DNA of 64,000 nt, taken from Vicinamibacterales bacterium (GTDB lineage Bacteria; Acidobacteriota; Vicinamibacteria; Vicinamibacterales; UBA8438). Made by a program: the position numbers and the translations under genes. The stretch is from NCBI GenBank assembly GCA_965220695.1, contig OZ244838.1, positions 2,530,377-2,594,376 of the forward strand, in the 5' to 3' direction. This document shows positions 1 to 64,000 of this stretch, in pieces. The notes beneath the pieces were generated by a model. That model was not told where the DNA came from. It ran no database searches and worked only from the letters and a program-made list of their open reading frames with translations. Position 1 is the first letter of the stretch; each line of letters begins with the position of its first letter.

Positions 1-435
1 TTCTTCCCGCCGGACGCCGCCCGGGGCGGCATCGACCTCGACGCGCTGGTCGTCGTCCGTCTGCCGGTCGCCGCTCAGTTGCCGCGCGCCGCCGAACACC
101 TGCTGCGCTCGGGCGCTTTCGGTCTGCTGGTGCTCGATCTCGGCGAGACGGCCCCCGTGCCGATCCCGATGCAGATGCGTCTGCTCGCGCTCGCCAGGCG
201 GCACGACGCGGCCGTGCTGTTCCTGACGCGCAAGCGGAGCGACGCGGCGTCGCTGGGCGCCCTGATCTCGCTCAGGGCGGAGGCGCGGCATACGCAGATC
301 GAACCGGCGGCCGGCCGCGGCAAGGAGACCGGCGTCAGCACCTTCACCTGCCAGGCCCTGATCCTCAAGGACAAACGCCGCGGCCCCGGGTGGACCCATG
401 TCGAGGTGCGCCGTGGACCGGATGGCTTGTGTTGA
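1..435 (+). CDS. imuA: ImuA-like (RecA/SulA-fold) SOS mutagenesis protein, C-terminal part; 5' end outside window
   Basis: Frame 1 is open from base 1 to the stop at 433-435 (track ORF 79..435 is its tail). It lies directly upstream of and overlapping an ImuB-like gene followed by DnaE2, the canonical imuA-imuB-dnaE2 order. Motif GAFGLLVLDLGE resembles the ImuA core. Assignment is mostly by synteny. Confidence 0.55.
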   Translation, partial: FFPPDAARGGIDLDALVVVRLPVAAQLPRAAEHLLRSGAFGLLVLDLGETAPVPIPMQMRLLALARRHDAAVLFLTRKRSDAASLGALISLRAEARHTQIEPAAGRGKETGVSTFTCQALILKDKRRGPGWTHVEVRRGPDGLC

Positions 436-1936
436 CGTCCCGGCGCTGCCCCTGCAGTTGTTGATCAGCCGTCATCCCGACTGGACGGATCAACCGGCCG
501 CGGTGATCGAGCGCGATACGCCGCACGGCGCGATCCTCTGGATCAACGAGCCGGCGCGGCGGGCCGGCGTGCTGGCGGGCATGTCGTACGCGACCGGGCT
601 GGCGCTGGCCGGCGACCTGCGGGGCGCCGAGATCACAACCGACGAGATCGCCACCGGCGGGGCGGCGATCACCGCGCTGCTCAGGCGCTTTACACCGCAC
701 ATCGAGCCGTCGGACAGTCACCCCGGCGTGTTCTGGCTGGACGCCTCCGGACTGCAGCCGCTCTTCGCCTCGCTGACGGCGTGGGCCGGGCAGATTCAGG
801 ATCACCTGCGGGGCGCCGGCTTCCGCAGCCGGATCGCGGTCGGGTTCACCCGCTTCGGGACGTATGCCACTGCCAGAACCGGCCGTGACGCCGACCGCCA
901 GGAGCGGAACGGGGTCACCGTGTTCCGCAACGCCGCCGCCGAACGGCGCGCCGCGCGCCAGGTGGCGCTCACCCGGCTCGACCTCGATCCGAAGTTGCGC
1001 GATGTCCTGGGCAAGCTCGGCGTGCACACGGTCGGCGCGTTCGTCAACCTGCCGGCCGCCGGCATCAGGACACGGTTCGGCGCCGCCGCGCACCGTCTGC
1101 ATCGACTGGCCGCCGGCGACCTCGCCCTGCCGTTGCAACCGCAGCCGGCTGTCGAGCCCCTGACGAGCCATCTCGATCTCGATGCGCCCGAGACCGACGT
1201 CCATCGACTTCTGTTCCGCATCAAGCATGCGCTCGATCCGTTGCTCGGCGCCCTGGCGGCGCGGAAAGAGGCCCTGACCGCGCTCGAACTCCGGTTGCGG
1301 TTGGAGAGCAGGGCCGGCGCACCCCGCGCAGAGCAGATCGAAAACATCCGGACGGCGGCGCCGACGCTGGACAGCCGGCAGATCCTCAATCTGGTGCGCC
1401 TGCGGGTCGAGCACCGTCCCCTGCCGGCCAGCGTGACGGAGATCGATCTCCTGGCGACCGCGGTACGGGCCACCCGCGAACAGGTGCGGCTGTTCCAGTC
1501 GCAGTCACGACGGGACCTGCGCGCGGCAGACCGCGCCGTGGCCCGCATCAGGGCCGAGTTCGGCGAAGGGACCGTGGTCCATGCCAGTCTGACCGACGGG
1601 CACCTGCCGGAAGCGATGTTCGCCTGGCGCCCGCTCGAACAGGTGGCGCGTCCGACCCCGCACCGGGTCAGCGTCCCCCCCCTGGTCCGCCGCCTCTTCA
1701 CGCAGCCCCGCCGCCTGCCGTCGCGGCTGCGGCACGAACCGGACGGGTGGATGTTGCGCGGCGTCCAGCATGGCCACGTCATGCGGCTGCATGGCCCGTA
1801 CGTGGTGTCCGGCGGCTGGTGGCGCAGCGCCGTGCATCGGGAGTACTACTTCGCCCGCACCCGGGACGACGCCTGGAGCTGGGTCTACTACGACCGCCGG
1901 CGGCGGGCCTGGTTCCTCCACGGTACCGTGGAATGA
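398..1936 (+). CDS. imuB: ImuB, Y-family-polymerase-like accessory protein of the DnaE2 mutasome
   Basis: 512-aa ORF. N-terminus MACVDVPALPLQLL (second ATG at 422) resembles the ImuB/Y-family start. It sits between imuA-like and dnaE2. The stop TGA 1934-1936 overlaps an ATG (ATGA). Confidence 0.8.
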   Translation: MSRCAVDRMACVDVPALPLQLLISRHPDWTDQPAAVIERDTPHGAILWINEPARRAGVLAGMSYATGLALAGDLRGAEITTDEIATGGAAITALLRRFTPHIEPSDSHPGVFWLDASGLQPLFASLTAWAGQIQDHLRGAGFRSRIAVGFTRFGTYATARTGRDADRQERNGVTVFRNAAAERRAARQVALTRLDLDPKLRDVLGKLGVHTVGAFVNLPAAGIRTRFGAAAHRLHRLAAGDLALPLQPQPAVEPLTSHLDLDAPETDVHRLLFRIKHALDPLLGALAARKEALTALELRLRLESRAGAPRAEQIENIRTAAPTLDSRQILNLVRLRVEHRPLPASVTEIDLLATAVRATREQVRLFQSQSRRDLRAADRAVARIRAEFGEGTVVHASLTDGHLPEAMFAWRPLEQVARPTPHRVSVPPLVRRLFTQPRRLPSRLRHEPDGWMLRGVQHGHVMRLHGPYVVSGGWWRSAVHREYYFARTRDDAWSWVYYDRRRRAWFLHGTVE

Positions 1937-2038
1937 GCAGTCATGCCGCAGTCTGGGCAAGAGCAGCTACTTGTTCCCGGGTGCCGTGAAATGAGCAGTT
2001 ATGCCGCCGTCTGGTGCAAGAGCAACTACTCGTTCCTG
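1926..2038 (+). repeat. Tandem 57/58-bp duplication of the imuB-stop/dnaE2-start junction
   Basis: ccgtggaATGAgcagtcatgccgcagtctgg-gcaagagcagctacttgttcccgg (1926-1980) versus ccgtgaaATGAgcagttatgccgccgtctggtgcaagagcaactactcgttcctgg (1983-2038). About 85% identity, with a 1-nt deletion in the first copy. Confidence 0.85.
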
Positions 2039-5000
2039 GAGGGAGCGTCCCACCCGGAAGAGCTGGTCGAGCAGACGCATGCGCTGGGACTGCGCGCCCT
2101 CGCGCTGACCGACCGGGATGGCGTGTATGGCGTCGTCCGCGCCCACGTCCGGGCCCGCGAGCTGGGCGTCCATCTGATGCTCGGCGCCCAGATGACGCTG
2201 ACCGGCGGCGCGCACGTGATCCTGCTCGCCATGGACCGCGGCGGCTATGCCAACCTCTGCCGGCTGATCACCAGGGGACGGTTGCGTCATGCCAAGGGCG
2301 CCTGCAGCGTGACCCGGGACGATGTGTGCGAGCTCGCCGGCGGTCTGATCGCCCTCTGGCGCGGCGCGGACGACTGTCCGGCCGACACGGCGGCGAACCA
2401 CGACACGGCGCTGCCCGGCCCGCTGCGGGACGCGTTCGACGATCGGCTCTACGCGTTGCTGGCCCGGCACCGCCGCGCCGGCGACGTGCCGCGGGAAGGC
2501 CGGCTGCGCACGCAGGCGCGCGCCGCCGGCATCCCCCTCGTCGCCGGCGCCGAGGTGCTCTATCACACACCGGCGCGCCGCGACCTGCAGGACGTCCTGA
2601 CCTGTATCCGACACGGCACGAGCCTCTACCGCGCCGGGCGCCGCACGCGGGCCAACGCCGAGCACGACCTCAAGGCGCCGGCCGCGTTCGGCACGCTCTA
2701 CGCCGACGACCCGGCCGCCGTCGAGCGCACGCTCGAGATCGCCGCCCGCTGCACCTTCTCGCTCGGCGAGATCCGCTATCGCTATCCCTCCGAGCGGTTG
2801 CCGGACGGCGCCAGCTCGTCGAGCTGGCTGCGCCAACTGACCGAGCAGGGCGCGCGGCGGCGCTTCGGCGGTGTCATCCCCGCCACGGTGGCGGCGCAGA
2901 TCGCCAGGGAACTCGCGCTGATCGACGAGCTCGACTATTGCGGCTACTTCCTCACCATGTGGGAGATCGTCGAGTTCTGCCGCCGCCACGGCATCCTGTG
3001 CCAGGGACGGGGCTCGGCCGCCAACTCGGCGGTCTGCTACTGCCTGGGCATCACGGCGGTCGACCCGACCCGGGTCGAGTTGCTGTTCGAGCGGTTCCTG
3101 TCCCGTGAACGCGCCGAACCGCCCGACATCGACCTCGACATCATGCACGAGCGGCGTGAAGAGGCGATCCAGTTCGTCTACGCGAAGTACGGACGCGACC
3201 ACGCCGCCATGGTGGCCAACGTGATCCGCTACCGGTCGCGCTCGGCCGTGCGTGAGGTCGGCAAGGCCCTGGGACTGCCCGACACGGCGGTGGACCGACT
3301 GGCCAAACGGCTCTTCCATTCCGAGACCCTCGATCAGCGCGCCGTCGCGCAGGTGGGGCTCGACACCGGCAACCCGGCCCACATGCACCTGCTGCGGCTC
3401 GCCGACGAGATCACGGACTTCCCGCGGCATCTCTCGATTCATCCCGGCGGCTTCCTGCTGGGACACGAACCGGTGCACGACCTGGTGCCGATCGAGAACG
3501 CGGCGATGGACGGCCGCACCGTCATCCAGTGGGACAAGGAAGACCTGGAGGACCTCGGGCTGTTCAAGGTCGACCTGCTGGGCCTGGGCGCGCTCACCCA
3601 GCTCGATCTCTCGTTCACGCTGCTCGAACAGCACTACGGGCGCACGCTGTCGATGGCCACGATTCCGGAAGGCGACCAGGCCACCTACGACATGATCTGC
3701 CGCAGCGACACCGTCGGGGTGTTCCAGATCGAGAGCCGGGCCCAGATGGCGATGCTGCCGCGGCTCAAGCCGCGCACCTACTACGACCTGGTGATCGAGA
3801 TCTCGATCGTCCGTCCCGGCCCGATCACCGGCGGCATGGTGCACCCGTATCTCAGGCGCCGGAACGGTGAAGAGCCGGTCGTGTATCCCCACGCCTGCCT
3901 CGAACCGGTGCTGCGCAAGACCCTGGGCGTGCCGCTCTTCCAGGAACAGGTGATGCAACTGGCGATGGTGGCGGCCGACTACACCCCGGGCGAAGCAGAC
4001 CAGTTGCGCCGCGACATGGCGGCCTGGCGGCGCAGCGGGCGCATCGAACGCCACCGCGACCGGCTCATCACCCGCATGACGGCCAAGGGCATCGAGCCGG
4101 CGTTCGCCGAGCAGGTGTTCGACCAGATCCGCGGGTTCGGCGAGTACGGCTTTCCGGAAAGCCATGCCGCCAGCTTCGCGCTGATCGCCTATGCCACCTC
4201 CTGGCTGCGGCGCCACTACCCCGATGTCTTCACCTGCGCACTGCTCAACGCGCAGCCGATGGGGTTCTACGCCCCGGCCACCATCGTCGACGACGCCAAA
4301 CGGCACGGCACCGGGATACGGCCGATCGACATCACCCGCAGCGCGTGGCGCTGCACCCTTGAGCCGCACACCGAGCGATTCGCGGTGCGCATGGGCGTGC
4401 GGTATGTCAAGGGGCTGTCCGAATCGCGCGACTGGACCCGCATCGAGACCGCCCGCCAAGCGGCGCCGTTCACCTCGATAGACGACTTCGTGTCGAGGAC
4501 CGGGCTCGCTGAACCGACCTTGAGCCGCCTGGCCGAGGCCGGCGCCTTCGCGGTGCTGCAAGGACGCCGCCGCGACGCGCTATGGGCGGTGCACGGTCTC
4601 GCGCGCACCCCCGCCTCTGCCCTGCTCGGCAGCCCCGCCGAGGACGACACCCCCGCCTTCGAGGCGCTGGACCTGCGGGAGAGCATCGCGTGGGACTATC
4701 GCAGCAGCGCACACAGCCCGCGGGGGCACCCGCTGGCGACGTTGCGCGAGGCGTTGACGGCGCAGCGTCTGCCCGACGCCCGCACCGTCGCGTCGATGCC
4801 GGATGGACGGCAGACCCGCTACGCCGGTCTCGTCATCTGCCGCCAGCGCCCCGCCACCGCGGCCGGCGTCGTGTTCATGACGCTGGAAGACGAAACCGGG
4901 TTCGTGAACGTGGTGATCTGGAAGACCGTGTTCGACGAGCACGCGTTGATTGGCAAGACCGCCTCGTTCCTCGGCGTCACCGGCCGCATCCAGCGGGCGG

Positions 5001-5089
5001 ACGGCGTGGTGCACCTGGTGGCGGACACGCTGTGGCCGCCCGAGCTCGACCAACGGCCAGACGCGGTGCACAGCCGCGACTTTCACTGA
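1991..5089 (+). CDS. dnaE2: Error-prone DNA polymerase DnaE2 (Pol III alpha-type, PHP plus polymerase core)
   Basis: Track ORF 1943..5089. Homology-style start [26 protein letters not shown] at ATG 1991 (the typical DnaE2 N-terminus). Motifs [22 protein letters not shown]. Follows imuB. Confidence 0.9.
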
Positions 5090-5210
5090 GACCGATCACC
5101 TGCCGGAGCACCGTCAGCCGGACACTGCGCGATCGGGGCCGGCGGGCGTCACCCGCGCCAAAGACTCCAGGATCACCGCGATGGGATGCTTGTCCGCGCC
5201 CGGCGTCTCC

Positions 5211-6455
5211 TCACTCGGGATTCGTGATGACGACCGGCGTGTTGTGCGCCAGCGTGAAGTTGCCGTCGACCACGACGAGTTCACCCGCGCTGACACCGCG
5301 CAACGCCGCGTCGTCAGGCAGGATCTCCGTCTCGGCGCCGTTGGTCTCACCGAGCCCCACGTATTCCCATTCGGCGACATTGCCGCGCACCACCATGACG
5401 AGCGGCCGGTCGTCGCTGTAGAGCACCGCGGCGTTCGGGACGATCAGTCGATCCGGGAGCACCCTCCCTGTCATGGTGACCCGAACGTGCGAGCCTGAAC
5501 GCAACGGCGGTTGCCCGGACTCCACCGACAGGGTGACCAGGCCGACGCGACGCGTCGCATCGACGAGCGGTGAGATCCGCAGAATCCTGCCGTCCAGCAT
5601 CCGGTCAGGATCCGCTGCCGGCTGCATCGTCGCGCGGCCTCCGGGCAGGAGGCTGGCCAGGTCCGCTTCCAGCACCTCCGCATGCACCTCCACCTCGTCG
5701 AGGTCGACGAGCGTCAGCAGCGGCTCACCGGCGCCAACGACCTGTCCCACCTGCACGGCCACCTCGGCCACGGTCCCGGCGAACGGCGCGCGGACCACGC
5801 ACCGGTCGATCCGCAACTCGGCCTCCTCGATCGCGACCTCGGCGGCCGAAAGGCCAACGTCCGCCCGGATTGACCGGTCCCGTTGCTCCGGCTCGCCCAG
5901 CGCGCCGAGGTCGCGCGCACGCCTGGCGGCTTCCAGTTCGCGTCGCGGGATCAACCCGCGCGCGAACAGCCGTTCCATCTCGTCGAACTCCGCCGCCGTG
6001 ACGCCGCCGGGTTTCCAGAGTCCACCGGCCACATCGTCCTGTCCGATCCCGCGCGACGCGTACTGCATCAGGGCGCGCTGCCGGTCGGCATTGGCCCGCC
6101 GCAGGCTCAGCTCCGCGTCGCGGCAGTCGAAGCGTACCAACAGATCGGCCGCCGCTACGCGGGCGCCTTCCGGCCACGGCAACTCGACGACCGCGGCCCC
6201 CGCGCCGCTCACCAGCTCCAGCAGGCGCGTCGCCCGCACCTCGCCGTCCACCGCAACGGAGTGGACGAGATCGCCCCGCCGAGCCGGGGCGACGGTTACC
6301 GGCACGGCCTGCCGCTCCTGGTCGCGCTCGACGGCAGGCGCGCGCGCCGGCGGATCGGCCGCGGACTCCGTGGATCCGACCGAACATGCGCCGCTGGCGG
6401 CGACGGCGCCGAGACCCAGGAGCATCCCGAGCCGTCTCACGCGCGTGGTCTCCAT
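5211..6455 (-). CDS. RND efflux periplasmic adaptor (HlyD/MFP family) lipoprotein
   Basis: 414-aa ORF. Signal plus Cys (LGAVAASGACS), a coiled-coil-like Ala/Arg/Glu-rich middle and a beta-barrel C-terminus. Last gene of the RND operon. Confidence 0.8.
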   Translation of the reverse strand: METTRVRRLGMLLGLGAVAASGACSVGSTESAADPPARAPAVERDQERQAVPVTVAPARRGDLVHSVAVDGEVRATRLLELVSGAGAAVVELPWPEGARVAAADLLVRFDCRDAELSLRRANADRQRALMQYASRGIGQDDVAGGLWKPGGVTAAEFDEMERLFARGLIPRRELEAARRARDLGALGEPEQRDRSIRADVGLSAAEVAIEEAELRIDRCVVRAPFAGTVAEVAVQVGQVVGAGEPLLTLVDLDEVEVHAEVLEADLASLLPGGRATMQPAADPDRMLDGRILRISPLVDATRRVGLVTLSVESGQPPLRSGSHVRVTMTGRVLPDRLIVPNAAVLYSDDRPLVMVVRGNVAEWEYVGLGETNGAETEILPDDAALRGVSAGELVVVDGNFTLAHNTPVVITNPE

Positions 6456-6491
6456 GCTTCCCTCTACAGACTCCTGGCAGCGCGTCAGACG

Positions 6492-9400
6492 TTACGCAGG
6501 CGCGACCCGCCCGCTTCGACGCACCAGCCGTTTCACCTGCTCGCCCGCCATGTACAACGACGGCACGACAGCGAGCACCAGAATACTGGACGTCACCAGG
6601 CCGCCGACGGCCGATCGGGCCAGGTCAGACCAGAGATCAGGCTGTCCGGTCTGCGGCTGATCCCACAGCATCGGGAGCAGGCCGAGTGCGGTGGTTGCCG
6701 ACGTGAGGAGGACCGGCCGGACGCGGTCGATCGTCCCTTGCGTGGCTGCGGCGAACGCGCTCGACCCCGCGCGTCGCAGTTGGCTGATCCGGTCCATGAG
6801 CAGCACGCCGTTGTTGTCCACGATCCCGACGAGCAGAATCACCCCGATGTAGCCCGACGACGTGAAGCTCGCACCGGTCCAGAGGTACGTGTAGCAGACG
6901 CCGATGAGCGCCAGGGGAATCGTCGCCAGTACGATGACCGGGTGCCACAGGCTCTCGTACAAGACGGCAAGCACCATGAAGATCACGACCACGGCCGCCG
7001 CGAGCGCGAGGGTGAGCATCCGCGACTCGTCGTCCGTCACCAGGTACTCGTCGAGCCGATGCACCGAGAAGCCGGGGGGCGGCCGGATCGCCTCGAACAC
7101 CTGTTGTTCGTACTCACTGGCAAGTTGCGGCGGTCCCTGATAGTCCCACGAGACCGTCACCCTGTACTCCTGGTCCCGTCGATCGATCCCGTCCGGCACG
7201 AGCTGTTCCCGTACGTCTGCAAATTGCTCGATGCGCGCCGGCGCGCCGTAGCGCACGGGAGCGGTCAACCGCAGCAGCGAGTCGACATCCTGCCGGTCCG
7301 CGCCAGCGATCCTGAACTCCGTGACCTCGGGCAGCCGGTCGTCGCCCTCGAACCCGTACGCCCGGGGCGTCGCGCGCGCGCTGGCGAGCGATACGAAATC
7401 GAGAACGTCCTGCGGGTCCGCCCCGAGCCGCCGGATACCGGCGGGCCGCAGCGACAACGCCAGTTCGCGCTGCGACAGGTCGAGGCTGCCCATCGTGGTG
7501 TTACCGCGCGTCGATGTCGTGACGCGATACTCGACCACGCGCGGACTCAGGCGGGCCTGCCGGCCGATCGCGCCGGCCAACTCGACGGCGCTGTCCAGGG
7601 TGTAGCCCCGCACCTGCAGGCGGCTGTTGTGCGACGCGGGGAAGGCGAGCAGAGGGCCGGCCTGGAACGGGTCGCCGTACCCGGTCACGTTGACCGACAC
7701 GCGCGCGAACGCCGCGGCCTGCTCCACGAGGCGCCGGCGTGCGACAAAAGGCAGGCCGCGCGCCAGTTGCTCGTCCGAGAATGTCACCTCCAGCCGGGCC
7801 GTCTGGCCGTCGACCTCCACCCAAACGTCGCCGACGTCCTCGGCGGCGCGGTCCGACAGCAGCGCGTCCTCGAACGTCCGAATGACCTGATCCGTCCGCG
7901 CCGGGTCGGTGCCGCTCGGTGTCTGCACCTCAACCTGCAGCCGCTCCGTGACCGGCGGCTCGAGAAACCGGCCGCGCGGGACGTCCTGCCAGAACCGCCA
8001 CCCCCCGTGGGCGCACAACGCGGCGGCGACGAGTGGCGTCACCCACCAATAGCGGACGACGAGCGCAACGGGACGCCGGAGCCGGCTCGGCCGGCGCGCG
8101 CCGGACGCCGCCGCCACGTTGGCGGGCAGCCATCGGACGCCGGCCGCCGGCACGATGAACCACGACACGACGACCGACGCCGCCAGCAGGGCAGTCAGGA
8201 CCAGCGCGAGCGGCGCGAACGTCACACCGAGCCGCCCCTCGAAGTAGATGAACGGCAGGAAGACACCGACCGTGGTCAACTGCGCGAAGAAGAGGGGCCG
8301 CGCCACCTCCGCGGCGCCGTCCACCACGGCGCGGCGGGTCGGCTCACCCCGCGACAGCCTGGTCGCGACGTTCTCGACGATGACGACCGCGTTGTCGACC
8401 AGCATCCCGAGACCGAGCGCCATCGCGGCCAGCGTGAGGATGTTGATCGACAGGCCCGCTCGCGTCATGAACGACAGTGTGAGCGCCGCGGTGGCGCCGG
8501 CGGTCAACAGCAGCAGCAACGGCGTCCGGAGGTTACGGAACACGACGAGCAAAGCCGCGGCCACAAACCCCAGGATCCAGACCAGCCGGCGGCCGAGCGA
8601 GCCGAGCTCCGCGCGAATCCGGTCTGCGCCGTCGCGGGTGATGAAGTGTCGGAGGTCGCCCGGCAGCGCGGCGATGCGCGTCGAGAGCAACGCCCGCACG
8701 CGGTCCGACAGCTCCAGCACGTTGGCGCCGGGCTCCCGCTCCAGCACCAGCGCGACGCGCGGCTGGCCCTGGAACCGGTATTCCCGATCGGGTGGCGCCG
8801 ACTGGCGTCGCACCGACGCCACATCGTCGAGGCGCACGCGCCCGTCGAAACCCGGCAGCCTCAGGGCGCGCAGCGATTCGAGCGTCTGCGCGGACGCCTC
8901 GACAACGACCTCCAGCCGACGCTCGGAGCGATCGACGTAGCCGGCGTGCCTCTGGCGCACGGCGTCCAACACGAAGGCTCTGACCGTAGCGGGCGCCAGC
9001 GCGAGCTGGTTCAGCGCATCCGGATCAAGTTCCACCGCCAGCAACTCGCGCCGGCCGCCGAGCATCGTGACGCGCGCGATCCCCTCCAACGCGACGAGAC
9101 GGCTCTGGAACTCGTCTCGCACCGTGCGGCGTAACGCCTCCGGCGACAGCGCGCCCGTCAGGAAGACGGTCAGGAATGCCTCCTGGCGCAGCTCCGGCGG
9201 CACGTATTGCAGCAGCCGGGGCGCACGGGCGCCGACCGGCCAGTCCCGTTCGAACACGCGCAGCGCGTCGCGCAGGGCGAGCCGACCGACGTCGAGCCGT
9301 GCCTCCGGGTCGAAAAACACCCGCACGACGGCGCGTCCGCGCTCTGTTCTCGACGCGACGCTTCGCACGCCCGCGAGACGCGAGGCTGCCGCCTCGACCC

Positions 9401-9587
9401 GCGAGGTCATCGCCGCCTCCATCGCCGGCGGCGCCGCGCCCGGCCACGTCAGGTCGACGTCGACGGCCGGATAGCTCAGCTCCGGCATCAACTCGATCGA
9501 CACCTGCGTCGCGTCGAAGACAGCGAGCACGCCAAGGGCGAGAGCGGCCATTCCGACGGTGACCGGATGCGCCGCCGCCCACCGCAT
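6492..9587 (-). CDS. RND (AcrB/MdtC-type) inner-membrane efflux permease
   Basis: Track ORF 6492..9974. The probable start is ATG 9587 (MRWAAAHPVTVGMAAL...), 8 nt after the stop of the upstream RND gene. 12-TM/large-loop architecture. AcrB-like motifs (VIVENV, LLVGIVDNNGVLL). Confidence 0.85.
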   Translation of the reverse strand: MRWAAAHPVTVGMAALALGVLAVFDATQVSIELMPELSYPAVDVDLTWPGAAPPAMEAAMTSRVEAAASRLAGVRSVASRTERGRAVVRVFFDPEARLDVGRLALRDALRVFERDWPVGARAPRLLQYVPPELRQEAFLTVFLTGALSPEALRRTVRDEFQSRLVALEGIARVTMLGGRRELLAVELDPDALNQLALAPATVRAFVLDAVRQRHAGYVDRSERRLEVVVEASAQTLESLRALRLPGFDGRVRLDDVASVRRQSAPPDREYRFQGQPRVALVLEREPGANVLELSDRVRALLSTRIAALPGDLRHFITRDGADRIRAELGSLGRRLVWILGFVAAALLVVFRNLRTPLLLLLTAGATAALTLSFMTRAGLSINILTLAAMALGLGMLVDNAVVIVENVATRLSRGEPTRRAVVDGAAEVARPLFFAQLTTVGVFLPFIYFEGRLGVTFAPLALVLTALLAASVVVSWFIVPAAGVRWLPANVAAASGARRPSRLRRPVALVVRYWWVTPLVAAALCAHGGWRFWQDVPRGRFLEPPVTERLQVEVQTPSGTDPARTDQVIRTFEDALLSDRAAEDVGDVWVEVDGQTARLEVTFSDEQLARGLPFVARRRLVEQAAAFARVSVNVTGYGDPFQAGPLLAFPASHNSRLQVRGYTLDSAVELAGAIGRQARLSPRVVEYRVTTSTRGNTTMGSLDLSQRELALSLRPAGIRRLGADPQDVLDFVSLASARATPRAYGFEGDDRLPEVTEFRIAGADRQDVDSLLRLTAPVRYGAPARIEQFADVREQLVPDGIDRRDQEYRVTVSWDYQGPPQLASEYEQQVFEAIRPPPGFSVHRLDEYLVTDDESRMLTLALAAAVVVIFMVLAVLYESLWHPVIVLATIPLALIGVCYTYLWTGASFTSSGYIGVILLVGIVDNNGVLLMDRISQLRRAGSSAFAAATQGTIDRVRPVLLTSATTALGLLPMLWDQPQTGQPDLWSDLARSAVGGLVTSSILVLAVVPSLYMAGEQVKRLVRRSGRVAPA

Positions 9588-9595
9588 GAGCGGCG

Positions 9596-12500
9596 TCAGC
9601 ACGTCACGGCCTCGCGGCGCGGCGCCGGCGCCAGCACGTCGTACAGCACCGGGACGACACAGATCGACAGGACCGTGCCGGCGAGGAGCCCGCCAATCAG
9701 CGTCAGCGCCAGCGCCCGCTGCAGCTCGTGGGCCGGCGCGGTGGTCAGCGCCAGCGGCGCGACCGCCAGCACGGTCGTGACCGTCGTCATCAGGATCGGC
9801 CGCACGCGCAGCAGTGCCGCCGCGATGATGGCCTGTCGCGCGCCGCCCGGTTCGGCGTCGCGGTGTTTCAGGCGGATGAAGTCGACCATGACGACGGCGT
9901 CGTCCACCCCGATCCCGATCAGCACCGCGGCCGCCATGATCGTGAAGACGTTCACGGTCAGGCCGAACACCCACCAGGTGGCGACGACGCCGGCCAGCGT
10001 CAGCGGCACGGCGAGGAGCACGACGAACGCCAGGCGGACCGACTCGAACTCTGCCGACAGGCAGATCGCAACGAGCACCAGTGCGATAATCAGGACCCAG
10101 CGAAACGAGGCGAGCGACTCGGCGGCGTCGGCGCTCCGTGTCCGCACCTGTACGCGGACGTCGGGCGGCAGCGAAAGCTGCGCCAGCGCCTCGCCCAGAC
10201 GGCGCTCCAGGCCGGCCCGGGCCAGACCGTCCGGCGCCAGGCTCACCGTCAGCACCCGGCGGTGGTCGCGCCGAGTGATTTCCGCCGCCGCCGCGTCCGC
10301 CACGGGCGTACCGAGCAGGCCGAGCGGCACCTGCGGCCGGCGCGCCGCGGCCCCGCCCTCGCGGCCCTCGACCAGGCCGCGCCGCGGCACGATCGGGATT
10401 CGGTCGAGCGACGACGCGGGGCTCGCGCCGTGTTCCAGCGAATGCCGCAAGACCACCTGCAACGGCGGGTCCCCGATGCGGAGCTGGGCGACCGTGTCCC
10501 CACGCGTGACGTAGCCGATTTGTTCCGCGGTCTCAGCCGCCGAGAGGCCGAACGCGCCCAGAGCGTCCTGGTCGAGGTTCAGCCGGACTTGCGACACGGG
10601 GTCCGGCGGCGCGGCGACGACCCGGCCGAGATCGCCGCGGTCGTCGACGAGCGCGGCGAACGCATCCGCAAGCCGCCGCAACTCCGCCAGGTCGGCGCCC
10701 GAAAAGGCGACATCGATCGGGCCGGCCAGCAAGCCGAGGACATCGTGCAGCGGCGTCCGGGTGGGCTCGACCCGCACGTCGAAACCCGGTAGCCGCCGCT
10801 CGACCGCGCGCCCGAGATCGCCCACTCCCGCCGAGTCCGCCACATGGAACTGCGCCCGCACCGCGGCGCGGCGCATCCATCCGTCGCCAGTCAGGTCATT
10901 GACCGCCTGCAGGCCCGCCGTGGTCAGCACCTGCTCGGCGTCCGTCGCCGCCTCGATGGTCGCTTCGAGCGTGGCGGCGGCCAGCTCCAGATGCTCGATC
11001 GCCATGCCGTGGCGCGGGTCCGCCGCCACGCTGACGTCGCCGGTGTCGACCGGTGGCGCCACCTCGCGCGGCGTCCGAAGCACCCCGACGGCGGCCGCGA
11101 CCACTAGCGCCGCGGCGGCCGAGAGCGTCAGCCACCGGCGCCGCAGCAGCACGCCGAGCAGCCGTCCGAGAACCGTGGTCCACGGCTCCTTGGGCGCCCG
11201 CACCGGCCCCCGTCCCGCCAGGAGCGCCGACAGCGCCGGGACGAGGGTCAACGACACGACCCACGCCACCACGACCGCCACGCTCACCGTGACCGCCTGG
11301 TCGCGGAAGAGCGCGCCGGCGAAGCCGCCGACCGCGACCACCGGCAGGAAGACGACCAGCGTGGTGACGGTCACGCTCGTGATCGGCGCCAACACCTGCG
11401 ACGTCCCGGCCGTCGCGGCGGCGGCCGGCGCGAAGCCTTGTTCGCGATGCCGCTGGATGTTCTCGACGACGATGATCGCCGTGTTGACCAGCAGGCCGAC
11501 GCCAACTGCCAACCCGCCCAGGGAAATGACGTTGATCGAGATGTCGAGCCAGTCCATCGCCGCCAGGGCGCCGAGCACCGCCACCGGAACGACGATGCCG
11601 ATCACGACCGACTGCCGCCAGTCGCCCAGGAAGAAGAAGAGCACGCCGAAAGCGAGCGCGCCGCCCAGGACAACGGAGGTCAACGCCCCGCGCAACGCGT
11701 CACGGATGAAGCCGGCCTGCGCGTAGGCGACGTCGAGCCCGATATCCGGGTGCTGCGCACGGAACTCGTCGAGCAGGCCGGTGACCGCGTCGGTCAGCGC
11801 CAGGGCGTTGCCGGAGGCGTCCTTGTAGAGGCGGATCCCGACGACCGGCCGGCCCGCGAAGCGCAGCACCGAATCCGGCTCGCTCGGCGCCATGCCGACG
11901 CGGGCGACGTCGGCGAGCAGCACGCGGGGGTCTGCGCCTGGCTCGGAGACGACGACCGTCGCGAAGTCCGACACCGACTCGACGAGGGCAGGCACGCGCA
12001 GGCTGTAGCGATACGGTCCCTTTCGGAGCGTGCCGCTCTCCGGGACCGTCACCGCCCGGCGCAGCGCCTCCGCGATCTCCGCCGGCGCGACGTCCAGCAG
12101 GCGCGCCCGGGCGGGGTCGATCTCCACCAGTACCCGCTCGTCCCGGGCGCCGGCCAACTCGGCGCTGGCAACGCCCGGAATCTGCTCCAGCCGCGGCCGG
12201 AGAAGCTCGCGAATCGCCTTGCTGAGGGCGATCAGGCGCCACGCCTCCTGCGCGCCGGCCGCCGGCGCCAGCGACACGCCGTACCCGGCCCAATCCAGGT
12301 CGCCGCTCGAGCCGCCGTTACGCGGATCGCTGGTTGACGCCGCCAACACCAGGAACGGACGGTTTCCCGGATCCCACCGTCGCACCGTGGGGGGCGCCGC
12401 CGCCTCCGGCAAACCGTAGCGCACCTCGTCCAGCCGTTCCCGGACGTTGAGAATGGCGATGTCGACGTCTGTCATCCAGGGGAAGGTCAGCGTGATCACG

Positions 12501-12775
12501 GCGATCCCGTCGCGTGACATCGAGGCGACATCCTGCACGCCGGGGACGCCGCCGAGCGCCTGCTCGATCGGAATCGTCACCAGCTCCTCAATCTCGGCCG
12601 CGGGCGCGTCCTCCATCCGCACCTGCACCGAAACCTGCGGCAACTCAAGCGAGGGCAGAAGGTCGACCGGGATCCGCAGGCAGGCGACGACCCCGAACAG
12701 GACCACCGCCAGGGCGCCCATGCTCGCGCCGATCGGCCGCGCGACAAAGGTGCGAATCATCGCGTTCCGCTCCAA
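9596..12775 (-). CDS. RND (AcrB/MdtB-type) inner-membrane efflux permease
   Basis: 1059-aa ORF. N-terminus MIRTFVARPIGASMGALAVVLFG. AcrB-like motifs (AIIVVENI, GIGVDDAVVMVD). Tandem with a second RND permease, as in MdtBC-type heteromeric pumps. Confidence 0.85.
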   Translation of the reverse strand: MERNAMIRTFVARPIGASMGALAVVLFGVVACLRIPVDLLPSLELPQVSVQVRMEDAPAAEIEELVTIPIEQALGGVPGVQDVASMSRDGIAVITLTFPWMTDVDIAILNVRERLDEVRYGLPEAAAPPTVRRWDPGNRPFLVLAASTSDPRNGGSSGDLDWAGYGVSLAPAAGAQEAWRLIALSKAIRELLRPRLEQIPGVASAELAGARDERVLVEIDPARARLLDVAPAEIAEALRRAVTVPESGTLRKGPYRYSLRVPALVESVSDFATVVVSEPGADPRVLLADVARVGMAPSEPDSVLRFAGRPVVGIRLYKDASGNALALTDAVTGLLDEFRAQHPDIGLDVAYAQAGFIRDALRGALTSVVLGGALAFGVLFFFLGDWRQSVVIGIVVPVAVLGALAAMDWLDISINVISLGGLAVGVGLLVNTAIIVVENIQRHREQGFAPAAAATAGTSQVLAPITSVTVTTLVVFLPVVAVGGFAGALFRDQAVTVSVAVVVAWVVSLTLVPALSALLAGRGPVRAPKEPWTTVLGRLLGVLLRRRWLTLSAAAALVVAAAVGVLRTPREVAPPVDTGDVSVAADPRHGMAIEHLELAAATLEATIEAATDAEQVLTTAGLQAVNDLTGDGWMRRAAVRAQFHVADSAGVGDLGRAVERRLPGFDVRVEPTRTPLHDVLGLLAGPIDVAFSGADLAELRRLADAFAALVDDRGDLGRVVAAPPDPVSQVRLNLDQDALGAFGLSAAETAEQIGYVTRGDTVAQLRIGDPPLQVVLRHSLEHGASPASSLDRIPIVPRRGLVEGREGGAAARRPQVPLGLLGTPVADAAAAEITRRDHRRVLTVSLAPDGLARAGLERRLGEALAQLSLPPDVRVQVRTRSADAAESLASFRWVLIIALVLVAICLSAEFESVRLAFVVLLAVPLTLAGVVATWWVFGLTVNVFTIMAAAVLIGIGVDDAVVMVDFIRLKHRDAEPGGARQAIIAAALLRVRPILMTTVTTVLAVAPLALTTAPAHELQRALALTLIGGLLAGTVLSICVVPVLYDVLAPAPRREAVTC

Positions 12776-12777
12776 CT

Positions 12778-13311
12778 TCAGATGGCGGGAGGTTCCTCGT
12801 TCAACTGCTTGGGCGAGTGCGGCCTACCATCACCACGGTCCGCCTGTTTCAGACAGATGCCGCGCGCCTCAAGTGTACGCTCGACACACGCGATCGCGTG
12901 ATCGTTGCGGACCAGATGCTGGTGGAGCAGGTAATCGGCAACCGATGGCGGCGCCGAACCGTTCCGCCGATATTCGAGACCACCCCTGTCGAGAAGAGCC
13001 GCCGCGGTCCGGGGATCGCACGCGGAGAGCTCTGCCGCCGGGTCCCACCGCTCGCCGCCGTGCGATCTGACAATGAGCCTCAAAAGGCGCGCGAAGTCAA
13101 GCGACTCCTTCGTACGCTGACCGGCCGCAGTACACCGGGCGCGCACCGTGCTCACGCTGGCGCCGAGGAACTGTCCCCAGCTCGCCAATGTCTGCGGATC
13201 CGAGTCGCAGTCCAACGTTCGTACAACGAGCGATGCCCAACTGGCGTATGCGTTCACTTTCTGCACCTGCGGAAGACTCAATGGACGACGACGCATTCCT
13301 GTCCATGCCAC
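12778..13311 (-). CDS. Hypothetical protein with a possible helix-turn-helix; first gene of the RND operon
   Basis: 177-aa ORF (GTG 13311, alternative ATG 13296). Its stop is 2 nt before the RND start. The segment TLASWGQFLGASVSTVRARC looks HTH-like. No family recognised. A 128-bp internal piece is copied at 20738 and 22262. Confidence 0.45.
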   Translation of the reverse strand: MAWTGMRRRPLSLPQVQKVNAYASWASLVVRTLDCDSDPQTLASWGQFLGASVSTVRARCTAAGQRTKESLDFARLLRLIVRSHGGERWDPAAELSACDPRTAAALLDRGGLEYRRNGSAPPSVADYLLHQHLVRNDHAIACVERTLEARGICLKQADRGDGRPHSPKQLNEEPPAI

Positions 13312-13610
13312 GTCAACGACAGCTTCGACACGCCGGAAGCCTATAAGGTCGTGCGAGGTATCGTCAAGTCGTCTTCGCCACGAACCAGGTACAGAACGAA
13401 GGCCTTCGGCGATACGAAAGATGAATTATGCCTATGCCATAATTAAATTATGCCTGCCGTTACGCCTACAGTGTTGCGCGTACTGTCAAGTCGTGTGATA
13501 TTGCGACGAATATTGCGAACGATATTGCTTGATGGCGAGAAGATTCGTGTTGAAAATATGCTTGTTTGATCTGGCGTCGCAAGGCGACATCGGAGGACAA
13601 GGAGGTTGTG
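13312..13610. promoter_or_regulatory. AT-rich divergent intergenic control region with short direct repeats
   Basis: The lowest-GC stretch of the window, lying between divergent genes. ATATTGC occurs three times at an exact 12-bp period (13498, 13510, 13522). AATTATGCCT occurs twice, 22 bp apart (13424, 13446). GGAGG at 13601 precedes ATG 13611. Confidence 0.4.
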
Positions 13611-13841
13611 ATGTGCAGAGTCATGAGGACGTGGCGGACGGAGTTCGTAATGGTGTTGCTTGCCCTTTGCTTGGTTGCCACCGCTACGGCAACGGTGACG
13701 GCGCAGATTGAATCGGAGTACCCCTGTCTCTTGTGGTTTGAGGGAATTGCCGAGGTCGACATCGACGAAGGTTGCCACTTCGTGCCCGGTGGCGAAGGAT
13801 GCGTGTATTGCTATATGCAAATAAACATAACCGTAGAATAG
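13611..13841 (+). CDS. Small secreted Cys-rich acidic peptide (76-aa precursor, ~46-aa mature)
   Basis: ATG 13611 is preceded by GGAGG. Signal-like MCRVMRTWRTEFVMVLLALCLVATATATVTA, then QIESEYPCLLWFEGIAEVDIDEGCHFVPGGEGCVYCYMQINITVE (4 Cys). Codon usage is more AT-rich than the neighbours. No family recognised. Confidence 0.5.
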   Translation: MCRVMRTWRTEFVMVLLALCLVATATATVTAQIESEYPCLLWFEGIAEVDIDEGCHFVPGGEGCVYCYMQINITVE

Positions 13842-13920
13842 ACTGTCGGACAACGTGGACATCACAACAGGGCGCACCGATGGGTTTGCAGGGTGCGCCG
13901 CGCGTGACGGGAGTGGGGCG

Positions 13921-15171
13921 ATGCGAACGACACGGAGCCGGTGCGGCCGGGCAACCGGTCGCAGAGCGCGCTCTTCGCGCGGATCCTTCGTGATCGGTTC
14001 CCACCGGCAGTGCGTCCGTCTGGGGCTGCTTGGCGCGGCACTGGTAACGGCCTGCGCCGGGCCGACGCAGCCGCATGCGATCGATGCGCAAGGCCGCCCG
14101 GCGGTCATTGATGAGAGGATTACGATTACGTGGCCGGTGGGTGTGCCCTCGGGAGTGATCGCTAACATTGAGATTTGCGGCGATCGCGCGTATCTGCGTG
14201 TGGCTCGGCAGCAAGTGATCCGCGTGGTTGACCTCGCTGCAGGACGGGTGGTGGGGCAGATCGGCCGCGGCGGTGAAGGGCCCGGCGAGTTGCGGTCCCC
14301 GACAGGTCTCATGGTGGATTGCGCCCGCGGGAGGCTCTATGTCGGCGAGGGTCCCTCCGGCATCACCGTCTATCGCCTTTCGGACGGGGAGTACGTGCGA
14401 AAATATTTCCAGCCGGATACCTTCGGGTTGACCGTCGGGTCTCCGATGTTTCTGTCGCCGGACGGCGCACGCCTGTTTGCGGGAGGATTGTGGGCGGCAT
14501 CAATGGAGCGATGGCGGGGCTTCAACCGCCGCCCGCAGGATGAAGTGCTGGCAGGGATGCAATTGGGCTTGGCCGTGTCCCTGGCGGACGGCGCCGCGAC
14601 ACCGTTGTTGTCGGGCCCGATCGAAACCACCTGTATCGGTTTGTTCGAGAACTGCCGTACCGTGACGATAGCGCGTGTGGACGGCGCGTCGGACCCGTGG
14701 GTCGTTGCGCAGGCCACCGCGACCTCGCTCGGCGTGTACGACCACGACGGTGCGCTGGTGCGCACCATCGACGTGCGGTCGCCGTCGTTTCTGCGCGACG
14801 GGTCCCGCGCGCAGCGCATGAGCCGCGACGGCGGCGGGCTGGTGGCCATGGCGGATTGGGGCCTGACCAACAGCACCATCCGGATGGTCTACGCATTCGG
14901 GAATGTTATCGCCACCGTGCACCGACATCATGCAGTGGAGTACAACCAGCTGGGAACGATGCAGTACAACGTCTTCATGAACCTGCACTCGCACGATGGG
15001 GATGCGCTTGTCAGTGACATCCGCCTGCCGGGTCTTCCGCTGGGACGCGACGACACGCACCTGCTGTTCATCGACTGGGGGCAGGCCGGACGCAGGATGG
15101 CCTTCGACGCGGTGGACCTCGTGCGCGTGCCGGTCCTGGCCGGCGAGGCCGGCTTCGTGCGGGGCGAATAG
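13921..15171 (+). CDS. NHL-repeat-like beta-propeller lipoprotein, paralog 1 of 5
   Basis: Track ORF 13855..15171. ATG 13921 (MRTTRSRCGR...) is conserved in all five paralogs. Lipobox-like LGAALVTAC. NHL-like motif GQIGRGGEGPGELRSP. Conserved Cys pairs (ICGDRAY, DCARGRL, TCIG..ENCRTV). Confidence 0.7.
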   Translation: MRTTRSRCGRATGRRARSSRGSFVIGSHRQCVRLGLLGAALVTACAGPTQPHAIDAQGRPAVIDERITITWPVGVPSGVIANIEICGDRAYLRVARQQVIRVVDLAAGRVVGQIGRGGEGPGELRSPTGLMVDCARGRLYVGEGPSGITVYRLSDGEYVRKYFQPDTFGLTVGSPMFLSPDGARLFAGGLWAASMERWRGFNRRPQDEVLAGMQLGLAVSLADGAATPLLSGPIETTCIGLFENCRTVTIARVDGASDPWVVAQATATSLGVYDHDGALVRTIDVRSPSFLRDGSRAQRMSRDGGGLVAMADWGLTNSTIRMVYAFGNVIATVHRHHAVEYNQLGTMQYNVFMNLHSHDGDALVSDIRLPGLPLGRDDTHLLFIDWGQAGRRMAFDAVDLVRVPVLAGEAGFVRGE

Positions 15172-15172
15172 C

Positions 15173-15736
15173 ATGGAGGACTCGTTGGATGCACCCGGAT
15201 CCACGACCGGCACGTCGACGGCGGCAACTGCCGACGGCGAGGCGGCGAGGTCGACGGTCGCCGGCCGTACGGTCGGGCGGCCCCGTTCCAGGTTGCGTGT
15301 GGCGGCCAGACTGCTGTTGGGGGCGCTGATCCTCGTGTCCGTCGGCGTGCTCATCAGCGACTACCGGCGGCAAGTCACCTGGACACGGGATCTGGCGGCG
15401 GCGTATGCGTTCGTCGCGGACCATCCCGAGGTGTCACGGTATCTCCCCTGCTTTTGCGGTTGCGGTCAACAGGCGGGACATTCGTCCGTGGACAGTTGCT
15501 TCGTGAGTCGACGGGACGATGCAGGGAACGTCGTCTCCGAGAACGCACACGCCAGAACCTGACCGGTGTGCGTCGACATCGCGCGTGTCGCGATGCGGAT
15601 GCACCAAGGCGGCGACACGGTTTCCGAGATTCAAGGCGCCATCGATGGAGCATACGGGGCGACGAATGTCCTCAGAACCGACACCCCGGCATGGCCAGAC
15701 CAGCGACCGGCCGCGGAGGCCGAGACGCCGCAGTAG
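15173..15736 (+). CDS. Membrane-anchored PCYCGC-family protein with in-frame TGA at 15560-15562 (candidate selenocysteine, U-P-V-C), copy 1
   Basis: ATG lies 1 nt after the NHL-1 stop (TAGcATG). TM helix RLRVAARLLLGALILVSVGVLI. AYAFVADHPEVSRYLPCFCGCGQQAGHSSVDSCF matches the PCYCGC signature. The track ORF stops at TGA 15560, but the frame stays open 57 more codons (PVCVDIARVAMRMHQGGDTVSEIQGAIDGAYG...) to TAG 15734-15736. A hairpin follows the TGA. Confidence 0.6.
15568..15604 (+). promoter_or_regulatory. SECIS-like hairpin 6 nt downstream of TGA 15560
   Basis: GUGCGUC/GGAUGCAC outer stem (7 bp, one G-U), a 2x2 internal loop, CAUCGCG/CGCGAUG inner stem (7 bp) and apical loop CGUGU at 15584-15588, i.e. 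22-26 nt after the UGA. Identical in all three copies. Confidence 0.5.
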
Positions 15737-15860
15737 TGGCAGGTGGACCTGGCACCGGAGGCTATATGGCTCGACACGTTCCAACCGCATGGTCCTCAGC
15801 GGCCCATAGCAGTCCGTGGTGAAACCCGCGTTGCACCGAGATCGGCGATGCGCGCGCTGA

Positions 15861-16147
15861 GCAAGACCTGTAGGGGCAACCCTTGTGGTTGCCCTGTTGT
15901 ACGCAAGACCTGTAGGGGCAACCCTTGTGGTTGCCCTGTTGTACGCAAGACCTGTAGGGGCAACCCTTGTGGTTGCCCTGTTGTACGCAAGACCTGTAGG
16001 CGCAACCCTTGTAGTTGCCCTGTTGTACGCAAGACCTGTAGGGGCAACCCTTGTGGTTGCCCTGTTGTACGCAAGACCTGTAGGCGCAACCCTTGTAGTT
16101 GCCCTGTTGTACGCAAGACCTGTAGGGGCAACCCTTGTGGTTGCCCT
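15861..16147 (+). repeat. Tandem array of 7 x 42-bp REP-like hairpin units
   Basis: Unit gcaagacctgtaGGGGCAACCcttgtGGTTGCCCtgttgtac (8-bp stem, 5-nt loop). Copies start at 15861, 15903, 15945, 15987, 16029, 16071 and 16113. Copies 4 and 6 carry the same two substitutions (taggCgcaacccttgtAgttgccc). Confidence 0.9.
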
Positions 16148-16197
16148 CTTCGTCAGCAGGAACAACGACGCGCAGCAGGATGCAGCGTGAAACAGCA

Positions 16198-16257
16198 GAA
16201 TTCAGCGGGGAAAGGCTGAATTCAGCGGGAGAGCTCAGAATTCAGCGGGGATCGAAC
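16198..16257 (+). repeat. Tandem array of 3 x 20-bp GAATTCAGCGGG units
   Basis: GAATTCAGCGGG at 16198, 16218 and 16238, plus a degenerate fourth unit. The core (C)TGAATTCAG is palindromic and AT-rich relative to the genome. Confidence 0.85.
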
Positions 16258-16429
16258 GCAGCGGGGCTTTTGCCACGGACTGCTACTAACCGCCTGATCA
16301 GGTCACCGTCTCCGAGCTCCCGCACTGCAGATGACGCGAACGAGGATCAGCGTTCCCCTCCTCTACTCCATCTCATCCTCGTTCAGAGCCGTTGCCGGCC
16401 CCAACCGATTCAGACCGCCGTCGGGCGCC

Positions 16430-16620
16430 TCACAAACTGTATCCGTCCGGCGAGTACGCGACGGCCTCCGGGAAGTAGATGTTCTCGATGATGGATCGAC
16501 CCATGTAGACGGGCGAGGTCGCGGTCCTGTTCCGAGCCAGGGTCCGCATGAACGCGTTCTCGTCCTTCGGCGCCGGGATGCCCACCTCAAGGCAGATGCG
16601 GACTATGCCGGGGACGACGC
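16430..16620 (-). pseudogene. Dead 3'-terminal fragment of the alpha/beta hydrolase gene found intact at 26805..27962
   Basis: Track ORF 16430..16639 ends ...GIVRICLEVGIPAPKDENAFMRTLARNRTATSPVYMGRSIIENIYFPEAVAYSPDGYSL. The intact gene's C-terminus reads ...GIVRTCLEVGIPAPEDENAFMRTLARNRTATSPVYMGRSIIENIYFPGAVAYSPDGYSF. No N-terminal part is present. Confidence 0.85.
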
Positions 16621-16657
16621 GCGCCGGCAGAGGGTACACCGATGGGTCCGTAAGGAG

Positions 16658-16702
16658 TCTGCGCCGTCAGTAGGTTGTAAGCTGTATTCTCTGCGGCGCA
16701 GA
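16658..16702 (+). promoter_or_regulatory. Conserved leader element with 9-bp inverted repeat upstream of NHL paralogs 2-5
   Basis: TCTGCGCCG-(27 nt AT-rich: tcagtaggttgtaagctgtattctctg)-CGGCGCAGA. Near-identical blocks lie ahead of the starts at 19462, 20983 and 22503. Function unknown. Confidence 0.3.
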
Positions 16703-16738
16703 TTCCACGAGCGCGCCGCGCGAGAGGGACGCGGAACG

Positions 16739-17998
16739 ATGCGAACGACACGGCGTCGATGTGGCCGGGCGTGGCGGGTGATCGGCTACCGTGGGCACTC
16801 TCAGGGCAGGTCGTCCGTTGTCGGTTCGCACCGGCATTTTGTTTACCTGGGGCTGCTTGGCGCGGCACTGGTGACGGCCTGCGGCGGACCGACGCAGCCG
16901 TATGCGGTCGATGCGCAAGGGCGTCCGGCGGTCATTGATGACAGGATGACGATAACGTGGCCGGTGGGCGTGCCCTCGGGGCTGATTGCTAGCATCGAGA
17001 CCTGCGGCGGTCGCGCGTATCTGCACGTTGCTGGGCAGCAAGTGTTCCGCGTGGTTGACCTCGCCGCCGGGCGGGTTGTGGGGCAGATTGGCCGCGGCGG
17101 CGAAGGGCCCGGCGAGTTGCGGCAGCCGATAAGTCTCCTGGCGGATTGCGCACGCGGGAGGCTCTTCGTCGGCGAGGCTCCGGCCGGCATCACGGTCTAT
17201 CGCCTTCCGGACGGGGAGTACCTGCGAGAATTCTCCCTGCCGTGGCGTACGTTCGGGTTGTCTACCTTTACTCCGATGTTTCTGTCGCCGGACGGCGCAC
17301 GCCTGTTTGCGGGCGGGTTGTGGGCATCAAGAGATCGATGGCAGGGCTTTAGCCGGCGCCCGCAGGATGAAGTGCTGGCGGGGATGCAATCGGGTCTGGC
17401 CTTGTCCCTGGTGGACGGCGCGGCGGCGCCCTTGTTCTCGAGCCCGATCGAACCCGCCTGCATCGGATCGCAAAACGACTGTCGCACCGTGGCGATAGCG
17501 CGTGTGGAGGGGGCGCCGGACCCGTGGATCGTCGCGCAGGCCACCGCGACCTCGCTCGGCGTGTACGACGACGACGGTGCGCTGGTGCGCACCATCGACG
17601 TGCGGTCGCCGTTGTTCCTGCGCGACGGGTTCCGCGCGCGGCGCATGAGCCGCGATGGCGGGGGCTTTGCGGCCATGGTGGATTGGGGCCTGACCAACAG
17701 CACCGTCGGGAACGTCTACGCATTCGGGGACGTGATCGCCACCGTGCACCGACATCATGCAGTGGAGTACAACCAGCCGGGGCCCCTGCAGTACAACGTC
17801 CTCATGAACCTGCACTCGCACGATGGGGATGGGCTGGTCAGCGACATCCGCCTGCCGGGTCTTCCGCTGGGACGCGACGACACGCACCTGCTCTTCATCG
17901 ACTGGGGGCAGGCTGGACGCAGGATGGCCTTCGACGCGGTGGACCTCGTGCGGGTGCCGGTCGTGGCCGGCGAGGCCGGCTTCGTGCGGGGCGAATAG
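16739..17998 (+). CDS. NHL-repeat-like beta-propeller lipoprotein, paralog 2
   Basis: Track ORF 16331..17998. Conserved ATG 16739 (MRTTRRRCGRAW...), LGAALVTAC lipobox, GQIGRGGEGPGELRQP. High identity to paralog 1. Confidence 0.7.
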   Translation: MRTTRRRCGRAWRVIGYRGHSQGRSSVVGSHRHFVYLGLLGAALVTACGGPTQPYAVDAQGRPAVIDDRMTITWPVGVPSGLIASIETCGGRAYLHVAGQQVFRVVDLAAGRVVGQIGRGGEGPGELRQPISLLADCARGRLFVGEAPAGITVYRLPDGEYLREFSLPWRTFGLSTFTPMFLSPDGARLFAGGLWASRDRWQGFSRRPQDEVLAGMQSGLALSLVDGAAAPLFSSPIEPACIGSQNDCRTVAIARVEGAPDPWIVAQATATSLGVYDDDGALVRTIDVRSPLFLRDGFRARRMSRDGGGFAAMVDWGLTNSTVGNVYAFGDVIATVHRHHAVEYNQPGPLQYNVLMNLHSHDGDGLVSDIRLPGLPLGRDDTHLLFIDWGQAGRRMAFDAVDLVRVPVVAGEAGFVRGE

Positions 17999-17999
17999 C

Positions 18000-18542
18000 A
18001 TGGAGGACTCTGTGGACGCACCCGGATCCACGACCGACACGTCGACGGCGGCGAGTTCGACGGTCGCCGGCCGAACGGTCGGGCGGCCCCGTTCCAGGAT
18101 GCGTGTGGCGGCCAGACTGCTGTTGGGGGCGCTGATCCTCGTGTCCGCCGGCGTGCTCATCAGCGACTACCGGCGGCAAGTCACCTGGACGCGAGATCTT
18201 GCGGCGGCGTATGCGTTCGTCGCGGACCATCCCGAGGTGTCACGGTATCTCCCCTGCTTTTGCGGTTGCGGTCAACAGGCGGGACATTCGTCCGTGGACA
18301 GTTGCTTCGTGAGTCGACGGGACGAGGCAGGGAACGTCGTCTCCGAGAACGCACACGCCAGAACCTGACCGGTGTGCGTCGACATCGCGCGTGTCGCGAT
18401 GCGGATGCACCAACGCGGCGACACGGTTTCCGAGATTCAAGGCGCCATCGATGGAGCATACGGGGCGACGAATGTCCTCAGAACCGACACCCCGGCATGG
18501 CCAGACCAGCGACCGGCCGCGGAGGCCGAGACGCCGCAGTAG
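18000..18542 (+). CDS. PCYCGC-family candidate selenoprotein, copy 2 (in-frame TGA 18366-18368)
   Basis: ATG lies 1 nt after the NHL-2 stop. Same architecture as copy 1, with a 7-aa deletion in the N-terminal tail. The frame continues from the TGA to TAG 18540-18542. Confidence 0.6.
18374..18410 (+). promoter_or_regulatory. SECIS-like hairpin after TGA 18366
   Basis: Sequence identical to the hairpin at 15568-15604. Confidence 0.5.
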
Positions 18543-18664
18543 CGGCGGGTGGACCTGGCGCCGGAGGCTATGGTTCGACCCGCTCCAACCGCATGGTCCT
18601 CAGCGGCCCATAGCAGTCCGTGGTGAAACCCGCGTTGCACCGAGATCGGCGATGCGCGCGCTGA

Positions 18665-18825
18665 GCAAGACCTGTAGGGGCAACCCTTGTGGTTGCCCTG
18701 TTGTACGCAAGACCTGTAGGGGCAACCCTTGTGGTTGCCCTGTTGTACGCAAGACCTGTAGGCGCAACCCTTGTAGTTGCCCTGTTGTACGCAAGACCTG
18801 TAGGGGCAACCCTTGTGGTTGCCCT
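18665..18825 (+). repeat. Tandem array of 4 x 42-bp REP-like hairpin units
   Basis: Units start at 18665, 18707, 18749 (variant type) and 18791. Same consensus as the array at 15861. Confidence 0.9.
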
Positions 18826-18875
18826 CTTCGTCAGCAGGAACAACGACGCGCAGCAGGATGCAGCGTGAAACAGCA

Positions 18876-18975
18876 GAATTCAGCGGGGAATGGCTGAATT
18901 CAGCGGGTGAGCTCAGAATTCAGCGGGGAAAGGCTGAATTCAGCGGGAGAGCTCAGAATTCAGCGGGGATCGAAT
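18876..18975 (+). repeat. Tandem array of 5 x 20-bp GAATTCAGCGGG units
   Basis: GAATTC at 18876, 18896, 18916, 18936 and 18956, plus a degenerate terminal unit. Confidence 0.85.
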
Positions 18976-19158
18976 GCAGCGGGGCTTTTGCCACGGACTG
19001 CTACTAACCGCCAGATCCGGTCACCGGCTCCGAGCTCCCGCACTGCAGATGACTCCAACGAGGATCAGCGTTCCACTCCTCTACTCCATCTCATCCTCCT
19101 TCAGAGCCCTTGCCGGCCCCAACCGATTCGGACCGCCGCCGCCGCACCGTCGGGCGCC

Positions 19159-19340
19159 TCAGAAACTGTATCCGTCCGGCGAGTACGCGATGGCCCCCGG
19201 GAAGTAGATGTTCTCGATGATGGAGCGACCCATGTAGACGGGGGACGTCGCGGTCCTGTTTCGAGCCACGGTCGGCATGAACGCGTTCTCGTCCTCCGCC
19301 GCCGGAATGCCCAACTCGAGGCAGGTGCGGACTATGCCGG
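19159..19340 (-). pseudogene. Second dead 3'-terminal fragment of the alpha/beta hydrolase gene
   Basis: Track ORF 19159..19368 ends ...GIVRTCLELGIPAAEDENAFMPTVARNRTATSPVYMGRSIIENIYFPGAIAYSPDGYSF. Confidence 0.85.
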
Positions 19341-19461
19341 GGACAACGCGGGACGGCACAGGGTGCACCGATGGGTCCGCAAGGAGTCTGCGCCGTCAGT
19401 ATGTTGTAAGCTGTATTTTCTGCGCCGCAGATTGCGTCGCGCGAGAGGGGCGCGGAACGAA

Positions 19462-20736
19462 ATGCGAACGACACGGAGCCGATGTGGCCGGGCGTGGCGG
19501 GTGATCCGCTACCGTGGGCACTTTCGGCGCAGGTCGTCCGTTGTTGGTTCCCACCGGCATTTCGTTTGCCTGGGACTGCTTGGCGCGGCGCTGATAGCGG
19601 CCTGCGGCGAGCCGAGGCAGTATGCGGTCGATGCTCACGGGCGTCCGGCGGTCATTGACGATCGCGTGACGATAACGTGGCCGGTGGACGTGCCCTCGGG
19701 ACTGATCCTTCTTGCCGCGACCTGCGGTGATCGCATGTATCTGCGCGCGACAGGCCAGCAACGCGCGTCTCGCCAGCAAGTGATCCGCGTGGTTGACCTC
19801 GCCGCCGGACGGGTGGTGGGGCAGATCGGCCGAGGCGGCGAAGGGCCCGGCGAGTTGGAACAGCCGACAACTCTCCTGGCGGATTGCGCACGCGGGAGGC
19901 TCTTCGTCGGCGACCCTCCGGCCGGCATCAAGGTATATCGCCTTCCGGACGGGAAGTATCTGCGAGATTTCTCCCTGCCGTGGCGTACGTTCGGGTTGTC
20001 CACTTTGACTCCGATGTTTCTGTCGCCGGATGGCGCACACCTGTTTGCGGGCGGGTTGTGGGCATCAACAGATCAATGGATGGGCTTCAACGCGCGTCCG
20101 CAGGATGAAATGCTGGCGGCGATGCAATTGGGCTTGGCCTTGTCCCTGGCGGACGGCACGGCGGCGCCGTTGTTCTCTGGTCCGGTCGAAACTGCCTGCA
20201 TTGGATTGCCCGAGAACTGCCGCACGGTGACGATAGCGCGTGTGGACGGGGCGCCGGACCCGTGGATCGTCGCGCAGGCCACCGCGACCTCGCTCGGCGT
20301 GTACGACGACGACGGGGCGCTGGTGCGCACCATCGACGTGCGGTCGCCATCGTTCCTGCGGGACGGATCCCGGGCGCGGCGCATGAGACGCGATGGTGGG
20401 GGCTATGCGGCCATGGTGGATTGGGGCCTGACCAACAGCACCATCCGGAACGTCTACGCATTCGGGGACGTGATCGCGACCGTGCATCGGTATCACGCCA
20501 CGGAGTACAACCAGCAGGGGCCCCTGCAGTACAACGTCTTCATGAACCTGCACTCGTACGATGGGGATGGGCTGGTCAGCGACATCCGCCTGCCGGGTCA
20601 TCCGGTGGGCCGCGACGACACGCACCTGCTCTTCATCGACTGGGGGCAGGCCGGACGCAGGATGGCCTTCGACGCGGTGGACCTCGTGCGCGTGCCGGTC
20701 CTGGCCGGCGAGGCCGGCTTCGTGCGGGGCGAATAG
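19462..20736 (+). CDS. NHL-repeat-like beta-propeller lipoprotein, paralog 3
   Basis: Track ORF 18907..20736. Conserved ATG 19462 (MRTTRSRCGRAW...). Carries a short internal duplication (LRATGQQRASRQQVIRVVD) that is shared with paralog 4. Confidence 0.7.
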   Translation: MRTTRSRCGRAWRVIRYRGHFRRRSSVVGSHRHFVCLGLLGAALIAACGEPRQYAVDAHGRPAVIDDRVTITWPVDVPSGLILLAATCGDRMYLRATGQQRASRQQVIRVVDLAAGRVVGQIGRGGEGPGELEQPTTLLADCARGRLFVGDPPAGIKVYRLPDGKYLRDFSLPWRTFGLSTLTPMFLSPDGAHLFAGGLWASTDQWMGFNARPQDEMLAAMQLGLALSLADGTAAPLFSGPVETACIGLPENCRTVTIARVDGAPDPWIVAQATATSLGVYDDDGALVRTIDVRSPSFLRDGSRARRMRRDGGGYAAMVDWGLTNSTIRNVYAFGDVIATVHRYHATEYNQQGPLQYNVFMNLHSYDGDGLVSDIRLPGHPVGRDDTHLLFIDWGQAGRRMAFDAVDLVRVPVLAGEAGFVRGE

Positions 20737-20737
20737 C

Positions 20738-20865
20738 GGGGATTGCACGCGGAGAGTTCGGCTGCCGGGTCCCACCGCTCGCCGCCGTGCGATCTGACGA
20801 TGAGCCTCGGCACGCGGGCGAAGTCAAGCGACGCCTTCGTACGCTGGCCGGCCGCAATACACCGG
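20738..20865 (-). pseudogene. 128-bp internal fragment of the 12778..13311 gene, copy A
   Basis: Aligns to 13011-13138 (ggggatYgcacgcggaga...gtcccaccgctcgccgccgtgcgatctgac...acaccgg). Starts 2 nt after the NHL-3 stop. Confidence 0.8.
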
Positions 20866-20982
20866 ATCGGCACAGGGTGCACCGATCGGTCGGCAAGGAG
20901 TCGGCGCCGTCAGTATGTTGTAAGTTGATTTCTTGCGACGCAGATTCGCCGCTTGCGCCGCGCGAGAGGGGCGCGGAACGAA

Positions 20983-22260
20983 ATGCGAACGACACGGAGC
21001 CGATGTGGCCGGGCGTGGCGGGTGATCGGCTACCGTAGGCACTCTCAGCGCAGGTGTTCCGTGATCGGTTCCCACCGGCAGTTCGCCTGTCTGGGGCTGC
21101 TTGGCGCGGCGCTGGTGACGGCCTGCGCCGGACCGACGCAGCCGTATGCGGTCGATGCGCAAGGGCGCCCGGCGGTCATCGACGATCGGGTGACGATAAC
21201 GTGGCCGGCGGGCGTGCCCTCGGGACTGATCGTTCTTGCCGCGACCTGCGGTGATCGCGTGTATCTGCGCGCGACTGGCCAACAACGCGCGTCTCGCCAG
21301 CAAGTGATCCGCGTGGTTGACCTCGCCGCCGGACGGGTGGTGGGGCAGATCGGCCGCGGCGGCGAAGGGCCCGGCGAGTTGCAGCAGCCGACAACTCTCC
21401 TGGCGGATTGCGCACGCGGGAGGCTCTTCGTCGGCGACCCTCCGGCCGGCATCAAGGTCTATCGCCTTCCGGACGGGGAGTACCTGCGAGATTTCTCCCT
21501 GCCGTGGCGTACGTTCGATTTGTCCACCTTGACTCCGATGTTTCTGTCGCCGGATGGCGCACGCCTGTTTGCGGGCGGGATGTGGGCATCAACAGAACAA
21601 TGGCTGGGCTTCAACGCGCGCCCGCAGGATAAATTGCTGGCGGGGATGCAATTGGGCTTGGCCTTGTCCCTGGCGGACGGCGCGGCGGCACCGTTGTTCT
21701 CTGGTCCGGTCGAAACCGCCTGCATTGGATTGCCCGAGAACTGCCGCAACGTGACGATAGCGCGTGTGGACGGGGCGCCGGACCCGTGGATCGTCGCGCA
21801 GGCCACCGCGACCTCGCTCGGCGTGTACGACGACGACGGCGCGCTGGTGCGCACCATCGACGTGCGGTCGCCGTCGTTCCTGCGCGACGGGTCTCGCGCG
21901 CGGCGCATGAGCCGCGATGGCGGGGGCTATTCGGCCATGGTGGATTGGGGCCTGACCAACAGCACCATCCAGGACGTCTACGCATTCGGGGACGTGATCG
22001 CCACCGTGCATCATTATCACGCCACGGAGCGCAACCAGCAGGGGCCCCTGCAGTACAACGTCTTCATGAACCTGCACTCGCACGATGGGGATGGGCTGGT
22101 CAGCGACATCCGCCTGCCGGGTCATCCGGTGGGCCGCGACGACACGCACCTGCTCTTCGTCGACTGGGGGCAGGCCGGACGCAGGATGGCCTTCGACGCC
22201 GTGGACCTCGTGCGCGTGCCGGTCCTGGCCGGCGAGGCCGGCTTCGTGCGGGGCGAATAG
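20983..22260 (+). CDS. NHL-repeat-like beta-propeller lipoprotein, paralog 4
   Basis: Track ORF 20953..22260. Conserved ATG 20983. Same motifs as the other paralogs. Confidence 0.7.
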   Translation: MRTTRSRCGRAWRVIGYRRHSQRRCSVIGSHRQFACLGLLGAALVTACAGPTQPYAVDAQGRPAVIDDRVTITWPAGVPSGLIVLAATCGDRVYLRATGQQRASRQQVIRVVDLAAGRVVGQIGRGGEGPGELQQPTTLLADCARGRLFVGDPPAGIKVYRLPDGEYLRDFSLPWRTFDLSTLTPMFLSPDGARLFAGGMWASTEQWLGFNARPQDKLLAGMQLGLALSLADGAAAPLFSGPVETACIGLPENCRNVTIARVDGAPDPWIVAQATATSLGVYDDDGALVRTIDVRSPSFLRDGSRARRMSRDGGGYSAMVDWGLTNSTIQDVYAFGDVIATVHHYHATERNQQGPLQYNVFMNLHSHDGDGLVSDIRLPGHPVGRDDTHLLFVDWGQAGRRMAFDAVDLVRVPVLAGEAGFVRGE

Positions 22261-22261
22261 C

Positions 22262-22388
22262 GGGGATCGCACGCGGAAAGCTCTGCTGCCGGGTCCCACC
22301 GCTCGCCGCCGTGCGATCTGACGATGAGCCTCAAGGCGGGCGAAGTCAAGCGACTCCTTCGTACGCTGGCCGGCCGCAATACACCGGG
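22262..22388 (-). pseudogene. 128-bp internal fragment of the 12778..13311 gene, copy B
   Basis: Aligns to 13011-13138. Starts 2 nt after the NHL-4 stop. Confidence 0.8.
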
Positions 22389-22502
22389 CCGGCACAGGGT
22401 GCACCGCTGGGTCCGCAAGAAGTCTGCGCCCACAGATGTTGTAGGCTGTATTTTCTGCGGCGCAGACTCCCCGAGTGCGCCGCGCGAGAGGGGCGCGGAA
22501 CG

Positions 22503-23771
22503 ATGCGAACGACACGGCGCCGATGTGGCCGGGCGTGGCGGGTGACCGGGCACCGTGTGCGCTCTCAGGGCAGGTCGTCCGTTGTCGGTTCGTACCGGCA
22601 TTTTGTTTACCTGGGGCTGCTTGGCGCGGCGCTGATAACGGCCTGCGCCGAGCCGAGGCAGTATGCGGTCGATGCGCACGGGCGTCCGGCGGTCATCGAC
22701 GAACGGGTGACGATAACGTGGCCGGTGGGCGTGCCCTCGGGACTGATCAACGGTGTCGAGACCTGCGGCGATCGCGCGTATCTGCACGTGTCTCGGCAGC
22801 AAGCGATCGGCATCCGCGTGGTTGACCTCGTCGCCGGACGGGTGGTGGGGCAGATCGGCCGAGGCGGCGAAGGGCCCGGCGAGTTGCGGCAACCGATAAG
22901 TCTCCTGGCGGATTGCGCACGCGGGAGGCTCTTCGTCGGCGAGGCTCCGGCCGGCATCACGGTCTATCGCCTTTCGGACGGGGAGTACCTGCGAGAATAC
23001 CCCCTGCCGCGGCGTCCCTTCACCTTCGGGTTTTCCACCCTTACTCCGATGTTTCTGTCGCCGGACGGCGCACGCCTGTTTGCGGGCGGGTTGTGGGCAT
23101 CAAGAGAACGATGGCAGGACTTCAGTTGGCGCCCGCAGGATGAAGTGCTGGCGGGGATGCAATCGGGTCTGGCCTTGTCGCTGGCGGACGGCGCGGCGGC
23201 GCCCTTGTTCTCGAGCCCGATCGAACCCGCCTGCATCGGATCGCACAACGACTGCCGCATCGTGACGATAGCGCGTGTGGACAGGGCGCCGGACCCGTGG
23301 ATCGTCGCGCAGGCCACTGCGACCTCGCTCGGCGTGTACGACGACGACGGCGCGCTGGTGCGCACCATCGACGTGCGGTCGCCGTCGTTCCTGCGCGACG
23401 GGTCCCGCGCGCGGCGCATGAGCCGCGATGGCGGGGGCTTTGCGGCCATGGCGGATTGGGGCCTGACCAACAGCACCATCCGGAGGGTCTACGCATTCGG
23501 GGACGTGATCGCCACCGTGCACCGACATCATGCAGTGGAGTACAACCAGCCGGAATACCTCCAGTACAACGTCTTCATGAACCTGCACTCGCACGATGGG
23601 GATGGGCTGGTCAGCGACATCCGCCTGCCGGGTCTTCCGCTGGGACGCGACGACACGCACCTGCTGTTCATCGACTGGGGGCAGGCCGGACGCAGGAACG
23701 CCTTTGATGAAGTGGACCTCGTGCGCGTGCCGGTCCTGGCCGGCGAGGCCGGCTTCGTGCGGGGCGAATAG
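22503..23771 (+). CDS. NHL-repeat-like beta-propeller lipoprotein, paralog 5
   Basis: In frame within track ORF 21786..23771. Conserved ATG 22503 (MRTTRRRCGRAW...). The upstream part of the track ORF is an out-of-context read-through across paralog 4. Confidence 0.7.
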   Translation: MRTTRRRCGRAWRVTGHRVRSQGRSSVVGSYRHFVYLGLLGAALITACAEPRQYAVDAHGRPAVIDERVTITWPVGVPSGLINGVETCGDRAYLHVSRQQAIGIRVVDLVAGRVVGQIGRGGEGPGELRQPISLLADCARGRLFVGEAPAGITVYRLSDGEYLREYPLPRRPFTFGFSTLTPMFLSPDGARLFAGGLWASRERWQDFSWRPQDEVLAGMQSGLALSLADGAAAPLFSSPIEPACIGSHNDCRIVTIARVDRAPDPWIVAQATATSLGVYDDDGALVRTIDVRSPSFLRDGSRARRMSRDGGGFAAMADWGLTNSTIRRVYAFGDVIATVHRHHAVEYNQPEYLQYNVFMNLHSHDGDGLVSDIRLPGLPLGRDDTHLLFIDWGQAGRRNAFDEVDLVRVPVLAGEAGFVRGE

Positions 23772-23772
23772 C

Positions 23773-24336
23773 ATGGAGGACTCGTTGGACGCACCCGGAT
23801 CCACGACCGGCGCGGCGACGGCGGCAACTGCCGACGGCGAGGCGGCGAGGTCGACGGTCGCCGGCCGTTCGGTCGGGCGGCCCCGTTCCAGGTTGCGTGT
23901 GGCGGCCAGACTGCTGTTGGGGGCGCTGATCCTCGTGTCCGTCGGCGTGCTCATCAGCGACTACCGGCGGCAAGTCACCTGGACACGGGATCTGGCGGCG
24001 GCGTATGCGTTCGTCGCGGACCATCCCGAGGTGTCACGGTATCTCCCCTGCTTTTGCGGTTGCGGTCAACAGGCGGGACATTCGTCCGTGGACAGTTGCT
24101 TCGTGAGTCGACGGGATGAGGCAGGACACGTCGTCTCAGAGAACGCACACGCCAGAACCTGACCGGTGTGCGTCGACATCGCGCGTGTCGCGATGCGGAT
24201 GCACCAACGCGGCGACACGGTTTCCGAGATTCAAGGCGCCATCGATGGAGCATACGGGGCGACGAATGTCCTCAGAACCGACACCCCGGCATGGTCAGGC
24301 CAGCGACCAGCCGCGGAGGCCGAGACGCCGCAGTAG
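23773..24336 (+). CDS. PCYCGC-family candidate selenoprotein, copy 3 (in-frame TGA 24160-24162)
   Basis: ATG lies 1 nt after the NHL-5 stop. The frame continues from the TGA to TAG 24334-24336. A few substitutions relative to copy 1 occur on both sides of the TGA. Confidence 0.6.
24168..24204 (+). promoter_or_regulatory. SECIS-like hairpin after TGA 24160
   Basis: Sequence identical to the hairpin at 15568-15604. Confidence 0.5.
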
Positions 24337-24896
24337 CGACAATCTCCCCGCTGCCTGCAGCTTCCACCGGTAGTATCCAACAGGCGCTGCCTGCGAACCA
24401 GGGGTTTCTTGGACAATTGCGGGCGACAGGGTGCTCGCGGGAAGAGTGTCGAGATGAGGAAGCAAGATCAGCGGCCGCTGATGTCCCTGACACTGTCAAC
24501 CGCACGTCTGGCGGTAGCGTCATCCTGCTGGATCGGCCGAAGGTGGGCCGCACGGACTCATGGGCGCGGGCTCGGCGCGAACCCAGCCAACTGCGAGGAG
24601 CGACGGATGGAGGCACGGTGCCGGGGCTCCGACCTGACCTTCCCGGAAGTAATCGATGACTTCGTGCGAAGACAGGAGCGGCTGTAATCCGGCGGATCGC
24701 CTCGGCGGACTTCGTCCGGCTACCGCCGTGCGAGTCCAACCTGTGTGTTCCGCGAGGGTTCGAACGTCGGCCGAACATCGGTTTGTGGGCGGCACGCCGC
24801 CGTGCTGCCGTATAATGCAGCCATGAGATGGGGTGCAACGTTGGAGCCGGCGCATCCTGGGGCCGAGAAGAATCAGGGCCGTCGAGGCTTGAAGAA

Positions 24897-25580
24897 ATGA
24901 CTGAGCCCGAGCTGATTCCCTTTGATATACAGCGTTCTGACATCTCCATTCAAGGGACGTTCGAGTCAGAGTTGTGGTGTCTTTTTCACGATGTGCCGCG
25001 ACTCTATTCCGGGCTGCTGCACGGGTTGCAGGACACCGGGATCACGCCAAACAGTATCAAGGTTGACAACGGAGACGGGAGCCTCGGTGGCTACAATGTC
25101 CAGTTCTGGCTGATCGATTTTCGTGTCATGGTGAGGGTCCGCCTCGACCGGTTCGAGATCGACTCTCGGAACATCGCGCAGTCGGACATAGCTCCGGTGG
25201 AGCATGTTCTGGTGGGGCTGGTCGATGCACTTGCTGCGTCAACATCAGGCTTTCGGGTGGCGAACTACACCGTGGATCTTCACTTGCACGGTGATGCCAT
25301 AGGCGTGGACCGAAATGAGTATCTGAGCCGCTTCGTGAAGAACGCTCCTGATCTCGGACCGAGCCTCGGTTCAGGATGCGTGTTCTATTTTGGCGATCAG
25401 CCTGGCGCAGCGCTCAGGACTGTGTCGGTAGACTTGTCGGGTGTGGTGCCGGGTAAGGTCTATGTGCGGCTTTATGCTTCCTTGGATGGTGCTATCGCTC
25501 CCGGAGATCTGAGGACGGTGGTGGAGAAGGAAGCGAAGGACAGCTTGGCTGCGATGGGCCTGAAAGCACAGGGGAAGTAG
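24897..25580 (+). CDS. Hypothetical protein (227 aa), lower-GC insert
   Basis: Track ORF 24828..25580. ATG 24897 (MTEPELIPFDIQ...) is preceded by GAGG. Composition is noticeably more AT-rich than the flanks. No family recognised. Confidence 0.5.
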   Translation: MTEPELIPFDIQRSDISIQGTFESELWCLFHDVPRLYSGLLHGLQDTGITPNSIKVDNGDGSLGGYNVQFWLIDFRVMVRVRLDRFEIDSRNIAQSDIAPVEHVLVGLVDALAASTSGFRVANYTVDLHLHGDAIGVDRNEYLSRFVKNAPDLGPSLGSGCVFYFGDQPGAALRTVSVDLSGVVPGKVYVRLYASLDGAIAPGDLRTVVEKEAKDSLAAMGLKAQGK

Positions 25581-25586
25581 CAGTCA

Positions 25587-26330
25587 GTGGTTCAGAACAT
25601 GCCTTCGCGGATTGGCGCGTTGATCGAGTGGCGACAATCGGCGATTCCCCCGTTCGGAACGCCGATTCCAGGGCAATCGCCTTCTCCGCAGCCGGGACCG
25701 CGCTGTTTTGGGTCTCCTCCGGTTGCAAGGCAGACTTCGGCGAGCGAACGGCGGTCGGGGTTCCTGCCTGGTGCGATCGGCGATTCTGCCTTCTTTGAGG
25801 AGGCAAGACTCGCGTGGGGCGGACTGGTTTCCGACAGCCGGCAAGTTCTTGGACGCATGCCCAGAGTGGCTGCAGCCGGCCGTGTATTGACTGTAGGCCT
25901 TGGGCCGTGGTCTCGCGAAACATCGACGCCTGAGTTGCTGTCCGAGCTGATGAAGTCGCCGGTCGCGCACGGGGAGACTGCAGCCTGGCAAACCAGGACT
26001 TTACCGATGGCGTCTGTCATCTGGTCCCTGGTCGAGCGTCAGCAGGTTGGAGCTGCCAGGCAACTCTTGTCGTCGTTGCCCGACGCGCTTGAGTATCGAC
26101 GGCTACGTTCGCTCCTGCGGCGACCACGCACCTGGTCGGCACCAAGAAGGGATCGAGAGCGGTCGGTAGATTTTCGGTGGCTGCGCCAGCACAGCCGCGA
26201 CTACGTCGGGCGGTGGGTCGCCCTTGCCGGCGGAAACCTACTGGCTGAGGCCGATTCTCTTCACGCGCTGCGCAGTCAACTCCGACAAGGCGCTCCACAG
26301 GCGAGGCCTCTGATCCACTTCATTAGGTAG
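25587..26330 (+). CDS. Protein with C-terminal DUF5678-like domain (start uncertain; alternative ATG 26007)
   Basis: The C-terminus FRWLRQHSRDYVGRWVALAGGNLLAEADSLHALRSQL...PLIHFI resembles the small W..H...Y.G.WVAl.g domain often found next to retropepsin-like proteases. The N-terminal 140 aa are low-complexity and may not be coding. Confidence 0.4.
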   Translation: MVQNMPSRIGALIEWRQSAIPPFGTPIPGQSPSPQPGPRCFGSPPVARQTSASERRSGFLPGAIGDSAFFEEARLAWGGLVSDSRQVLGRMPRVAAAGRVLTVGLGPWSRETSTPELLSELMKSPVAHGETAAWQTRTLPMASVIWSLVERQQVGAARQLLSSLPDALEYRRLRSLLRRPRTWSAPRRDRERSVDFRWLRQHSRDYVGRWVALAGGNLLAEADSLHALRSQLRQGAPQARPLIHFIR

Positions 26331-26334
26331 CCTG

Positions 26335-26790
26335 ATGCCGATGCTGGAACTTGAGGGAAAGCCGTTCAGCGTCGGGCGGGCTACGTATCTCGACACGCCC
26401 CCGGCTTCGCCGGGCGCGTCTTCCAGGATCTACGTCAAGATCGAGTTCGAAGGAGAGGACGGCCCCGTGATGCCTTTGGCGCTTCTCGACACCGGCGCCG
26501 AATGGTCTGTACTGGAGCGCGAGATTGCCGAGAGCGTTGGCTTGACAGGTGCTGATGGGCAGGCGATTACGTTAAGGCACAAGAACGGCGAGAGTTCTGG
26601 AAAGCTCGTCAAGGCGAACGTCCGACTTCTCGCCGATGAGGGCGAAGACCTTGTGGTGGAGGCAACGGTGTTTGTCCCCGACGAGAATCACGACGTCGGC
26701 GGCACATTCGTGGGTTACACGGCGTTGCTAGAGCAGGTGAGGCTCGGGCTCGATCCTCAGAACAATCAGATCTACTTCGGCAGATATTGA
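26335..26790 (+). CDS. Retropepsin-like (clan AA) aspartic protease
   Basis: 151-aa ORF with the catalytic-type motif LLDTGAEWSVL (D-T-G-A). Size is typical of single-lobe bacterial retropepsin-like proteins. Confidence 0.65.
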   Translation: MPMLELEGKPFSVGRATYLDTPPASPGASSRIYVKIEFEGEDGPVMPLALLDTGAEWSVLEREIAESVGLTGADGQAITLRHKNGESSGKLVKANVRLLADEGEDLVVEATVFVPDENHDVGGTFVGYTALLEQVRLGLDPQNNQIYFGRY

Positions 26791-26804
26791 GACCGTCGGG
26801 CGCC

Positions 26805-27962
26805 TCAGAAACTGTATCCGTCCGGCGAGTACGCGACGGCCCCCGGGAAGTAGATGTTCTCGATGATGGAGCGACCCATGTAAACGGGGGACGTCGCGGT
26901 CCTGTTCCGAGCCAGAGTCCGCATGAACGCGTTCTCGTCCTCCGGCGCCGGGATGCCCACCTCGAGGCAGGTGCGGACGATCCCGGCCATCTCCTCGGGC
27001 TCGTCGCGTTGCAGGTAGTGGTTGGCCGTGGGCAGCAGCCAGTAGCTGCTCTCCGCCGCCCGCTTGTCGAGATAGTTGTACCAGATGTGATTGCCGATGC
27101 GGGGCGGGTTCACCGTGTCCAGAAGCCCCCAGATGAGCGCCGTCGGGATCGGGCTCTCGCGCAGGGTGTCCAGCCAGCGGTACTCGTTCGCTGTTCGCTC
27201 AAGCAGGTACTTGCCGACATACAGCCGTGCGCCGATCCCGTCGTTGAACGCCTGGATGTCAGCGTAGGCGACCTGCCGCGGCGTGCCTTCCGTCACCCGC
27301 GGCCGGGCCTGCTGCGCCCGGATCAGCTCGGGACCTCGCACGGCGTCCTGAATCGCGTACTGGCCCGGGCTGAGGTTGGCCAGGGGCAGAAAGAGCCCGC
27401 CGTTGGATATGAAGTGATAGGTGATCTCGTAGGCCCTCTCCTCACGCGCCAGGTAGTTGCCCAGAAAGGCGAAGCCGACGCTGCCGCCGCGATCGTGGGT
27501 CAGGAGATGGAACCGGGACAGTCCCACGACCTCCCGGACGAAGTGATCGACGAGCTTCGCGTCGTCCTCCAGCATGTACGAATAGCCGTCTTGCGGCTTG
27601 TCCGAGAAGCCGAAACCGGGAAAGTCGAGGACAGCGACGAAGTAATCCTCTTCCAGGAAGGGAATCATCTCCCGGAAGTCGAAACTCGACGTGGGATAGC
27701 CGTGCAGAATCAGCAGCGCCGGGTTGGCGCGGTTCCCGAAGGTCCGGTAGAAGACATTGACTCGACGGCCCTCGTTGTTGGGCGTCGTCGAGGTCCACTC
27801 GAAGTACTCTCCGGAGCGGTACCACTCTTCGGCGAGCGGGGAATAGAATGTGAAATCGGTCTGGGGAGCGCGCGTCTGCGAGCCGATCACGGTCGCACTC
27901 GCGTAGGGGCTCACGAGCGCCGGACCCGCGGCCGCGAGCTTCAGGAATGAACGTCTATCCAT
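26805..27962 (-). CDS. Tat-exported alpha/beta hydrolase
   Basis: 385 aa. Twin-arginine-like leader MDRRSFLKLAAAGPALV. LILHGYPTSSFDFREM and HDRGGSVG (nucleophile-elbow-like) motifs. Its 3' end is the source of the fragments at 16430 and 19159. Confidence 0.75.
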   Translation of the reverse strand: MDRRSFLKLAAAGPALVSPYASATVIGSQTRAPQTDFTFYSPLAEEWYRSGEYFEWTSTTPNNEGRRVNVFYRTFGNRANPALLILHGYPTSSFDFREMIPFLEEDYFVAVLDFPGFGFSDKPQDGYSYMLEDDAKLVDHFVREVVGLSRFHLLTHDRGGSVGFAFLGNYLAREERAYEITYHFISNGGLFLPLANLSPGQYAIQDAVRGPELIRAQQARPRVTEGTPRQVAYADIQAFNDGIGARLYVGKYLLERTANEYRWLDTLRESPIPTALIWGLLDTVNPPRIGNHIWYNYLDKRAAESSYWLLPTANHYLQRDEPEEMAGIVRTCLEVGIPAPEDENAFMRTLARNRTATSPVYMGRSIIENIYFPGAVAYSPDGYSF

Positions 27963-28301
27963 TGCACCTGCCTCTCAGTCGTTGGTCGGTCGGTCCGGGC
28001 GGCCCGTGCTGCCGGACCCATGTTCGCGTTCCCGGCGTCGATGGGCCTCGGGCCGTGACATCATCTTCATCCCGCGCTGCCGCACTGTCAACGTGAGGCC
28101 GCGTCGTCGCCGGCGAGAGCGAGACGATTGAGCACGCTGCAGACAGGCGATACCATAGTTGGCTGGGTGGCCGGAATCTGCGCCGGGGATCCGGTGCGCC
28201 GCGACGGTGGAGGCCAGCCCACCTGCTTGGAGAATCGACTTCCTGCGGTGGTGGGGGGTCGTCCGGACACACGGCCAGCCCACATGCCTGGAGATTCAAC
28301 G

Positions 28302-29495
28302 ATGACATATGGACACGTCCTGAGGGCGATGACGATAGTGCTTGCGGTCGTCGGCGCCGCCGCCGCGCAAACGCCGGAGACGGTGCAGCCGGCGCACGAC
28401 AACCTGGAGCCGGGCACGCGCACCGACGACCTGGGCATCACCATCGGCATCCCGGTGGAGCATCCCGGACGCCGCTACCCGGCGTCGCACGAGTTTCCCA
28501 CCGGGCCCGAGATCGGCGAGCGCCTGCCGACGTTCACGCTGCCCAACCAGCAGGGCCGGCTCATCGACTATCACGCCGATCGGGGCGACTCGAAATCGAT
28601 TGTGGTGTTCTATCGCTCGGCGGTGTGGTGACCGTACTGCCGCACGCAGCTGGTCGAGCTGCAAGACAACCTGGACCTCTTCGAGGACGCCGGCATCCGC
28701 GTCTACGGCATCAGCTACGACCGCCCGGGCCAGCTCCTGGCCTTTGCCGAGCAGTACGACGTGACCTACGACCTGCTGTCGGACGTCGATTCGGCGGTGA
28801 TTCGGGAGTTCGGCATCCTCAACACGCTGATCTCTCCCGACGACCCTGAACAGGCGGCCGGACGCAGTTTCCATGGCGTGCCGTTCCCGGGTGTCTACGT
28901 GACGGACGAGCACGGCGTGGTCACGGAGAAGTTCTTCCACCGCCACTATGCGACGCGTGAATCGGCGGGCAGCATCCGCGACTCGGCGCTGGGCGAGATT
29001 CTGGCGCGTCACGAGGTGCCGGCCGTCGAGCTGGGCACCGACCAGGTGCGGATCTCCGCCTTCCTGTCCGATACCTCGCTGAAGTTCGAGACCCAGTCGA
29101 CGATCTACGTGCGGTTCGAGCTCGAAGAGGGCCTGCACATGTATGGCCGGCCGCTGCCCGACGGGTACATCGCCTCGGGGGCCACCATACCGGACACGCC
29201 CGGGTTGCGAGTGGGGGCCGCGCGATACCCGCCGACCCACCCTCGGGAGTTCCCGGAGCTGGGGGTCACGCTCAACGTCTACGAGGGGGTTGTCGACGTC
29301 GCGATTCCGGCGACGCCGAATTCCGAGCTGTTCAACCCCGGGGGCCAGGACCAGCCGGAGGAACTGATCGTCCCGGTGTCGGTGCTGTTCCAGGTCTGCA
29401 GCGAGACGATCTGCTACACACCGCGGACGGAGACGGTGTCGCTGACGCTGCCTGTCGCGCCCCTGCTGAGGCCCGGCGCTCCGCGAGCACGGTAG
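28302..29495 (+). CDS. Secreted redoxin/AhpC-TSA-type thiol:disulfide oxidoreductase selenoprotein (Sec at TGA 28629-28631) fused to a DsbD-N-terminal-like domain
   Basis: Track ORFs 28128..28631 and 28761..29495 are in the same frame, separated only by the TGA. The context IVVFYRSAVW-[TGA]-PYCRTQLVELQ is the W-C-P-x-C redoxin active site with Sec replacing the first Cys. Signal peptide MTYGHVLRAMTIVLAVVGAAAAQ. C-terminus ...FQVCSETICYTPR is DsbD-alpha-like. Confidence 0.8.
28646..28662 (+). promoter_or_regulatory. SECIS-like hairpin after TGA 28629
   Basis: GCAGCU-GGUCG-AGCUGC (6-bp stem). The GGUC-containing loop begins 21 nt after the UGA, reminiscent of the E. coli fdhF SECIS loop. The stem is short, so this is tentative. 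Confidence 0.4.
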
Positions 29496-29616
29496 CGGCT
29501 ATCGGTGTGCCGGCCGGCGTGAGAGCGTGACCTGGCGCTACACGAGCACGGTAGCACCCCAGGCCGGCGCCGGCGCCGGCGTCGGAGGTGACCTGGTGCT
29601 CCGCGCGCACGGTAAG
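29471..29616 (+). repeat. About 2.5 copies of a ~60-bp tandem repeat seeded by the last 25 nt of the Sec-redoxin gene
   Basis: gcccggcgctccgcgagcacggtagc (29471-29496), gacctggcgctacacgagcacggtagc (29529-29555), gacctggtgctccgcgcgcacggtaag (29590-29616). Confidence 0.6.
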
Positions 29617-29654
29617 AACCGATGCGACCAGGGCGACATCGAACCGAGGTGAGC

Positions 29655-30794
29655 ATGACGCCGATTCCGCCCGTTCGAAACGGCCGCTTCCGATTGATGT
29701 TGGGCCCGGTCGTGCTGCTTGGCCTCGCCGCCTGCGGCCCGACCGGCGGCGGCGGGAGCGACGCCGCCGGCGAGCCGGACGCTCCCGCTACAGAGACCCT
29801 GGCCGAGCGCCCGCCGGTCGACGGGGCCGAGTATCGTGAACTGGACGTCAACGGCATCCGGATGCGCGTGGTCGAGCAGGGCGAGGGCCCGCTGGTGCTG
29901 CTGGCGCACGGGTGGCCCGAGTCCTGGTACTCGTGGCGGCACCAACTCCCCGCGTTGGCTGCCGCCGGCTACCATGCCGTCGCGCCGGACATGAGGGGCT
30001 ATGGCGGCAGCGATGCGCCGCCCGCCGTGGAAGACTACGACATCTTCCACCTTTGTGGTGACCTGGTCGGACTGATCGAGGCGCTGGGTGAAGCACAAGC
30101 GGTGCTGGTCGCGCATGACTGGGGCGCGGTGGTCGCGCGCGACTGCGTGCGTCTCGAGCCGGACCGCTTCTCGGCCGTCGTCAACATGAGCGTGCCGTTC
30201 GGCGGTCCGGGGCCGACGTCGCCGATCGAGAACATGAAGCGGCGATACGGCGACAACTTCTACTACATCCTCTACTTTCAGGAGTTGGACGCGGACGGGA
30301 ACGGCGTGGCCGACGCCGAGTTCGACGCCGACCCCCGTGGCATCCTGAGCCGGTTGTATCTGACCGGCGCCACCCGGCGTCCGCCGCAGGTCACCGACCC
30401 CCTGAGGTCGGCGGGCGGCATGATTCCCCGGTCGGGAGAGCCCACGGACTTTCCATCGTGGATCGACGCCGGCGAACTGGATTACTACGTCGAGGAGTTC
30501 ACCCGCGCCGGTTTTCGCGGCGGTATCAACTACTACCGCAACTTTCATCGGAACTGGGAGCTGACGCGGGAACTTCAGGACGTGCCGGTGTCGCAGCCGG
30601 CGATGTTCATCGCGGGGGAGAACGATGGTGTGATCGGCGGCGCCACCCGGGAAGTGCTCACCACCCGGCTGCGCCAGGCGGCGACCGACCCCCGCGGCGT
30701 CCACGTGCTCCCCGGCGCCGGTCACTGGGTGCAGCAGCAGGAGCCGCAGGAGGTGAACCGCCTACTCCTCGATTTCCTGGAGGGGTTGCGCTAG
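29655..30794 (+). CDS. Epoxide-hydrolase-like alpha/beta hydrolase lipoprotein
   Basis: Track ORF 29622..30794. ATG 29655 follows GAGG. Lipobox LLGLAAC. LLAHGWPESWYSWRHQ and VAHDWGA motifs typical of EH-type alpha/beta hydrolases. Confidence 0.8.
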   Translation: MTPIPPVRNGRFRLMLGPVVLLGLAACGPTGGGGSDAAGEPDAPATETLAERPPVDGAEYRELDVNGIRMRVVEQGEGPLVLLAHGWPESWYSWRHQLPALAAAGYHAVAPDMRGYGGSDAPPAVEDYDIFHLCGDLVGLIEALGEAQAVLVAHDWGAVVARDCVRLEPDRFSAVVNMSVPFGGPGPTSPIENMKRRYGDNFYYILYFQELDADGNGVADAEFDADPRGILSRLYLTGATRRPPQVTDPLRSAGGMIPRSGEPTDFPSWIDAGELDYYVEEFTRAGFRGGINYYRNFHRNWELTRELQDVPVSQPAMFIAGENDGVIGGATREVLTTRLRQAATDPRGVHVLPGAGHWVQQQEPQEVNRLLLDFLEGLR

Positions 30795-31091
30795 ATCAGA
30801 TTGTCCTCACGGCTCCGACCAGGTCAGGTCAACGGGTTGGCGGTCGCAAATCCTCCCGGCGCTGGTGGCGGCCGGGTGCATCTTGTTCCCGGTGTTGCTG
30901 AACCGGTCGCTCCCGCCAGGAGCGTTCGACCAGCTTTTCGAGGGGTGAGCCGCGCCCGCCCCGTTCCCTGCGTGGACCGATCCTGCGCGTGCGCCAACGC
31001 CTGCAACCCCCTATAATCGGGCGAACAACGTCCATGACGCGGGTCGCGGCGCTCGCCCCGCCACGCCCGCGTGGTCAGGAGGCAGGCACAG

Positions 31092-31592
31092 ATGAGCGAT
31101 GTCCAATTGACGGTCAACGGGAGCACGCGCACCGTCGATATCGACCCGTCGACGCCGCTGTTGTACATCCTGCGCAACGACCTCGGTATGCGCGGTCCGC
31201 GCTTCGGGTGCGGCCTCGGGCAGTGCGGCGCGTGCACCGTGATCATCGACGGCAGCGCTGTCCGGTCGTGCGTCACCCCGACCTCCAGCGTGCAGGGCGC
31301 CATCACCACGCTCGAGGGACTCTCTGAAGAGGGCCGGCTGCATCCGGTCCAGCAGGCCTGGATCGAGGAGCAGGTGCCGCAGTGCGGTTTCTGTCAGAAC
31401 GGCCAGATCATGACCGCCAAGGCGCTGCTGGACCGCAATCCCACCCCTACGGACAGCGAGATTCGCGAGGGGATGAACGGCGCCCTGTGCCGGTGCATGA
31501 CCTACTACCGCGTGCAGGCCGCGATCAAACGTGCCGCCGGCGCGCTGGCGGCGGATCGTTCGGGGCCGGACGGAAAGCAGGTGAACGCATGA
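31092..31592 (+). CDS. (2Fe-2S)-binding small subunit of a molybdopterin-dependent oxidoreductase (IorA/aldehyde-dehydrogenase type)
   Basis: ATG 31092 follows AGGAGG. GCGLGQCGACTV and CGFCQNG...CRC cluster motifs. Confidence 0.85.
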   Translation: MSDVQLTVNGSTRTVDIDPSTPLLYILRNDLGMRGPRFGCGLGQCGACTVIIDGSAVRSCVTPTSSVQGAITTLEGLSEEGRLHPVQQAWIEEQVPQCGFCQNGQIMTAKALLDRNPTPTDSEIREGMNGALCRCMTYYRVQAAIKRAAGALAADRSGPDGKQVNA

Positions 31593-33967
31593 TCCCCTTC
31601 ACGAGCGTCCCCGCTCAGATTGAAGACCTGCTCGAGCGCCGGGCTCCGACTCCCTCGCGTCGAACGTTTCTCAAGACCTCCGGCCTGTTCGTGGTCAGCG
31701 TCGGTGCGGCAGCCGTCGCCGGTCCGTGGCAGACCCGGGCGCAGGCCCAGCGTGCGGGCGGACCGTTCCCCGATCCGGACTTTCGCCAGCTCGATTCCTG
31801 GATCGTGATCCACGAGGACGGCACCGCGACGTTCCTTGTCGGAAAGACCGATCTCGGCCAGGGCACCGGGACCGCGTTCCGGCAGATGATGGCCGACGAA
31901 CTGGACATCGCCTACGACCGCACCAGCCTCATCATGGGCAGCACCGATGTGACGGTCGACCAGGGCGGCTCGGGCGGGTCCGACGCCATCCAGCGCGACG
32001 GCTGGCCGGCGCGGCGGGTCGCGGCAGAGGCGCGGCGGGTGCTGCTGGCGCTGGCCGCCGACCGGCTCGGCGTAGCGGTCGACCAGTTGACGGTCCGCGA
32101 GGGGGTGATCGCGGTCGCGGCGGTTCCGTCCAGACGCGTCACCTATGGCGCCTTGATCGGCGGACGCCGATTCAACGTCACGCTGGCCGGCGCCAACGTC
32201 AACGCCGCAACCGGCGAGGCGGAACTCAAGTCGGTGCAGGAACTGCGCATCGTGGGCCGGTCAATCCCCCGCTACGACATTCCGGCCAAGGTCGATGGCT
32301 CGCTGACGTGGGCCGTGGACGTGCGGCTCGCCGGCATGGTCCACGCGCGCAACGTCAAACCGCCGCTGGCTGGCGCCCAACTGGCCGGCATCGACGAGTC
32401 GTCGGTGCGGGACCTGCCCGGGTTCGTCCAGATCGTGCGCGAGGGCAACTACGTCGCAGTCGTGTGCGAGCGGGAGGAACAGGCGATTCAGGCCGCCCGG
32501 CAGCTCCGCGCCGAGTGGGTTCCGCCGGCGGACGCCCCGTTCCCGACCTCTGAGGATCTGTACACCTACATGCGCACGGCGACGCCCATGTCGACCTCGA
32601 GATCGGATGTCGCCGGCGATCCCGACGGCGCGCTGCGCCGGGCGGCACAGGTGGTCGAGGCCGAGTACGAGTTCCCGTTTCAGGGCCACACGGCGATCGG
32701 CCCGGCGCACGCAACGGCCGACCCGTCGAACGGCGGGATGACGATCTACTCCAACGACATGAAATCGTACGGGCTGCGCAACGGTGTCGCCGAATTCCTG
32801 GGCCTGCCGCGGGACCGGGTGCGTGTCGTCTGGATGGATGGCCCGCAGGCGTACGGCCGCACCGCCGCCGATGACGCCGGCTTCGAAGCCGCCTTCCTGG
32901 CCCGCCAGATCGGCCGGCCGGTTCGCGTGCAATGGATGCGGGACGAGGAAACGGCGTGGGATACCAAGGGCCCGGCCTACACCTGCCGCCTCCGCGGCGG
33001 GCTGGACGCCGCGGGTCGCCTCACGGCACTGGACTACGACGGGCGCGCCGCCGACTACAACCACGTCGGGTACAACGATCCCGACACCGTGTTGATCGCG
33101 CAGCTTACCGGACGCCGGCGGACCTCCCCGGCGAGAGGTCGAGCCGATGGCCCCAACGACCTGTACACGGTATCGAACCGGCGCAGCACCGCGCACGTGG
33201 TGAGCCTGCCGCTCGTCTGGGAGACGCCGTTGCGCACCGGCAACCTCCGGGACCCCAATGGACCGCAGGTCACCTTCGCCTCCGAGTCGTTCATCGACGA
33301 ACTGGCGGCTGCCTCGAACGCCGACCCGGTCGAGTTCCGCCTGCGTCTCCTCGGGGCCAGCCGTGAAGACGACGCACAGTTCAAGCGCGCCCGCTCGATC
33401 GCGGTCGTCACCGCCGCGGCGGACGCCTATGGATGGCAGACGCGTCCATCACCAGGGCCGCTCGGCGCCGGCACGATGCTGACCGGGCGCGGCATCGCCT
33501 ACGCCTACCGCAGCCAGACCGTGCTCGCCGAAATCGCCGAGGTGGAGGTGAATCGCGACACGGGCCACGTCCGGGTCAAGCGGCTCGTCTGCGCGCACGA
33601 CTGCGGGCTGGTCATCAATCCGGAAGGCCTGCGCCGCACCGTCGAATGCGGCATGCTCCACACGGTGAGCCGGGCCCTGCACGAGGAAGTGCAGTTCGAT
33701 ACCGAGAAAGTCACGAGCGTGAACTGGACGTCCTCCCCCACCCTGACGCATGCCGATGCGCCGGCGCAGATCGACGTCATCATCGTGAACGGCGACCCCA
33801 ACCCCGAGCGGCCCGATCTGCCGCACTACGGAGCCGGCGAGGCGGCCTGCAAGCCCACGGTGGCGGCGATCGCCAACGCCATCCACGACGCCACCGGCGT
33901 CCGCATTCGCCGGGCGCCGTTCAGGGCTGCCCGGGTGCTGGCCGCGCTGCAGACGGCACGGCTGTAA
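31589..33967 (+). CDS. Molybdopterin-binding large subunit (IorB/aldehyde oxidase-xanthine dehydrogenase family), Tat-exported
   Basis: ATG 31589 overlaps the small-subunit stop (ATGA). Tat-like SRRTFLKTSGLFVV. About 790 aa, typical for IorB-like subunits. Confidence 0.8.
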   Translation: MIPFTSVPAQIEDLLERRAPTPSRRTFLKTSGLFVVSVGAAAVAGPWQTRAQAQRAGGPFPDPDFRQLDSWIVIHEDGTATFLVGKTDLGQGTGTAFRQMMADELDIAYDRTSLIMGSTDVTVDQGGSGGSDAIQRDGWPARRVAAEARRVLLALAADRLGVAVDQLTVREGVIAVAAVPSRRVTYGALIGGRRFNVTLAGANVNAATGEAELKSVQELRIVGRSIPRYDIPAKVDGSLTWAVDVRLAGMVHARNVKPPLAGAQLAGIDESSVRDLPGFVQIVREGNYVAVVCEREEQAIQAARQLRAEWVPPADAPFPTSEDLYTYMRTATPMSTSRSDVAGDPDGALRRAAQVVEAEYEFPFQGHTAIGPAHATADPSNGGMTIYSNDMKSYGLRNGVAEFLGLPRDRVRVVWMDGPQAYGRTAADDAGFEAAFLARQIGRPVRVQWMRDEETAWDTKGPAYTCRLRGGLDAAGRLTALDYDGRAADYNHVGYNDPDTVLIAQLTGRRRTSPARGRADGPNDLYTVSNRRSTAHVVSLPLVWETPLRTGNLRDPNGPQVTFASESFIDELAAASNADPVEFRLRLLGASREDDAQFKRARSIAVVTAAADAYGWQTRPSPGPLGAGTMLTGRGIAYAYRSQTVLAEIAEVEVNRDTGHVRVKRLVCAHDCGLVINPEGLRRTVECGMLHTVSRALHEEVQFDTEKVTSVNWTSSPTLTHADAPAQIDVIIVNGDPNPERPDLPHYGAGEAACKPTVAAIANAIHDATGVRIRRAPFRAARVLAALQTARL

Positions 33968-34374
33968 TGCGTGGACAGGCAGAAACCCCCGTTCATTCGT
34001 CGACAGCAGATGATGGGCCGCTGCGAGCCGCGGCAGACGTCACCGATGCGAGACCGACAGGAGATTATGGAGGCCCTCCGGTCCAACACGCCAAGCCGGC
34101 CCCGAGCGGATTGACTCCCCCGTCATGCACCTTGGCCGGGCGTCAACGGCGGAAGGGGAGCCGGGATGGACCGGGTTGATCGGTGATACAAGGCAGTGCG
34201 GCGAGCGACGCAGGCACCGACCGGATCCGGTGGCGTTCGGCGTCGGAAGCACCGGCGCGCGGATGGGGTGGTACGCGCCGGCGTGAGCAGCATCGCGATG
34301 AGCACGCTCGTCCAGGCCGTGTGTCGCGTCGCGCTGACTTGAAACGTTGACAATCCCACCCCGTACGGCGGGAT

Positions 34375-34806
34375 TCATGATTCCGCTTCGTTGAATGGGT
34401 TCAGGACCTGAACCGACCCGAACATCTGTCCGTGGTTGAGGTCTTCCGAGTAGATCACCGACGCGCCGCCCTTCCTGGCAGCGACGACGATCAGGGCATC
34501 CCAAAACGAGAGCTGGTGCCGGTGTCCCACGTCGACGGCTTCGAGGACGGCCGCGCCGTCATTGACGACAGGATCCCACGCCAGATAGTCGGCAACCAGG
34601 GTCCTGGCTTCTTCCTGCGGGACGGACGGTCGAGCCTTGCGCCGAACGTTGACGTATAACTCCTGCAAGACCTGCGTGCTCAGGATCCCGCTGCCTTCGT
34701 TCCACAGCTTCTCCACGAGATCACGTGCGCGACCGTGCTTCCACCCAGACGCCCGGTCGTACGCGTAGACGAGCACGTTGGTATCAACGAAGGTCTTCAC
34801 GATCAT
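34375..34806 (-). CDS. vapC: PIN-domain toxin VapC
   Basis: MIVKTFVDTNVLVYAYD... with conserved acidic residues (D at positions 8/9, SFWDALIV, SEDL). Overlaps the upstream antitoxin gene. Confidence 0.8.
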   Translation of the reverse strand: MIVKTFVDTNVLVYAYDRASGWKHGRARDLVEKLWNEGSGILSTQVLQELYVNVRRKARPSVPQEEARTLVADYLAWDPVVNDGAAVLEAVDVGHRHQLSFWDALIVVAARKGGASVIYSEDLNHGQMFGSVQVLNPFNEAES

Positions 34807-35032
34807 GCACCTCGTCGCGGCTGAGGGGGCGCTTCCCTCCCATGTCGTAGCCCTGCCGCAGACGAGGCAACGCCCGCCGCCTGGCCGCCGCGTAGGCCTC
34901 ATCGCCTCGGACCAGCGTCTCCAGTTGCTCCGCGACGAGACGGCTGAGCGACGTCCCGCGTCGCGCCGCGAACACCTTGGCGTCCCGGGCCAGATCCGCG
35001 TCGACCTTGATCGTGATGTTCGTGCCGTTCAA
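34784..35032 (-). CDS. vapB: Ribbon-helix-helix-type antitoxin (VapB-like)
   Basis: 82 aa, MNGTNITIKVDADLARDAKVFAARRGTSLSRLVAEQLE. Immediately upstream of vapC. Confidence 0.65.
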   Translation of the reverse strand: MNGTNITIKVDADLARDAKVFAARRGTSLSRLVAEQLETLVRGDEAYAAARRRALPRLRQGYDMGGKRPLSRDEVHDREDLR

Positions 35033-35437
35033 CGGTCTCTTCTCAGGTAATCACGTGGTACCGGTAGTCTGGCACGGTAACCGTGCAGCACAGTATACGT
35101 GCGATGCCGCTCACACGCAACCCGGGCTCTTATGAGCCAGGCACGGGCGGGGCAGACCCGCGACCCGGTGTTCCGGTTCGTTCGCGACCGGTTGCTCGCC
35201 GGCGACCCGCAGACGGTGCGCGGTTCAGCAGGTGTTCGGTTTCCGCACGCCGCACACGGCGCGGTATCACCTGGAGAAGCTCGTCGCCGAGCGGGCCTGC
35301 CGTCCATGGTCGTACATGTAAGCGAGGTTCGGCAGCATCGCGGCGAACGCGATCCATACGGGAGTCTTCGTGTCCTGCATGGAACAGAAGGGCGGCGACA
35401 CCGTCGTACGGCTGAAGAGGCGCCTGCTGACTTGGCG

Positions 35438-35541
35438 CTAGCAGCCCGTGGTGAAACCCCGCGTAGCACCGAGATCTGGTCGTAACAATGCTGCGCCCGC
35501 TAAGCAAGACCTGTAGGGGCAACCCTTGTGGTTGCCCTGTT
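35438..35541 (+). repeat. Solo copy of the left IR motif plus one REP-like hairpin unit
   Basis: cTAGCAGCCCGTGGTGAAACCCCGCGTAGCACCGAGATC (35438-35476), then gcaagacctgtaGGGGCAACCcttgtGGTTGCCCtgtt (35504-35541). Same sequences as at 15807/15861. Confidence 0.85.
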
Positions 35542-35561
35542 CGTCACCCGGGTCTCGGCGG

Positions 35562-37016
35562 CTAGCGCGGGTCGGCGCTCAGGACCGGCTCCACCAGGAT
35601 CCGGGCGCCCGGCGACGGTTGATCGTCACGGTCGTACACCACCGGTGCAGCACCCCCCCACCAGTTGTGCTGCGCGGTCATCCGGAACCCTGACACGCGT
35701 AGCGCCCCTCGCTCGTTGTCGAGAAACCGGTTGTTGCCGCGGCTTCCCAGGACGCCGCCGCCCAGATCGACGATGACGGCATGGCCGCCTCCGCCCCGGT
35801 CGTTCAGCGTGAACCCGTATCCGGAGGTCCCGATCACGTCGGTGTCCTCCACGAGCAACGTCGTGCTGCCTCCGCTGTCGGGCGCACCCTGCAGGTTCAG
35901 CGAGATGCCGCCGCCCCCCTGCCGTGGATTGCCGCCGATGATTCGGGTGTTCCTGATCACGTATGACAGCCTGGAGTTCCGTCCGGAATTCGAGAACTGA
36001 ATCGGGTCGGTCACGGCGTTCTCAATCACGCTGTCGAGTATCGTCAGCGTCAGCGTGCAGCCCGTGCACCAGTTGGCCTCGTCCGGACGCGGCCGGCCGA
36101 ACATGTACGCCTCGATGCCGGTATTCGACTGGTTGCCTTCCTGGTTGGTGTTGTTGAAACGGTAGTTGCGGACCAGCATGACCTGCTCGGACTGCCCCAT
36201 CAGATACGGAATGATGCTGTCGGAATTGCGCTCGCCGCGACCGATATTGTCCGCCACCGAGTCGAGGATGACGGTCTCCACGCGGCTGCGATCCTGGGTG
36301 CGCACGAAATAGGCCCGCCCACCGAGATCGGAGAACTCGTTGCGCTGGAAGCGGTACCGGCCGCGACTCTCGCCAGACTGGAAGACGCGGATGGCGCCCA
36401 GGTCTTCACCGTCGGCGAAGCTGCTGTCTTCTATCCTGACGCCGTCCCGCATCCCGGTGCTCGCGTCGAGGCTGATCGCATAGACCAGCCCCCGCTCATC
36501 CTCGACATGCGCGGCGGCGTTCCCCGAAAAGGTCGTATGGTGAATGAAGGCGCCGGAATAGTCCGTCCCCGCTCCCGAGATGGCGTGGTTGCCCAGGTCG
36601 ACGAAGTGGATACCGGCCACTTCGTTCCCTCGGGACAGCTCTACCATGACACCGCCCGGCAGCGGCGCGGTGCTGGTGAGGCGCACGCGGCCGGCCGGAT
36701 CCGCAGACATCTCGCCGTCCGATCCGATGCCAATCAGCCGCTGCCCCGGCTTGAGCCGGATTCCGCCGTCCAGCACGCTGTCGCTGGAAAGCAGATAGAT
36801 GGTGTCGCCGGCAGCGGACGCCGCCTCGACGTCCGGCAGCGAGCGGAAGGGCCGGCGGCGGCTGCCGTCGCTATCCGGGCGCGCGTCGGCAGAGACGTAG
36901 TAGACCGCGCCTCCGATCTGATCTGACGGCTGGCCCTGGAAACTGGCCGGGCGCGAGAGAAACATGCACGACACGAGCACGCAGCACACCGTCGTGGACG
37001 AGAGCGACCGCGTCAT
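35562..37016 (-). CDS. Secreted right-handed parallel beta-helix (pectate-lyase-fold) repeat protein
   Basis: Track ORF 35562..37253. ATG 37016 follows AGGAGG. Signal-like MTRSLSSTTVCCVLVSCMFLS. Gly/Asn/Asp-rich periodic repeats typical of beta-helix proteins. Confidence 0.6.
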   Translation of the reverse strand: MTRSLSSTTVCCVLVSCMFLSRPASFQGQPSDQIGGAVYYVSADARPDSDGSRRRPFRSLPDVEAASAAGDTIYLLSSDSVLDGGIRLKPGQRLIGIGSDGEMSADPAGRVRLTSTAPLPGGVMVELSRGNEVAGIHFVDLGNHAISGAGTDYSGAFIHHTTFSGNAAAHVEDERGLVYAISLDASTGMRDGVRIEDSSFADGEDLGAIRVFQSGESRGRYRFQRNEFSDLGGRAYFVRTQDRSRVETVILDSVADNIGRGERNSDSIIPYLMGQSEQVMLVRNYRFNNTNQEGNQSNTGIEAYMFGRPRPDEANWCTGCTLTLTILDSVIENAVTDPIQFSNSGRNSRLSYVIRNTRIIGGNPRQGGGGISLNLQGAPDSGGSTTLLVEDTDVIGTSGYGFTLNDRGGGGHAVIVDLGGGVLGSRGNNRFLDNERGALRVSGFRMTAQHNWWGGAAPVVYDRDDQPSPGARILVEPVLSADPR

Positions 37017-37489
37017 GGCTGTGCCTCCTGGCGATGTTGGCGTCGAGGCGGTGATCCTACGCAGACCGCCGCCGAGAAGCAAGGCGAGCCGGCGGGTGGT
37101 CCCATCCTCCTCGTCATGAGCGATCCGGCCGTTGGGCTCCGACACGTGCCGAACGAATCGCGGCGCTACGCAGGCAACGTCACGGCAACGTCTGGTCGAT
37201 GCTGGCGGGCGACCACGAGCTGTGCTATGTGTATCTGCCAACGGCGCCGTCACAACGACTACTGCGGCGCCACCGACGGGGCGACCATCTGTTCCCGGAA
37301 TCGATCATCGCGGTCGACATCGGCGGGGGTCTGCGCCTGGCGGCATTCGCGTTGGTGGAACGATCGACTCGATGCCGTTTGAGCGGCCGGCTGTGACGAC
37401 CAGGAGAGGTTGTGCGCAGCAGGGACCGTCGGGCACGCCACCCGGGAACTTCATGACGAGGGCCTCGAGGCCCGCTGAAAGGTAGAGAC

Positions 37490-38422
37490 ATGCGACGTCT
37501 GGCGCTACCGCCGCTCACTGCCCTCGCGCTCGGGCTGGTCGTCTGGACCGCCAACCTCAACGCGCTGCAGGAGCCGCACCCGCCGATCGAGGTGCACCGG
37601 ATCACCGACAAGCTGCACATGCTCGGGTCGGGATCGACGACCGGCGGCAACATCGCCCTGTTCATCGCCGAGCGCGGCGTGGTGCTGGTGGATACCAAGA
37701 ACGAAGGCTACGGCCCGGACATCCTCGAACACGTGCAACGGCTCACCGACAAGCCGGTGACGACCATCATCAACTCGCACGTCCACTACGACCACAGCGG
37801 CGCCAACACCGAGTTTCCCGAAACCGTGCACTTCGTGGCGCACGAGAACATCAGACGCCACATGGCGCGCACCGACTGTCAGCCGATACCGACCAACTGC
37901 GACGATTTCCAGGGCGAGAACGCGAAGTACCTGCCGTCGACCACCTTCTCGGACCGGTTGACGCTGTTCGCCGGTGGCCCCGACCAGATCGATCTCTATT
38001 ATTTCGGTCGCGGCCATACCGACGGCGACACCTTCATCGTGTTCAAGGCGGCGCGGACCATGCACACCGGCGACATGTTCCTGGGCAAGCTGCTTCCGTT
38101 CATCGACGCCGAGAACGGCAACGGCGGCAGCGCCATCGAGTTCGGGAGGACCCTGACCCGGCTCATCAGCACCGTGCAGGATGTCGATACCATCATCACC
38201 GGCCACTGGGATACCCCGCTCGCCTGGAGCGACCTGGTGGATTACCGGGCGTTCTACATGGATCTGTACGACCAGACCCGTCGGGGCATCGACGCGGGGC
38301 TCAGCGCCGACGAGATGATTGCCGCGTACACCAAGCCGGCGCGGTTCAGCGACTACACGGCGGCCCCACAGGGCACGTTCAGCGTGGCGGCCATCGTGAA
38401 CTACATCTACGAAGGACGCTGA
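37490..38422 (+). CDS. Secreted MBL-fold metallo-hydrolase
   Basis: Signal peptide. HVHYDHSGAN (HxHxDH) and GHTDGD motifs. Confidence 0.8.
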   Translation: MRRLALPPLTALALGLVVWTANLNALQEPHPPIEVHRITDKLHMLGSGSTTGGNIALFIAERGVVLVDTKNEGYGPDILEHVQRLTDKPVTTIINSHVHYDHSGANTEFPETVHFVAHENIRRHMARTDCQPIPTNCDDFQGENAKYLPSTTFSDRLTLFAGGPDQIDLYYFGRGHTDGDTFIVFKAARTMHTGDMFLGKLLPFIDAENGNGGSAIEFGRTLTRLISTVQDVDTIITGHWDTPLAWSDLVDYRAFYMDLYDQTRRGIDAGLSADEMIAAYTKPARFSDYTAAPQGTFSVAAIVNYIYEGR

Positions 38423-38637
38423 TTCGAAACGGGCGGCGCCGCCTGAGATCGCATTCCGTATCGCTCCTCGCACCGTCAACAGCCGGCTTCGTCTTCGCGC
38501 CGCCGCGCTGGTGCCCGGCGGGGATGGTGGACGGCCGGCAGTCCGACCGGCAGTTCCGCCGGGCGTTTGACGTGGGAAGCCCGGAGACGGATGACGATGG
38601 GCGACGAACGAGCCGGAACGGGTACGCGGGTACGCCG

Positions 38638-39498
38638 ATGACAGCGCGCATGCGGGGCAAGGTCTGTCTGGTGACGGGCGCCAATGCAGGTATCGGGAAG
38701 GCGGCCGCGCTCGGTCTTGCGCGGCAGGGCGCAACGGTCGTGCTCCTGTGCCGTAGCGAGCCCCGCGGTCAGGAGGCGTTGGAGGAAATCGAACGGCGCT
38801 CCGGGAACGGCTCCCTCGCGCTGCTCGTCGCTGATCTCGCGTCCCGGCGGCGGGTCCGCGCAGCGGCGGATGAATACCTGCAACGGTTCGAGCGCCTTGA
38901 CGTGCTGGTGAACAATGCGGGTGTGCTCGCGGGACGCGAGCGTCAAGTGAACGAGGACGGGCTGGAAGTGACGTTTGCGGTGAATCACCTGGCGCCGTTT
39001 CTGCTCACCAATCTGCTGCTCGATCGCCTCAAGGCCTGCGCCCCGGCGCGCATCGTCACGGTCGCATCCAGCGCGCACCGGCGAACCCCGCTCGACTTCG
39101 ACAATCTGCAGCACGAGCGCGACTATTCTCCCTGGCGTGCCTACTGCCGGTCGAAACTGGCGAATGTGTACTTCACCTATGAGCTGGCGCGCCGCCTCGA
39201 GGGAACCGGAGTGACGGCCAATTGTCTGCACCCGGGGTTGGTCTCCACCCATTTGTTCCGCGACCTGACCGGGTGGCTGCGCGCGGCGCTCTGGCTTTCT
39301 GGCCCGATGCTGTTGAATCCGGACCGGGGCGCCGATACCACGGTCTATCTCGCCGGCGCGCCCGAGGCGGCGGACGTGACGGGGCAGTATTTCGAGAAGC
39401 GGAAACCGGTTCGGTCGTCGCCCGACTCCTACGAGACGGACGCGGCGCGCCGGCTCTGGGAGGTCAGCGCAGCGTTGACGGCTTCAGGCGAACCCTAG
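38638..39498 (+). CDS. SDR-family oxidoreductase (retinol-dehydrogenase-like)
   Basis: Track ORF 38524..39498. ATG 38638. GKVCLVTGANAGIGKA (TGxxxGxG), NNAG, YCRSK (YxxxK). Confidence 0.85.
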   Translation: MTARMRGKVCLVTGANAGIGKAAALGLARQGATVVLLCRSEPRGQEALEEIERRSGNGSLALLVADLASRRRVRAAADEYLQRFERLDVLVNNAGVLAGRERQVNEDGLEVTFAVNHLAPFLLTNLLLDRLKACAPARIVTVASSAHRRTPLDFDNLQHERDYSPWRAYCRSKLANVYFTYELARRLEGTGVTANCLHPGLVSTHLFRDLTGWLRAALWLSGPMLLNPDRGADTTVYLAGAPEAADVTGQYFEKRKPVRSSPDSYETDAARRLWEVSAALTASGEP

Positions 39499-40075
39499 CA
39501 GCCCGCCTCCCCGTCTTGCCGCGGCTTCGCCACCGGCACGGCCATCCCGCTCGCGGCAGCATCGGGTCGGACGCCTTCGATGGGGAGCCGCATTCTGGCA
39601 ACGGTCGTCGAGCGAAATCGGCCGGCAAAGCATCCGCAGGGTCGGCGGGGGGCGCAGGCACCGACACGGCCATTCGAGATTCCGAACGCGCCCGCGTGCA
39701 ACGTTCGTGTTCGTCGAACCGGAGGAGGCAACGCAGAGCGCCCTACGGACCTGGGGCGTGCAGCATGCGGGGTTGTGGGCCGCTCTGCTGGCGGCAGGGC
39801 GCGCTGTCGATAGCGAAGCCGATGATCGCGTGGCTGTCTCCGAGGGTGCCGGAATGAGCCCGTTGCCCGCTCATCCGAAGGGGGCGTTGGCCGGCAAACC
39901 GGATGCGCGATGGACGCTCGCCACCGACGCCGCATCATGGCTTGATCGGTGCGGCGACTCGACGATGCCGGCGGCCCGAAGAATCGGAGGTACAATTGCC
40001 GCCGATGGCCGTGGCGTCAACTGGGTTCTCGGACGAAACCGCGTGACCAAGCGTGGCCAGCCAGGTGGTCTGAAT

Positions 40076-40351
40076 ATGCGAGAACGACGTGTCGGCATTC
40101 GCGATCTCAAGTCCAAGCTGAGCGAGTACATCCGGGACGTGCAGGCCGGGGCCACTATTGTCGTCACGGATCACGGACGTCAAGTGGCGCGCATAGTCCC
40201 CGAGACGGACTCCAACGAACAGCGGCTCGCAGCGTTGAGGGCGACCGGTGCGTTTCTGTGGAGTGGACGCCGGCTGCGCGTGACGAAACCAGATGTTCGC
40301 GTGCGAGGCATTGGCAGCGTGAGTGAGATTGCCATCGAGAACCGCGGGTGA
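40076..40351 (+). CDS. Phd/YefM-type antitoxin
   Basis: MRERRVGIRDLKSKLSEYIRDVQAGATIVVTDHGRQVARIVP. Its stop overlaps the following PIN toxin start (GTGA). Confidence 0.75.
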   Translation: MRERRVGIRDLKSKLSEYIRDVQAGATIVVTDHGRQVARIVPETDSNEQRLAALRATGAFLWSGRRLRVTKPDVRVRGIGSVSEIAIENRG

Positions 40352-40788
40352 CCTTCCTGTATCTCGACACCAGTGGACTCGTAAAGCGCTACGTGGCGGA
40401 AGCGGGTTCCGACGAGGTCATCGCCGCGATGGCAAGGGCGGACGCAGTCGTAACGTCACTCGTCACGCGCACCGAAGTGTCGGCCGCGATTGCCAAGGCC
40501 GTCCGTCGCCGCGTCCTTGATGACGACGGTGGGCGGCGCGCACACCGCAGATTTCTGGACGAGTGGCCGGATTTCTGGAGAATGCCTGTCACTGACGCGC
40601 TCGTGGCGCGTGCCGACACCTTGGCTTGGGACCACGGGCTGCGGGCGTACGATGCGATTCAACTTGCCGCTGCGCTCACGTGCAGGGAGACGATCGCCAC
40701 TCTCGGCGCGCATGCGCTGTTCGCCACGTTCGACCGTCAGCTTCGTGACGCTGCTCTGGCGGCCGGACTGGACACGTGGCCGGAGTGA
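40348..40788 (+). CDS. vapC: PIN-domain toxin VapC
   Basis: MTFLYLDTSGLVKRYVAEAGSDEV..., AYDAIQLAAAL, FATFDRQL. Typical PIN acidic residues. Confidence 0.8.
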   Translation: MTFLYLDTSGLVKRYVAEAGSDEVIAAMARADAVVTSLVTRTEVSAAIAKAVRRRVLDDDGGRRAHRRFLDEWPDFWRMPVTDALVARADTLAWDHGLRAYDAIQLAAALTCRETIATLGAHALFATFDRQLRDAALAAGLDTWPE

Positions 40789-40941
40789 ACGGCTCGAAGC
40801 CATTCCGCGTCGGCCGCGCGTTTATCGAGCCCGACCGCGGGCTCCCGATGTGGTTCTGGAATGATCGATGCGGATGACGGCGGTAATCGCCACGCTGCGC
40901 TCGTGGGTGAAATGTCTCTGGCCTTTCGCACTTGCTACCGG

Positions 40942-41247
40942 CTACGAGCGGCGCCTTGTTTCGAACAACACCGATGGACTCAATGGCGCTCCATAGAGAC
41001 TCGATAGAGACTCGATGGAATTCTGAACGTCGAGGTCGTCGGCGTCGATTGACAGCGCTTCGAGCGGCGTGAGCGTTGTACTCACGAAGCGCAGCCGCGG
41101 GCCGAACTCGGCCCGCGGAACCAAAACCGACCCTCGGGATCCTACGCCCCAGGCCCTCAACGTGTCGTATAGGGCCTCCACGAAAACAGGATCCTCCGCC
41201 GCAGCAGCCACAGCCGCATGCTGGCGTCGAAGTGCGATTGCATTCAC
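40942..41247 (-). pseudogene. Remnant of an unknown gene disrupted by an 11-bp tandem duplication
   Basis: atagagactcg occurs twice (40993-41003, 41004-41014). Removing one copy joins ...DVQNSIESL to WSAIESIGVVRNKAPLVAGSK..., which is read in another frame of the track (ORF 40676..41254). Confidence 0.35.
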
Positions 41248-41409
41248 GTGGCACGCCAGCTGCTCGTGCCTCGTAAACGGACCGTGGTCGACGAAGTGGT
41301 CGAGCCAGCGGGGAAACTTGGCAACAAGAAACGGCAGGAGCGCGATCTATTGGGGTTTTCGCGGATCTGTATACGGACTCTACGACCGCCAGCGTGTCCG
41401 ACGATCGGT

Positions 41410-42615
41410 TTACTGGATTACGGAATCGCGTTCGACGTAGGCCATTTCCATCGGGAGCCCGAGTTCATCCCGCGGTGGCCGGGACGGCAGGGTCCGGATT
41501 TCGGCGTCGTCAGCCGCCGCCGTCACCGCGGCGATCATCGCGTCCAAGATGTCGTCCCGAGCGACGCTCCGGGGGCGCCGTTCCAGCATTCCCTCAGTTT
41601 CCCGCGCGGCCGAGGGATGGACCCGCTTCAGCACCCCGATGCGTTCCTGGAATCCCTGCTCGTGCTTCTTGCCGTGCTGCATCGGCCTGCGTCCCGCCAA
41701 CGCCCAGAAGCAGAGTTCCGGATGGACCTCACGGACGATCCGACGAGCCTTGGCGTCATCGCGGAGCAGGCGATCGACCTCCCTGCACTTGGGAACGATG
41801 GCCCACGCCTGCTTGCTGAGACTCTTGCCCGTCGCCTCCCGACTGCGCCGCTTGGCGTCCTCGTAGTCAACGGCGTCCAGGACGGCCCGCGCCGGCGCGG
41901 GAAACACGCTGCTGGCGCGGGGGCCAAGCGTGCGGCGGGCGAGTTGGTCGCACTCCCGCCCACCAGGTCCGTCCGGCAGTCCTATGGGAATATCGATGAA
42001 GAGGCGAGCGGGTTCGCGTGCGTCGCGCACCAGGTCCTGAACAGCCCGCACGACTCCGCAATGCGTGGTTCCGGCCGGCTCCAGCGCAACGTAGAACCAA
42101 CCCGCCGAGCACCCGTCGACGCCGATCGCCAGGGCCGGCGCGGTTTGGCCGTCGGGCGACCGCGGCTCGCCGTTCTGCGGCTCGACGGTCTCCGCGAGCC
42201 ACCGCTCGACGTGGGCGGCGAACTCCTCGAAGTCGTCGAGCGAACCCGTCAGTATTCCGGCGATCAGCTCGAGGTCGACGTCGAGATAGCCGTGCACGAG
42301 GACGTTGCGGAAGCCTGCGACCCCACGGAAACGCGCGCCGAACTGCGCCGGCAGCACCTTGGCCTCGACGAGGCAGTCGATGGACGAGCCGTAACTCGTC
42401 GGGTCGAACCCGGCGGCGGCGCTGAGATAGCTCGCAACTTCGAGGGTGTTCTGCGCGCACAGTTGAAGGCCGCGCTCGATCGTCCATCGCCGGTCGGAGT
42501 CGGCGCGGAGCGAGAGCGCCGAAACGCCCGCGTGCCGGCGCAAGGCCGCGAGCGCCCGCCGCAGCGCGGCGAGATGCCGGTCCACCACCCGCCGGTCGGC
42601 CCGGCCCGGGGTCAC
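41410..42615 (-). CDS. hepT: HepT (DUF86, HEPN RNase toxin) fused to a DUF429 (RNase-H-like) domain
   Basis: The N-terminal ~140 aa carry the R-x4-H HEPN motif (GFRNVLVHGY). The C-terminal ~250 aa begin AIGVDGCSAGWFYVAL..LFIDIPIGLP, typical of DUF429. The GTG start overlaps the mntA stop. Confidence 0.65.
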   Translation of the reverse strand: MTPGRADRRVVDRHLAALRRALAALRRHAGVSALSLRADSDRRWTIERGLQLCAQNTLEVASYLSAAAGFDPTSYGSSIDCLVEAKVLPAQFGARFRGVAGFRNVLVHGYLDVDLELIAGILTGSLDDFEEFAAHVERWLAETVEPQNGEPRSPDGQTAPALAIGVDGCSAGWFYVALEPAGTTHCGVVRAVQDLVRDAREPARLFIDIPIGLPDGPGGRECDQLARRTLGPRASSVFPAPARAVLDAVDYEDAKRRSREATGKSLSKQAWAIVPKCREVDRLLRDDAKARRIVREVHPELCFWALAGRRPMQHGKKHEQGFQERIGVLKRVHPSAARETEGMLERRPRSVARDDILDAMIAAVTAAADDAEIRTLPSRPPRDELGLPMEMAYVERDSVIQ

Positions 42616-43058
42616 CGTTTATCTCCGCCGGCTGCGAACCGCCGCGCGGCGTCCATCTTCTCCATCTGCGGCAGGAAATCGAAGTACCGCGAGAGTGCCC
42701 GGCCCGTGCGAATCGTCGTTGCCCGCAGGTCGCGGGAGAGCAGGCGAACGCCGTCCCGCAGCACCCGGTGATAGAGCAGGATCGGCGCCCGGTTGAGCAC
42801 GACGACGTCGATCGCGTTGGTCCCGAGCGCGGCCATGAGGTGCGCCGTCAGGTCCGCCTGATAGCCGAAGAGGCCGGCCTCGGCGCGTGCATCGTCGACG
42901 TAGACCGCGACGTCGACATCGCTATCCCGATGCGCGTCGCCGCGCCCCCGGGAACCAAAAAGATAGGCCTCGAGGATCTCCGCCCGCGGCTTCAGCGCCC
43001 GCGCCAAACGCTCTGCGAGCGCCTGGTCGGCCGGCTCGCATTCCATGTATCGCATCAT
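42612..43058 (-). CDS. mntA: MntA-type nucleotidyltransferase antitoxin
   Basis: Track ORF 42612..43148. The internal ATG gives MMRYMECEP.... LFGSRGRGDAHRDSDVDVAVYV (GSxxRG..DxD minimal NTase motif). Confidence 0.75.
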   Translation of the reverse strand: MMRYMECEPADQALAERLARALKPRAEILEAYLFGSRGRGDAHRDSDVDVAVYVDDARAEAGLFGYQADLTAHLMAALGTNAIDVVVLNRAPILLYHRVLRDGVRLLSRDLRATTIRTGRALSRYFDFLPQMEKMDAARRFAAGGDKR

Positions 43059-43454
43059 GTGCCATCGAGTCCAACGGAGCAAGTGGCCGGCCCTGGACGC
43101 GACGCCGACACTGCGAGCGGTGGCCGACCTCGATGTCGAACGCCGCACGCGTGGTTAGTCTCCTCGGCCGCGAGTACTCTTGAGAATCGGCTTGACGCGA
43201 CCTCCGCCTGGGTCTCATAGTATGCAGAACGCCTACGGTCGTTCGTCGGTCCACTAACCAGAGCGAGGAGGGCGCCGGTGTCCGTTCGTTCCGCCGTTGC
43301 TGGTCCCGTTCCAACCGCTGCTTTTGCGGCTCCTCACCCGGACCTCGCCTCGGCCTCTCCCTCTGACAGGCCGAGAAGGTCTTCACACCTCGCATAGAAT
43401 CGTGACGCCCTCAAGGACATCGCATTGACGTTTGGGAAAGCGAAGGAGGTACAC

Positions 43455-46400
43455 ATGAAGTCGCGCGTCTTCGGCGTATTCGGTCTTTCCTTGCTACTGC
43501 TCGTTCCGTCGGCAGCGCTGGCTCAGGATAGCGGCATTGCGGGCGGCGTCAACGACTCCACCGGCGGTGCCCTGCCAGGCGTCACGGTCGAGGTCGCCAG
43601 CCCGGTGATGATCGAGGGGTCTCGTGCGGCCGTCACCGATGGCCAGGGCCGCTATGCGGTGACCCTTCTACGCCCTGGCACCTATACGGTGACATTTACA
43701 CTGCCGGGTTTCTCCACGGTGATCCGCGAAGGGATCGAGCTCCAGGCGGCGTTCACCGCAAATGTCGACGTCCAGCTCAGCGTGGGGGCGGTCGAAGAGA
43801 CCGTCACGGTCTCGGGTGCGTCGCCGACCATCGACATCCAGCGAGTGCAGCAGCGTCAGGTTGTGACCAATGAGGTGATCGATGCGCTACCGATGAACAA
43901 GGATTGGGCGCAGATCGGGGCCCTGACGGTTGGCATCACACCGACGACCCAAGATGTGGGCGGGGCCCGCCAGGGCAACCACTCGTATCTCTCTGCGCAC
44001 GGCAGTGATGCTCGAGACGGGATGCGCCGGATGGACGGAATGGCCATGGGCATGCTGTCGTGTGGCTACTCCTGCACAGTGCTGCTGGCGAACGACTCCA
44101 ACACGGAAGAGCTGTCCTACGAGGTCGGCGCGATTTCGGCCGAGGTGTCGATCGGCGGCGTCACGGTGAACATCATTCCCAAGGAGGGCGGGAACGTCTT
44201 CAGTGGGGACGCGTTCGGCAACTTCTCGAACAGCTCGATGCAGGGGAACAACCTGAGTGAGGAGTTGCTCGCATCCGGTCTCCGGAAGCCAGACGGCATC
44301 GAGGACATTTGGGACACCCACCTGACGCTCGGCGGGCCGATCCTCCAAGATAAGCTCTGGTTCCACGGGTCCTATCGCTACTGGGGCATCAGCTTGTCCC
44401 CGGCCGACACCTTCCATGACGTCGATCCACTCGACTACGTCTACGAGCCCGACCTCACGCGGCCCGGGTTCGGCGAGCTCAAGATCCACAGCGCCAGCCT
44501 GCGGTTGACGTATCAGGCGAACCAGAGGAACAAGTTCTCCGCTTACTACAACACCCAGCCAAAGCGCAGTCCGATGGGGAACCCGACGGCCCTTCGGACG
44601 CCGGAGTCGCAGCATGACCAACGCAATCCGGTGAACTACCACGCGACGACCACCTGGACCAATACGCTGAGCAGCCGGATCCTCATCGAGGCCGGCGCGT
44701 CGGTGCAGACGACAACCGCGACGACGGATCCGCAGGTGGGCGCCCCGCCGATCCACGCCGCCCGGGAGTTGACCACCGGTGTACGGTTCCGCGCGCGCGG
44801 CGTACATAACCGCTGGAACGAAGTCCACCGCTCCTACAAGGGCGCGGTGTCGTATGTCACCGGGTCGCACTCGCTCAAGGCCGGCTTTACCCTCGACGAA
44901 GGCCGCTGGGCCCGCGGCTCGCAAACCTTTGCGCCGACCGACAGCGAGCTGCTCCTGTTCAACGGCTCGCCCGTGGCCATCATCGCACATGCCACGCCGT
45001 ACACGGTGAACGTCGACCTGAAGGCCGACCTCGGGTTCTACGTGCAGGACACCTGGACGATCGACCGGATGACGCTGAACCTGGGTGTGCGGTGGGACTA
45101 TCTCCGCCAGGATGTTCCCGAGCAGGACACGTCGGCGTTCGCGAATCAACCGTTCGGGTCGAACCCGCCCGGCACCTGGGCGCCGAGCCGCCACTACGAC
45201 GCCATTCCGAAAGCCGCGAACTGGACCGACCTCGGCCCGCGCCTCGGCGTCGCGTATGATGTCTTTGGCGACGGGCGGACCGCCATCAAGGGGTCGGTCA
45301 GCCGGTATCTGCGGGTGGACACGATCGGGCTGTCGGCCAATCTGAACCCGGTCAACTCGTCGGTCAACGCGACCACCCGGAGTTGGCGGGATACGAACGG
45401 TGATTTCTTCCCCGACGAGAACGAGCTGGGGCCGTTCGACAACGCGTCGTTCGGGCAGACGATCATCCGGACGACCTTCGACGACGACGTCCGCAGCGGG
45501 TTTGGTAACCGTCGCAACAACTGGGAGTATTCGATTGGGATCGAGCAGGAGATCCTGCCGCGGACGTCGGCCGAGGTGTCGTTCTGGCGGCGCGTCCAAG
45601 GCAACTTCTCGGTGGTCGACAACATCCTTGTCGACCCGGGCGATTTCGACGAATACTGTGTCACGGCGCCGGTCGACCCGCGGCTGCCCGACGGCGGCGG
45701 GAACGAGATTTGCGGACTCTATGATGTGTCGCCGGACAAGTTTGGCCAGGTGCAGAACGAGGTCATACTGGCGGACCAGCTTGGTGCCTCGATGGATCAG
45801 GTGTTCGACGGCATCGACTTCAGCATCAACTCGCGGGTCAGCGGGGACCTGTTTTTCTACGGTGGAGTCAGCGTGGGCCGCAGCCGGTTCAATGATTGCA
45901 ACGCGCGGGTCGACAGTCCGAGCGTGGTGCCGGTCGCCGTGCAGTCCGGCGGGGCCGGGTCGGGCGGAGGTTGGGATGTCAGAGACAGGGACAACCCCGA
46001 CCTGCGGCTGCCGGTTGGACATCACTGCGACGTCAATCCGCCGTTCTTCCAGCCCACATGGAAGCTGAGCGGGGCCTACACGCTGCCCTATGACATTCAG
46101 TTGGCAGCGTTCTTCCAGAACCTGCCGGGCGTCCCGATCCTGGGAACGTGGAACGTGCCGAACGCCCTGATCGAGCCGTCGTTGGGGCGACCCCTGGCGG
46201 GTGGGGCGAGAACCGCGACCGTCGAGTTGGTCGAGCCTGGCACGCTGTACGCCGACCGCATCACGCAGATGGACCTTCGCGTGGCGAAGATCATCTCGCT
46301 GGGTGGCGCCAGGCGACTCAAGGTGATGCTCGACGCCTACAACCTGTTCAACGGCACCGGGACGACCGGCATCAACAACCGTTACGGGTCGCGATGGCAG

Positions 46401-46460
46401 AGCCCGACACAGGTCCTGCTGGCCAGGTTTATCAAACTCGGCGCGCAGTTCAATTTCTAG
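43455..46460 (+). CDS. Outer-membrane CarboxypepD_reg-domain / TonB-dependent-receptor-like protein
   Basis: ATG 43455 follows GGAGG. Signal peptide. GALPGVTVEV....TDGQGRYAVTLLRPGTYTVTFTLPGF (carboxypeptidase-regulatory-like fold). About 1000-aa beta-barrel with C-terminal ...GAQFNF. Confidence 0.75.
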   Translation: MKSRVFGVFGLSLLLLVPSAALAQDSGIAGGVNDSTGGALPGVTVEVASPVMIEGSRAAVTDGQGRYAVTLLRPGTYTVTFTLPGFSTVIREGIELQAAFTANVDVQLSVGAVEETVTVSGASPTIDIQRVQQRQVVTNEVIDALPMNKDWAQIGALTVGITPTTQDVGGARQGNHSYLSAHGSDARDGMRRMDGMAMGMLSCGYSCTVLLANDSNTEELSYEVGAISAEVSIGGVTVNIIPKEGGNVFSGDAFGNFSNSSMQGNNLSEELLASGLRKPDGIEDIWDTHLTLGGPILQDKLWFHGSYRYWGISLSPADTFHDVDPLDYVYEPDLTRPGFGELKIHSASLRLTYQANQRNKFSAYYNTQPKRSPMGNPTALRTPESQHDQRNPVNYHATTTWTNTLSSRILIEAGASVQTTTATTDPQVGAPPIHAARELTTGVRFRARGVHNRWNEVHRSYKGAVSYVTGSHSLKAGFTLDEGRWARGSQTFAPTDSELLLFNGSPVAIIAHATPYTVNVDLKADLGFYVQDTWTIDRMTLNLGVRWDYLRQDVPEQDTSAFANQPFGSNPPGTWAPSRHYDAIPKAANWTDLGPRLGVAYDVFGDGRTAIKGSVSRYLRVDTIGLSANLNPVNSSVNATTRSWRDTNGDFFPDENELGPFDNASFGQTIIRTTFDDDVRSGFGNRRNNWEYSIGIEQEILPRTSAEVSFWRRVQGNFSVVDNILVDPGDFDEYCVTAPVDPRLPDGGGNEICGLYDVSPDKFGQVQNEVILADQLGASMDQVFDGIDFSINSRVSGDLFFYGGVSVGRSRFNDCNARVDSPSVVPVAVQSGGAGSGGGWDVRDRDNPDLRLPVGHHCDVNPPFFQPTWKLSGAYTLPYDIQLAAFFQNLPGVPILGTWNVPNALIEPSLGRPLAGGARTATVELVEPGTLYADRITQMDLRVAKIISLGGARRLKVMLDAYNLFNGTGTTGINNRYGSRWQSPTQVLLARFIKLGAQFNF

Positions 46461-46558
46461 CGTTCGGCGGAGTCTGGTGTTCATCGTCGGCTCGCGTCCC
46501 CGAGGGGCGCGGGCCGGCGTGAGCTGATAAACGCGCAACACCGGAGGGAGCAACACCG

Positions 46559-47599
46559 ATGACAATTCGTTATCTCGCGTCTTGGCTCGGTGCGGTCATG
46601 GTCGTCGCATGGCTCGTGCCTGGGACCGCCGTCGCGCAGCAGGCAGCCCCGGAGGCCTGGAGTGCCCCGCGCACGGTTGATGGTCACCCGGATCTCCAGG
46701 GCGTTTGGGATTTCGGTACCATCACTCCGCTCGAGCGCCCCGCCGAGTTCGCCGGCAAGCAGGTGCTGACCGACGACGAGGCGGCAGCGTTCGAGCAGCA
46801 GGTCGCTGAGACTCGCGTCGACGCACCGCCGCCGTCCGGCAGCGTCGGTTCCTACAACCAGCTCTGGTTCGACCGCGGCACCCGGGTCGTGGAAGGCAAG
46901 CGCACGTCGCTGATCATCGATCCTCCCGATGGGAGACTGCCGACCCTTCAACCGGGTGTGCTGAGATACGTCAGCGCCGATCGTGCCGACAGCGAGAGCG
47001 TACCGGTCGCGTCGGACCCCGTCAGGATTCGGACCGGCGGGGTCGTGATACCGGGGGGACCCGAAGAGCGCGGGTTGGCCGAGCGCTGCCTGCTCGGATT
47101 CAACACCGGCCCGCCCGTCATTCCGAGCGCGTACAACAACAACATTCAGATCTTCCAGACCAACGACCATGTCGTCATCCTGCACGAGATGGTCCACGAC
47201 TTCCGGATCGTCAAGTTGAACGATGGTCGACGGCTCCCCGAGAACATTCGTCAGTGGATGGGTGGCCCTGAAGGGTACTGGGACGGGGACACGCTGGTGG
47301 TCGAGAGCCGGAACTTCACCGACAACACCGCCAGCTTGAACCCCGCTCCGGGCACCGCGCTGGGGTCCGGTCTGACCTTGCACCTCACCGAGCGGTTCAG
47401 TCGTGTGGGCGCCGACGCCCTGCTCTACGAGTTCACGGTCGACGACCCCGAGACGTTCACGCAGTCGATCACGGCGGCGATTGCCATGTCGAGGAACGAG
47501 AACACGCTGTTCGAGTACGCCTGTCACGAAGGCAACTACGGGTTGCTGAACTCGATGCGTGGCGCGCGCGAGGCCGAACAGAGGGAAGGGGTTGAATAG
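46559..47599 (+). CDS. Conserved secreted hypothetical protein (paralog of 56026..57093)
   Basis: Signal peptide. Motifs shared with the paralog: PDLQGVW, YNNN.QI.QT.DHVVI..EMVH..RI, GDTLVVE, FEYACHEGN. Confidence 0.6.
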   Translation: MTIRYLASWLGAVMVVAWLVPGTAVAQQAAPEAWSAPRTVDGHPDLQGVWDFGTITPLERPAEFAGKQVLTDDEAAAFEQQVAETRVDAPPPSGSVGSYNQLWFDRGTRVVEGKRTSLIIDPPDGRLPTLQPGVLRYVSADRADSESVPVASDPVRIRTGGVVIPGGPEERGLAERCLLGFNTGPPVIPSAYNNNIQIFQTNDHVVILHEMVHDFRIVKLNDGRRLPENIRQWMGGPEGYWDGDTLVVESRNFTDNTASLNPAPGTALGSGLTLHLTERFSRVGADALLYEFTVDDPETFTQSITAAIAMSRNENTLFEYACHEGNYGLLNSMRGAREAEQREGVE

Positions 47600-47643
47600 G
47601 AATCCGGACTCAGACTCCCGTCCCTGTGCAAGGAGCTGGCATC

Positions 47644-49242
47644 ATGCGTGAAGGCCTGCTTGCGATCGCCGTCGTGATGTGTCTGAGCGGGTGTTCGCGC
47701 TCCGACACCGTTGGCGACGCGCCCGGCATGGCCGGCGACCGTGCAGTCGTCACTGTCGCCGGCGGGCAGATCGCTGGTGCGCAGACCGACGGTACGGATG
47801 TACGGGTCTACAAGGGGATCCCGTTCGCGGCGCCGCCGGTCGGCGAGCTTCGTTGGCGACCACCGCAGCCGGTCGAGCCATGGGAGGGGGTCCGGGACGC
47901 GACGGCGTTTGGACCGGCCTGTCTGCAAACACTCCGTCCGGTCGATCACTTCTACGGCCAGATGGTCGACGAGATGGGAGAGGACTGTCTCTACCTGAAC
48001 GTCTGGACCGCGGCCCAGCCCGACGACCCCGCGCCGGTGATGGTCTGGATCCACGGTGGCGGACTGTCGAGTGGACACGGCGGCGAGGCAACCTACGACG
48101 GTACGGCACTGGCCGGGCGTGGCGTGGTTCTGGTCACCATCAACTATCGGCTCGGTCCCCTGGGGTATCTGGCACATCCGCTGTTGGCGGCCGAATCCGA
48201 GCACGAGGCGTCGGGCAACTACGGCACGCTCGACCAGGTCGCGGCCCTCGCCTGGGTTCGGGACAACGTTGCGATGTTCGGCGGCGATCCGGGGCGGGTG
48301 ACTATCTTCGGCGAGTCGGCCGGTTCCTGGAGCGTCAACCACATGATGGCGACACCGCTGGCCAAGGGACTGTTCCACCGGGCCATCGGGGAGAGCGGCG
48401 GCGGTTTCGGGTCGTTCGGGACGGCGTACTCGCGGTCGGAGATGGAGGCGGTGGGCACGCACTTCGCGTCGAGGCTACTGGGCGAAGATGTGTCGGCATC
48501 GCTCGAAGCGATGCGCTCGAAAAGCGGTGAAGCGGTGATGGCGGCGCGCGGAGAGGTCCGGTTTTCGCCGAACGTCGATGGCCGCGTGTTCCCCGATTCC
48601 ATCTACAACATCTTTGCGGCCGGCCAGCAGAACGACGTGCCGGTCATCGTCGGGTCCAACGCGGACGAAGGGAGCGGGAGAAACGAGCCGACGGCGCTCG
48701 CCGACTATCGCGCGGACGCGCACCGCACCTACGGTGGTCTCGCCGAGCAATACCTGGCGACCTATCCGGCCGAATCCGACGCGGCGGCGGTGATCGGCCG
48801 TATGGACACCTACACCGATCAGAGTTTTGGCTGGGAGATGCGAACCTGGGCCCGGATGATGGACACGGTGCCCTCGGACGCGTACTACTACTTTTTCAGC
48901 CGGGTCGCTCCGGGTCCGGCTGCCGAACGCAGCGGCGCGTTCCATGCGGCGGAGATCGTCTACGTCTTCGACAATCTCGGCAACAGTCCCTATCCCTATT
49001 CCAACCGGGACTACGACGAGACCGACCGCCATCTCTCAGACGTTATTGCCTCGTATTGGGTCAACTTCGCCACGACCGGCGATCCCAACGGCGAGGGCCT
49101 GCCGGTCTGGCCCGCCTACACGCGGGACGCCGATGAAGCGTTGGAGTTCGGCGACACTGTAGCGGTCCGCCGCGGCATCCGGAGAGATCGCCTGGACTTC
49201 ATGGACGCGTACTACGCGGCGCAGCGCGGTGAGACCAACTGA
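47644..49242 (+). CDS. Carboxylesterase type B lipoprotein
   Basis: Track ORF 47626..49242. ATG 47644. Lipobox MCLSGCS. EDCLYLNVW, GESAGS nucleophile elbow. Confidence 0.85.
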   Translation: MREGLLAIAVVMCLSGCSRSDTVGDAPGMAGDRAVVTVAGGQIAGAQTDGTDVRVYKGIPFAAPPVGELRWRPPQPVEPWEGVRDATAFGPACLQTLRPVDHFYGQMVDEMGEDCLYLNVWTAAQPDDPAPVMVWIHGGGLSSGHGGEATYDGTALAGRGVVLVTINYRLGPLGYLAHPLLAAESEHEASGNYGTLDQVAALAWVRDNVAMFGGDPGRVTIFGESAGSWSVNHMMATPLAKGLFHRAIGESGGGFGSFGTAYSRSEMEAVGTHFASRLLGEDVSASLEAMRSKSGEAVMAARGEVRFSPNVDGRVFPDSIYNIFAAGQQNDVPVIVGSNADEGSGRNEPTALADYRADAHRTYGGLAEQYLATYPAESDAAAVIGRMDTYTDQSFGWEMRTWARMMDTVPSDAYYYFFSRVAPGPAAERSGAFHAAEIVYVFDNLGNSPYPYSNRDYDETDRHLSDVIASYWVNFATTGDPNGEGLPVWPAYTRDADEALEFGDTVAVRRGIRRDRLDFMDAYYAAQRGETN

Positions 49243-49380
49243 ACCGGACATGACGCGACGTCGGTGGCGGATTCGAGTCAGGCAGGCGGCGAGTCGTAGA
49301 ACAGATGTAGGATGAGGCTGAGGACTAGGCGACCATGCGCGCGGCTGGGGAAACCCCGTGAGGGCTCACGGAGGACACCG

Positions 49381-50868
49381 ATGAAGCGAAGAGAGATCGT
49401 GGCGACCGTTGTCGTGATGGGTCTGTCGTTGGCCGCGGCACACCAGGCGGGCGCGGCCGCGGAAACACCCACATACAACGCGGACGTCGGGCCGATTCTG
49501 CTCGACAACTGCGCCAACTGCCATAGGCCGAACCAGGTTGCGCCGATGACGCTGCTGTCCTACAAGGATGCCCGACCGTGGGCCCGGGCGATCAAGGCCA
49601 AGGTCGCGGCGCGTGAAATGCCGCCGTGGTTTGCGGACCCGCGCTTCGGGACGTTCTCGAACGACATCAGCCTGAGTGACGATGAGATAGCCACGATTGT
49701 CGCCTGGGCTGACGGAGGCGCACCCGAGGGCGACGGCCCAGCGCCGGAGCCGCCCCAGTTCTCAGAGGCCGGCTGGAGCCACCCCTCGGGGCTGGACCCG
49801 GATTTCGTGATCGATTTCCCGATCGAGTGGCACGTCGCTCCGGACGGCGAGACACCGAACTTCAACCTCTACACGGCGCTGCCGTTTGACGACGTCAGGC
49901 TGGCGTCGGCGGCGCAGGTGCTTCCGGGCAACTTCGCCGCGACGCACCACATCACGACCGCCCTCGTCAACATGCCGCCGGGGATGAAGCTCGGCACCGG
50001 TCCGGCCTGGCCGGGTGGGCCCGTGGTCGATTACGTGCCGGTCCCCGACGAGAATGCCGACGCAGAGGCGGTGGCCGCGGCGGCGGCCGCGCTGGGTGTG
50101 AACCGGAACGAGAGGGGCGAGGATGTCGACCGGGCCCGCGGTGAAGGATTTGGTCCGTATATTCCGGGTGTGGGTGCCGATGTATCGCGCCCGGGTCAGG
50201 CTCGGAAGATTCGCGGGGATCTTTTCGACTACGTCGTGTGGAACCTGCACTATCAGGCGACCGGCAAGCCTGAAACGGCACGGCCGTCGATCGCGGCCTG
50301 GTGGGCCACCGAGGAGGCAACCAGTCTCGAGCGCAGCCTCAAGCTGCGCGAGCACACGTCCGAAGGCCGGCAACTGGTGGCCGAGCCGCCGCTTTCACGC
50401 GAGGAGCAACTGGCGCTGGCCAGGACTCGCCAGATCGGCCAGGGGCTGAGCCCGCTGCTTGATCCGATTCCGCCGCATCACGGGAATTGGACGGTCACCG
50501 GTATCGGCGCGTTTCAGAACGATGCCACGATCCATGCCCTGTTCATTCACGCGCATCTGCGCGCCAAGGACTTCACGTATGTGCTGACCTACCCGGACGG
50601 TCGCGAGAAGATTCTCCTGCGGGTGCCGAATTACAGCTTCGATTGGCAGTTCGAGTATCAGCTCACAGAACCAGTCAAAGTGCCGGCCGGCAGCACGGTC
50701 AAAGCGGTCGCTCGCTACGACAACTCGCGGGCAAACCGGTTGAACCCGGCGCCGCAGAAAGAAGTGTACTGGTCGGAACAAAGCTGGGACGACATGTTCA
50801 ATGTCAGCGTTCGGTACACGTTGGACGGAGAGATCCTGGCGGCGGACGGCACTCAGGGCCAGAACTGA
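49381..50868 (+). CDS. Secreted c-type-heme-motif protein with PHM/copper-monooxygenase-like C-terminal region
   Basis: ATG 49381 follows GGAGG. Signal peptide. CANCH heme-binding motif in a PSCyt1-like context (VGPILLDNCANCHRP). HAHLRAKDF and FDWQFEYQ resemble the copper type II monooxygenase fold. The domain call is tentative. Confidence 0.45.
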   Translation: MKRREIVATVVVMGLSLAAAHQAGAAAETPTYNADVGPILLDNCANCHRPNQVAPMTLLSYKDARPWARAIKAKVAAREMPPWFADPRFGTFSNDISLSDDEIATIVAWADGGAPEGDGPAPEPPQFSEAGWSHPSGLDPDFVIDFPIEWHVAPDGETPNFNLYTALPFDDVRLASAAQVLPGNFAATHHITTALVNMPPGMKLGTGPAWPGGPVVDYVPVPDENADAEAVAAAAAALGVNRNERGEDVDRARGEGFGPYIPGVGADVSRPGQARKIRGDLFDYVVWNLHYQATGKPETARPSIAAWWATEEATSLERSLKLREHTSEGRQLVAEPPLSREEQLALARTRQIGQGLSPLLDPIPPHHGNWTVTGIGAFQNDATIHALFIHAHLRAKDFTYVLTYPDGREKILLRVPNYSFDWQFEYQLTEPVKVPAGSTVKAVARYDNSRANRLNPAPQKEVYWSEQSWDDMFNVSVRYTLDGEILAADGTQGQN

Positions 50869-50966
50869 CCCACCGCGTGGTGAATCGCCTCCTCCTCCTC
50901 CTCGAGTTCCTGGAGAGGTTGCGCTGGCAGTCCGGTCAGGCGCGGAATCACTCGAACGAGTCTTCG

Positions 50967-52430
50967 TCAATCGAGGGTAATTACGCCGACAGTCCCCTCG
51001 ATGTCGATGGTCGTGCCGAACTCCCGTGACAGGCGCTGCATCCGCTCGAGAATCTCTCGTGCCTTGTCCGGTTGCGCAATGCGAGGAATGCCGAGCCTGG
51101 AGTCCGGTCCATCTGCGCCCAACTCGGTAGGGTATAGCCGCACCTCGGTCAGTTCGCCGTCTGCGTAGCGGCTGACTGCCACCAGGCTCTCCAGCGATTG
51201 AGTCGACCCTCCGAAATTCCTCGCGAAATTCTGTCGTGGCGATTGTTGATTTGCGTTTGTTTGTCCCAACTGCTCGGGGAGGTTCCACTGCGCCTCGCGG
51301 AAGAACTCACCGAGGCCGTAGAAGATGGGCTTGCCCTTGTAGATTTCGACCCCGCGCAGCAACTGCACGCCGTGACCGACGAAGGCATCGGCGCCGACGT
51401 CGATGGCCTGGTGGGCCAGGTCCTTGTAGAACTCCGGCGGCCTGGTGCTGAGATGCATCTGCTCGAGGACCGATTGGCCCTGGTGGATATGCGCCGTTGC
51501 GACCACGAAATCGGCGTACCGCTTGGCATTGCGGATGCTTCTCAGGGTGCGCGAGAGATCGTTCGGATTGATGGTGTAGTCGATGGTGCCAGGAGTCTCG
51601 CCGGGTCGTGCGGCACGATACGTCGGATCTTCCCTGCCGGAACTGGAGGCGGGAAACCGCACTCTGTCAGACGGCTCGTTGGTCGGCAGGGGCCGTGGAT
51701 TGTCGTAGTTCGACCTGAACTCCAGAAACTGGTCACGCACCTGTTTCAGTGACGCCAACTGTTCTTCCGAGACGACGAGGGTCTCGGAATAGTTGAGCAT
51801 GTTCAGCCCCGGACGCCCGCCCAGGTTGCCTACCTGCGGCGTCGCCGCCAGGCGCCGGAACTCCCGCCAGAGCGGTGCATGCATACCCACCATGGCTACC
51901 CGACCCTGTGGCAATTCCAGGTATGCGGGCGCCGCCGCTTCATCCAGGTTCCTGCCGGTTCCGGCATGGACGATGCCGGCTTCGTCCAGCAGGACATTCG
52001 TGGAGAACATCCCCGCTGCCTCGGCATCGAACAGGTGGTTCTGGGCACGGTTCACCATGTCGAATCCTATCGCCTTCAAGTCGGCGGCAACTCGATGGCT
52101 GCCGATGAAGCCGTTCAAGGGCCCGTCGAAATCCCGCAGATTGGCGAGTTCTCCTTCCATGTTTCCCACCGCGAGATCAGCTTCGCGAATGAGTTGCAGC
52201 GCCGCCTGCACGGCATCGTCCGCCAACTGGGAGGCTGGACGCCGCATCATCAGGTCGCCGACGCTGGCGAGCTCGAAATTCCCCGGAATCGTCATAGCCA
52301 TGTCCCGTGGATTGAGTGGTGGCAACTGCGTTTGGGCTACGACAGAGAGAGAACACACTATCAGTCCCGCCAGCAGGCCGAGTCGTAACACCGCTGGGCG
52401 TAGAATCCGGGTAACACAAACTACCAGCAT
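50967..52430 (-). CDS. CapA-family (PGA_cap metallophosphatase-like) protein
   Basis: ATG follows AGGAGG. Signal/anchor. VGNMEG, ATAHIHQG, VGHGVQLLRGVEIYKGKPIFYGLGEFF resemble CapA motifs. Confidence 0.6.
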   Translation of the reverse strand: MLVVCVTRILRPAVLRLGLLAGLIVCSLSVVAQTQLPPLNPRDMAMTIPGNFELASVGDLMMRRPASQLADDAVQAALQLIREADLAVGNMEGELANLRDFDGPLNGFIGSHRVAADLKAIGFDMVNRAQNHLFDAEAAGMFSTNVLLDEAGIVHAGTGRNLDEAAAPAYLELPQGRVAMVGMHAPLWREFRRLAATPQVGNLGGRPGLNMLNYSETLVVSEEQLASLKQVRDQFLEFRSNYDNPRPLPTNEPSDRVRFPASSSGREDPTYRAARPGETPGTIDYTINPNDLSRTLRSIRNAKRYADFVVATAHIHQGQSVLEQMHLSTRPPEFYKDLAHQAIDVGADAFVGHGVQLLRGVEIYKGKPIFYGLGEFFREAQWNLPEQLGQTNANQQSPRQNFARNFGGSTQSLESLVAVSRYADGELTEVRLYPTELGADGPDSRLGIPRIAQPDKAREILERMQRLSREFGTTIDIEGTVGVITLD

Positions 52431-52577
52431 GATTCCTCCTCTGGTGCGGCCGGCCGACGCCCTTCAGATGCCGCAAGTGCAACTCCAGATAGACACGGCA
52501 GACCTGCACGACCCGCGGCAGACGTCACCACTGCGCTGATCGAGCAGAAAACCCGGTCGTGGCCCGGGCGCCACGCG

Positions 52578-53465
52578 CTACCCGCTGAGGTGCTCCCGGA
52601 AGAAGCCGACGGTGAGGTTCCAGGCCTGCGCGGCGGCCGCCTCGTTGAAGCGCGGCGTCGAGTTGTTGTGGAAACCGTGCAGCGTGCCCTCGAACATGCG
52701 CATCTCGTAGGTCGCGCCGTTCGCCTGCAGCGCCGCCTCGTAGGCGGGCCACATCGCGTTGATGCGCCGATCGGTGCCCGCATAGATGATCAGCATGGCG
52801 GCTTCGATCTGCGGCACATCCTCGGTCGCGGCGGCGGCGCCGTAGAACGGCACGCCGGCATCGAGGTCCGCACCCAGCGCGACGGCGAGGCGATTGGTCA
52901 TGCCGCCGCCCCAGCAGAACCCCGTGGCGCCGAGCCGCCCGTTGGACAACGCATGGGCCTTGAGATACCGGGCGCTGTTGATCATGTCCTGGTCCAGTTG
53001 ATCCGGCTCGAGGCTGCGCTGCAGGACGCGGCCGTCATCGTCGTTGCCGGGATAACCGCCGACCGGAGACAACCCGTCCGGGGCCAGCGCCAGGAACCCG
53101 GCCACCCCCGCGCGCCGGGCGACATCCTCGATGTGCGGGTTCAGCCCGCGGTTCTCGTGCATGACCAACACCGCCGGAAACGGTCCCTCGCCGGCAGGTT
53201 GCACGAGATACCCGCGCATCGTCCCCGACGTACCGCCGGGCGAGGGGTACTCGACGTAGGCGCCCTTCATCCGCGAATCGGTGAAGGAGATCTGCTGCGC
53301 CTCGGCATAGCGGGGCATCAGGGCCTGCGCCATCCAGAGCGCGGACACGCCGCCGATCGTCATGGCCGCCGCACGGCTGAGAAACTCGCGCCGGTCGATG
53401 TGGCCGTGGCAATACTCGTCGTAGAGATCGAACACCCGCGGGTCGATTTTCTGTGGGTCTGTCAT
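52578..53465 (-). CDS. Tat-exported dienelactone hydrolase
   Basis: Track ORF 52578..53606. ATG 53465 follows GGAG. DRREFLSRAAAMTIGG Tat leader. VLVMHENRGLNPHIEDV, GFCWGG nucleophile motif. Confidence 0.8.
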   Translation of the reverse strand: MTDPQKIDPRVFDLYDEYCHGHIDRREFLSRAAAMTIGGVSALWMAQALMPRYAEAQQISFTDSRMKGAYVEYPSPGGTSGTMRGYLVQPAGEGPFPAVLVMHENRGLNPHIEDVARRAGVAGFLALAPDGLSPVGGYPGNDDDGRVLQRSLEPDQLDQDMINSARYLKAHALSNGRLGATGFCWGGGMTNRLAVALGADLDAGVPFYGAAAATEDVPQIEAAMLIIYAGTDRRINAMWPAYEAALQANGATYEMRMFEGTLHGFHNNSTPRFNEAAAAQAWNLTVGFFREHLSG

Positions 53466-53710
53466 CGGTTGCGCTCCTCTCGATGGGCACACCACCCGGC
53501 ATGCCGTACCGCACCCCGGTTCCGGGCACCCGGCTCGAGGCGCCTCGATACACGCCTCGTTGACCGGCTCGCTGGTTCCGGACGCTCTGCGCGCCGGCCC
53601 GGCCATTCCCCCTGTGTCAGGCTACCGGGATTCTACCCAATCACCGCGGGAGCGTGGTCGGTTTTCTCATCCTGTCCGCGAGCGTCCCGTGTCGGCGCCC
53701 GTCTACGGTC

Positions 53711-53990
53711 GCGGCAATCGGGCAACCACAAGGGTTGCCCCTACGGTGCCATTGCGGGCCACGGCGGGCGCGGCAACCGGGCAACCACAAGGGTTGCCCC
53801 TACGGTGCCATTGCGGGCCACGACGGGCGCGGCAATCGGGCAACCACAAGGGCTGCCCCTACAGTGTCATTGCGGGCCGCGTCGGGCGCGGCAATCGGGC
53901 AACCACAAGGGCTGCCCCTACAGTGTCATTGCGGGCCGCGTCGGGCGCGGCAATCGGGCAACCACAAGGGTTGCCCCTACGGTGCCACGC
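53711..53990 (-). repeat. Tandem array of ~5 x 59-bp units containing the same REP hairpin core in inverted orientation
   Basis: Unit gcggcaatcGGGCAACCacaagGGTTGCCCctacggtgccattgcgggccacggcgggc, starting at 53711, 53770, 53829, 53888 and 53947. The core is the reverse complement of the 15861 unit core. Confidence 0.9.
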
Positions 53991-54010
53991 GGGGCTCTTG
54001 CCGCGGGCCG

Positions 54011-55093
54011 CTAGAACCGGTAGCGGGCCACCGCCGCTTCGTCCCAGTCCATGCCGAGCCCCGGACCACGAGCGGTGACGTGGCCGTCTGCAACCCGCGG
54101 CGGGTCGGCGAGCACGGCGCCGGCCAGGTCCAGGAATTCGAGATAGTGCGCCAGGGGCGTCACCGGCAGGACGTGGGCGCTGGCCTCGATGAACAGGTGG
54201 CTGGACACCGGCACGGCGGCCGCCGCGGCCTGGCCCATGGCGCGCAGCCAGCCGGTCACGCCGCCGATCTTCATCAGGTCCGGCATGCAGACATCGCACG
54301 CGCCGGCGGCCAACGCGTGAGCCATGTCGTGACCGAACCACCAGTTCTCACCGGTCTGAATCGGCACCGGTGACGCCGCGCGGACGCGGGCATGTCCGGC
54401 CAGATCTTCGGCGGGCACCGGCTCTTCGACCCACGCGAGGTCGAAGCGGGCCAGCGCCTCGATGCGGCGCAGCGCCTCGGGCGCCGTCAACGACTGGTTG
54501 TAATCGACCATCAGCCGCACGTCCGGACCGATCACCGCGCGGACGGCGGCCACGTTCTTCAGATCCCAGGCCAGATCTCCGACCCCGATCTTGATCTTGA
54601 TCGCGCGGAAGCCCTGTTCGACGCTGTCTTCCAACGCCCTGGCGTCCTTGACCGCATCGACCACGCCGAAGCTGTCGTAGGCGGGTACCGGCGCCGCCTG
54701 CCCGCCGAGCAGTTCGACCACCGGCCGATTCCGGGCGCGGCCCTGCATGTCCCACAGCGCCATGTCGAGCCCGGCCAGCGCCATGCCGACCAGACCCTGG
54801 CGACCCATCAGGCGGAAGCGCGCGGCCAGCTCGTCGTACATCGCAGCCGGAGATGCCGGACGGCCGCGCACGACCGCGTCCAGGTCGTCGAGCAGCACCT
54901 GCAAGGCCCGCAACGTGAGAGTGGTGTAGCCGAAGATGTAGGCCCGCCCGGCCGGACCTTCCTCCGATGCAAGGTCGATCAGCAGCAGGGGCGACACCGG
55001 GATCTCCCCGGACGCCGTCCGCAACGGTCGGGCCAGCGGCGCCGCAACCGCCCGCGCCGTCAACGCGCGGATGGTCAACGCAGAGTCGAACAT
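54011..55093 (-). CDS. Enolase-superfamily enzyme (mandelate racemase/muconate lactonizing family)
   Basis: Track ORF 54011..55123. ATG 55093 follows GGAG. KIKIG, MVDYNQ, VEEP, Q.GE metal-ligand-type motifs. Confidence 0.8.
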   Translation of the reverse strand: MFDSALTIRALTARAVAAPLARPLRTASGEIPVSPLLLIDLASEEGPAGRAYIFGYTTLTLRALQVLLDDLDAVVRGRPASPAAMYDELAARFRLMGRQGLVGMALAGLDMALWDMQGRARNRPVVELLGGQAAPVPAYDSFGVVDAVKDARALEDSVEQGFRAIKIKIGVGDLAWDLKNVAAVRAVIGPDVRLMVDYNQSLTAPEALRRIEALARFDLAWVEEPVPAEDLAGHARVRAASPVPIQTGENWWFGHDMAHALAAGACDVCMPDLMKIGGVTGWLRAMGQAAAAAVPVSSHLFIEASAHVLPVTPLAHYLEFLDLAGAVLADPPRVADGHVTARGPGLGMDWDEAAVARYRF

Positions 55094-55139
55094 GGCAGTC
55101 TCCACAAAAGACATCGGGAGCAATTCGCAGCCGCGCCGC

Positions 55140-55565
55140 TCAGAGCGAACCTCGCCGCACCACCCACTCCATGGGCTGGCTCGTGACGACCGAGATAGCG
55201 TCGAAGTCTGCGTCGTAGTGGAGTACCGTCATGCCCGCCGCCTCGGCGGCGGCCGCAACGATCAGGTCCGGTATCGGCAGGCGGTGCCGCCCTCGGCCGG
55301 CAAGCATTCCCTGGACATCGATCGCCCGCCGGAAGATCGCCTCCGTCAATGCGACGCGCCGATACGCGAGTTCCCTCCTGGCACGAGTGCGCGCGTGCTC
55401 ATCCTGATTGCGGGTCGAGTAGAGCACCTCGAGATCGATGATCGCGCACGTCGCTGCCTCACCCGCTTTGATGATGGGCCCGACCCGCGCCTGGACGCGC
55501 GAATGCTGCATGCGGGCCAGCGCACTCTTGTCAACCAGATACGGTGGACCGGTCAGGAACGCCAC
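55140..55565 (-). CDS. vapC: PIN-domain toxin VapC
   Basis: 141 aa. YLVDKSAL..., IIDLEVL, PDLIVAAAAE, HYDADFD. Confidence 0.8.
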   Translation of the reverse strand: MAFLTGPPYLVDKSALARMQHSRVQARVGPIIKAGEAATCAIIDLEVLYSTRNQDEHARTRARRELAYRRVALTEAIFRRAIDVQGMLAGRGRHRLPIPDLIVAAAAEAAGMTVLHYDADFDAISVVTSQPMEWVVRRGSL

Positions 55566-55762
55566 GCTTTCGTCATGATGTTCTCGTTGGCGAGGTCGAG
55601 CCCGTCCATGTCCTCGAGCGCCCGGATCTCCTGACGGCGCGCTTCTCCGCGCACGACTTCACGCAACGCACCGTCGATCGTGTCCTTGATCGACGACGTC
55701 CCGAGCAGATGCCGCACCTGCTCGATGAGGTGATCGTCGATATCGACGCTGGTCTTTCTCAT
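55553..55762 (-). CDS. vapB: VapB-type antitoxin (Rv0623/PSK-like)
   Basis: Track ORF 55553..55813. The internal ATG gives MRKTSVDIDDHLIEQVRHLLGTSSIKDTIDGALREV. Overlaps the vapC start. Confidence 0.75.
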   Translation of the reverse strand: MRKTSVDIDDHLIEQVRHLLGTSSIKDTIDGALREVVRGEARRQEIRALEDMDGLDLANENIMTKAWRS

Positions 55763-56025
55763 ATGTGATCGTCCCCTGACACCGTGGCTCCATGATATCG
55801 CACACGCGGACATTCGATATCAATGCCATGGCCGCGCGAATCAGCAGCAACCGCGAGGATACGCGCGCAATGAGGCCGACACGCGAGATCGGCCAGTCTG
55901 GGATCACTCCATCCGCAACCGCCCGCCGAACGAACTGCGCGGGGTCGTCGGGCACGAAGATGAGAATGCGGAGGGATGCCGCATAATGGGCGTCTGTTCG
56001 CCGGATATGCGCGGAGTGACGACAA

Positions 56026-57093
56026 ATGTGGAGCAAACCTGGCCGCTGGCCGACAACGAAGGCACGGATAACGACTTCCACCGTTTCAGTCGCGGGTCTG
56101 GCCATCGCCTGCGCAGCACTGGCGGCGCCGGCGATGGGACAGTCAGCCTCGACGGCGCCGCGCACGGCGTACGGCGACCCGGACATCCAGGGGCTGTTCA
56201 CGTTTCGCACCCTGACCCCGCTGCAGCGTCCGGTCATCGATGCCGGCGCGTCGGCGCTGCTGGCGGGCAGGGACGCGCTCACCGCGGAGCAGGCGGCCGA
56301 GTACGAAGCCTCACGGCGCCGTGAGCTCAATCGCGACACGCAGAATCTCGAGGTCCACGCACCGGGTGTGCGCTACCAGTCCCGCGCGGAGGGCGGTGTC
56401 GGCGGATACAACGAGTTCTGGTACGAGCGCGGCATCGAGCTGACCCGCGACAAGCGCACGTCGCTGATCGTGGACCCCCCTGACGGCCGGGTGCCCTACC
56501 GCCAGGCGTATCAGGCCGCGGCGCGGATTCGAGGGGCGAACATCAGCAACGGTTTCGCCGACTCCTACACCGATCGCAGCCTCTCCGACCGCTGTCTGCT
56601 GGGGTTCAATGCCGGTCCGCCGATGGTGTCCAGCGCCTACAACAACAACGTCCTGATACTACAGACGCCGGACCATGTCGTGATCGTGAACGAGATGGTG
56701 CACAACGCACGCATCATCCCGCTCGACGGCCGTCCCCACGGCCGACTCAGGCAATACTCGGGCGATTCCCGCGGCCACTGGGAAGGGGACACGCTGGTGG
56801 TCGAAACGACGCACTTCCTGCGCGAGACCAGCCTCGGCGGGTCGAGTCGGGACACCTCCCTGGTCGAGCGCTTTCGACGCCTGGACCCCGATGCCGTGAT
56901 GTACGAGTTCACGGTCGAGGATCCGAACGGCTATACACGCCCCTGGACCGCGCGCATGCCGCTGCGCCGCACCGACGGGCCGCTGTTCGAGTACGCCTGC
57001 CACGAGGGCAACATCGGCCTCGCGGGCATTCTCGCCGGCGCCAGGCGCCTGAACATCCAGCGGGTGCCGCCCGCCGCCGATCCGCAGCCATGA
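56026..57093 (+). CDS. Conserved secreted hypothetical protein (paralog of 46559..47599)
   Basis: Signal-like AGLAIACAALAAPAMG. Shares the motifs PDIQGLF, YNNNVLILQTPDHVVIVNEMVHNARI, GDTLVVE, FEYACHEGN. Confidence 0.6.
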   Translation: MWSKPGRWPTTKARITTSTVSVAGLAIACAALAAPAMGQSASTAPRTAYGDPDIQGLFTFRTLTPLQRPVIDAGASALLAGRDALTAEQAAEYEASRRRELNRDTQNLEVHAPGVRYQSRAEGGVGGYNEFWYERGIELTRDKRTSLIVDPPDGRVPYRQAYQAAARIRGANISNGFADSYTDRSLSDRCLLGFNAGPPMVSSAYNNNVLILQTPDHVVIVNEMVHNARIIPLDGRPHGRLRQYSGDSRGHWEGDTLVVETTHFLRETSLGGSSRDTSLVERFRRLDPDAVMYEFTVEDPNGYTRPWTARMPLRRTDGPLFEYACHEGNIGLAGILAGARRLNIQRVPPAADPQP

Positions 57094-57824
57094 GCGCCTC
57101 TGCCCGCGCCGGCGCCGCGCTGGCGGCCATCCTGACGTTCGGCGCCGCGGGTCAGGTGAGCGGACCGGGCGCGCAGTCCGCCGGACCCCGATTCGTCACT
57201 CACACGATCGCAGCGGAGTTGAGCGGCGGCTACCAGCCGATCGTCGTGGACCTCAATCGCGACGGGCGTCCGGACGTCATCGGATTGTCGACCAGACTCG
57301 ACGAACTGGCCTGGTTCGAAAACCCGGGCTGGGAGCGGCATGTCCTGACCACCGGCCTGAACCGTGCAATCAATCTCGCGGCGCGGGATCTCGACGACGA
57401 CGGCATTCCCGAACTGGTGGTCGCTCACGAGTTTGGCACATCGCACGGGGCCAGCCTGGGCATCCTGTCGCTCCTGACGCATCAGGGCGACCCGACCAGA
57501 CCCTGGACGGTCCGGGAGATCGATCGCACACCGACCGCCCACCGCCTGCGCTGGGCCGATATCGACGGCGACGGGCGGGATGCAGTCGTCACCGGCGACC
57601 GGGGCGATGTGCGCAGCCTGTATCTGTACACGGCGACCGACGCCGAGGGCGCCGACTGGTCGCGTCAGATCATCGATGATGGCGGCATGTCGCCATCGGG
57701 CTGCGCGCCGAGACCCCGGTCGGACTGTTCCGGGTCGACATCGGCTTTCCGCTGTCACGCACCGGCGATGACCCGCTCGCGCGCTGGTTCTTCTCGCTCG
57801 GGCAGACGTTCTAGCAGCCCGTGA
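57090..57824 (+). CDS. FG-GAP/VCBS-repeat protein, apparently frameshifted near 57686
   Basis: VDLNRDGRPDVI, DLDDDGIPELV, DIDGDGRDAVV repeats. After ...SRQIIDDGG the frame turns Arg/Ser/Pro-rich (junk-like). A different frame reads HVAIGLRAETPVGLFRVDIGFPLSRTGDDPLARWFFSLGQTF and ends at TAG 57812-57814. Confidence 0.45.
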   Translation: MSASARAGAALAAILTFGAAGQVSGPGAQSAGPRFVTHTIAAELSGGYQPIVVDLNRDGRPDVIGLSTRLDELAWFENPGWERHVLTTGLNRAINLAARDLDDDGIPELVVAHEFGTSHGASLGILSLLTHQGDPTRPWTVREIDRTPTAHRLRWADIDGDGRDAVVTGDRGDVRSLYLYTATDAEGADWSRQIIDDGGMSPSGCAPRPRSDCSGSTSAFRCHAPAMTRSRAGSSRSGRRSSSP

Positions 57825-57866
57825 TAGAAGCCCCGCCGGTACCCGGAGCTGGGTCCCTGCGTCACG

Positions 57867-59852
57867 ATGCCGAGCATCGATCCGGGTACAATCAGACGCC
57901 TCGTGGCTGACGAGCAGACCCCTTTGCCGTTCGTCTCTCCCACCGAGTCCCCCGCCGAAGCGACGCTGAAGGCGATGACGGCCGGGATTCTCTTCGGGAT
58001 CCTGTTCGGCGCAGCCAACGCCTATCTGGGGCTGCGGGCGGGGTTGACGATCTCGACGTCGATCCCGGTGGCGGTGATGACGGTGGCGCTCTTTCGAGCG
58101 CTCCGCGCCGGCGGTGTCCAGAGCGGCATCCTCGAGGCCAACCTCTCGCAGACCGTCGGGTCGGCCTCCAGTTCGGTCGCCAGCGGGGTGATCTTCACGT
58201 TGCCGGCGCTCTTCCTCTGGGGTTTCGACACCAACCTCCTGCAGATCACCATCCTGGCGATGAGTGGGGGGCTTCTTGGCGTCCTCTTCATGATCCCGCT
58301 CAGGCCGTTTCTGATTGTGCGGGAGCACCGAAATCTGCCCTATCCCGAGGGCACCGCCTGTGCCGAGGTGCTCAAGGCCAGCCAGATGGGAGGCGCACGC
58401 GCCCGCAACGTGTTCCTCGGGCTGGGACTCGGGGCGCTGTTCAAGGGCGTCACCGGCTGGATGCGGGCCGTGCCGGACGAGCTCCAGATCTCCATTCCGT
58501 TTCTCAGGAAGGGCCAGCTCGGCACCGCGGTGAGCGCCGCCCTCTTCGGCGTCGGCTATATCCTGGGCCCTCGCATCGCCACGATCATGGTCGGCGGCGG
58601 ACTGCTGTCCTGGCTGGTCATCATCCCGGCGATGGCGTGGTGGGGCGAGGGCCGGATGGTGCCGCTCTATCCCGAGACGACGCTGGTGATCGATGAGATG
58701 ACGCCGAGTCTGCTCTGGACCCGCTATGTTCGCTATATCGGAGCGGGTGCGGTTGCCACCGGCGGCCTGATCACGCTGGTCCGGAGCGTTCCCACCATGG
58801 TCGCAAGCTTCCGGATCGGCTCGCGGCAGATTCGGGAGCGGCTCACGGCCGGGGCGGGCACCGCCCTTCTTCGGACCGAGCGGGACCTCTCGCTCGGCGT
58901 CGTGGGGTTCGGCGCTCTGGCGATCTTTGCCATCCTCGCCGTTGTGCCGATGGCGTTCAGCAGCATCGAGGTGGCTGCCGGGCGTGCCCTGGCGGCGCTG
59001 CTGGTCGTCGTCTTCGCCTTCTTCTTCGTGACCGTCAGCTCCCGGATTGTGGGACTCGTGGGTGTGACGTCGAACCCGACCAGCGGGATGACGATCGCCA
59101 CCTTGCTCGGTACGTCCTCGTTGTTCCTGCTGCTCGGCTGGACCGACGACGCCGGCAAGGTGGCCGCACTGACGGTTGGTGCCGTTGTCGCCATCGCCGC
59201 GTCGATCGCGGGCGACACGTCGCAGGATCTGAAGACCGGTTTCCTGCTCGGGGCGACGCCGCGGCGTCAGCAGATTGGCGAGCTGGTGGGGGTGATGACC
59301 TCCGCGGCGTTCGTGGCGTTGACGCTGCTGCTCCTGGCCCGGGCGTATGGTTTCGGCGGCGCAGAGCTCCCCGCCCCCCAGGCGATGCTGATGCGGCTCG
59401 TCATCGACGGGGTGCTCAGCCAATCGCTCCCCTGGACCCTCGTCGCCGTCGGCGCTGGAATCGCCATCGTCGTCGAGCTGCTGCGGATCCCGTCGCTGCC
59501 GTTCGCGGTCGGCGTCTATCTCCCGGTTTCGACGATGATTCCGGTCTTCCTCGGCGGGTTGCTCCGGATGATCCTCGAGCGCGGTGCCGCTACGAGCGGG
59601 GAGCGGGCCGCCCGGCGAGACCGGGGGATCCTCTTTGGGTCCGGTTTGGTGGGTGGGGAAGGATTGATCGGGGTGGTGATCGCCGGTGCGGCCGGCTATG
59701 CGGTCTCTCGAGGGCGGACGCCCTGGAGCCTGGGAGACGCCTGGGCCGGCGCGGCGGCGGAGTGGCTCGCGCTCCTGCTGCTCGTCGGGCTCATCGTCGG
59801 CTTCTGGCGACTCGCGGCGCCTCGGGCCGCCCGACCACACGGGAGGGCCTAG
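57867..59852 (+). CDS. OPT-family oligopeptide transporter
   Basis: 661 aa, multi-TM. GILFGILFGAANAYLGLRAGLTISTSIP and PYPEGTACAEVL resemble OPT-superfamily motifs. Confidence 0.8.
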   Translation: MPSIDPGTIRRLVADEQTPLPFVSPTESPAEATLKAMTAGILFGILFGAANAYLGLRAGLTISTSIPVAVMTVALFRALRAGGVQSGILEANLSQTVGSASSSVASGVIFTLPALFLWGFDTNLLQITILAMSGGLLGVLFMIPLRPFLIVREHRNLPYPEGTACAEVLKASQMGGARARNVFLGLGLGALFKGVTGWMRAVPDELQISIPFLRKGQLGTAVSAALFGVGYILGPRIATIMVGGGLLSWLVIIPAMAWWGEGRMVPLYPETTLVIDEMTPSLLWTRYVRYIGAGAVATGGLITLVRSVPTMVASFRIGSRQIRERLTAGAGTALLRTERDLSLGVVGFGALAIFAILAVVPMAFSSIEVAAGRALAALLVVVFAFFFVTVSSRIVGLVGVTSNPTSGMTIATLLGTSSLFLLLGWTDDAGKVAALTVGAVVAIAASIAGDTSQDLKTGFLLGATPRRQQIGELVGVMTSAAFVALTLLLLARAYGFGGAELPAPQAMLMRLVIDGVLSQSLPWTLVAVGAGIAIVVELLRIPSLPFAVGVYLPVSTMIPVFLGGLLRMILERGAATSGERAARRDRGILFGSGLVGGEGLIGVVIAGAAGYAVSRGRTPWSLGDAWAGAAAEWLALLLLVGLIVGFWRLAAPRAARPHGRA

Positions 59853-59868
59853 CAGCCTGCGCGGCGTG

Positions 59869-60279
59869 CTACGTCCTCGCGGTCACGCGCTCGATATATG
59901 TCAGTGCGGCGCGCGTCAGGAACGCCGACCGCGTCATCCCGCTGATCTTCGCCGCAGCGTCGATGATCCCGAGCGCGGTCGCTGGGATTGACACGTTCAG
60001 TCGCACCGCTCGAAGCGGCGGCGCGTCGCTTTCGAGGTCGACGTCGACCACGCCGACAAGATGGCCGGGCGGCAGGTCGACCGGCTCTTCAGCGCTCGGC
60101 AATCCGACCGGCTGGCCGATCTCGATCAGCGTCTGCACATGGCATCGGATGGCCTCGGCGGCGTTGTTGATCGCGTCGGCCAGCGTGTCGCCTGCGGACG
60201 TGCAGCCGGGCAGGTCCGGCACCGTCACGTCGTAGCCGACACCCGGCTCGCTGCCGTCAAGCACAATCAGATATCGCAT
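59869..60279 (-). CDS. hicB: HicB-family antitoxin with C-terminal RHH
   Basis: MRYLIVLDGSEPGVGYDVTVPDLPGCTSAGDTLADAINNAAEAI. C-terminal SIPATALGIIDAAAKISGMTRSAFL. Confidence 0.8.
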   Translation of the reverse strand: MRYLIVLDGSEPGVGYDVTVPDLPGCTSAGDTLADAINNAAEAIRCHVQTLIEIGQPVGLPSAEEPVDLPPGHLVGVVDVDLESDAPPLRAVRLNVSIPATALGIIDAAAKISGMTRSAFLTRAALTYIERVTART

Positions 60280-60512
60280 TAACGGTTCCTCCAGTCCCAG
60301 GCGGCCTGCTTGTAGATATTCCGCAGCGTGCCGACGCGGATGTCCTTGCGCGGGTGCGGCACCGTCACGACGCCAAGCTTCGCGTTGTGTGCGTAGTGAT
60401 GATGGCTCCCACTCACGCGCACGCGATACCAGCCATCACGCACCAGCCGCCTGATGATTGCCGCGCTGTGAGTGTGTGTAAAATTACACACTTCGGCGCA
60501 GCGTGTAAACAA
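60279..60512 (-). CDS. hicA: HicA-family mRNA interferase toxin
   Basis: ...IIRRLVRDGWYRVRVSGSHHHYAH...VTVPHPRKDIRVGTLRNIYKQAAW. The TAA stop overlaps the hicB ATG (TAATG). The start is uncertain. Confidence 0.75.
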   Translation of the reverse strand: MFTRCAEVCNFTHTHSAAIIRRLVRDGWYRVRVSGSHHHYAHNAKLGVVTVPHPRKDIRVGTLRNIYKQAAWDWRNR

Positions 60513-60524
60513 AAAATACCGGTT

Positions 60525-62153
60525 TTATTGTGTTTTCTCGTTCGATGTTCGTGCCACTCGTCGCGGATTGGGGCTGTGTCGGCGTCGAGGATGCCCCGTA
60601 AGGCCGTCTGCCGCGCCTGTCGGCCGATCGGGCTGATCCGACATCAAGCGGCGGACTTCCTCGGCATCCACGTCGGACGGCAGGCCGAACCCGCGTCCAT
60701 AGCCGAACAGCTCCGCCACCGTCTTCGATCCGAAGCGGTTGTCGAGCAGCTCCAGATGATCGGCCGTCACGAGGGCGGGATGCGGCACGCCGCACGCGTG
60801 GCTCAACGCGAGCACGTCTTTTCTGAGCGCCACGACGTAGTTGGCGAGCCGCGCCGCCTTGAGGGTCGGGTCGAGGCCGCGAATCAGCCAGGGATTCTGG
60901 GTCGTAATGCCGGTGGGACAGTGGTTCGTGTGACACCGCTGGGCCTGGATGCAGCCGATGGCGAGCAGCGCTTCCCGTCCCACGTTGATCAGATCGCAGC
61001 CGAGCGCGAACGCAAAGACGGCGGCCTCCGGGAACCCGAGCTTGCCTGACCCGGCGAACACCACCTGCTGGTGGAGCCCTTCCTCGTGAAAGATCTTCTG
61101 CACGCGGCTGAATCCGATCTTGAACGGCAGCGCCACGTGGTCGGTGAACACGAGCGGCCCGGCGCCCGTACCGCCTTCGCCCCCGTCGATCGTGATGAAG
61201 TCGACACCGCGGGTACCCGTCGACATGAGTCGCGCGAGGTCGGTCCAGAAGGTCGATTCGCCGACCGCCGACTTGATACCGACCGGCAACCCGGTTGCCG
61301 CCGCGAGGGACTCGGCGAAATCGAGCAGCTCGTCCGCGTTCCCGAAGGCGCTGTGCCCGGTTGGGCTGGCGCAATCGCGATCGCGCGGAATGCCGCGGGT
61401 CTCGGCAATCTCCACGCTGATCTTCGCCTGCGGCAGCAGACCGCCGACGCCCGGTTTCGCGCCCTGACTCAGTTTGATCTCGATCGCGCGAATCTGGGGA
61501 CAGCGCTCGACGGTCTCTTTCAGCCGCGTCATGCTGAAGCGGCCGTCGGCGTCACGGCAGCCAAAGTACCCGGTGCCAAGCTGCCAGACGAGATCCCCGC
61601 CGTGCAGGTGATACGGCGAGACGCCCCCTTCACCGGTGTTGTGCAGGCAGCCGGCGATCCTCGACCCGCCGTTGAGCGCCTCGACCGCGGGGCCACTCAA
61701 CGATCCGAAGCTCATGCCCGAGACGTTGACGATCGACGTCGGGCGGAACGCCTTCGCGCGCCCGCGCGCCGCGCCAAGCACTTTCGCGCACGCGATCGTG
61801 AACAAGGGGTCGTAGGCCGGATCTCCGGGAACGGGCGTCCGCAGCGGAAACGTGTTGTGCTTGATGACGAGGAAATTGGGCTGCAACTCCATGTCCTGGT
61901 CGGAGCCGAACCCGAAGTAGTTGTTCTCCCGCTTCGAAGACGTGTACACCCAGCGCCGCTGGTCGCGGCTGAACGGCCGCTCCTCGTTGTTGCTCGTCAC
62001 GATGTATTGACGCAACTCGGGGCCGACGGCTTCAAGCCAATAGCGGAAGTGCCCGATAATCGGGAAGTTCCTGAGAATCGCGTGCTGGCGCTGCACGAGA
62101 TCGTACGCCACGACGGCGGCCAGCAGCCCGAGCGCGCTGAAGAGCAGGACCAT
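60525..62153 (-). CDS. FMN-binding glutamate-synthase-family (GltB domain 2-like) membrane-anchored protein
   Basis: 542 aa. N-terminal TM. SGMSFGSLS, IEIKLSQGAKPG.GG.LP, ITIDGGEGGTGA, CHTN.CPTGI motifs. Confidence 0.85.
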   Translation of the reverse strand: MVLLFSALGLLAAVVAYDLVQRQHAILRNFPIIGHFRYWLEAVGPELRQYIVTSNNEERPFSRDQRRWVYTSSKRENNYFGFGSDQDMELQPNFLVIKHNTFPLRTPVPGDPAYDPLFTIACAKVLGAARGRAKAFRPTSIVNVSGMSFGSLSGPAVEALNGGSRIAGCLHNTGEGGVSPYHLHGGDLVWQLGTGYFGCRDADGRFSMTRLKETVERCPQIRAIEIKLSQGAKPGVGGLLPQAKISVEIAETRGIPRDRDCASPTGHSAFGNADELLDFAESLAAATGLPVGIKSAVGESTFWTDLARLMSTGTRGVDFITIDGGEGGTGAGPLVFTDHVALPFKIGFSRVQKIFHEEGLHQQVVFAGSGKLGFPEAAVFAFALGCDLINVGREALLAIGCIQAQRCHTNHCPTGITTQNPWLIRGLDPTLKAARLANYVVALRKDVLALSHACGVPHPALVTADHLELLDNRFGSKTVAELFGYGRGFGLPSDVDAEEVRRLMSDQPDRPTGAADGLTGHPRRRHSPNPRRVARTSNEKTQ

Positions 62154-62332
62154 CGGTCCATTCTACGGGAGACGCGGCCAGCCGCGGTGTTGGCGCCTGA
62201 AAACCCCGGGCTGCAGGAGCACGTCACCGTTTCGGCGGACACTGGACGGCAATCGGTGCGAAAACTGGTAGACTCGCCGTGATCACGCACGAAGAGTTCA
62301 CGACCCGCGGAGCCACCCCCAGGGAGCAGACC

Positions 62333-63208
62333 ATGTGCGACGAATACACCCAGAAGGATGCCGATGAATTCCTCCGCCGCTCGGGGGTGACGCGACGCGA
62401 GTTCGGCCAGATCTCGGCGGCAGCGGGCCTCGCGGCGATGCTCCCCGGCATCGCGAATGCCCAGGCGGTCACCGAGACCGACGTGGAAGTCACCACCCCG
62501 GACGGCGTGGCCGACTGCTACCTCGTGCACCCGGCGACCGGCCGGCATCCCGCGGTCCTGGTCTGGCCCGACATCCTCGGCCTGCGCCCGGCGTTCCGCG
62601 CCATGGGCAGGCGTCTGGCCGAGTCCGGCTACACCGTGCTGACGGTCAACCCCTTCTACCGGGACGCGCGGTCACCGGTCGTCGAGGAAGGCGCCAGCTT
62701 TGCAGACCCGGAGACCCGCAACATCGTGTTTCCGATGGCGGGCAATCTCAACGCCGACACCCACTTCACGGACGCCAGAGCGTTCGTGAGCTTTCTCGAT
62801 CAGCAGTCAGCGGTGGATACCGGCAGGAGAATCGGCACCACCGGCTACTGCATGGGTGGCCCGATGGTGATGCGAACGGTGGCGGCCGTCCCCGATCGGC
62901 TGGGCGCCGGCGCGACCTTTCACGGTGGGGGCCTGGCGACCGACGCCGACGACAGTCCGCATCTGCTGATTCCGGACACCACCGCGCACATGCTGCATTG
63001 CGTGGCGGAGAATGACGACGAGAACAACCCCGACGTCAAGAACATCCTGCGCGAGGCGTACGACGCCGCGGGCATCCCGGCGGAGATCGAGGTCTATGCC
63101 GGCGCCATGCACGGCTGGTGCCCGCCCGACATGCCGGTCTACAACGAGGCGCAGGCCGAACGGGCATGGAGCCGGATGCTGGTGCTCTTCGAAACGGCGC
63201 TGGCATGA
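62333..63208 (+). CDS. Tat-exported dienelactone hydrolase
   Basis: Track ORF 62279..63208. ATG 62333 follows GGGAG. TRREFGQISAAAGLAAM leader. GYCMGG nucleophile motif. HGW near the C-terminus. Confidence 0.8.
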   Translation: MCDEYTQKDADEFLRRSGVTRREFGQISAAAGLAAMLPGIANAQAVTETDVEVTTPDGVADCYLVHPATGRHPAVLVWPDILGLRPAFRAMGRRLAESGYTVLTVNPFYRDARSPVVEEGASFADPETRNIVFPMAGNLNADTHFTDARAFVSFLDQQSAVDTGRRIGTTGYCMGGPMVMRTVAAVPDRLGAGATFHGGGLATDADDSPHLLIPDTTAHMLHCVAENDDENNPDVKNILREAYDAAGIPAEIEVYAGAMHGWCPPDMPVYNEAQAERAWSRMLVLFETALA

Positions 63209-63262
63209 CAGGCCGGCGTGCCGCCTCGTCTCGCCGCGCCAACCGCGGCGCCGGTGCCCGGC

Positions 63263-64000
63263 TTAGCGGGCGGTATAGGTCTGACTGAAACCGTTGCGGC
63301 TGTTCGTGACGGTGAATGTACCGTCCCCGCTCACCGACGCCCGAATCCAATGGCCCTCGCAGGCGTCGGTCTCGTCCAGGTTGGCGATCATCTCAACCGC
63401 CGTGTTGTGCGCCGGGTCCGGATCGAGCAGTGAACGATGACCCTGCCAGATGCCTTCGATGCCCGGACTCCGTGTCATCCGCTCGTAGTGAGCGGTCGAG
63501 ACCTCGCGGAATCCGGGTGACGTGCCTCCGAGTCCCTTCCGCGGACCGTTGTTCACGACGATGACCTGCGGCTTGATCGCGAACACGTGCGCCGGCGCAC
63601 CCGCGTCGTCCCAGGCCGCGTGCCGGCTGGTCTGATAAAGCGTGACCTCGCCCACCTTGTTGACGGGACACGCCAGCTCGAACTCCTTGGCCCAGTTGAG
63701 GTCCCCGAGGTCGAGAAACGTGAACCGGCCGTACGTGAAGAGCGCCCCGACGCTGCGCTGATTCTCCGGACTGGCCTGCGGCTTCTGTTCGGCTGTTGCG
63801 CACAGCGGGTTGGGACCGCCGCCGTTGAGGGGCGTCTCGATCAGGCGGCCATCCGACGCGATGACGTCGATCTCGACCGCGCCGAACGGGATGCGCTCTC
63901 CCGCCGCCACGGCGACCCGCTTGTCGCCGCACACGCGCAGATAGGCGTCGACCCATTGCTGGTTGCTCTCTTCGGTATTGGTCCCATGGTCGAGACAGCG
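63263..64000 (-). CDS. MBL-fold (ComEC-type lactamase_B-like) hydrolase, C-terminal part; 5' end outside window
   Basis: The frame is open to the window edge. FTFLDLGDL...VGEVTLYQTSRHA...PQVIVVNNGPRKG resembles the ComEC-like MBL hydrolases of soil bacteria. Confidence 0.5.
   Translation of the reverse strand, partial: RCLDHGTNTEESNQQWVDAYLRVCGDKRVAVAAGERIPFGAVEIDVIASDGRLIETPLNGGGPNPLCATAEQKPQASPENQRSVGALFTYGRFTFLDLGDLNWAKEFELACPVNKVGEVTLYQTSRHAAWDDAGAPAHVFAIKPQVIVVNNGPRKGLGGTSPGFREVSTAHYERMTRSPGIEGIWQGHRSLLDPDPAHNTAVEMIANLDETDACEGHWIRASVSGDGTFTVTNSRNGFSQTYTAR

Follow-up and report, generated by a model that had tools for sequence, protein, structure and literature searches.

An in-frame TGA probably read as selenocysteine in a predicted membrane-anchored PCYCGC protein whose gene is carried in three tandem copies

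The TGA codon at position 18366 of the 64-kb stretch of DNA analysed here, which we call the window, most likely encodes selenocysteine (Sec) in a small, membrane-anchored, Cys-rich protein of the PCYCGC/CYCXC family; we put the probability of this reading at about 85%. That the PF13798/CYCXC family includes selenoproteins is already known, and the gene in the window is a further member. An earlier note on this DNA had proposed that the codon is decoded instead of terminating translation, and five kinds of evidence now support that proposal: the pairing of Cys and Sec in one alignment column, the presence of TGA at the same place in relatives, the ratio of nonsynonymous to synonymous change (dN/dS) beyond the codon, the fit of the adjoining hairpin to the bacterial SECIS (bSECIS) consensus, and a relative (L014) that has TGA in this column and scores above the cut-off of NCBI's curated "(seleno)protein" model. 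Sec insertion at residue 123, the membrane topology and the biochemical role are what we infer from sequence only.

The gene of interest is the second of three copies (Table 1), and its product has 180 residues plus a stop, with the Sec position at residue 123. A variable, Arg-rich N-terminal tail (residues 1-35) is followed by one hydrophobic, predicted transmembrane helix (residues ~36-55) and then by the PF13798 domain (residues 66-165), and the part encoded after the TGA holds the second Cys of the UxxC motif and the two C-terminal helices of the domain. Reading the sequence again upheld the details that had been reported for this gene. For example, the TAGcATG coupling to the upstream partner is present, with the partner's stop TAG at 17996-17998, a C at 17999 and the ATG at 18000-18002, and this GAATAGCATGGAGGA junction between partner and selenoprotein genes recurs at 15169-15175 and 23769-23775. 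The context of the TGA reads ...NAHART-TGA-PVCVDIA, and the frame beyond it stays open for 57 codons, up to the TAG at 18540-18542. Compared with copy 1, copy 2 has seven codons fewer in the N-terminal tail (181 versus 188 codons) and reads QRG where copy 1 has QGG. The count of copies needed amending: the gene had been described as a second copy, and it is indeed nearly identical to copy 1, but the total is three.

Table 1. Positions in the window of the three probable selenoprotein genes, the elements of copy 2 and the neighbouring genes
Feature	Position	Strand	Basis or remark
Probable selenoprotein gene, copy 1	15173..15736	+	TGA at 15560
Probable selenoprotein gene, copy 2	18000..18542	+	Translation, Pfam PF13798, alignments A1 + A4
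Probable selenoprotein gene, copy 3	23773..24336	+	TGA at 24160
In-frame TGA, proposed Sec codon, first position of U-P-V-C (UxxC)	18366..18368	+	
Post-TGA coding region, 57 codons	18369..18539	+	Homology to C-termini of Cys forms
Candidate bacterial SECIS hairpin	18374..18410	+	Fold, pair counts over 9 Sec forms
Partner beta-propeller lipoprotein gene ("NHL partner")	16739..17998 (start approximate)	+	Lipobox, AF2
Five tandem propeller paralogues	13855-23771		88-92% nucleotide identity
Two large RND permease genes, back to back	6492-12775	minus	Immediately upstream of cassette array

The first line of evidence comes from the protein domain. With the TGA read as Cys, the product scores 81 bits against PF13798 (PCYCGC), for which the gathering score is 25; the product truncated at the TGA scores 43.8 bits, which is also above that threshold. 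The read-through product covers positions 53-151 of the 153 in the profile and the truncated product positions 53-106, and because read-through extends the match to position 151, the domain is continuous across the TGA. In a 54-sequence alignment (A4), the invariant columns are P85, C86, C88, G89, C90, G95, H96, C102, H119, C123, C126 and G140. The motif that names the family appears in the window protein as PCFCGC, with F87 in place of Y, and its G95, H96, C102, H119, [U123] and C126 all fall on invariant columns. The TGA occupies the column of C123, the first Cys of the second CxxC motif of PF13798, which is an invariant Cys in the 53 homologues, and the Cys three residues further on is likewise invariant. 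The gene therefore would encode U-x-x-C where the family has C-x-x-C.

Is the TGA in this column peculiar to the window? Loci gathered partly from alignment-based scans of GTDB genomes and JGI metagenomes (labelled here with L numbers) show a TGA there at eight or more further loci, which have diverged and include four named lineages, and never a TAA or TAG; a scan of genome contigs with a single protein as the query gave no match. The TGA forms comprise a Vicinamibacterales metagenome-assembled genome (MAG; L001/L009), a Tara Pacific scaffold (L007), a Gemmatimonadales MAG (L011), a Sphaerobacterales MAG (L012), an uncultured deltaproteobacterial MAG (L014) and the loci L006, L019 and L020. 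In every one of these relatives the next 32-57 codons are open and can be aligned to Cys forms. Four homologues whose gene calls end at the C123 column (P0002, P0003, P0005 and P0008) have TGA in the DNA at that point and an open homologous frame beyond it. Over the domain, identity to the window protein ranges from 73% for L001, the closest, to 44% for L011. The scans returned Cys forms alongside the TGA forms (L010, L013, L018, L021 and L022), and Sec and Cys forms interleave: L006, a Sec form, is 71% identical to a Cys form and 60% identical to the window protein. The window protein, L001 and L007 make up a Sec-only group at 67-76% identity.

One further contig, L005, is the closest relative contig and was assembled from long reads at 1x coverage. 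Both of its gene copies (5589-5760 and 1610-1780) contain obvious indels of one base beyond the TGA, which are most simply taken as sequencing errors and not as frameshifts. L005 was kept out of arguments about reading frame and was used for the hairpin region only.

The second line of evidence is selection. Between L001 and L007, dN/dS is 0.21 after the TGA (0.14 when the hairpin codons are left out) and 0.20 before it; the pre-TGA value for the window against L019 was disregarded as an artefact of an unaligned indel. Judged by these substitution ratios, the coding region after the TGA is under purifying selection. The copies in the window speak to the same point in a more limited way. The earlier note considered their divergence too small to be decisive, and for the copy-to-copy comparison alone this stands, because only 1-4 of the 177 nt after the TGA differ among the three copies; the window does nevertheless hold a signal of its own, namely the place where the conserved block ends. 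Cassettes 1 and 2 diverge by 14.1% in the partner gene, 1.9% from the transmembrane helix to the TGA, 0.6% from the TGA to the TAG and 12.9% in the first 60 nt past the TAG. In other words, since divergence rises from 0.6% to 12.9% past the TAG, the block conserved between the cassettes stops at the TAG and not at the TGA.

A reassignment of TGA throughout the window was also considered, and it was rejected: TGA is an ordinary stop in 6 of the 11 Pfam-supported genes of the window, so the recoding is local and does not reflect a variant genetic code.

The third line of evidence is the hairpin that follows the TGA, which had been reported at 18374-18410 and which folding reproduces there: the centroid structure has two 7-bp stems and a 5-nt loop, with an energy of -22.8 kcal/mol. 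The lower stem pairs 18374-18380 with 18404-18410, the upper stem pairs 18383-18389 with 18395-18401, and the apical loop, CGUGU, occupies 18390-18394 and starts 21 nt past the TGA; element by element, the sequence is GTGCGTC GA CATCGCG CGTGT CGCGATG CG GATGCAC. The published bSECIS consensus describes an upper stem of 4-16 bp that carries a loop of 3-9 nt, a G at one or both of loop positions 1 and 2, with G or U as the usual next base, a distance of 16-37 nt from the UGA to the apical loop, and a minimum free energy no higher than -7.5 kcal/mol (PMC13188914). All four features are found here, with a 5-nt loop on a 7-bp upper stem, a G at loop position 2, a distance of 21 nt and an energy of -22.8 kcal/mol. 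The 45-nt string made up of the TGA and the hairpin is identical in all three copies. Across the nine Sec forms that share the same register, the upper stem is 100% paired, one of its pairs being swapped from G-C to C-G in L012 and L020 (a compensatory change), and the loop is CGKGN in nine of nine. The hairpins of L006 and L014 lie in other registers, with loops that begin 21 and 16 nt past the UGA.

How much weight can the hairpin bear? Its energy is not exceptional against dinucleotide shuffles (z = -1.28; 19 of 200 fold as well), nor is that of the 76-nt TGA context (z = -0.74), and it is unremarkable for a sequence of 67% G+C. On these z values we rejected hairpin stability as stand-alone evidence. 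The signal of the gene as a whole goes well past chance, with the PF13798 match carried through the TGA to profile position 151 and the TGA placed on an invariant Cys. Covariation is modest: 90.5% of the cells are paired, both partners have changed at two pairs, and the observed score is reached in 23 of 500 shuffles. A search of the whole window with Rfam at gathering thresholds returned no match, neither to a curated SECIS nor to any other RNA family. The conserved peptide C[IV]DIA..AM.MH may, through its codons, account for some of the complementarity, because the Cys forms L018 and L015 can form one or both stems as well, L015 being able to form the upper one. The feature specific to the Sec forms is an Arg codon that places Gs in the loop.

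The case of L018 deserves a separate description. This Cys form (codon TGC; JGI Ga0187777_10012659, positions 1666-1710) has the same two-stem hairpin, with a loop of CAUCA that contains no G. The hairpin could be either a fossil SECIS left behind after a change from Sec to Cys or a structure imposed by the codons of the conserved peptide.

Could the TGA at 18366 instead be a true stop? It might have arisen by one nonsense mutation that pre-dated amplification of the cassette, leaving a 122-residue fragment and a relic frame downstream. The three copies are 97-99% identical in this region, so a single shared mutation is possible; the public gene call P0001 (129 aa) does end at the TGA; the relative L024 holds what is left of a broken PCYCGC gene; and selA, selB, selC and selD were not seen in the 64-kb window. 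Such a history, however, would have to accommodate the same TGA in loci that are from 73% to below 45% identical over the domain and belong to four named lineages, with the downstream frame intact in all of them, as well as a dN/dS of about 0.2 after the codon and a conserved block of the cassettes that runs on to the TAG. Truncation would also cost the product two invariant Cys and a third of the domain. We regard a pseudogene as very unlikely.

Even if the UGA is translated, Sec need not be the residue that is inserted: a near-cognate tRNA (Trp or Cys) could read it at low efficiency, or the Sec machinery could have been lost, and residue 123 would then be Cys or Trp. The same lack of Sec machinery genes among those seen in the 64-kb window would suit this explanation, as would the interleaving of Sec and Cys forms, which indicates that position 123 tolerates Cys; ARAGORN, run on the window and on the 15 fetched loci, detected neither tRNA nor tRNA-Sec genes. 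We give it hardly any credence, as the use of TGA alone across phyla and the CGKGN loop specific to the Sec forms fit what is predicted of SelB and SECIS and not leaky suppression, and if Cys were the goal, a single change from TGA to TGC or TGT, of the kind present in some relatives (L018), would be strongly favoured. On the side of the host, some Acidobacteriota are documented users of Sec (Occallatibacter riparius), and the closest named relative of the window gene is a MAG from that phylum (Vicinamibacterales). A division into two genes, with a 122-residue membrane protein ending at the TGA and an independent 56-residue protein starting from the GTG at 18372, seems scarcely credible to us. 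Both pieces are contiguous parts of one Pfam domain, which over 1,800 homologues carry on one unbroken chain, and AF2 models the Cys homologue P0004 as one confident chain (mean pLDDT 91.5). The list of open reading frames does contain 18372-18542 with its GTG start, and in L001 and L006 the stretch beyond the TGA is called as a gene of 45-56 aa with a weak PF13798 match; but this GTG lies inside the UxxC motif, such that the product of the second gene would miss the first residue of the pair, and L014 reads AGG AUA UGC from the TGA to the conserved Cys codon, with none of the codons ATG, GTG and TTG in between.

Sec insertion thus remains our preferred reading, and we propose the following scheme for it. 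The UGA at 18366 would be read as Sec by SelB and tRNA-Sec, with the in-frame hairpin acting as the bacterial SECIS that directs insertion, and the product would carry U-P-V-C where most family members have C-x-x-C. The N-terminal signal-anchor helix would hold the Cys/His-rich domain, in which the invariant Cys, His and U residues are C86, C88, C90, H96, C102, H119, U123 and C126, at the outer face of the inner membrane. The domain probably faces the periplasm, given the hydrophobic N-terminal helix here and the lipoprotein prediction that the alignment consensus gives for most relatives. At that location, the selenol/thiol pair could serve as a redox-active centre or as a soft-metal ligand. 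The selenoprotein itself would be made by translational coupling with the beta-propeller lipoprotein.

What might such a protein do? We infer that it takes part in the handling of metals or thiols in the periplasm, because the gene is coupled to that of a beta-propeller lipoprotein and because RND efflux pumps adjoin it. For example, a CusA/CzcA-type RND pump is encoded directly upstream of the gene in L017 (1007 bits) and in L019, the gene in L001 is flanked by RND pumps or adaptors, and an ArsR-type regulator and a DsbD-like gene are found near L017. Of the two RND permeases in the window, neither reaches the cut-off of any NCBIfam subfamily, and conservation of the neighbourhood does not extend to more distant family members. 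Structural comparison yields no functional inference, since matches in the PDB are lacking by both fold and sequence: the AF2 model of P0004 gave no Foldseek match with E < 1, and a profile search of PDB sequences gave only insignificant matches (E > 0.2). With considerable doubt, we suggest a more specific picture in which the Sec-containing PCYCGC protein and the propeller lipoprotein form a periplasmic accessory of RND (CusA/CzcA-like) efflux, the selenol captures or reduces a soft metal or metalloid for export, and the tandem amplification (five propeller genes and three selenoprotein genes) is an adaptive dosage response in a symbiont-like acidobacterium. Linked to this picture is the idea that the hairpin of the conserved peptide, which Cys forms such as L018 already have, would as a latent SECIS have eased repeated switches from Cys to Sec in this family.

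The partner gene, whose stop codon lies 1 nt ahead of the selenoprotein ATG, encodes a protein with the lipobox LVTAC that scores 22.7 bits against Pfam DUF5128, just below the cut-off of 22.9. The best matches to its AF2 model are the 6-bladed propellers 3s9j (DUF4221) and the Brat NHL domain 1q7f; no PDB sequence match was obtained, and the fold matches are only those of a generic propeller. Its family is small, with 18 proteins at E < 1e-5 in a 5.8-billion-protein database. Of the five tandem paralogues, numbers 1, 2 and 5 are followed by TAGcATG and a PCYCGC gene, and numbers 3 and 4 end in TAG-CGGGGAT and run straight into the next cassette.

Several other features were observed in and around this array. 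In the relative L024 (ENA ERZ25067264 ctg834448_11x_l, ~5340-5524), which is otherwise syntenic with L001, a propeller-gene call ends in the broken PCYCGC remnant mentioned above, which reads ..LPCFCGCGQREGHTSLDS and then goes out of frame; either genuine decay or an indel from long-read sequencing could explain this. Tandem arrays of a 42-nt unit, GCAAGACCTGTAGGGGCAACCCTTGTGGTTGCCCTGTTGTAC, lie a short way downstream of PCYCGC copies 1 and 2, at 15861-16147 and 18665-18825 (6.8 and 3.8 copies), and related units lie 17 kb away at ~35439-35546. The unit carries the inverted repeat GGGCAACC/GGTTGCCC, and after each array come 20-nt repeats, GCAGAATTCAGCGGGGAAAGC, at 16195-16251 and 18873-18969. 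Upstream of the second cassette, a 194-nt stretch (16418-16611) recurs 10 kb off at 26793-26986 with 93.8% identity. At 398-5089, an ImuB-like (IMS family) gene is followed by one for DnaE2 (error-prone DNA polymerase III alpha), a pair that forms the usual SOS mutagenesis cassette.

Although the principles known about selenoproteins are unchanged by this find, it bears on annotation and on the family itself. Sec is normally a chemically active residue, and the second CxxC is therefore the likely reactive site of the PCYCGC domain, a domain that, with its reactive site marked in this way by Sec, has no solved fold. A poorly characterised selenoprotein family is extended to further phyla, and its interleaved Sec and Cys forms should be useful for the study of Sec/Cys exchange. 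In public gene calls the window gene and its relatives are broken at the TGA, with ~100-130 aa called as the N-terminal piece and 45-56 aa left over as an orphan ORF, because the clade lies outside the curated NCBIfam model NF041379; a sister model to NF041379 would fix the annotation in Vicinamibacterales-like, Gemmatimonadales and Sphaerobacterales genomes.

The closest known system is the one described by that model, which NCBIfam names "CYCXC family (seleno)protein" (OS_HP4), where OS_HP stands for Olavius symbiont hypothetical protein and OS_HP4 is number 4. A 2022 review lists OS_HP4 with UxxC, and a 2026 review places the family under PF13798, with UxxC and one Sec. The window protein scores 62.6 bits against NF041379, under the curated cut-off of 90, and we therefore place it outside the equivalog, in an unannotated sister clade; L001, L006, L011, L012, L019 and the Cys forms score 53-78 bits (65.5 for L001 and 77.5 for L019), and the control L014, with its TGA read as Cys, passes the cut-off at 113.5 bits. 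The window protein and OS_HP4 have in common the Pfam domain, the pattern PCxCGC...GH...CF...H...[U/C]xxC, the homologous column for Sec (as the TGA of L014 indicates) and one Sec per protein. They differ in that the window protein is longer, with CF and H set ~15 residues further apart and an RTDTP tail at the C-terminus, and has a predicted uncleaved signal-anchor helix where OS_HP4 has a short signal peptide. Additionally, the window gene occurs in three tandem copies, each coupled to a beta-propeller lipoprotein gene, and its closest named relative is acidobacterial and not deltaproteobacterial. The Cys-containing PCYCGC proteins, which are mostly predicted lipoproteins (Chloroflexota, Bacillota and others), share the domain and all invariant residues, and the nearest of them are 55-57% identical to the window protein over the domain; their codon at the position of the TGA is TGC or TGT, and most lack the Arg codon (CGU/CGG) that gives the apical loop its G. 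Finally, the UxxC selenoproteins of the MerT/MerP-like, CopZ-like and HMA-domain types described in the reviews, which bind or handle soft metals at the cell envelope, are likewise small and have Sec in place of the first Cys of a CxxC motif, but they are related to the window protein neither in sequence nor in fold, and the analogy is one of mechanism only.

Follow-up and report, generated by a model that had tools for sequence, protein, structure and literature searches.

A probable selenoprotein gene of the PCYCGC family, present in three copies in a Vicinamibacterales genome

PF13798, also named OS_HP4, is listed as a UxxC selenoprotein family (PMC9312934, PMC13188914), and the OS_HP names originate from a study of the Olavius symbionts (PMC1976440). 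Acidobacteria and Chloroflexi are known users of selenocysteine (Sec) (PMC1794560, PMC12013277). PCYCGC (lipo)proteins with Cys are found in Bacillus, Paenibacillus and Parageobacillus, and one of them is encoded beside an Fe3+-binding protein (PMC13068155). The gene described here is the third of three copies within the window, a stretch of 64 kb. It is of a kind already catalogued and is a new member, from Vicinamibacterales, of a known selenoprotein family. The features of copy 3 are as follows.

23773 to 24336, plus strand: probable PCYCGC-family selenoprotein gene, copy 3; its translation has 187 residues including U130
24160 to 24162, plus strand: in-frame TGA, read as Sec (U130, motif U-P-V-C) from the family alignment and homologous TGA codons
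24168 to 24204, plus strand: SECIS-like hairpin within the coding sequence, from folding, conservation and dS
24334 to 24336, plus strand: TAG, the probable true stop of copy 3, from translation and copy comparison

The gene starts with ATG at 23773, passes the in-frame TGA after 129 residues and runs through 57 further codons to the TAG. The sequence-only reading had placed the TGA at 24160, the hairpin at 24168-24204 and the end of the open frame at TAG 24334, and all of these coordinates were right. The encoded protein is composed of an Arg-rich N-terminus, one hydrophobic helix (residues about 44-62) and a Cys/His-rich domain; the hydrophobic segment LLLGALILVSVGVLI comes after the Arg-rich stretch. 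Copy 3 is most probably an intact PCYCGC/CYCXC (PF13798, 'OS_HP4') selenoprotein gene that reads through the TGA to the TAG, and we put the probability of this reading at roughly 85%. We infer Sec insertion at U130 from the alignment of the TGA with Cys, the domain continuing across the TGA, the TGA in other phyla, the hairpin, the dS values and the literature. The same lines of evidence support the earlier proposal that the functional gene ends at the TAG. In the proposed mechanism, the UGA at 24160 would be recoded as Sec by SelB and Sec-tRNA(Sec), both of which would be recruited by the in-frame hairpin starting about 8 nt past the UGA. Translation would then continue to the TAG and yield the protein of 187 residues.

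The public record of the copy 3 product is P0001, a protein of 129 aa, as gene callers stop at the TGA. The open frame of 57 codons is unremarkable by itself, with a chance of about 27% at 67% GC. Since the open frame and the hairpin alone are within chance, the significance of the TGA gene reading comes from the comparative data. The annotated length and the chance level of the frame are also what would be expected if the TGA were a genuine stop, with copy 3 being a pseudogene or a 129-residue fragment whose frame behind the TGA has not yet decayed. However, such a truncated product would be devoid of the invariant CxxC and of a third of the domain. When the U was replaced by Cys, the protein matched PF13798 with 80.5 bits (E 1.6e-22), against a gathering threshold of 25 bits, over residues 73-172 and hence across the TGA. 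The part before the TGA alone matched profile positions 53-106 with 43.3 bits, and the peptide after the TGA alone matched positions 111-151 with 21 bits (E 2.7e-4), colinear with the first part. The product thus belongs to PF13798 on its score of 80.5 bits and also on the ligand set tested, P-C-[YF]-C-G-C ... H ... C-[FY] ... H-x3-C-x2-C, which it carries.

An exhaustive search with P0004, the closest full-length homologue, gave 930 representatives, and 156 of them were aligned. At the position of the TGA, 148 of the 156 homologues have Cys, and this residue opens the single CxxC motif of the family. Close forms with Cys are P0004 and L009, both with CAVC, and the TGA of copy 3 makes a Sec/Cys pair with its homologues. 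C93, C95, C97, H103, C109, H126, U130 and C133 of copy 3 align to invariant columns of this alignment. Downstream of the TGA, the conserved residues C133, G147, I153, I157, D158, Y161, T169, T171 and P172 are all present, and the sole departure among the strongly conserved downstream positions of the 156 sequences is R154, which is Q in copy 3. The model NF041379, 'CYCXC family (seleno)protein', matched the protein with 62.2 bits (E 3.7e-17) over profile positions 10-89 of 90, and this score does not reach the equivalog cut-off of 90 bits. On this score, the copy 3 protein is a divergent relative of this model and not an equivalog member.

The alignment also bears on decoding of the TGA by means other than Sec. 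The UGA could be read through by a near-cognate Trp or Cys tRNA or under a code in which TGA is a sense codon, or the region could encode two polypeptides with a restart at GTG 24166. An ORF of 56 codons does begin at this GTG (24166-24336), and a few homologues (P0068, P0218 and P0226) are written with W at the Sec position. These W forms are probably TGA codons that the gene caller read under another genetic code. On the other hand, the genome, at 67% GC, has ordinary TGA stops and many of its ORFs end in TGA. The alignment of the codon with the Cys of CxxC is the signature of a Sec/Cys pair, and the spacing between the codon and the hairpin is that of a typical bacterial SECIS. Decoding without Sec, or as two polypeptides, is extremely unlikely in our judgement, and the Sec reading is kept in what follows.

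The TGA at the same codon was found in several other lineages. It is present in the complete 6.87-Mb Vicinamibacterales chromosome OZ244051.1 (L001/L007), whose protein is 64% identical to that of the window. It is also present in a Gemmatimonadales MAG (L010) and in a Sphaerobacterales MAG (L011), both with conserved in-frame sequence after it. A second clade, which surfaced in a homology search seeded with the truncated, W and G forms, contributes four metagenome contigs (L040-L043) with the TGA at the same codon in the motif ...MAPT-U-xIC[LM]GVTR.... In-frame conservation downstream of the TGA was observed in all of these, that is, in L001/L007, L010, L011 and L040-L043. In the 'MAPT-U-xICLGVTR' clade, 95 of the 120 best database matches are ORFs whose end falls directly in front of the Sec codon, and three are written with W there. 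Public annotations thus seem to truncate these genes systematically. The truncated database ORFs sit among the proteins P0237-P0332. P0150 (L044), written with G at the Sec position, was considered as another mistranslated TGA and rejected, as its DNA has GGA.

The rates of substitution between the window and L001 were compared on both sides of the TGA. Before the TGA, dS is 0.92 and omega is 0.23. After the TGA and outside the hairpin, dS is 1.06 and omega is 0.52, with zero indels. Purifying selection past the TGA is weaker than before it. Nevertheless, the genuine stop sits poorly with these data. Lineages from three phyla share the TGA at this codon, as do at least 95 database clusters, each time with conserved domain sequence after it. 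Moreover, although dS between the window and L001 is close to 1, neither an indel nor a stop has arisen and the family-conserved residues are kept.

The bSECISearch model, which reportedly sets distance and loop rules for bacterial SECIS elements, was used as the criterion for the hairpin. A stem-loop located soon after the UGA, with G in its apical loop, is formed by 24168-24204. Its lower stem has 7 bp (24168-74/24198-204) and its upper stem also has 7 bp (24177-83/24189-95), with a 2x2 internal loop between them. The apical loop CGUGU is at 24184-88 and starts 24 nt past the U of the UGA. Folding alone is not significant, as the energy of -23.6 kcal/mol (z = -1.36) is equalled by 22 of 200 dinucleotide shuffles, and an Rfam scan of the whole 64-kb window at gathering thresholds gave zero matches. 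The upper stem is 97% paired across 10 distinct Sec-form sequences. Among these, it has two compensatory pairs, one GC<->AU (in four sequences) and one GC<->CG. Its covariation score is reached by 1 of 500 shuffles, and the pairing collapses when the register is slid. When both stems were considered with only 6 distinct sequences, covariation was not significant (98/500 shuffles). The lower stem varies in register between clades, and the covariation support is drawn from few lineages.

The Sec forms were also compared with Cys forms. The Cys control set consists of matches from a metagenome scan, for which the back-translated search pattern had a Cys codon in place of the Sec codon and so retrieved Cys forms only. 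In the 52 nt past the codon, the mean folding energy is -23.9 kcal/mol (z = -1.9) for the Sec forms and -16.1 kcal/mol (z = -0.1) for 25 Cys forms. Both stems with at least 6 of 7 pairs occur in six of seven Sec forms as against 1 of 25 Cys forms. All seven upper-stem pairs are retained in the Cys forms L022, L028 and L037, which have TGC or TGT in place of TGA. Their stem is either a fossil SECIS, a phenomenon that has been described (PMC1794560), or a palindrome that the peptide D-I-A-R-D-[AV]-M brings about. Since some Cys forms also retain the upper stem, the encoded peptide D-I-A-R-x-A-M probably accounts for part of the pairing. The SECIS constrains the encoded peptide to ARVAM, ARAAM or TRxVM. 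Between the window and L001, the 14 codons of the hairpin have a dS of 0.11 and an omega of 0.30. There is one synonymous change over 10 synonymous sites, where about five would be expected at the surrounding rate (binomial p about 0.005, a hand estimate). This suppression of synonymous change over the hairpin points to a constraint at the RNA level.

The Sec machinery was searched for in the 64-kb window of the 5.8-Mb contig and in the homologue loci. None of SelA, SelB and SelD was found by tblastn with the E. coli proteins in the window or in the homologue loci examined, and a tRNA scan of the window gave zero tRNAs, hence no tRNA-Sec there. A second gene with an in-frame TGA lies about 4 kb downstream of copy 3.

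28302 to 29495, plus strand: candidate selenoprotein gene with AhpC/TSA and DsbD_N domains; in-frame TGA at 28629-28631

This gene is unrelated to PCYCGC. It has a signal peptide and the motif ...FYRSAVW-U-PYC..., and its AhpC/TSA domain spans the TGA and is followed by the DsbD_N domain. Judged by GC content at the codon positions, one and the same frame is coding before and after the TGA at 28629. A hairpin, GCAGCU-GGUCG-AGCUGC, follows this TGA, and the TGA is also found in the sister genome L008. A second UxxC gene with a TGA argues that this genome would decode UGA as Sec.

The three PCYCGC copies are part of a tandem array with beta-propeller genes.

13855 to 15171, plus strand: beta-propeller gene 1, followed by PCYCGC copy 1 and a spacer
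15173 to 15736, plus strand: PCYCGC copy 1, with TGA at 15560-15562 and TAG at 15734-15736
16739 to 17998, plus strand: beta-propeller gene 2, followed by PCYCGC copy 2 and a spacer
18000 to 18542, plus strand: PCYCGC copy 2, with TGA at 18366-18368, TAG at 18540-18542 and an N-terminal tail shortened by an in-frame deletion of 21 nt
19462 to 20736 and 20983 to 22260, plus strand: beta-propeller genes 3 and 4, with no PCYCGC gene after them
22503 to 23771, plus strand: beta-propeller gene 5, the upstream partner of PCYCGC copy 3, which follows
24337 to 26792, no strand assigned: segment of 2.45 kb with lower GC (56-63% vs 67%), without a counterpart in the syntenic L008

The motif PCFCGCG occurs three times in the window (15446, 18252 and 24046), where 0.01 would be expected by chance, and it bears out the description of 23773-24336 as the third near-identical copy of a TGA-containing PCYCGC gene. 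The TGA is at the same codon in all three copies. As the copies arose by recent duplication, they amount to a single observation, and their similarity leaves room for a frame behind a genuine stop that has not had time to decay. Copy 3 differs from copy 1 by nine codons before the TGA and by four after it, with zero indels or stops. The four are G146R (GGC to CGC), P175S, D176G and a synonymous change of CCG to CCA. The sequence-only reading had reported point substitutions only, from W-P-D to W-S-G and from CCG to CCA; this is right as far as it goes but overlooked G146R, which is common to copy 2.

The five propeller paralogues (13855-23771) are 85-93% identical and encode proteins of the lipoprotein type with six blades and a lipobox, ...L[IV][AT]AC. 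They match DUF5128 weakly, and propeller 5 scores 20.7 bits where the cut-off is 22.9. PCYCGC genes follow only three of the five. The TAG of propeller 5 lies one base before the ATG of copy 3, and the same 1-nt junction is found at copies 1 and 2. This suggests that the propeller gene and the PCYCGC gene are translationally coupled, and since the ATG is one base past the upstream TAG, the two are probably co-translated.

Homology among the three copies had been said to end exactly at the TAG, and this had been offered as an argument that the gene ends there. Copy 3 indeed ceases to resemble the other two copies 2-5 nt past the TAG, but copies 1 and 2 are alike further. This break in homology arises because the segment 24337-26792 replaces the spacer found past copies 1 and 2. 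The boundary thus reflects one replacement by the 2.45-kb segment, and as an argument for the gene end it is weak. The breakpoint is at most weakly indicative of selection for an intact ORF, with which it is compatible. The segment is probably an acquired insertion or replacement. It contains ORFs at 24828-25580 and 25587-26330, which have no family matches, and one at 26335-26790 that encodes a retropepsin-like Asp_protease_2. An alpha/beta-hydrolase gene follows at 26805-27962 on the minus strand. The spacers past copies 1 and 2 end, at 16418-16611 and 19146-19340, in a 194-nt duplicate of the hydrolase 3' end (26793-26986; 94% identical), and therefore the duplicated unit once abutted the hydrolase gene.

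Several repeats were seen in the window. Past copies 1 and 2 there are 42-nt tandem repeats at 15861-16147 and 18665-18825 (6.8 and 3.8 copies, respectively, with 96% matches), and each unit holds the hairpin GGGCAACC-CTTGT-GGTTGCCC. Shorter repeats of 20/40 nt are located at 16195-16251 and 18873-18969. The repeats past copies 1 and 2 look like REP-like or terminator-like elements. Self-BLAST detected another tandem repeat at 53705-53993, with a period of about 59 nt and 90-94% identity.

Decay of the region after the TGA in related genomes, with the upstream part conserved, had been named as the observation that would speak against the gene reading. The search for such decay gave a mixed outcome, indels at 1x coverage in L005 and loss of the whole gene in L008, by which the reading is not refuted. 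L008 (OZ253576.1) is a syntenic sister with 96% identical flanks and has three propellers, one PCYCGC copy, the spacer and the hydrolase. Its PCYCGC copy (6001-6300) has a 1-nt deletion in the L-P-C codons, followed by a second deletion that runs from within the PCFCGC motif to the spacer behind the gene. Since this second deletion already begins before the TGA, the copy is dead in its entirety and not merely in the part after the TGA. An intact PCYCGC copy was not found in the L008 genome. L005 is a 7.5-kb contig with TGA copies at 1235-1800 and 5229-5790, each of which has a 1-nt indel past the TGA. One of the indels is inside a C4 run, and copy b has ATA for ATG, a cluster of substitutions and a +1 frameshift. 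The contig carries the name tag '1x' and is probably a single read, so the indels are untrustworthy, while real decay of a redundant paralogue is possible. No decay past the TGA was seen in the distant lineages compared. The L005 indels and the truncated L008 copy are the remaining points in favour of a genuine stop. Considering the 1x coverage of L005 and the start of the L008 deletion upstream of the TGA, together with the conservation described above, we regard a genuine stop as very improbable.

The same two relatives indicate that the PCYCGC gene is dispensable in relatives and that some paralogues may be decaying. This raises the question of whether the family truly uses Sec while copy 3 itself is redundant, unexpressed or decaying, with one of the three copies in use. 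Three near-identical copies lie within 9 kb, paralogues decay elsewhere (ATA for ATG and the +1 frameshift in copy b of L005, the truncated copy of L008), and the flank of copy 3 has been rearranged by the 2.45-kb replacement. In contrast, the ATG, TGA, hairpin and TAG of copy 3 are all intact and its upstream junction is the same 1 nt as at copies 1 and 2. The three non-synonymous changes after the TGA are at variable positions (146, and 175-176 in the non-conserved tail). Moreover, an identical gene (L039) was recovered from a second sample with the tag '12x', that is, at 12x coverage. It is improbable that copy 3 is a disused member of a genuine Sec family, and an intact selenoprotein gene remains the preferred reading.

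A single N-terminal transmembrane helix would anchor the protein and leave its Cys/His-rich domain outside the cytoplasm. This location is predicted from the N-terminal hydrophobic helix and from relatives which carry a lipobox or a TAT signal and go by the name '(lipo)protein'. The U-x-x-C pair would act as a redox-active or metal-binding selenol/thiol site. Both the topology and the biochemical role are predictions from sequence features. We would most readily take it for an extracytoplasmic protein that is redox-active or binds a metal, possibly copper, with U130 and C133 as its reactive pair. The AlphaFold model of P0004, a Cys homologue, is confident, with a pLDDT of 88. Searches of the PDB for it gave zero significant matches, the best being E 3.2 by fold and a ferredoxin at E 0.33 by sequence. 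With no PDB neighbour by fold or by sequence, the chemistry is deduced only from the ligand set of six Cys/Sec and two His. The genes next to the Sec forms L040, L043 and L042 and next to L044 encode CopC/CopD, DsbD_TM (CcdA-type) and TlpA-like redoxins, and further neighbours are ArsR, arsenate-reductase and MIP genes and DUF305/CtaG. These neighbours give hints of a link to copper or metalloid handling and to thiol redox in the envelope. The RND pumps beside the array were considered as a metal clue and rejected, since they are of the generic multidrug type. It is conceivable, though we hold it rather doubtful, that the propeller lipoprotein and the Sec PCYCGC protein form a previously undescribed extracytoplasmic module which binds or reduces a metal or metalloid at its selenol/thiol cluster and has been under dosage selection. 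If this were true, amplification of the array (five propellers and three PCYCGC genes) as against the loss in the sister genome would reflect recent dosage selection. Copper is the best guess for the metal of such a module, from neighbour genes elsewhere.

The Sec reading corrects an annotation error, as gene callers cut the gene at the TGA and leave 129 aa on record. In the sister clade, at least 95 of the 120 closest database clusters are cut short in the same way. The known hosts of the PCYCGC/OS_HP4 selenoprotein family would gain Vicinamibacterales, which are abundant soil Acidobacteriota, as well as Gemmatimonadales and Sphaerobacterales. In addition, a Sec form with a defined UxxC site may serve as a handle on the active site of a fold without a solved relative, which is a modest gain.

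Copy 3 can be compared with four known systems. Thioredoxin-fold UxxC selenoproteins (AhpC/TSA and Prx-like, for example the candidate at 28302-29495) share with it the UxxC motif and a probable extracytoplasmic thiol/selenol chemistry. However, the PCYCGC fold is unrelated, the P0004 model having no significant match in the PDB. The PCYCGC (lipo)proteins of Bacillus, Paenibacillus and Parageobacillus have the same domain, with C-x-C-x-C ... H ... C ... H ... C-x-x-C, and are predicted to be extracytoplasmic, as is copy 3. They differ in having Cys where copy 3 has Sec and a lipobox signal peptide. The SECIS of the E. coli fdhF type is, like the hairpin of copy 3, a stem-loop within the coding sequence a few nt past the UGA, with conserved Gs in the loop (C-G-U-G-N), and the suppressed synonymous change over the copy 3 hairpin fits this likeness. 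On the other hand, the hairpin of copy 3 shows no sequence similarity to it, its lower-stem register varies by clade and its binding by SelB is putative. The closest system is the CYCXC/OS_HP4 family (NF041379, PF13798). It has the same Pfam domain, Sec as the first residue of the only CxxC, a hairpin directly past the UGA within the ORF, and common Cys homologues. Copy 3 departs from it in scoring 62 bits against the cut-off of 90 and in having a predicted N-terminal transmembrane anchor in place of a lipoprotein or TAT signal. It also stands apart in belonging to Acidobacteriota, in its three tandem copies and in its coupling to a beta-propeller lipoprotein gene.
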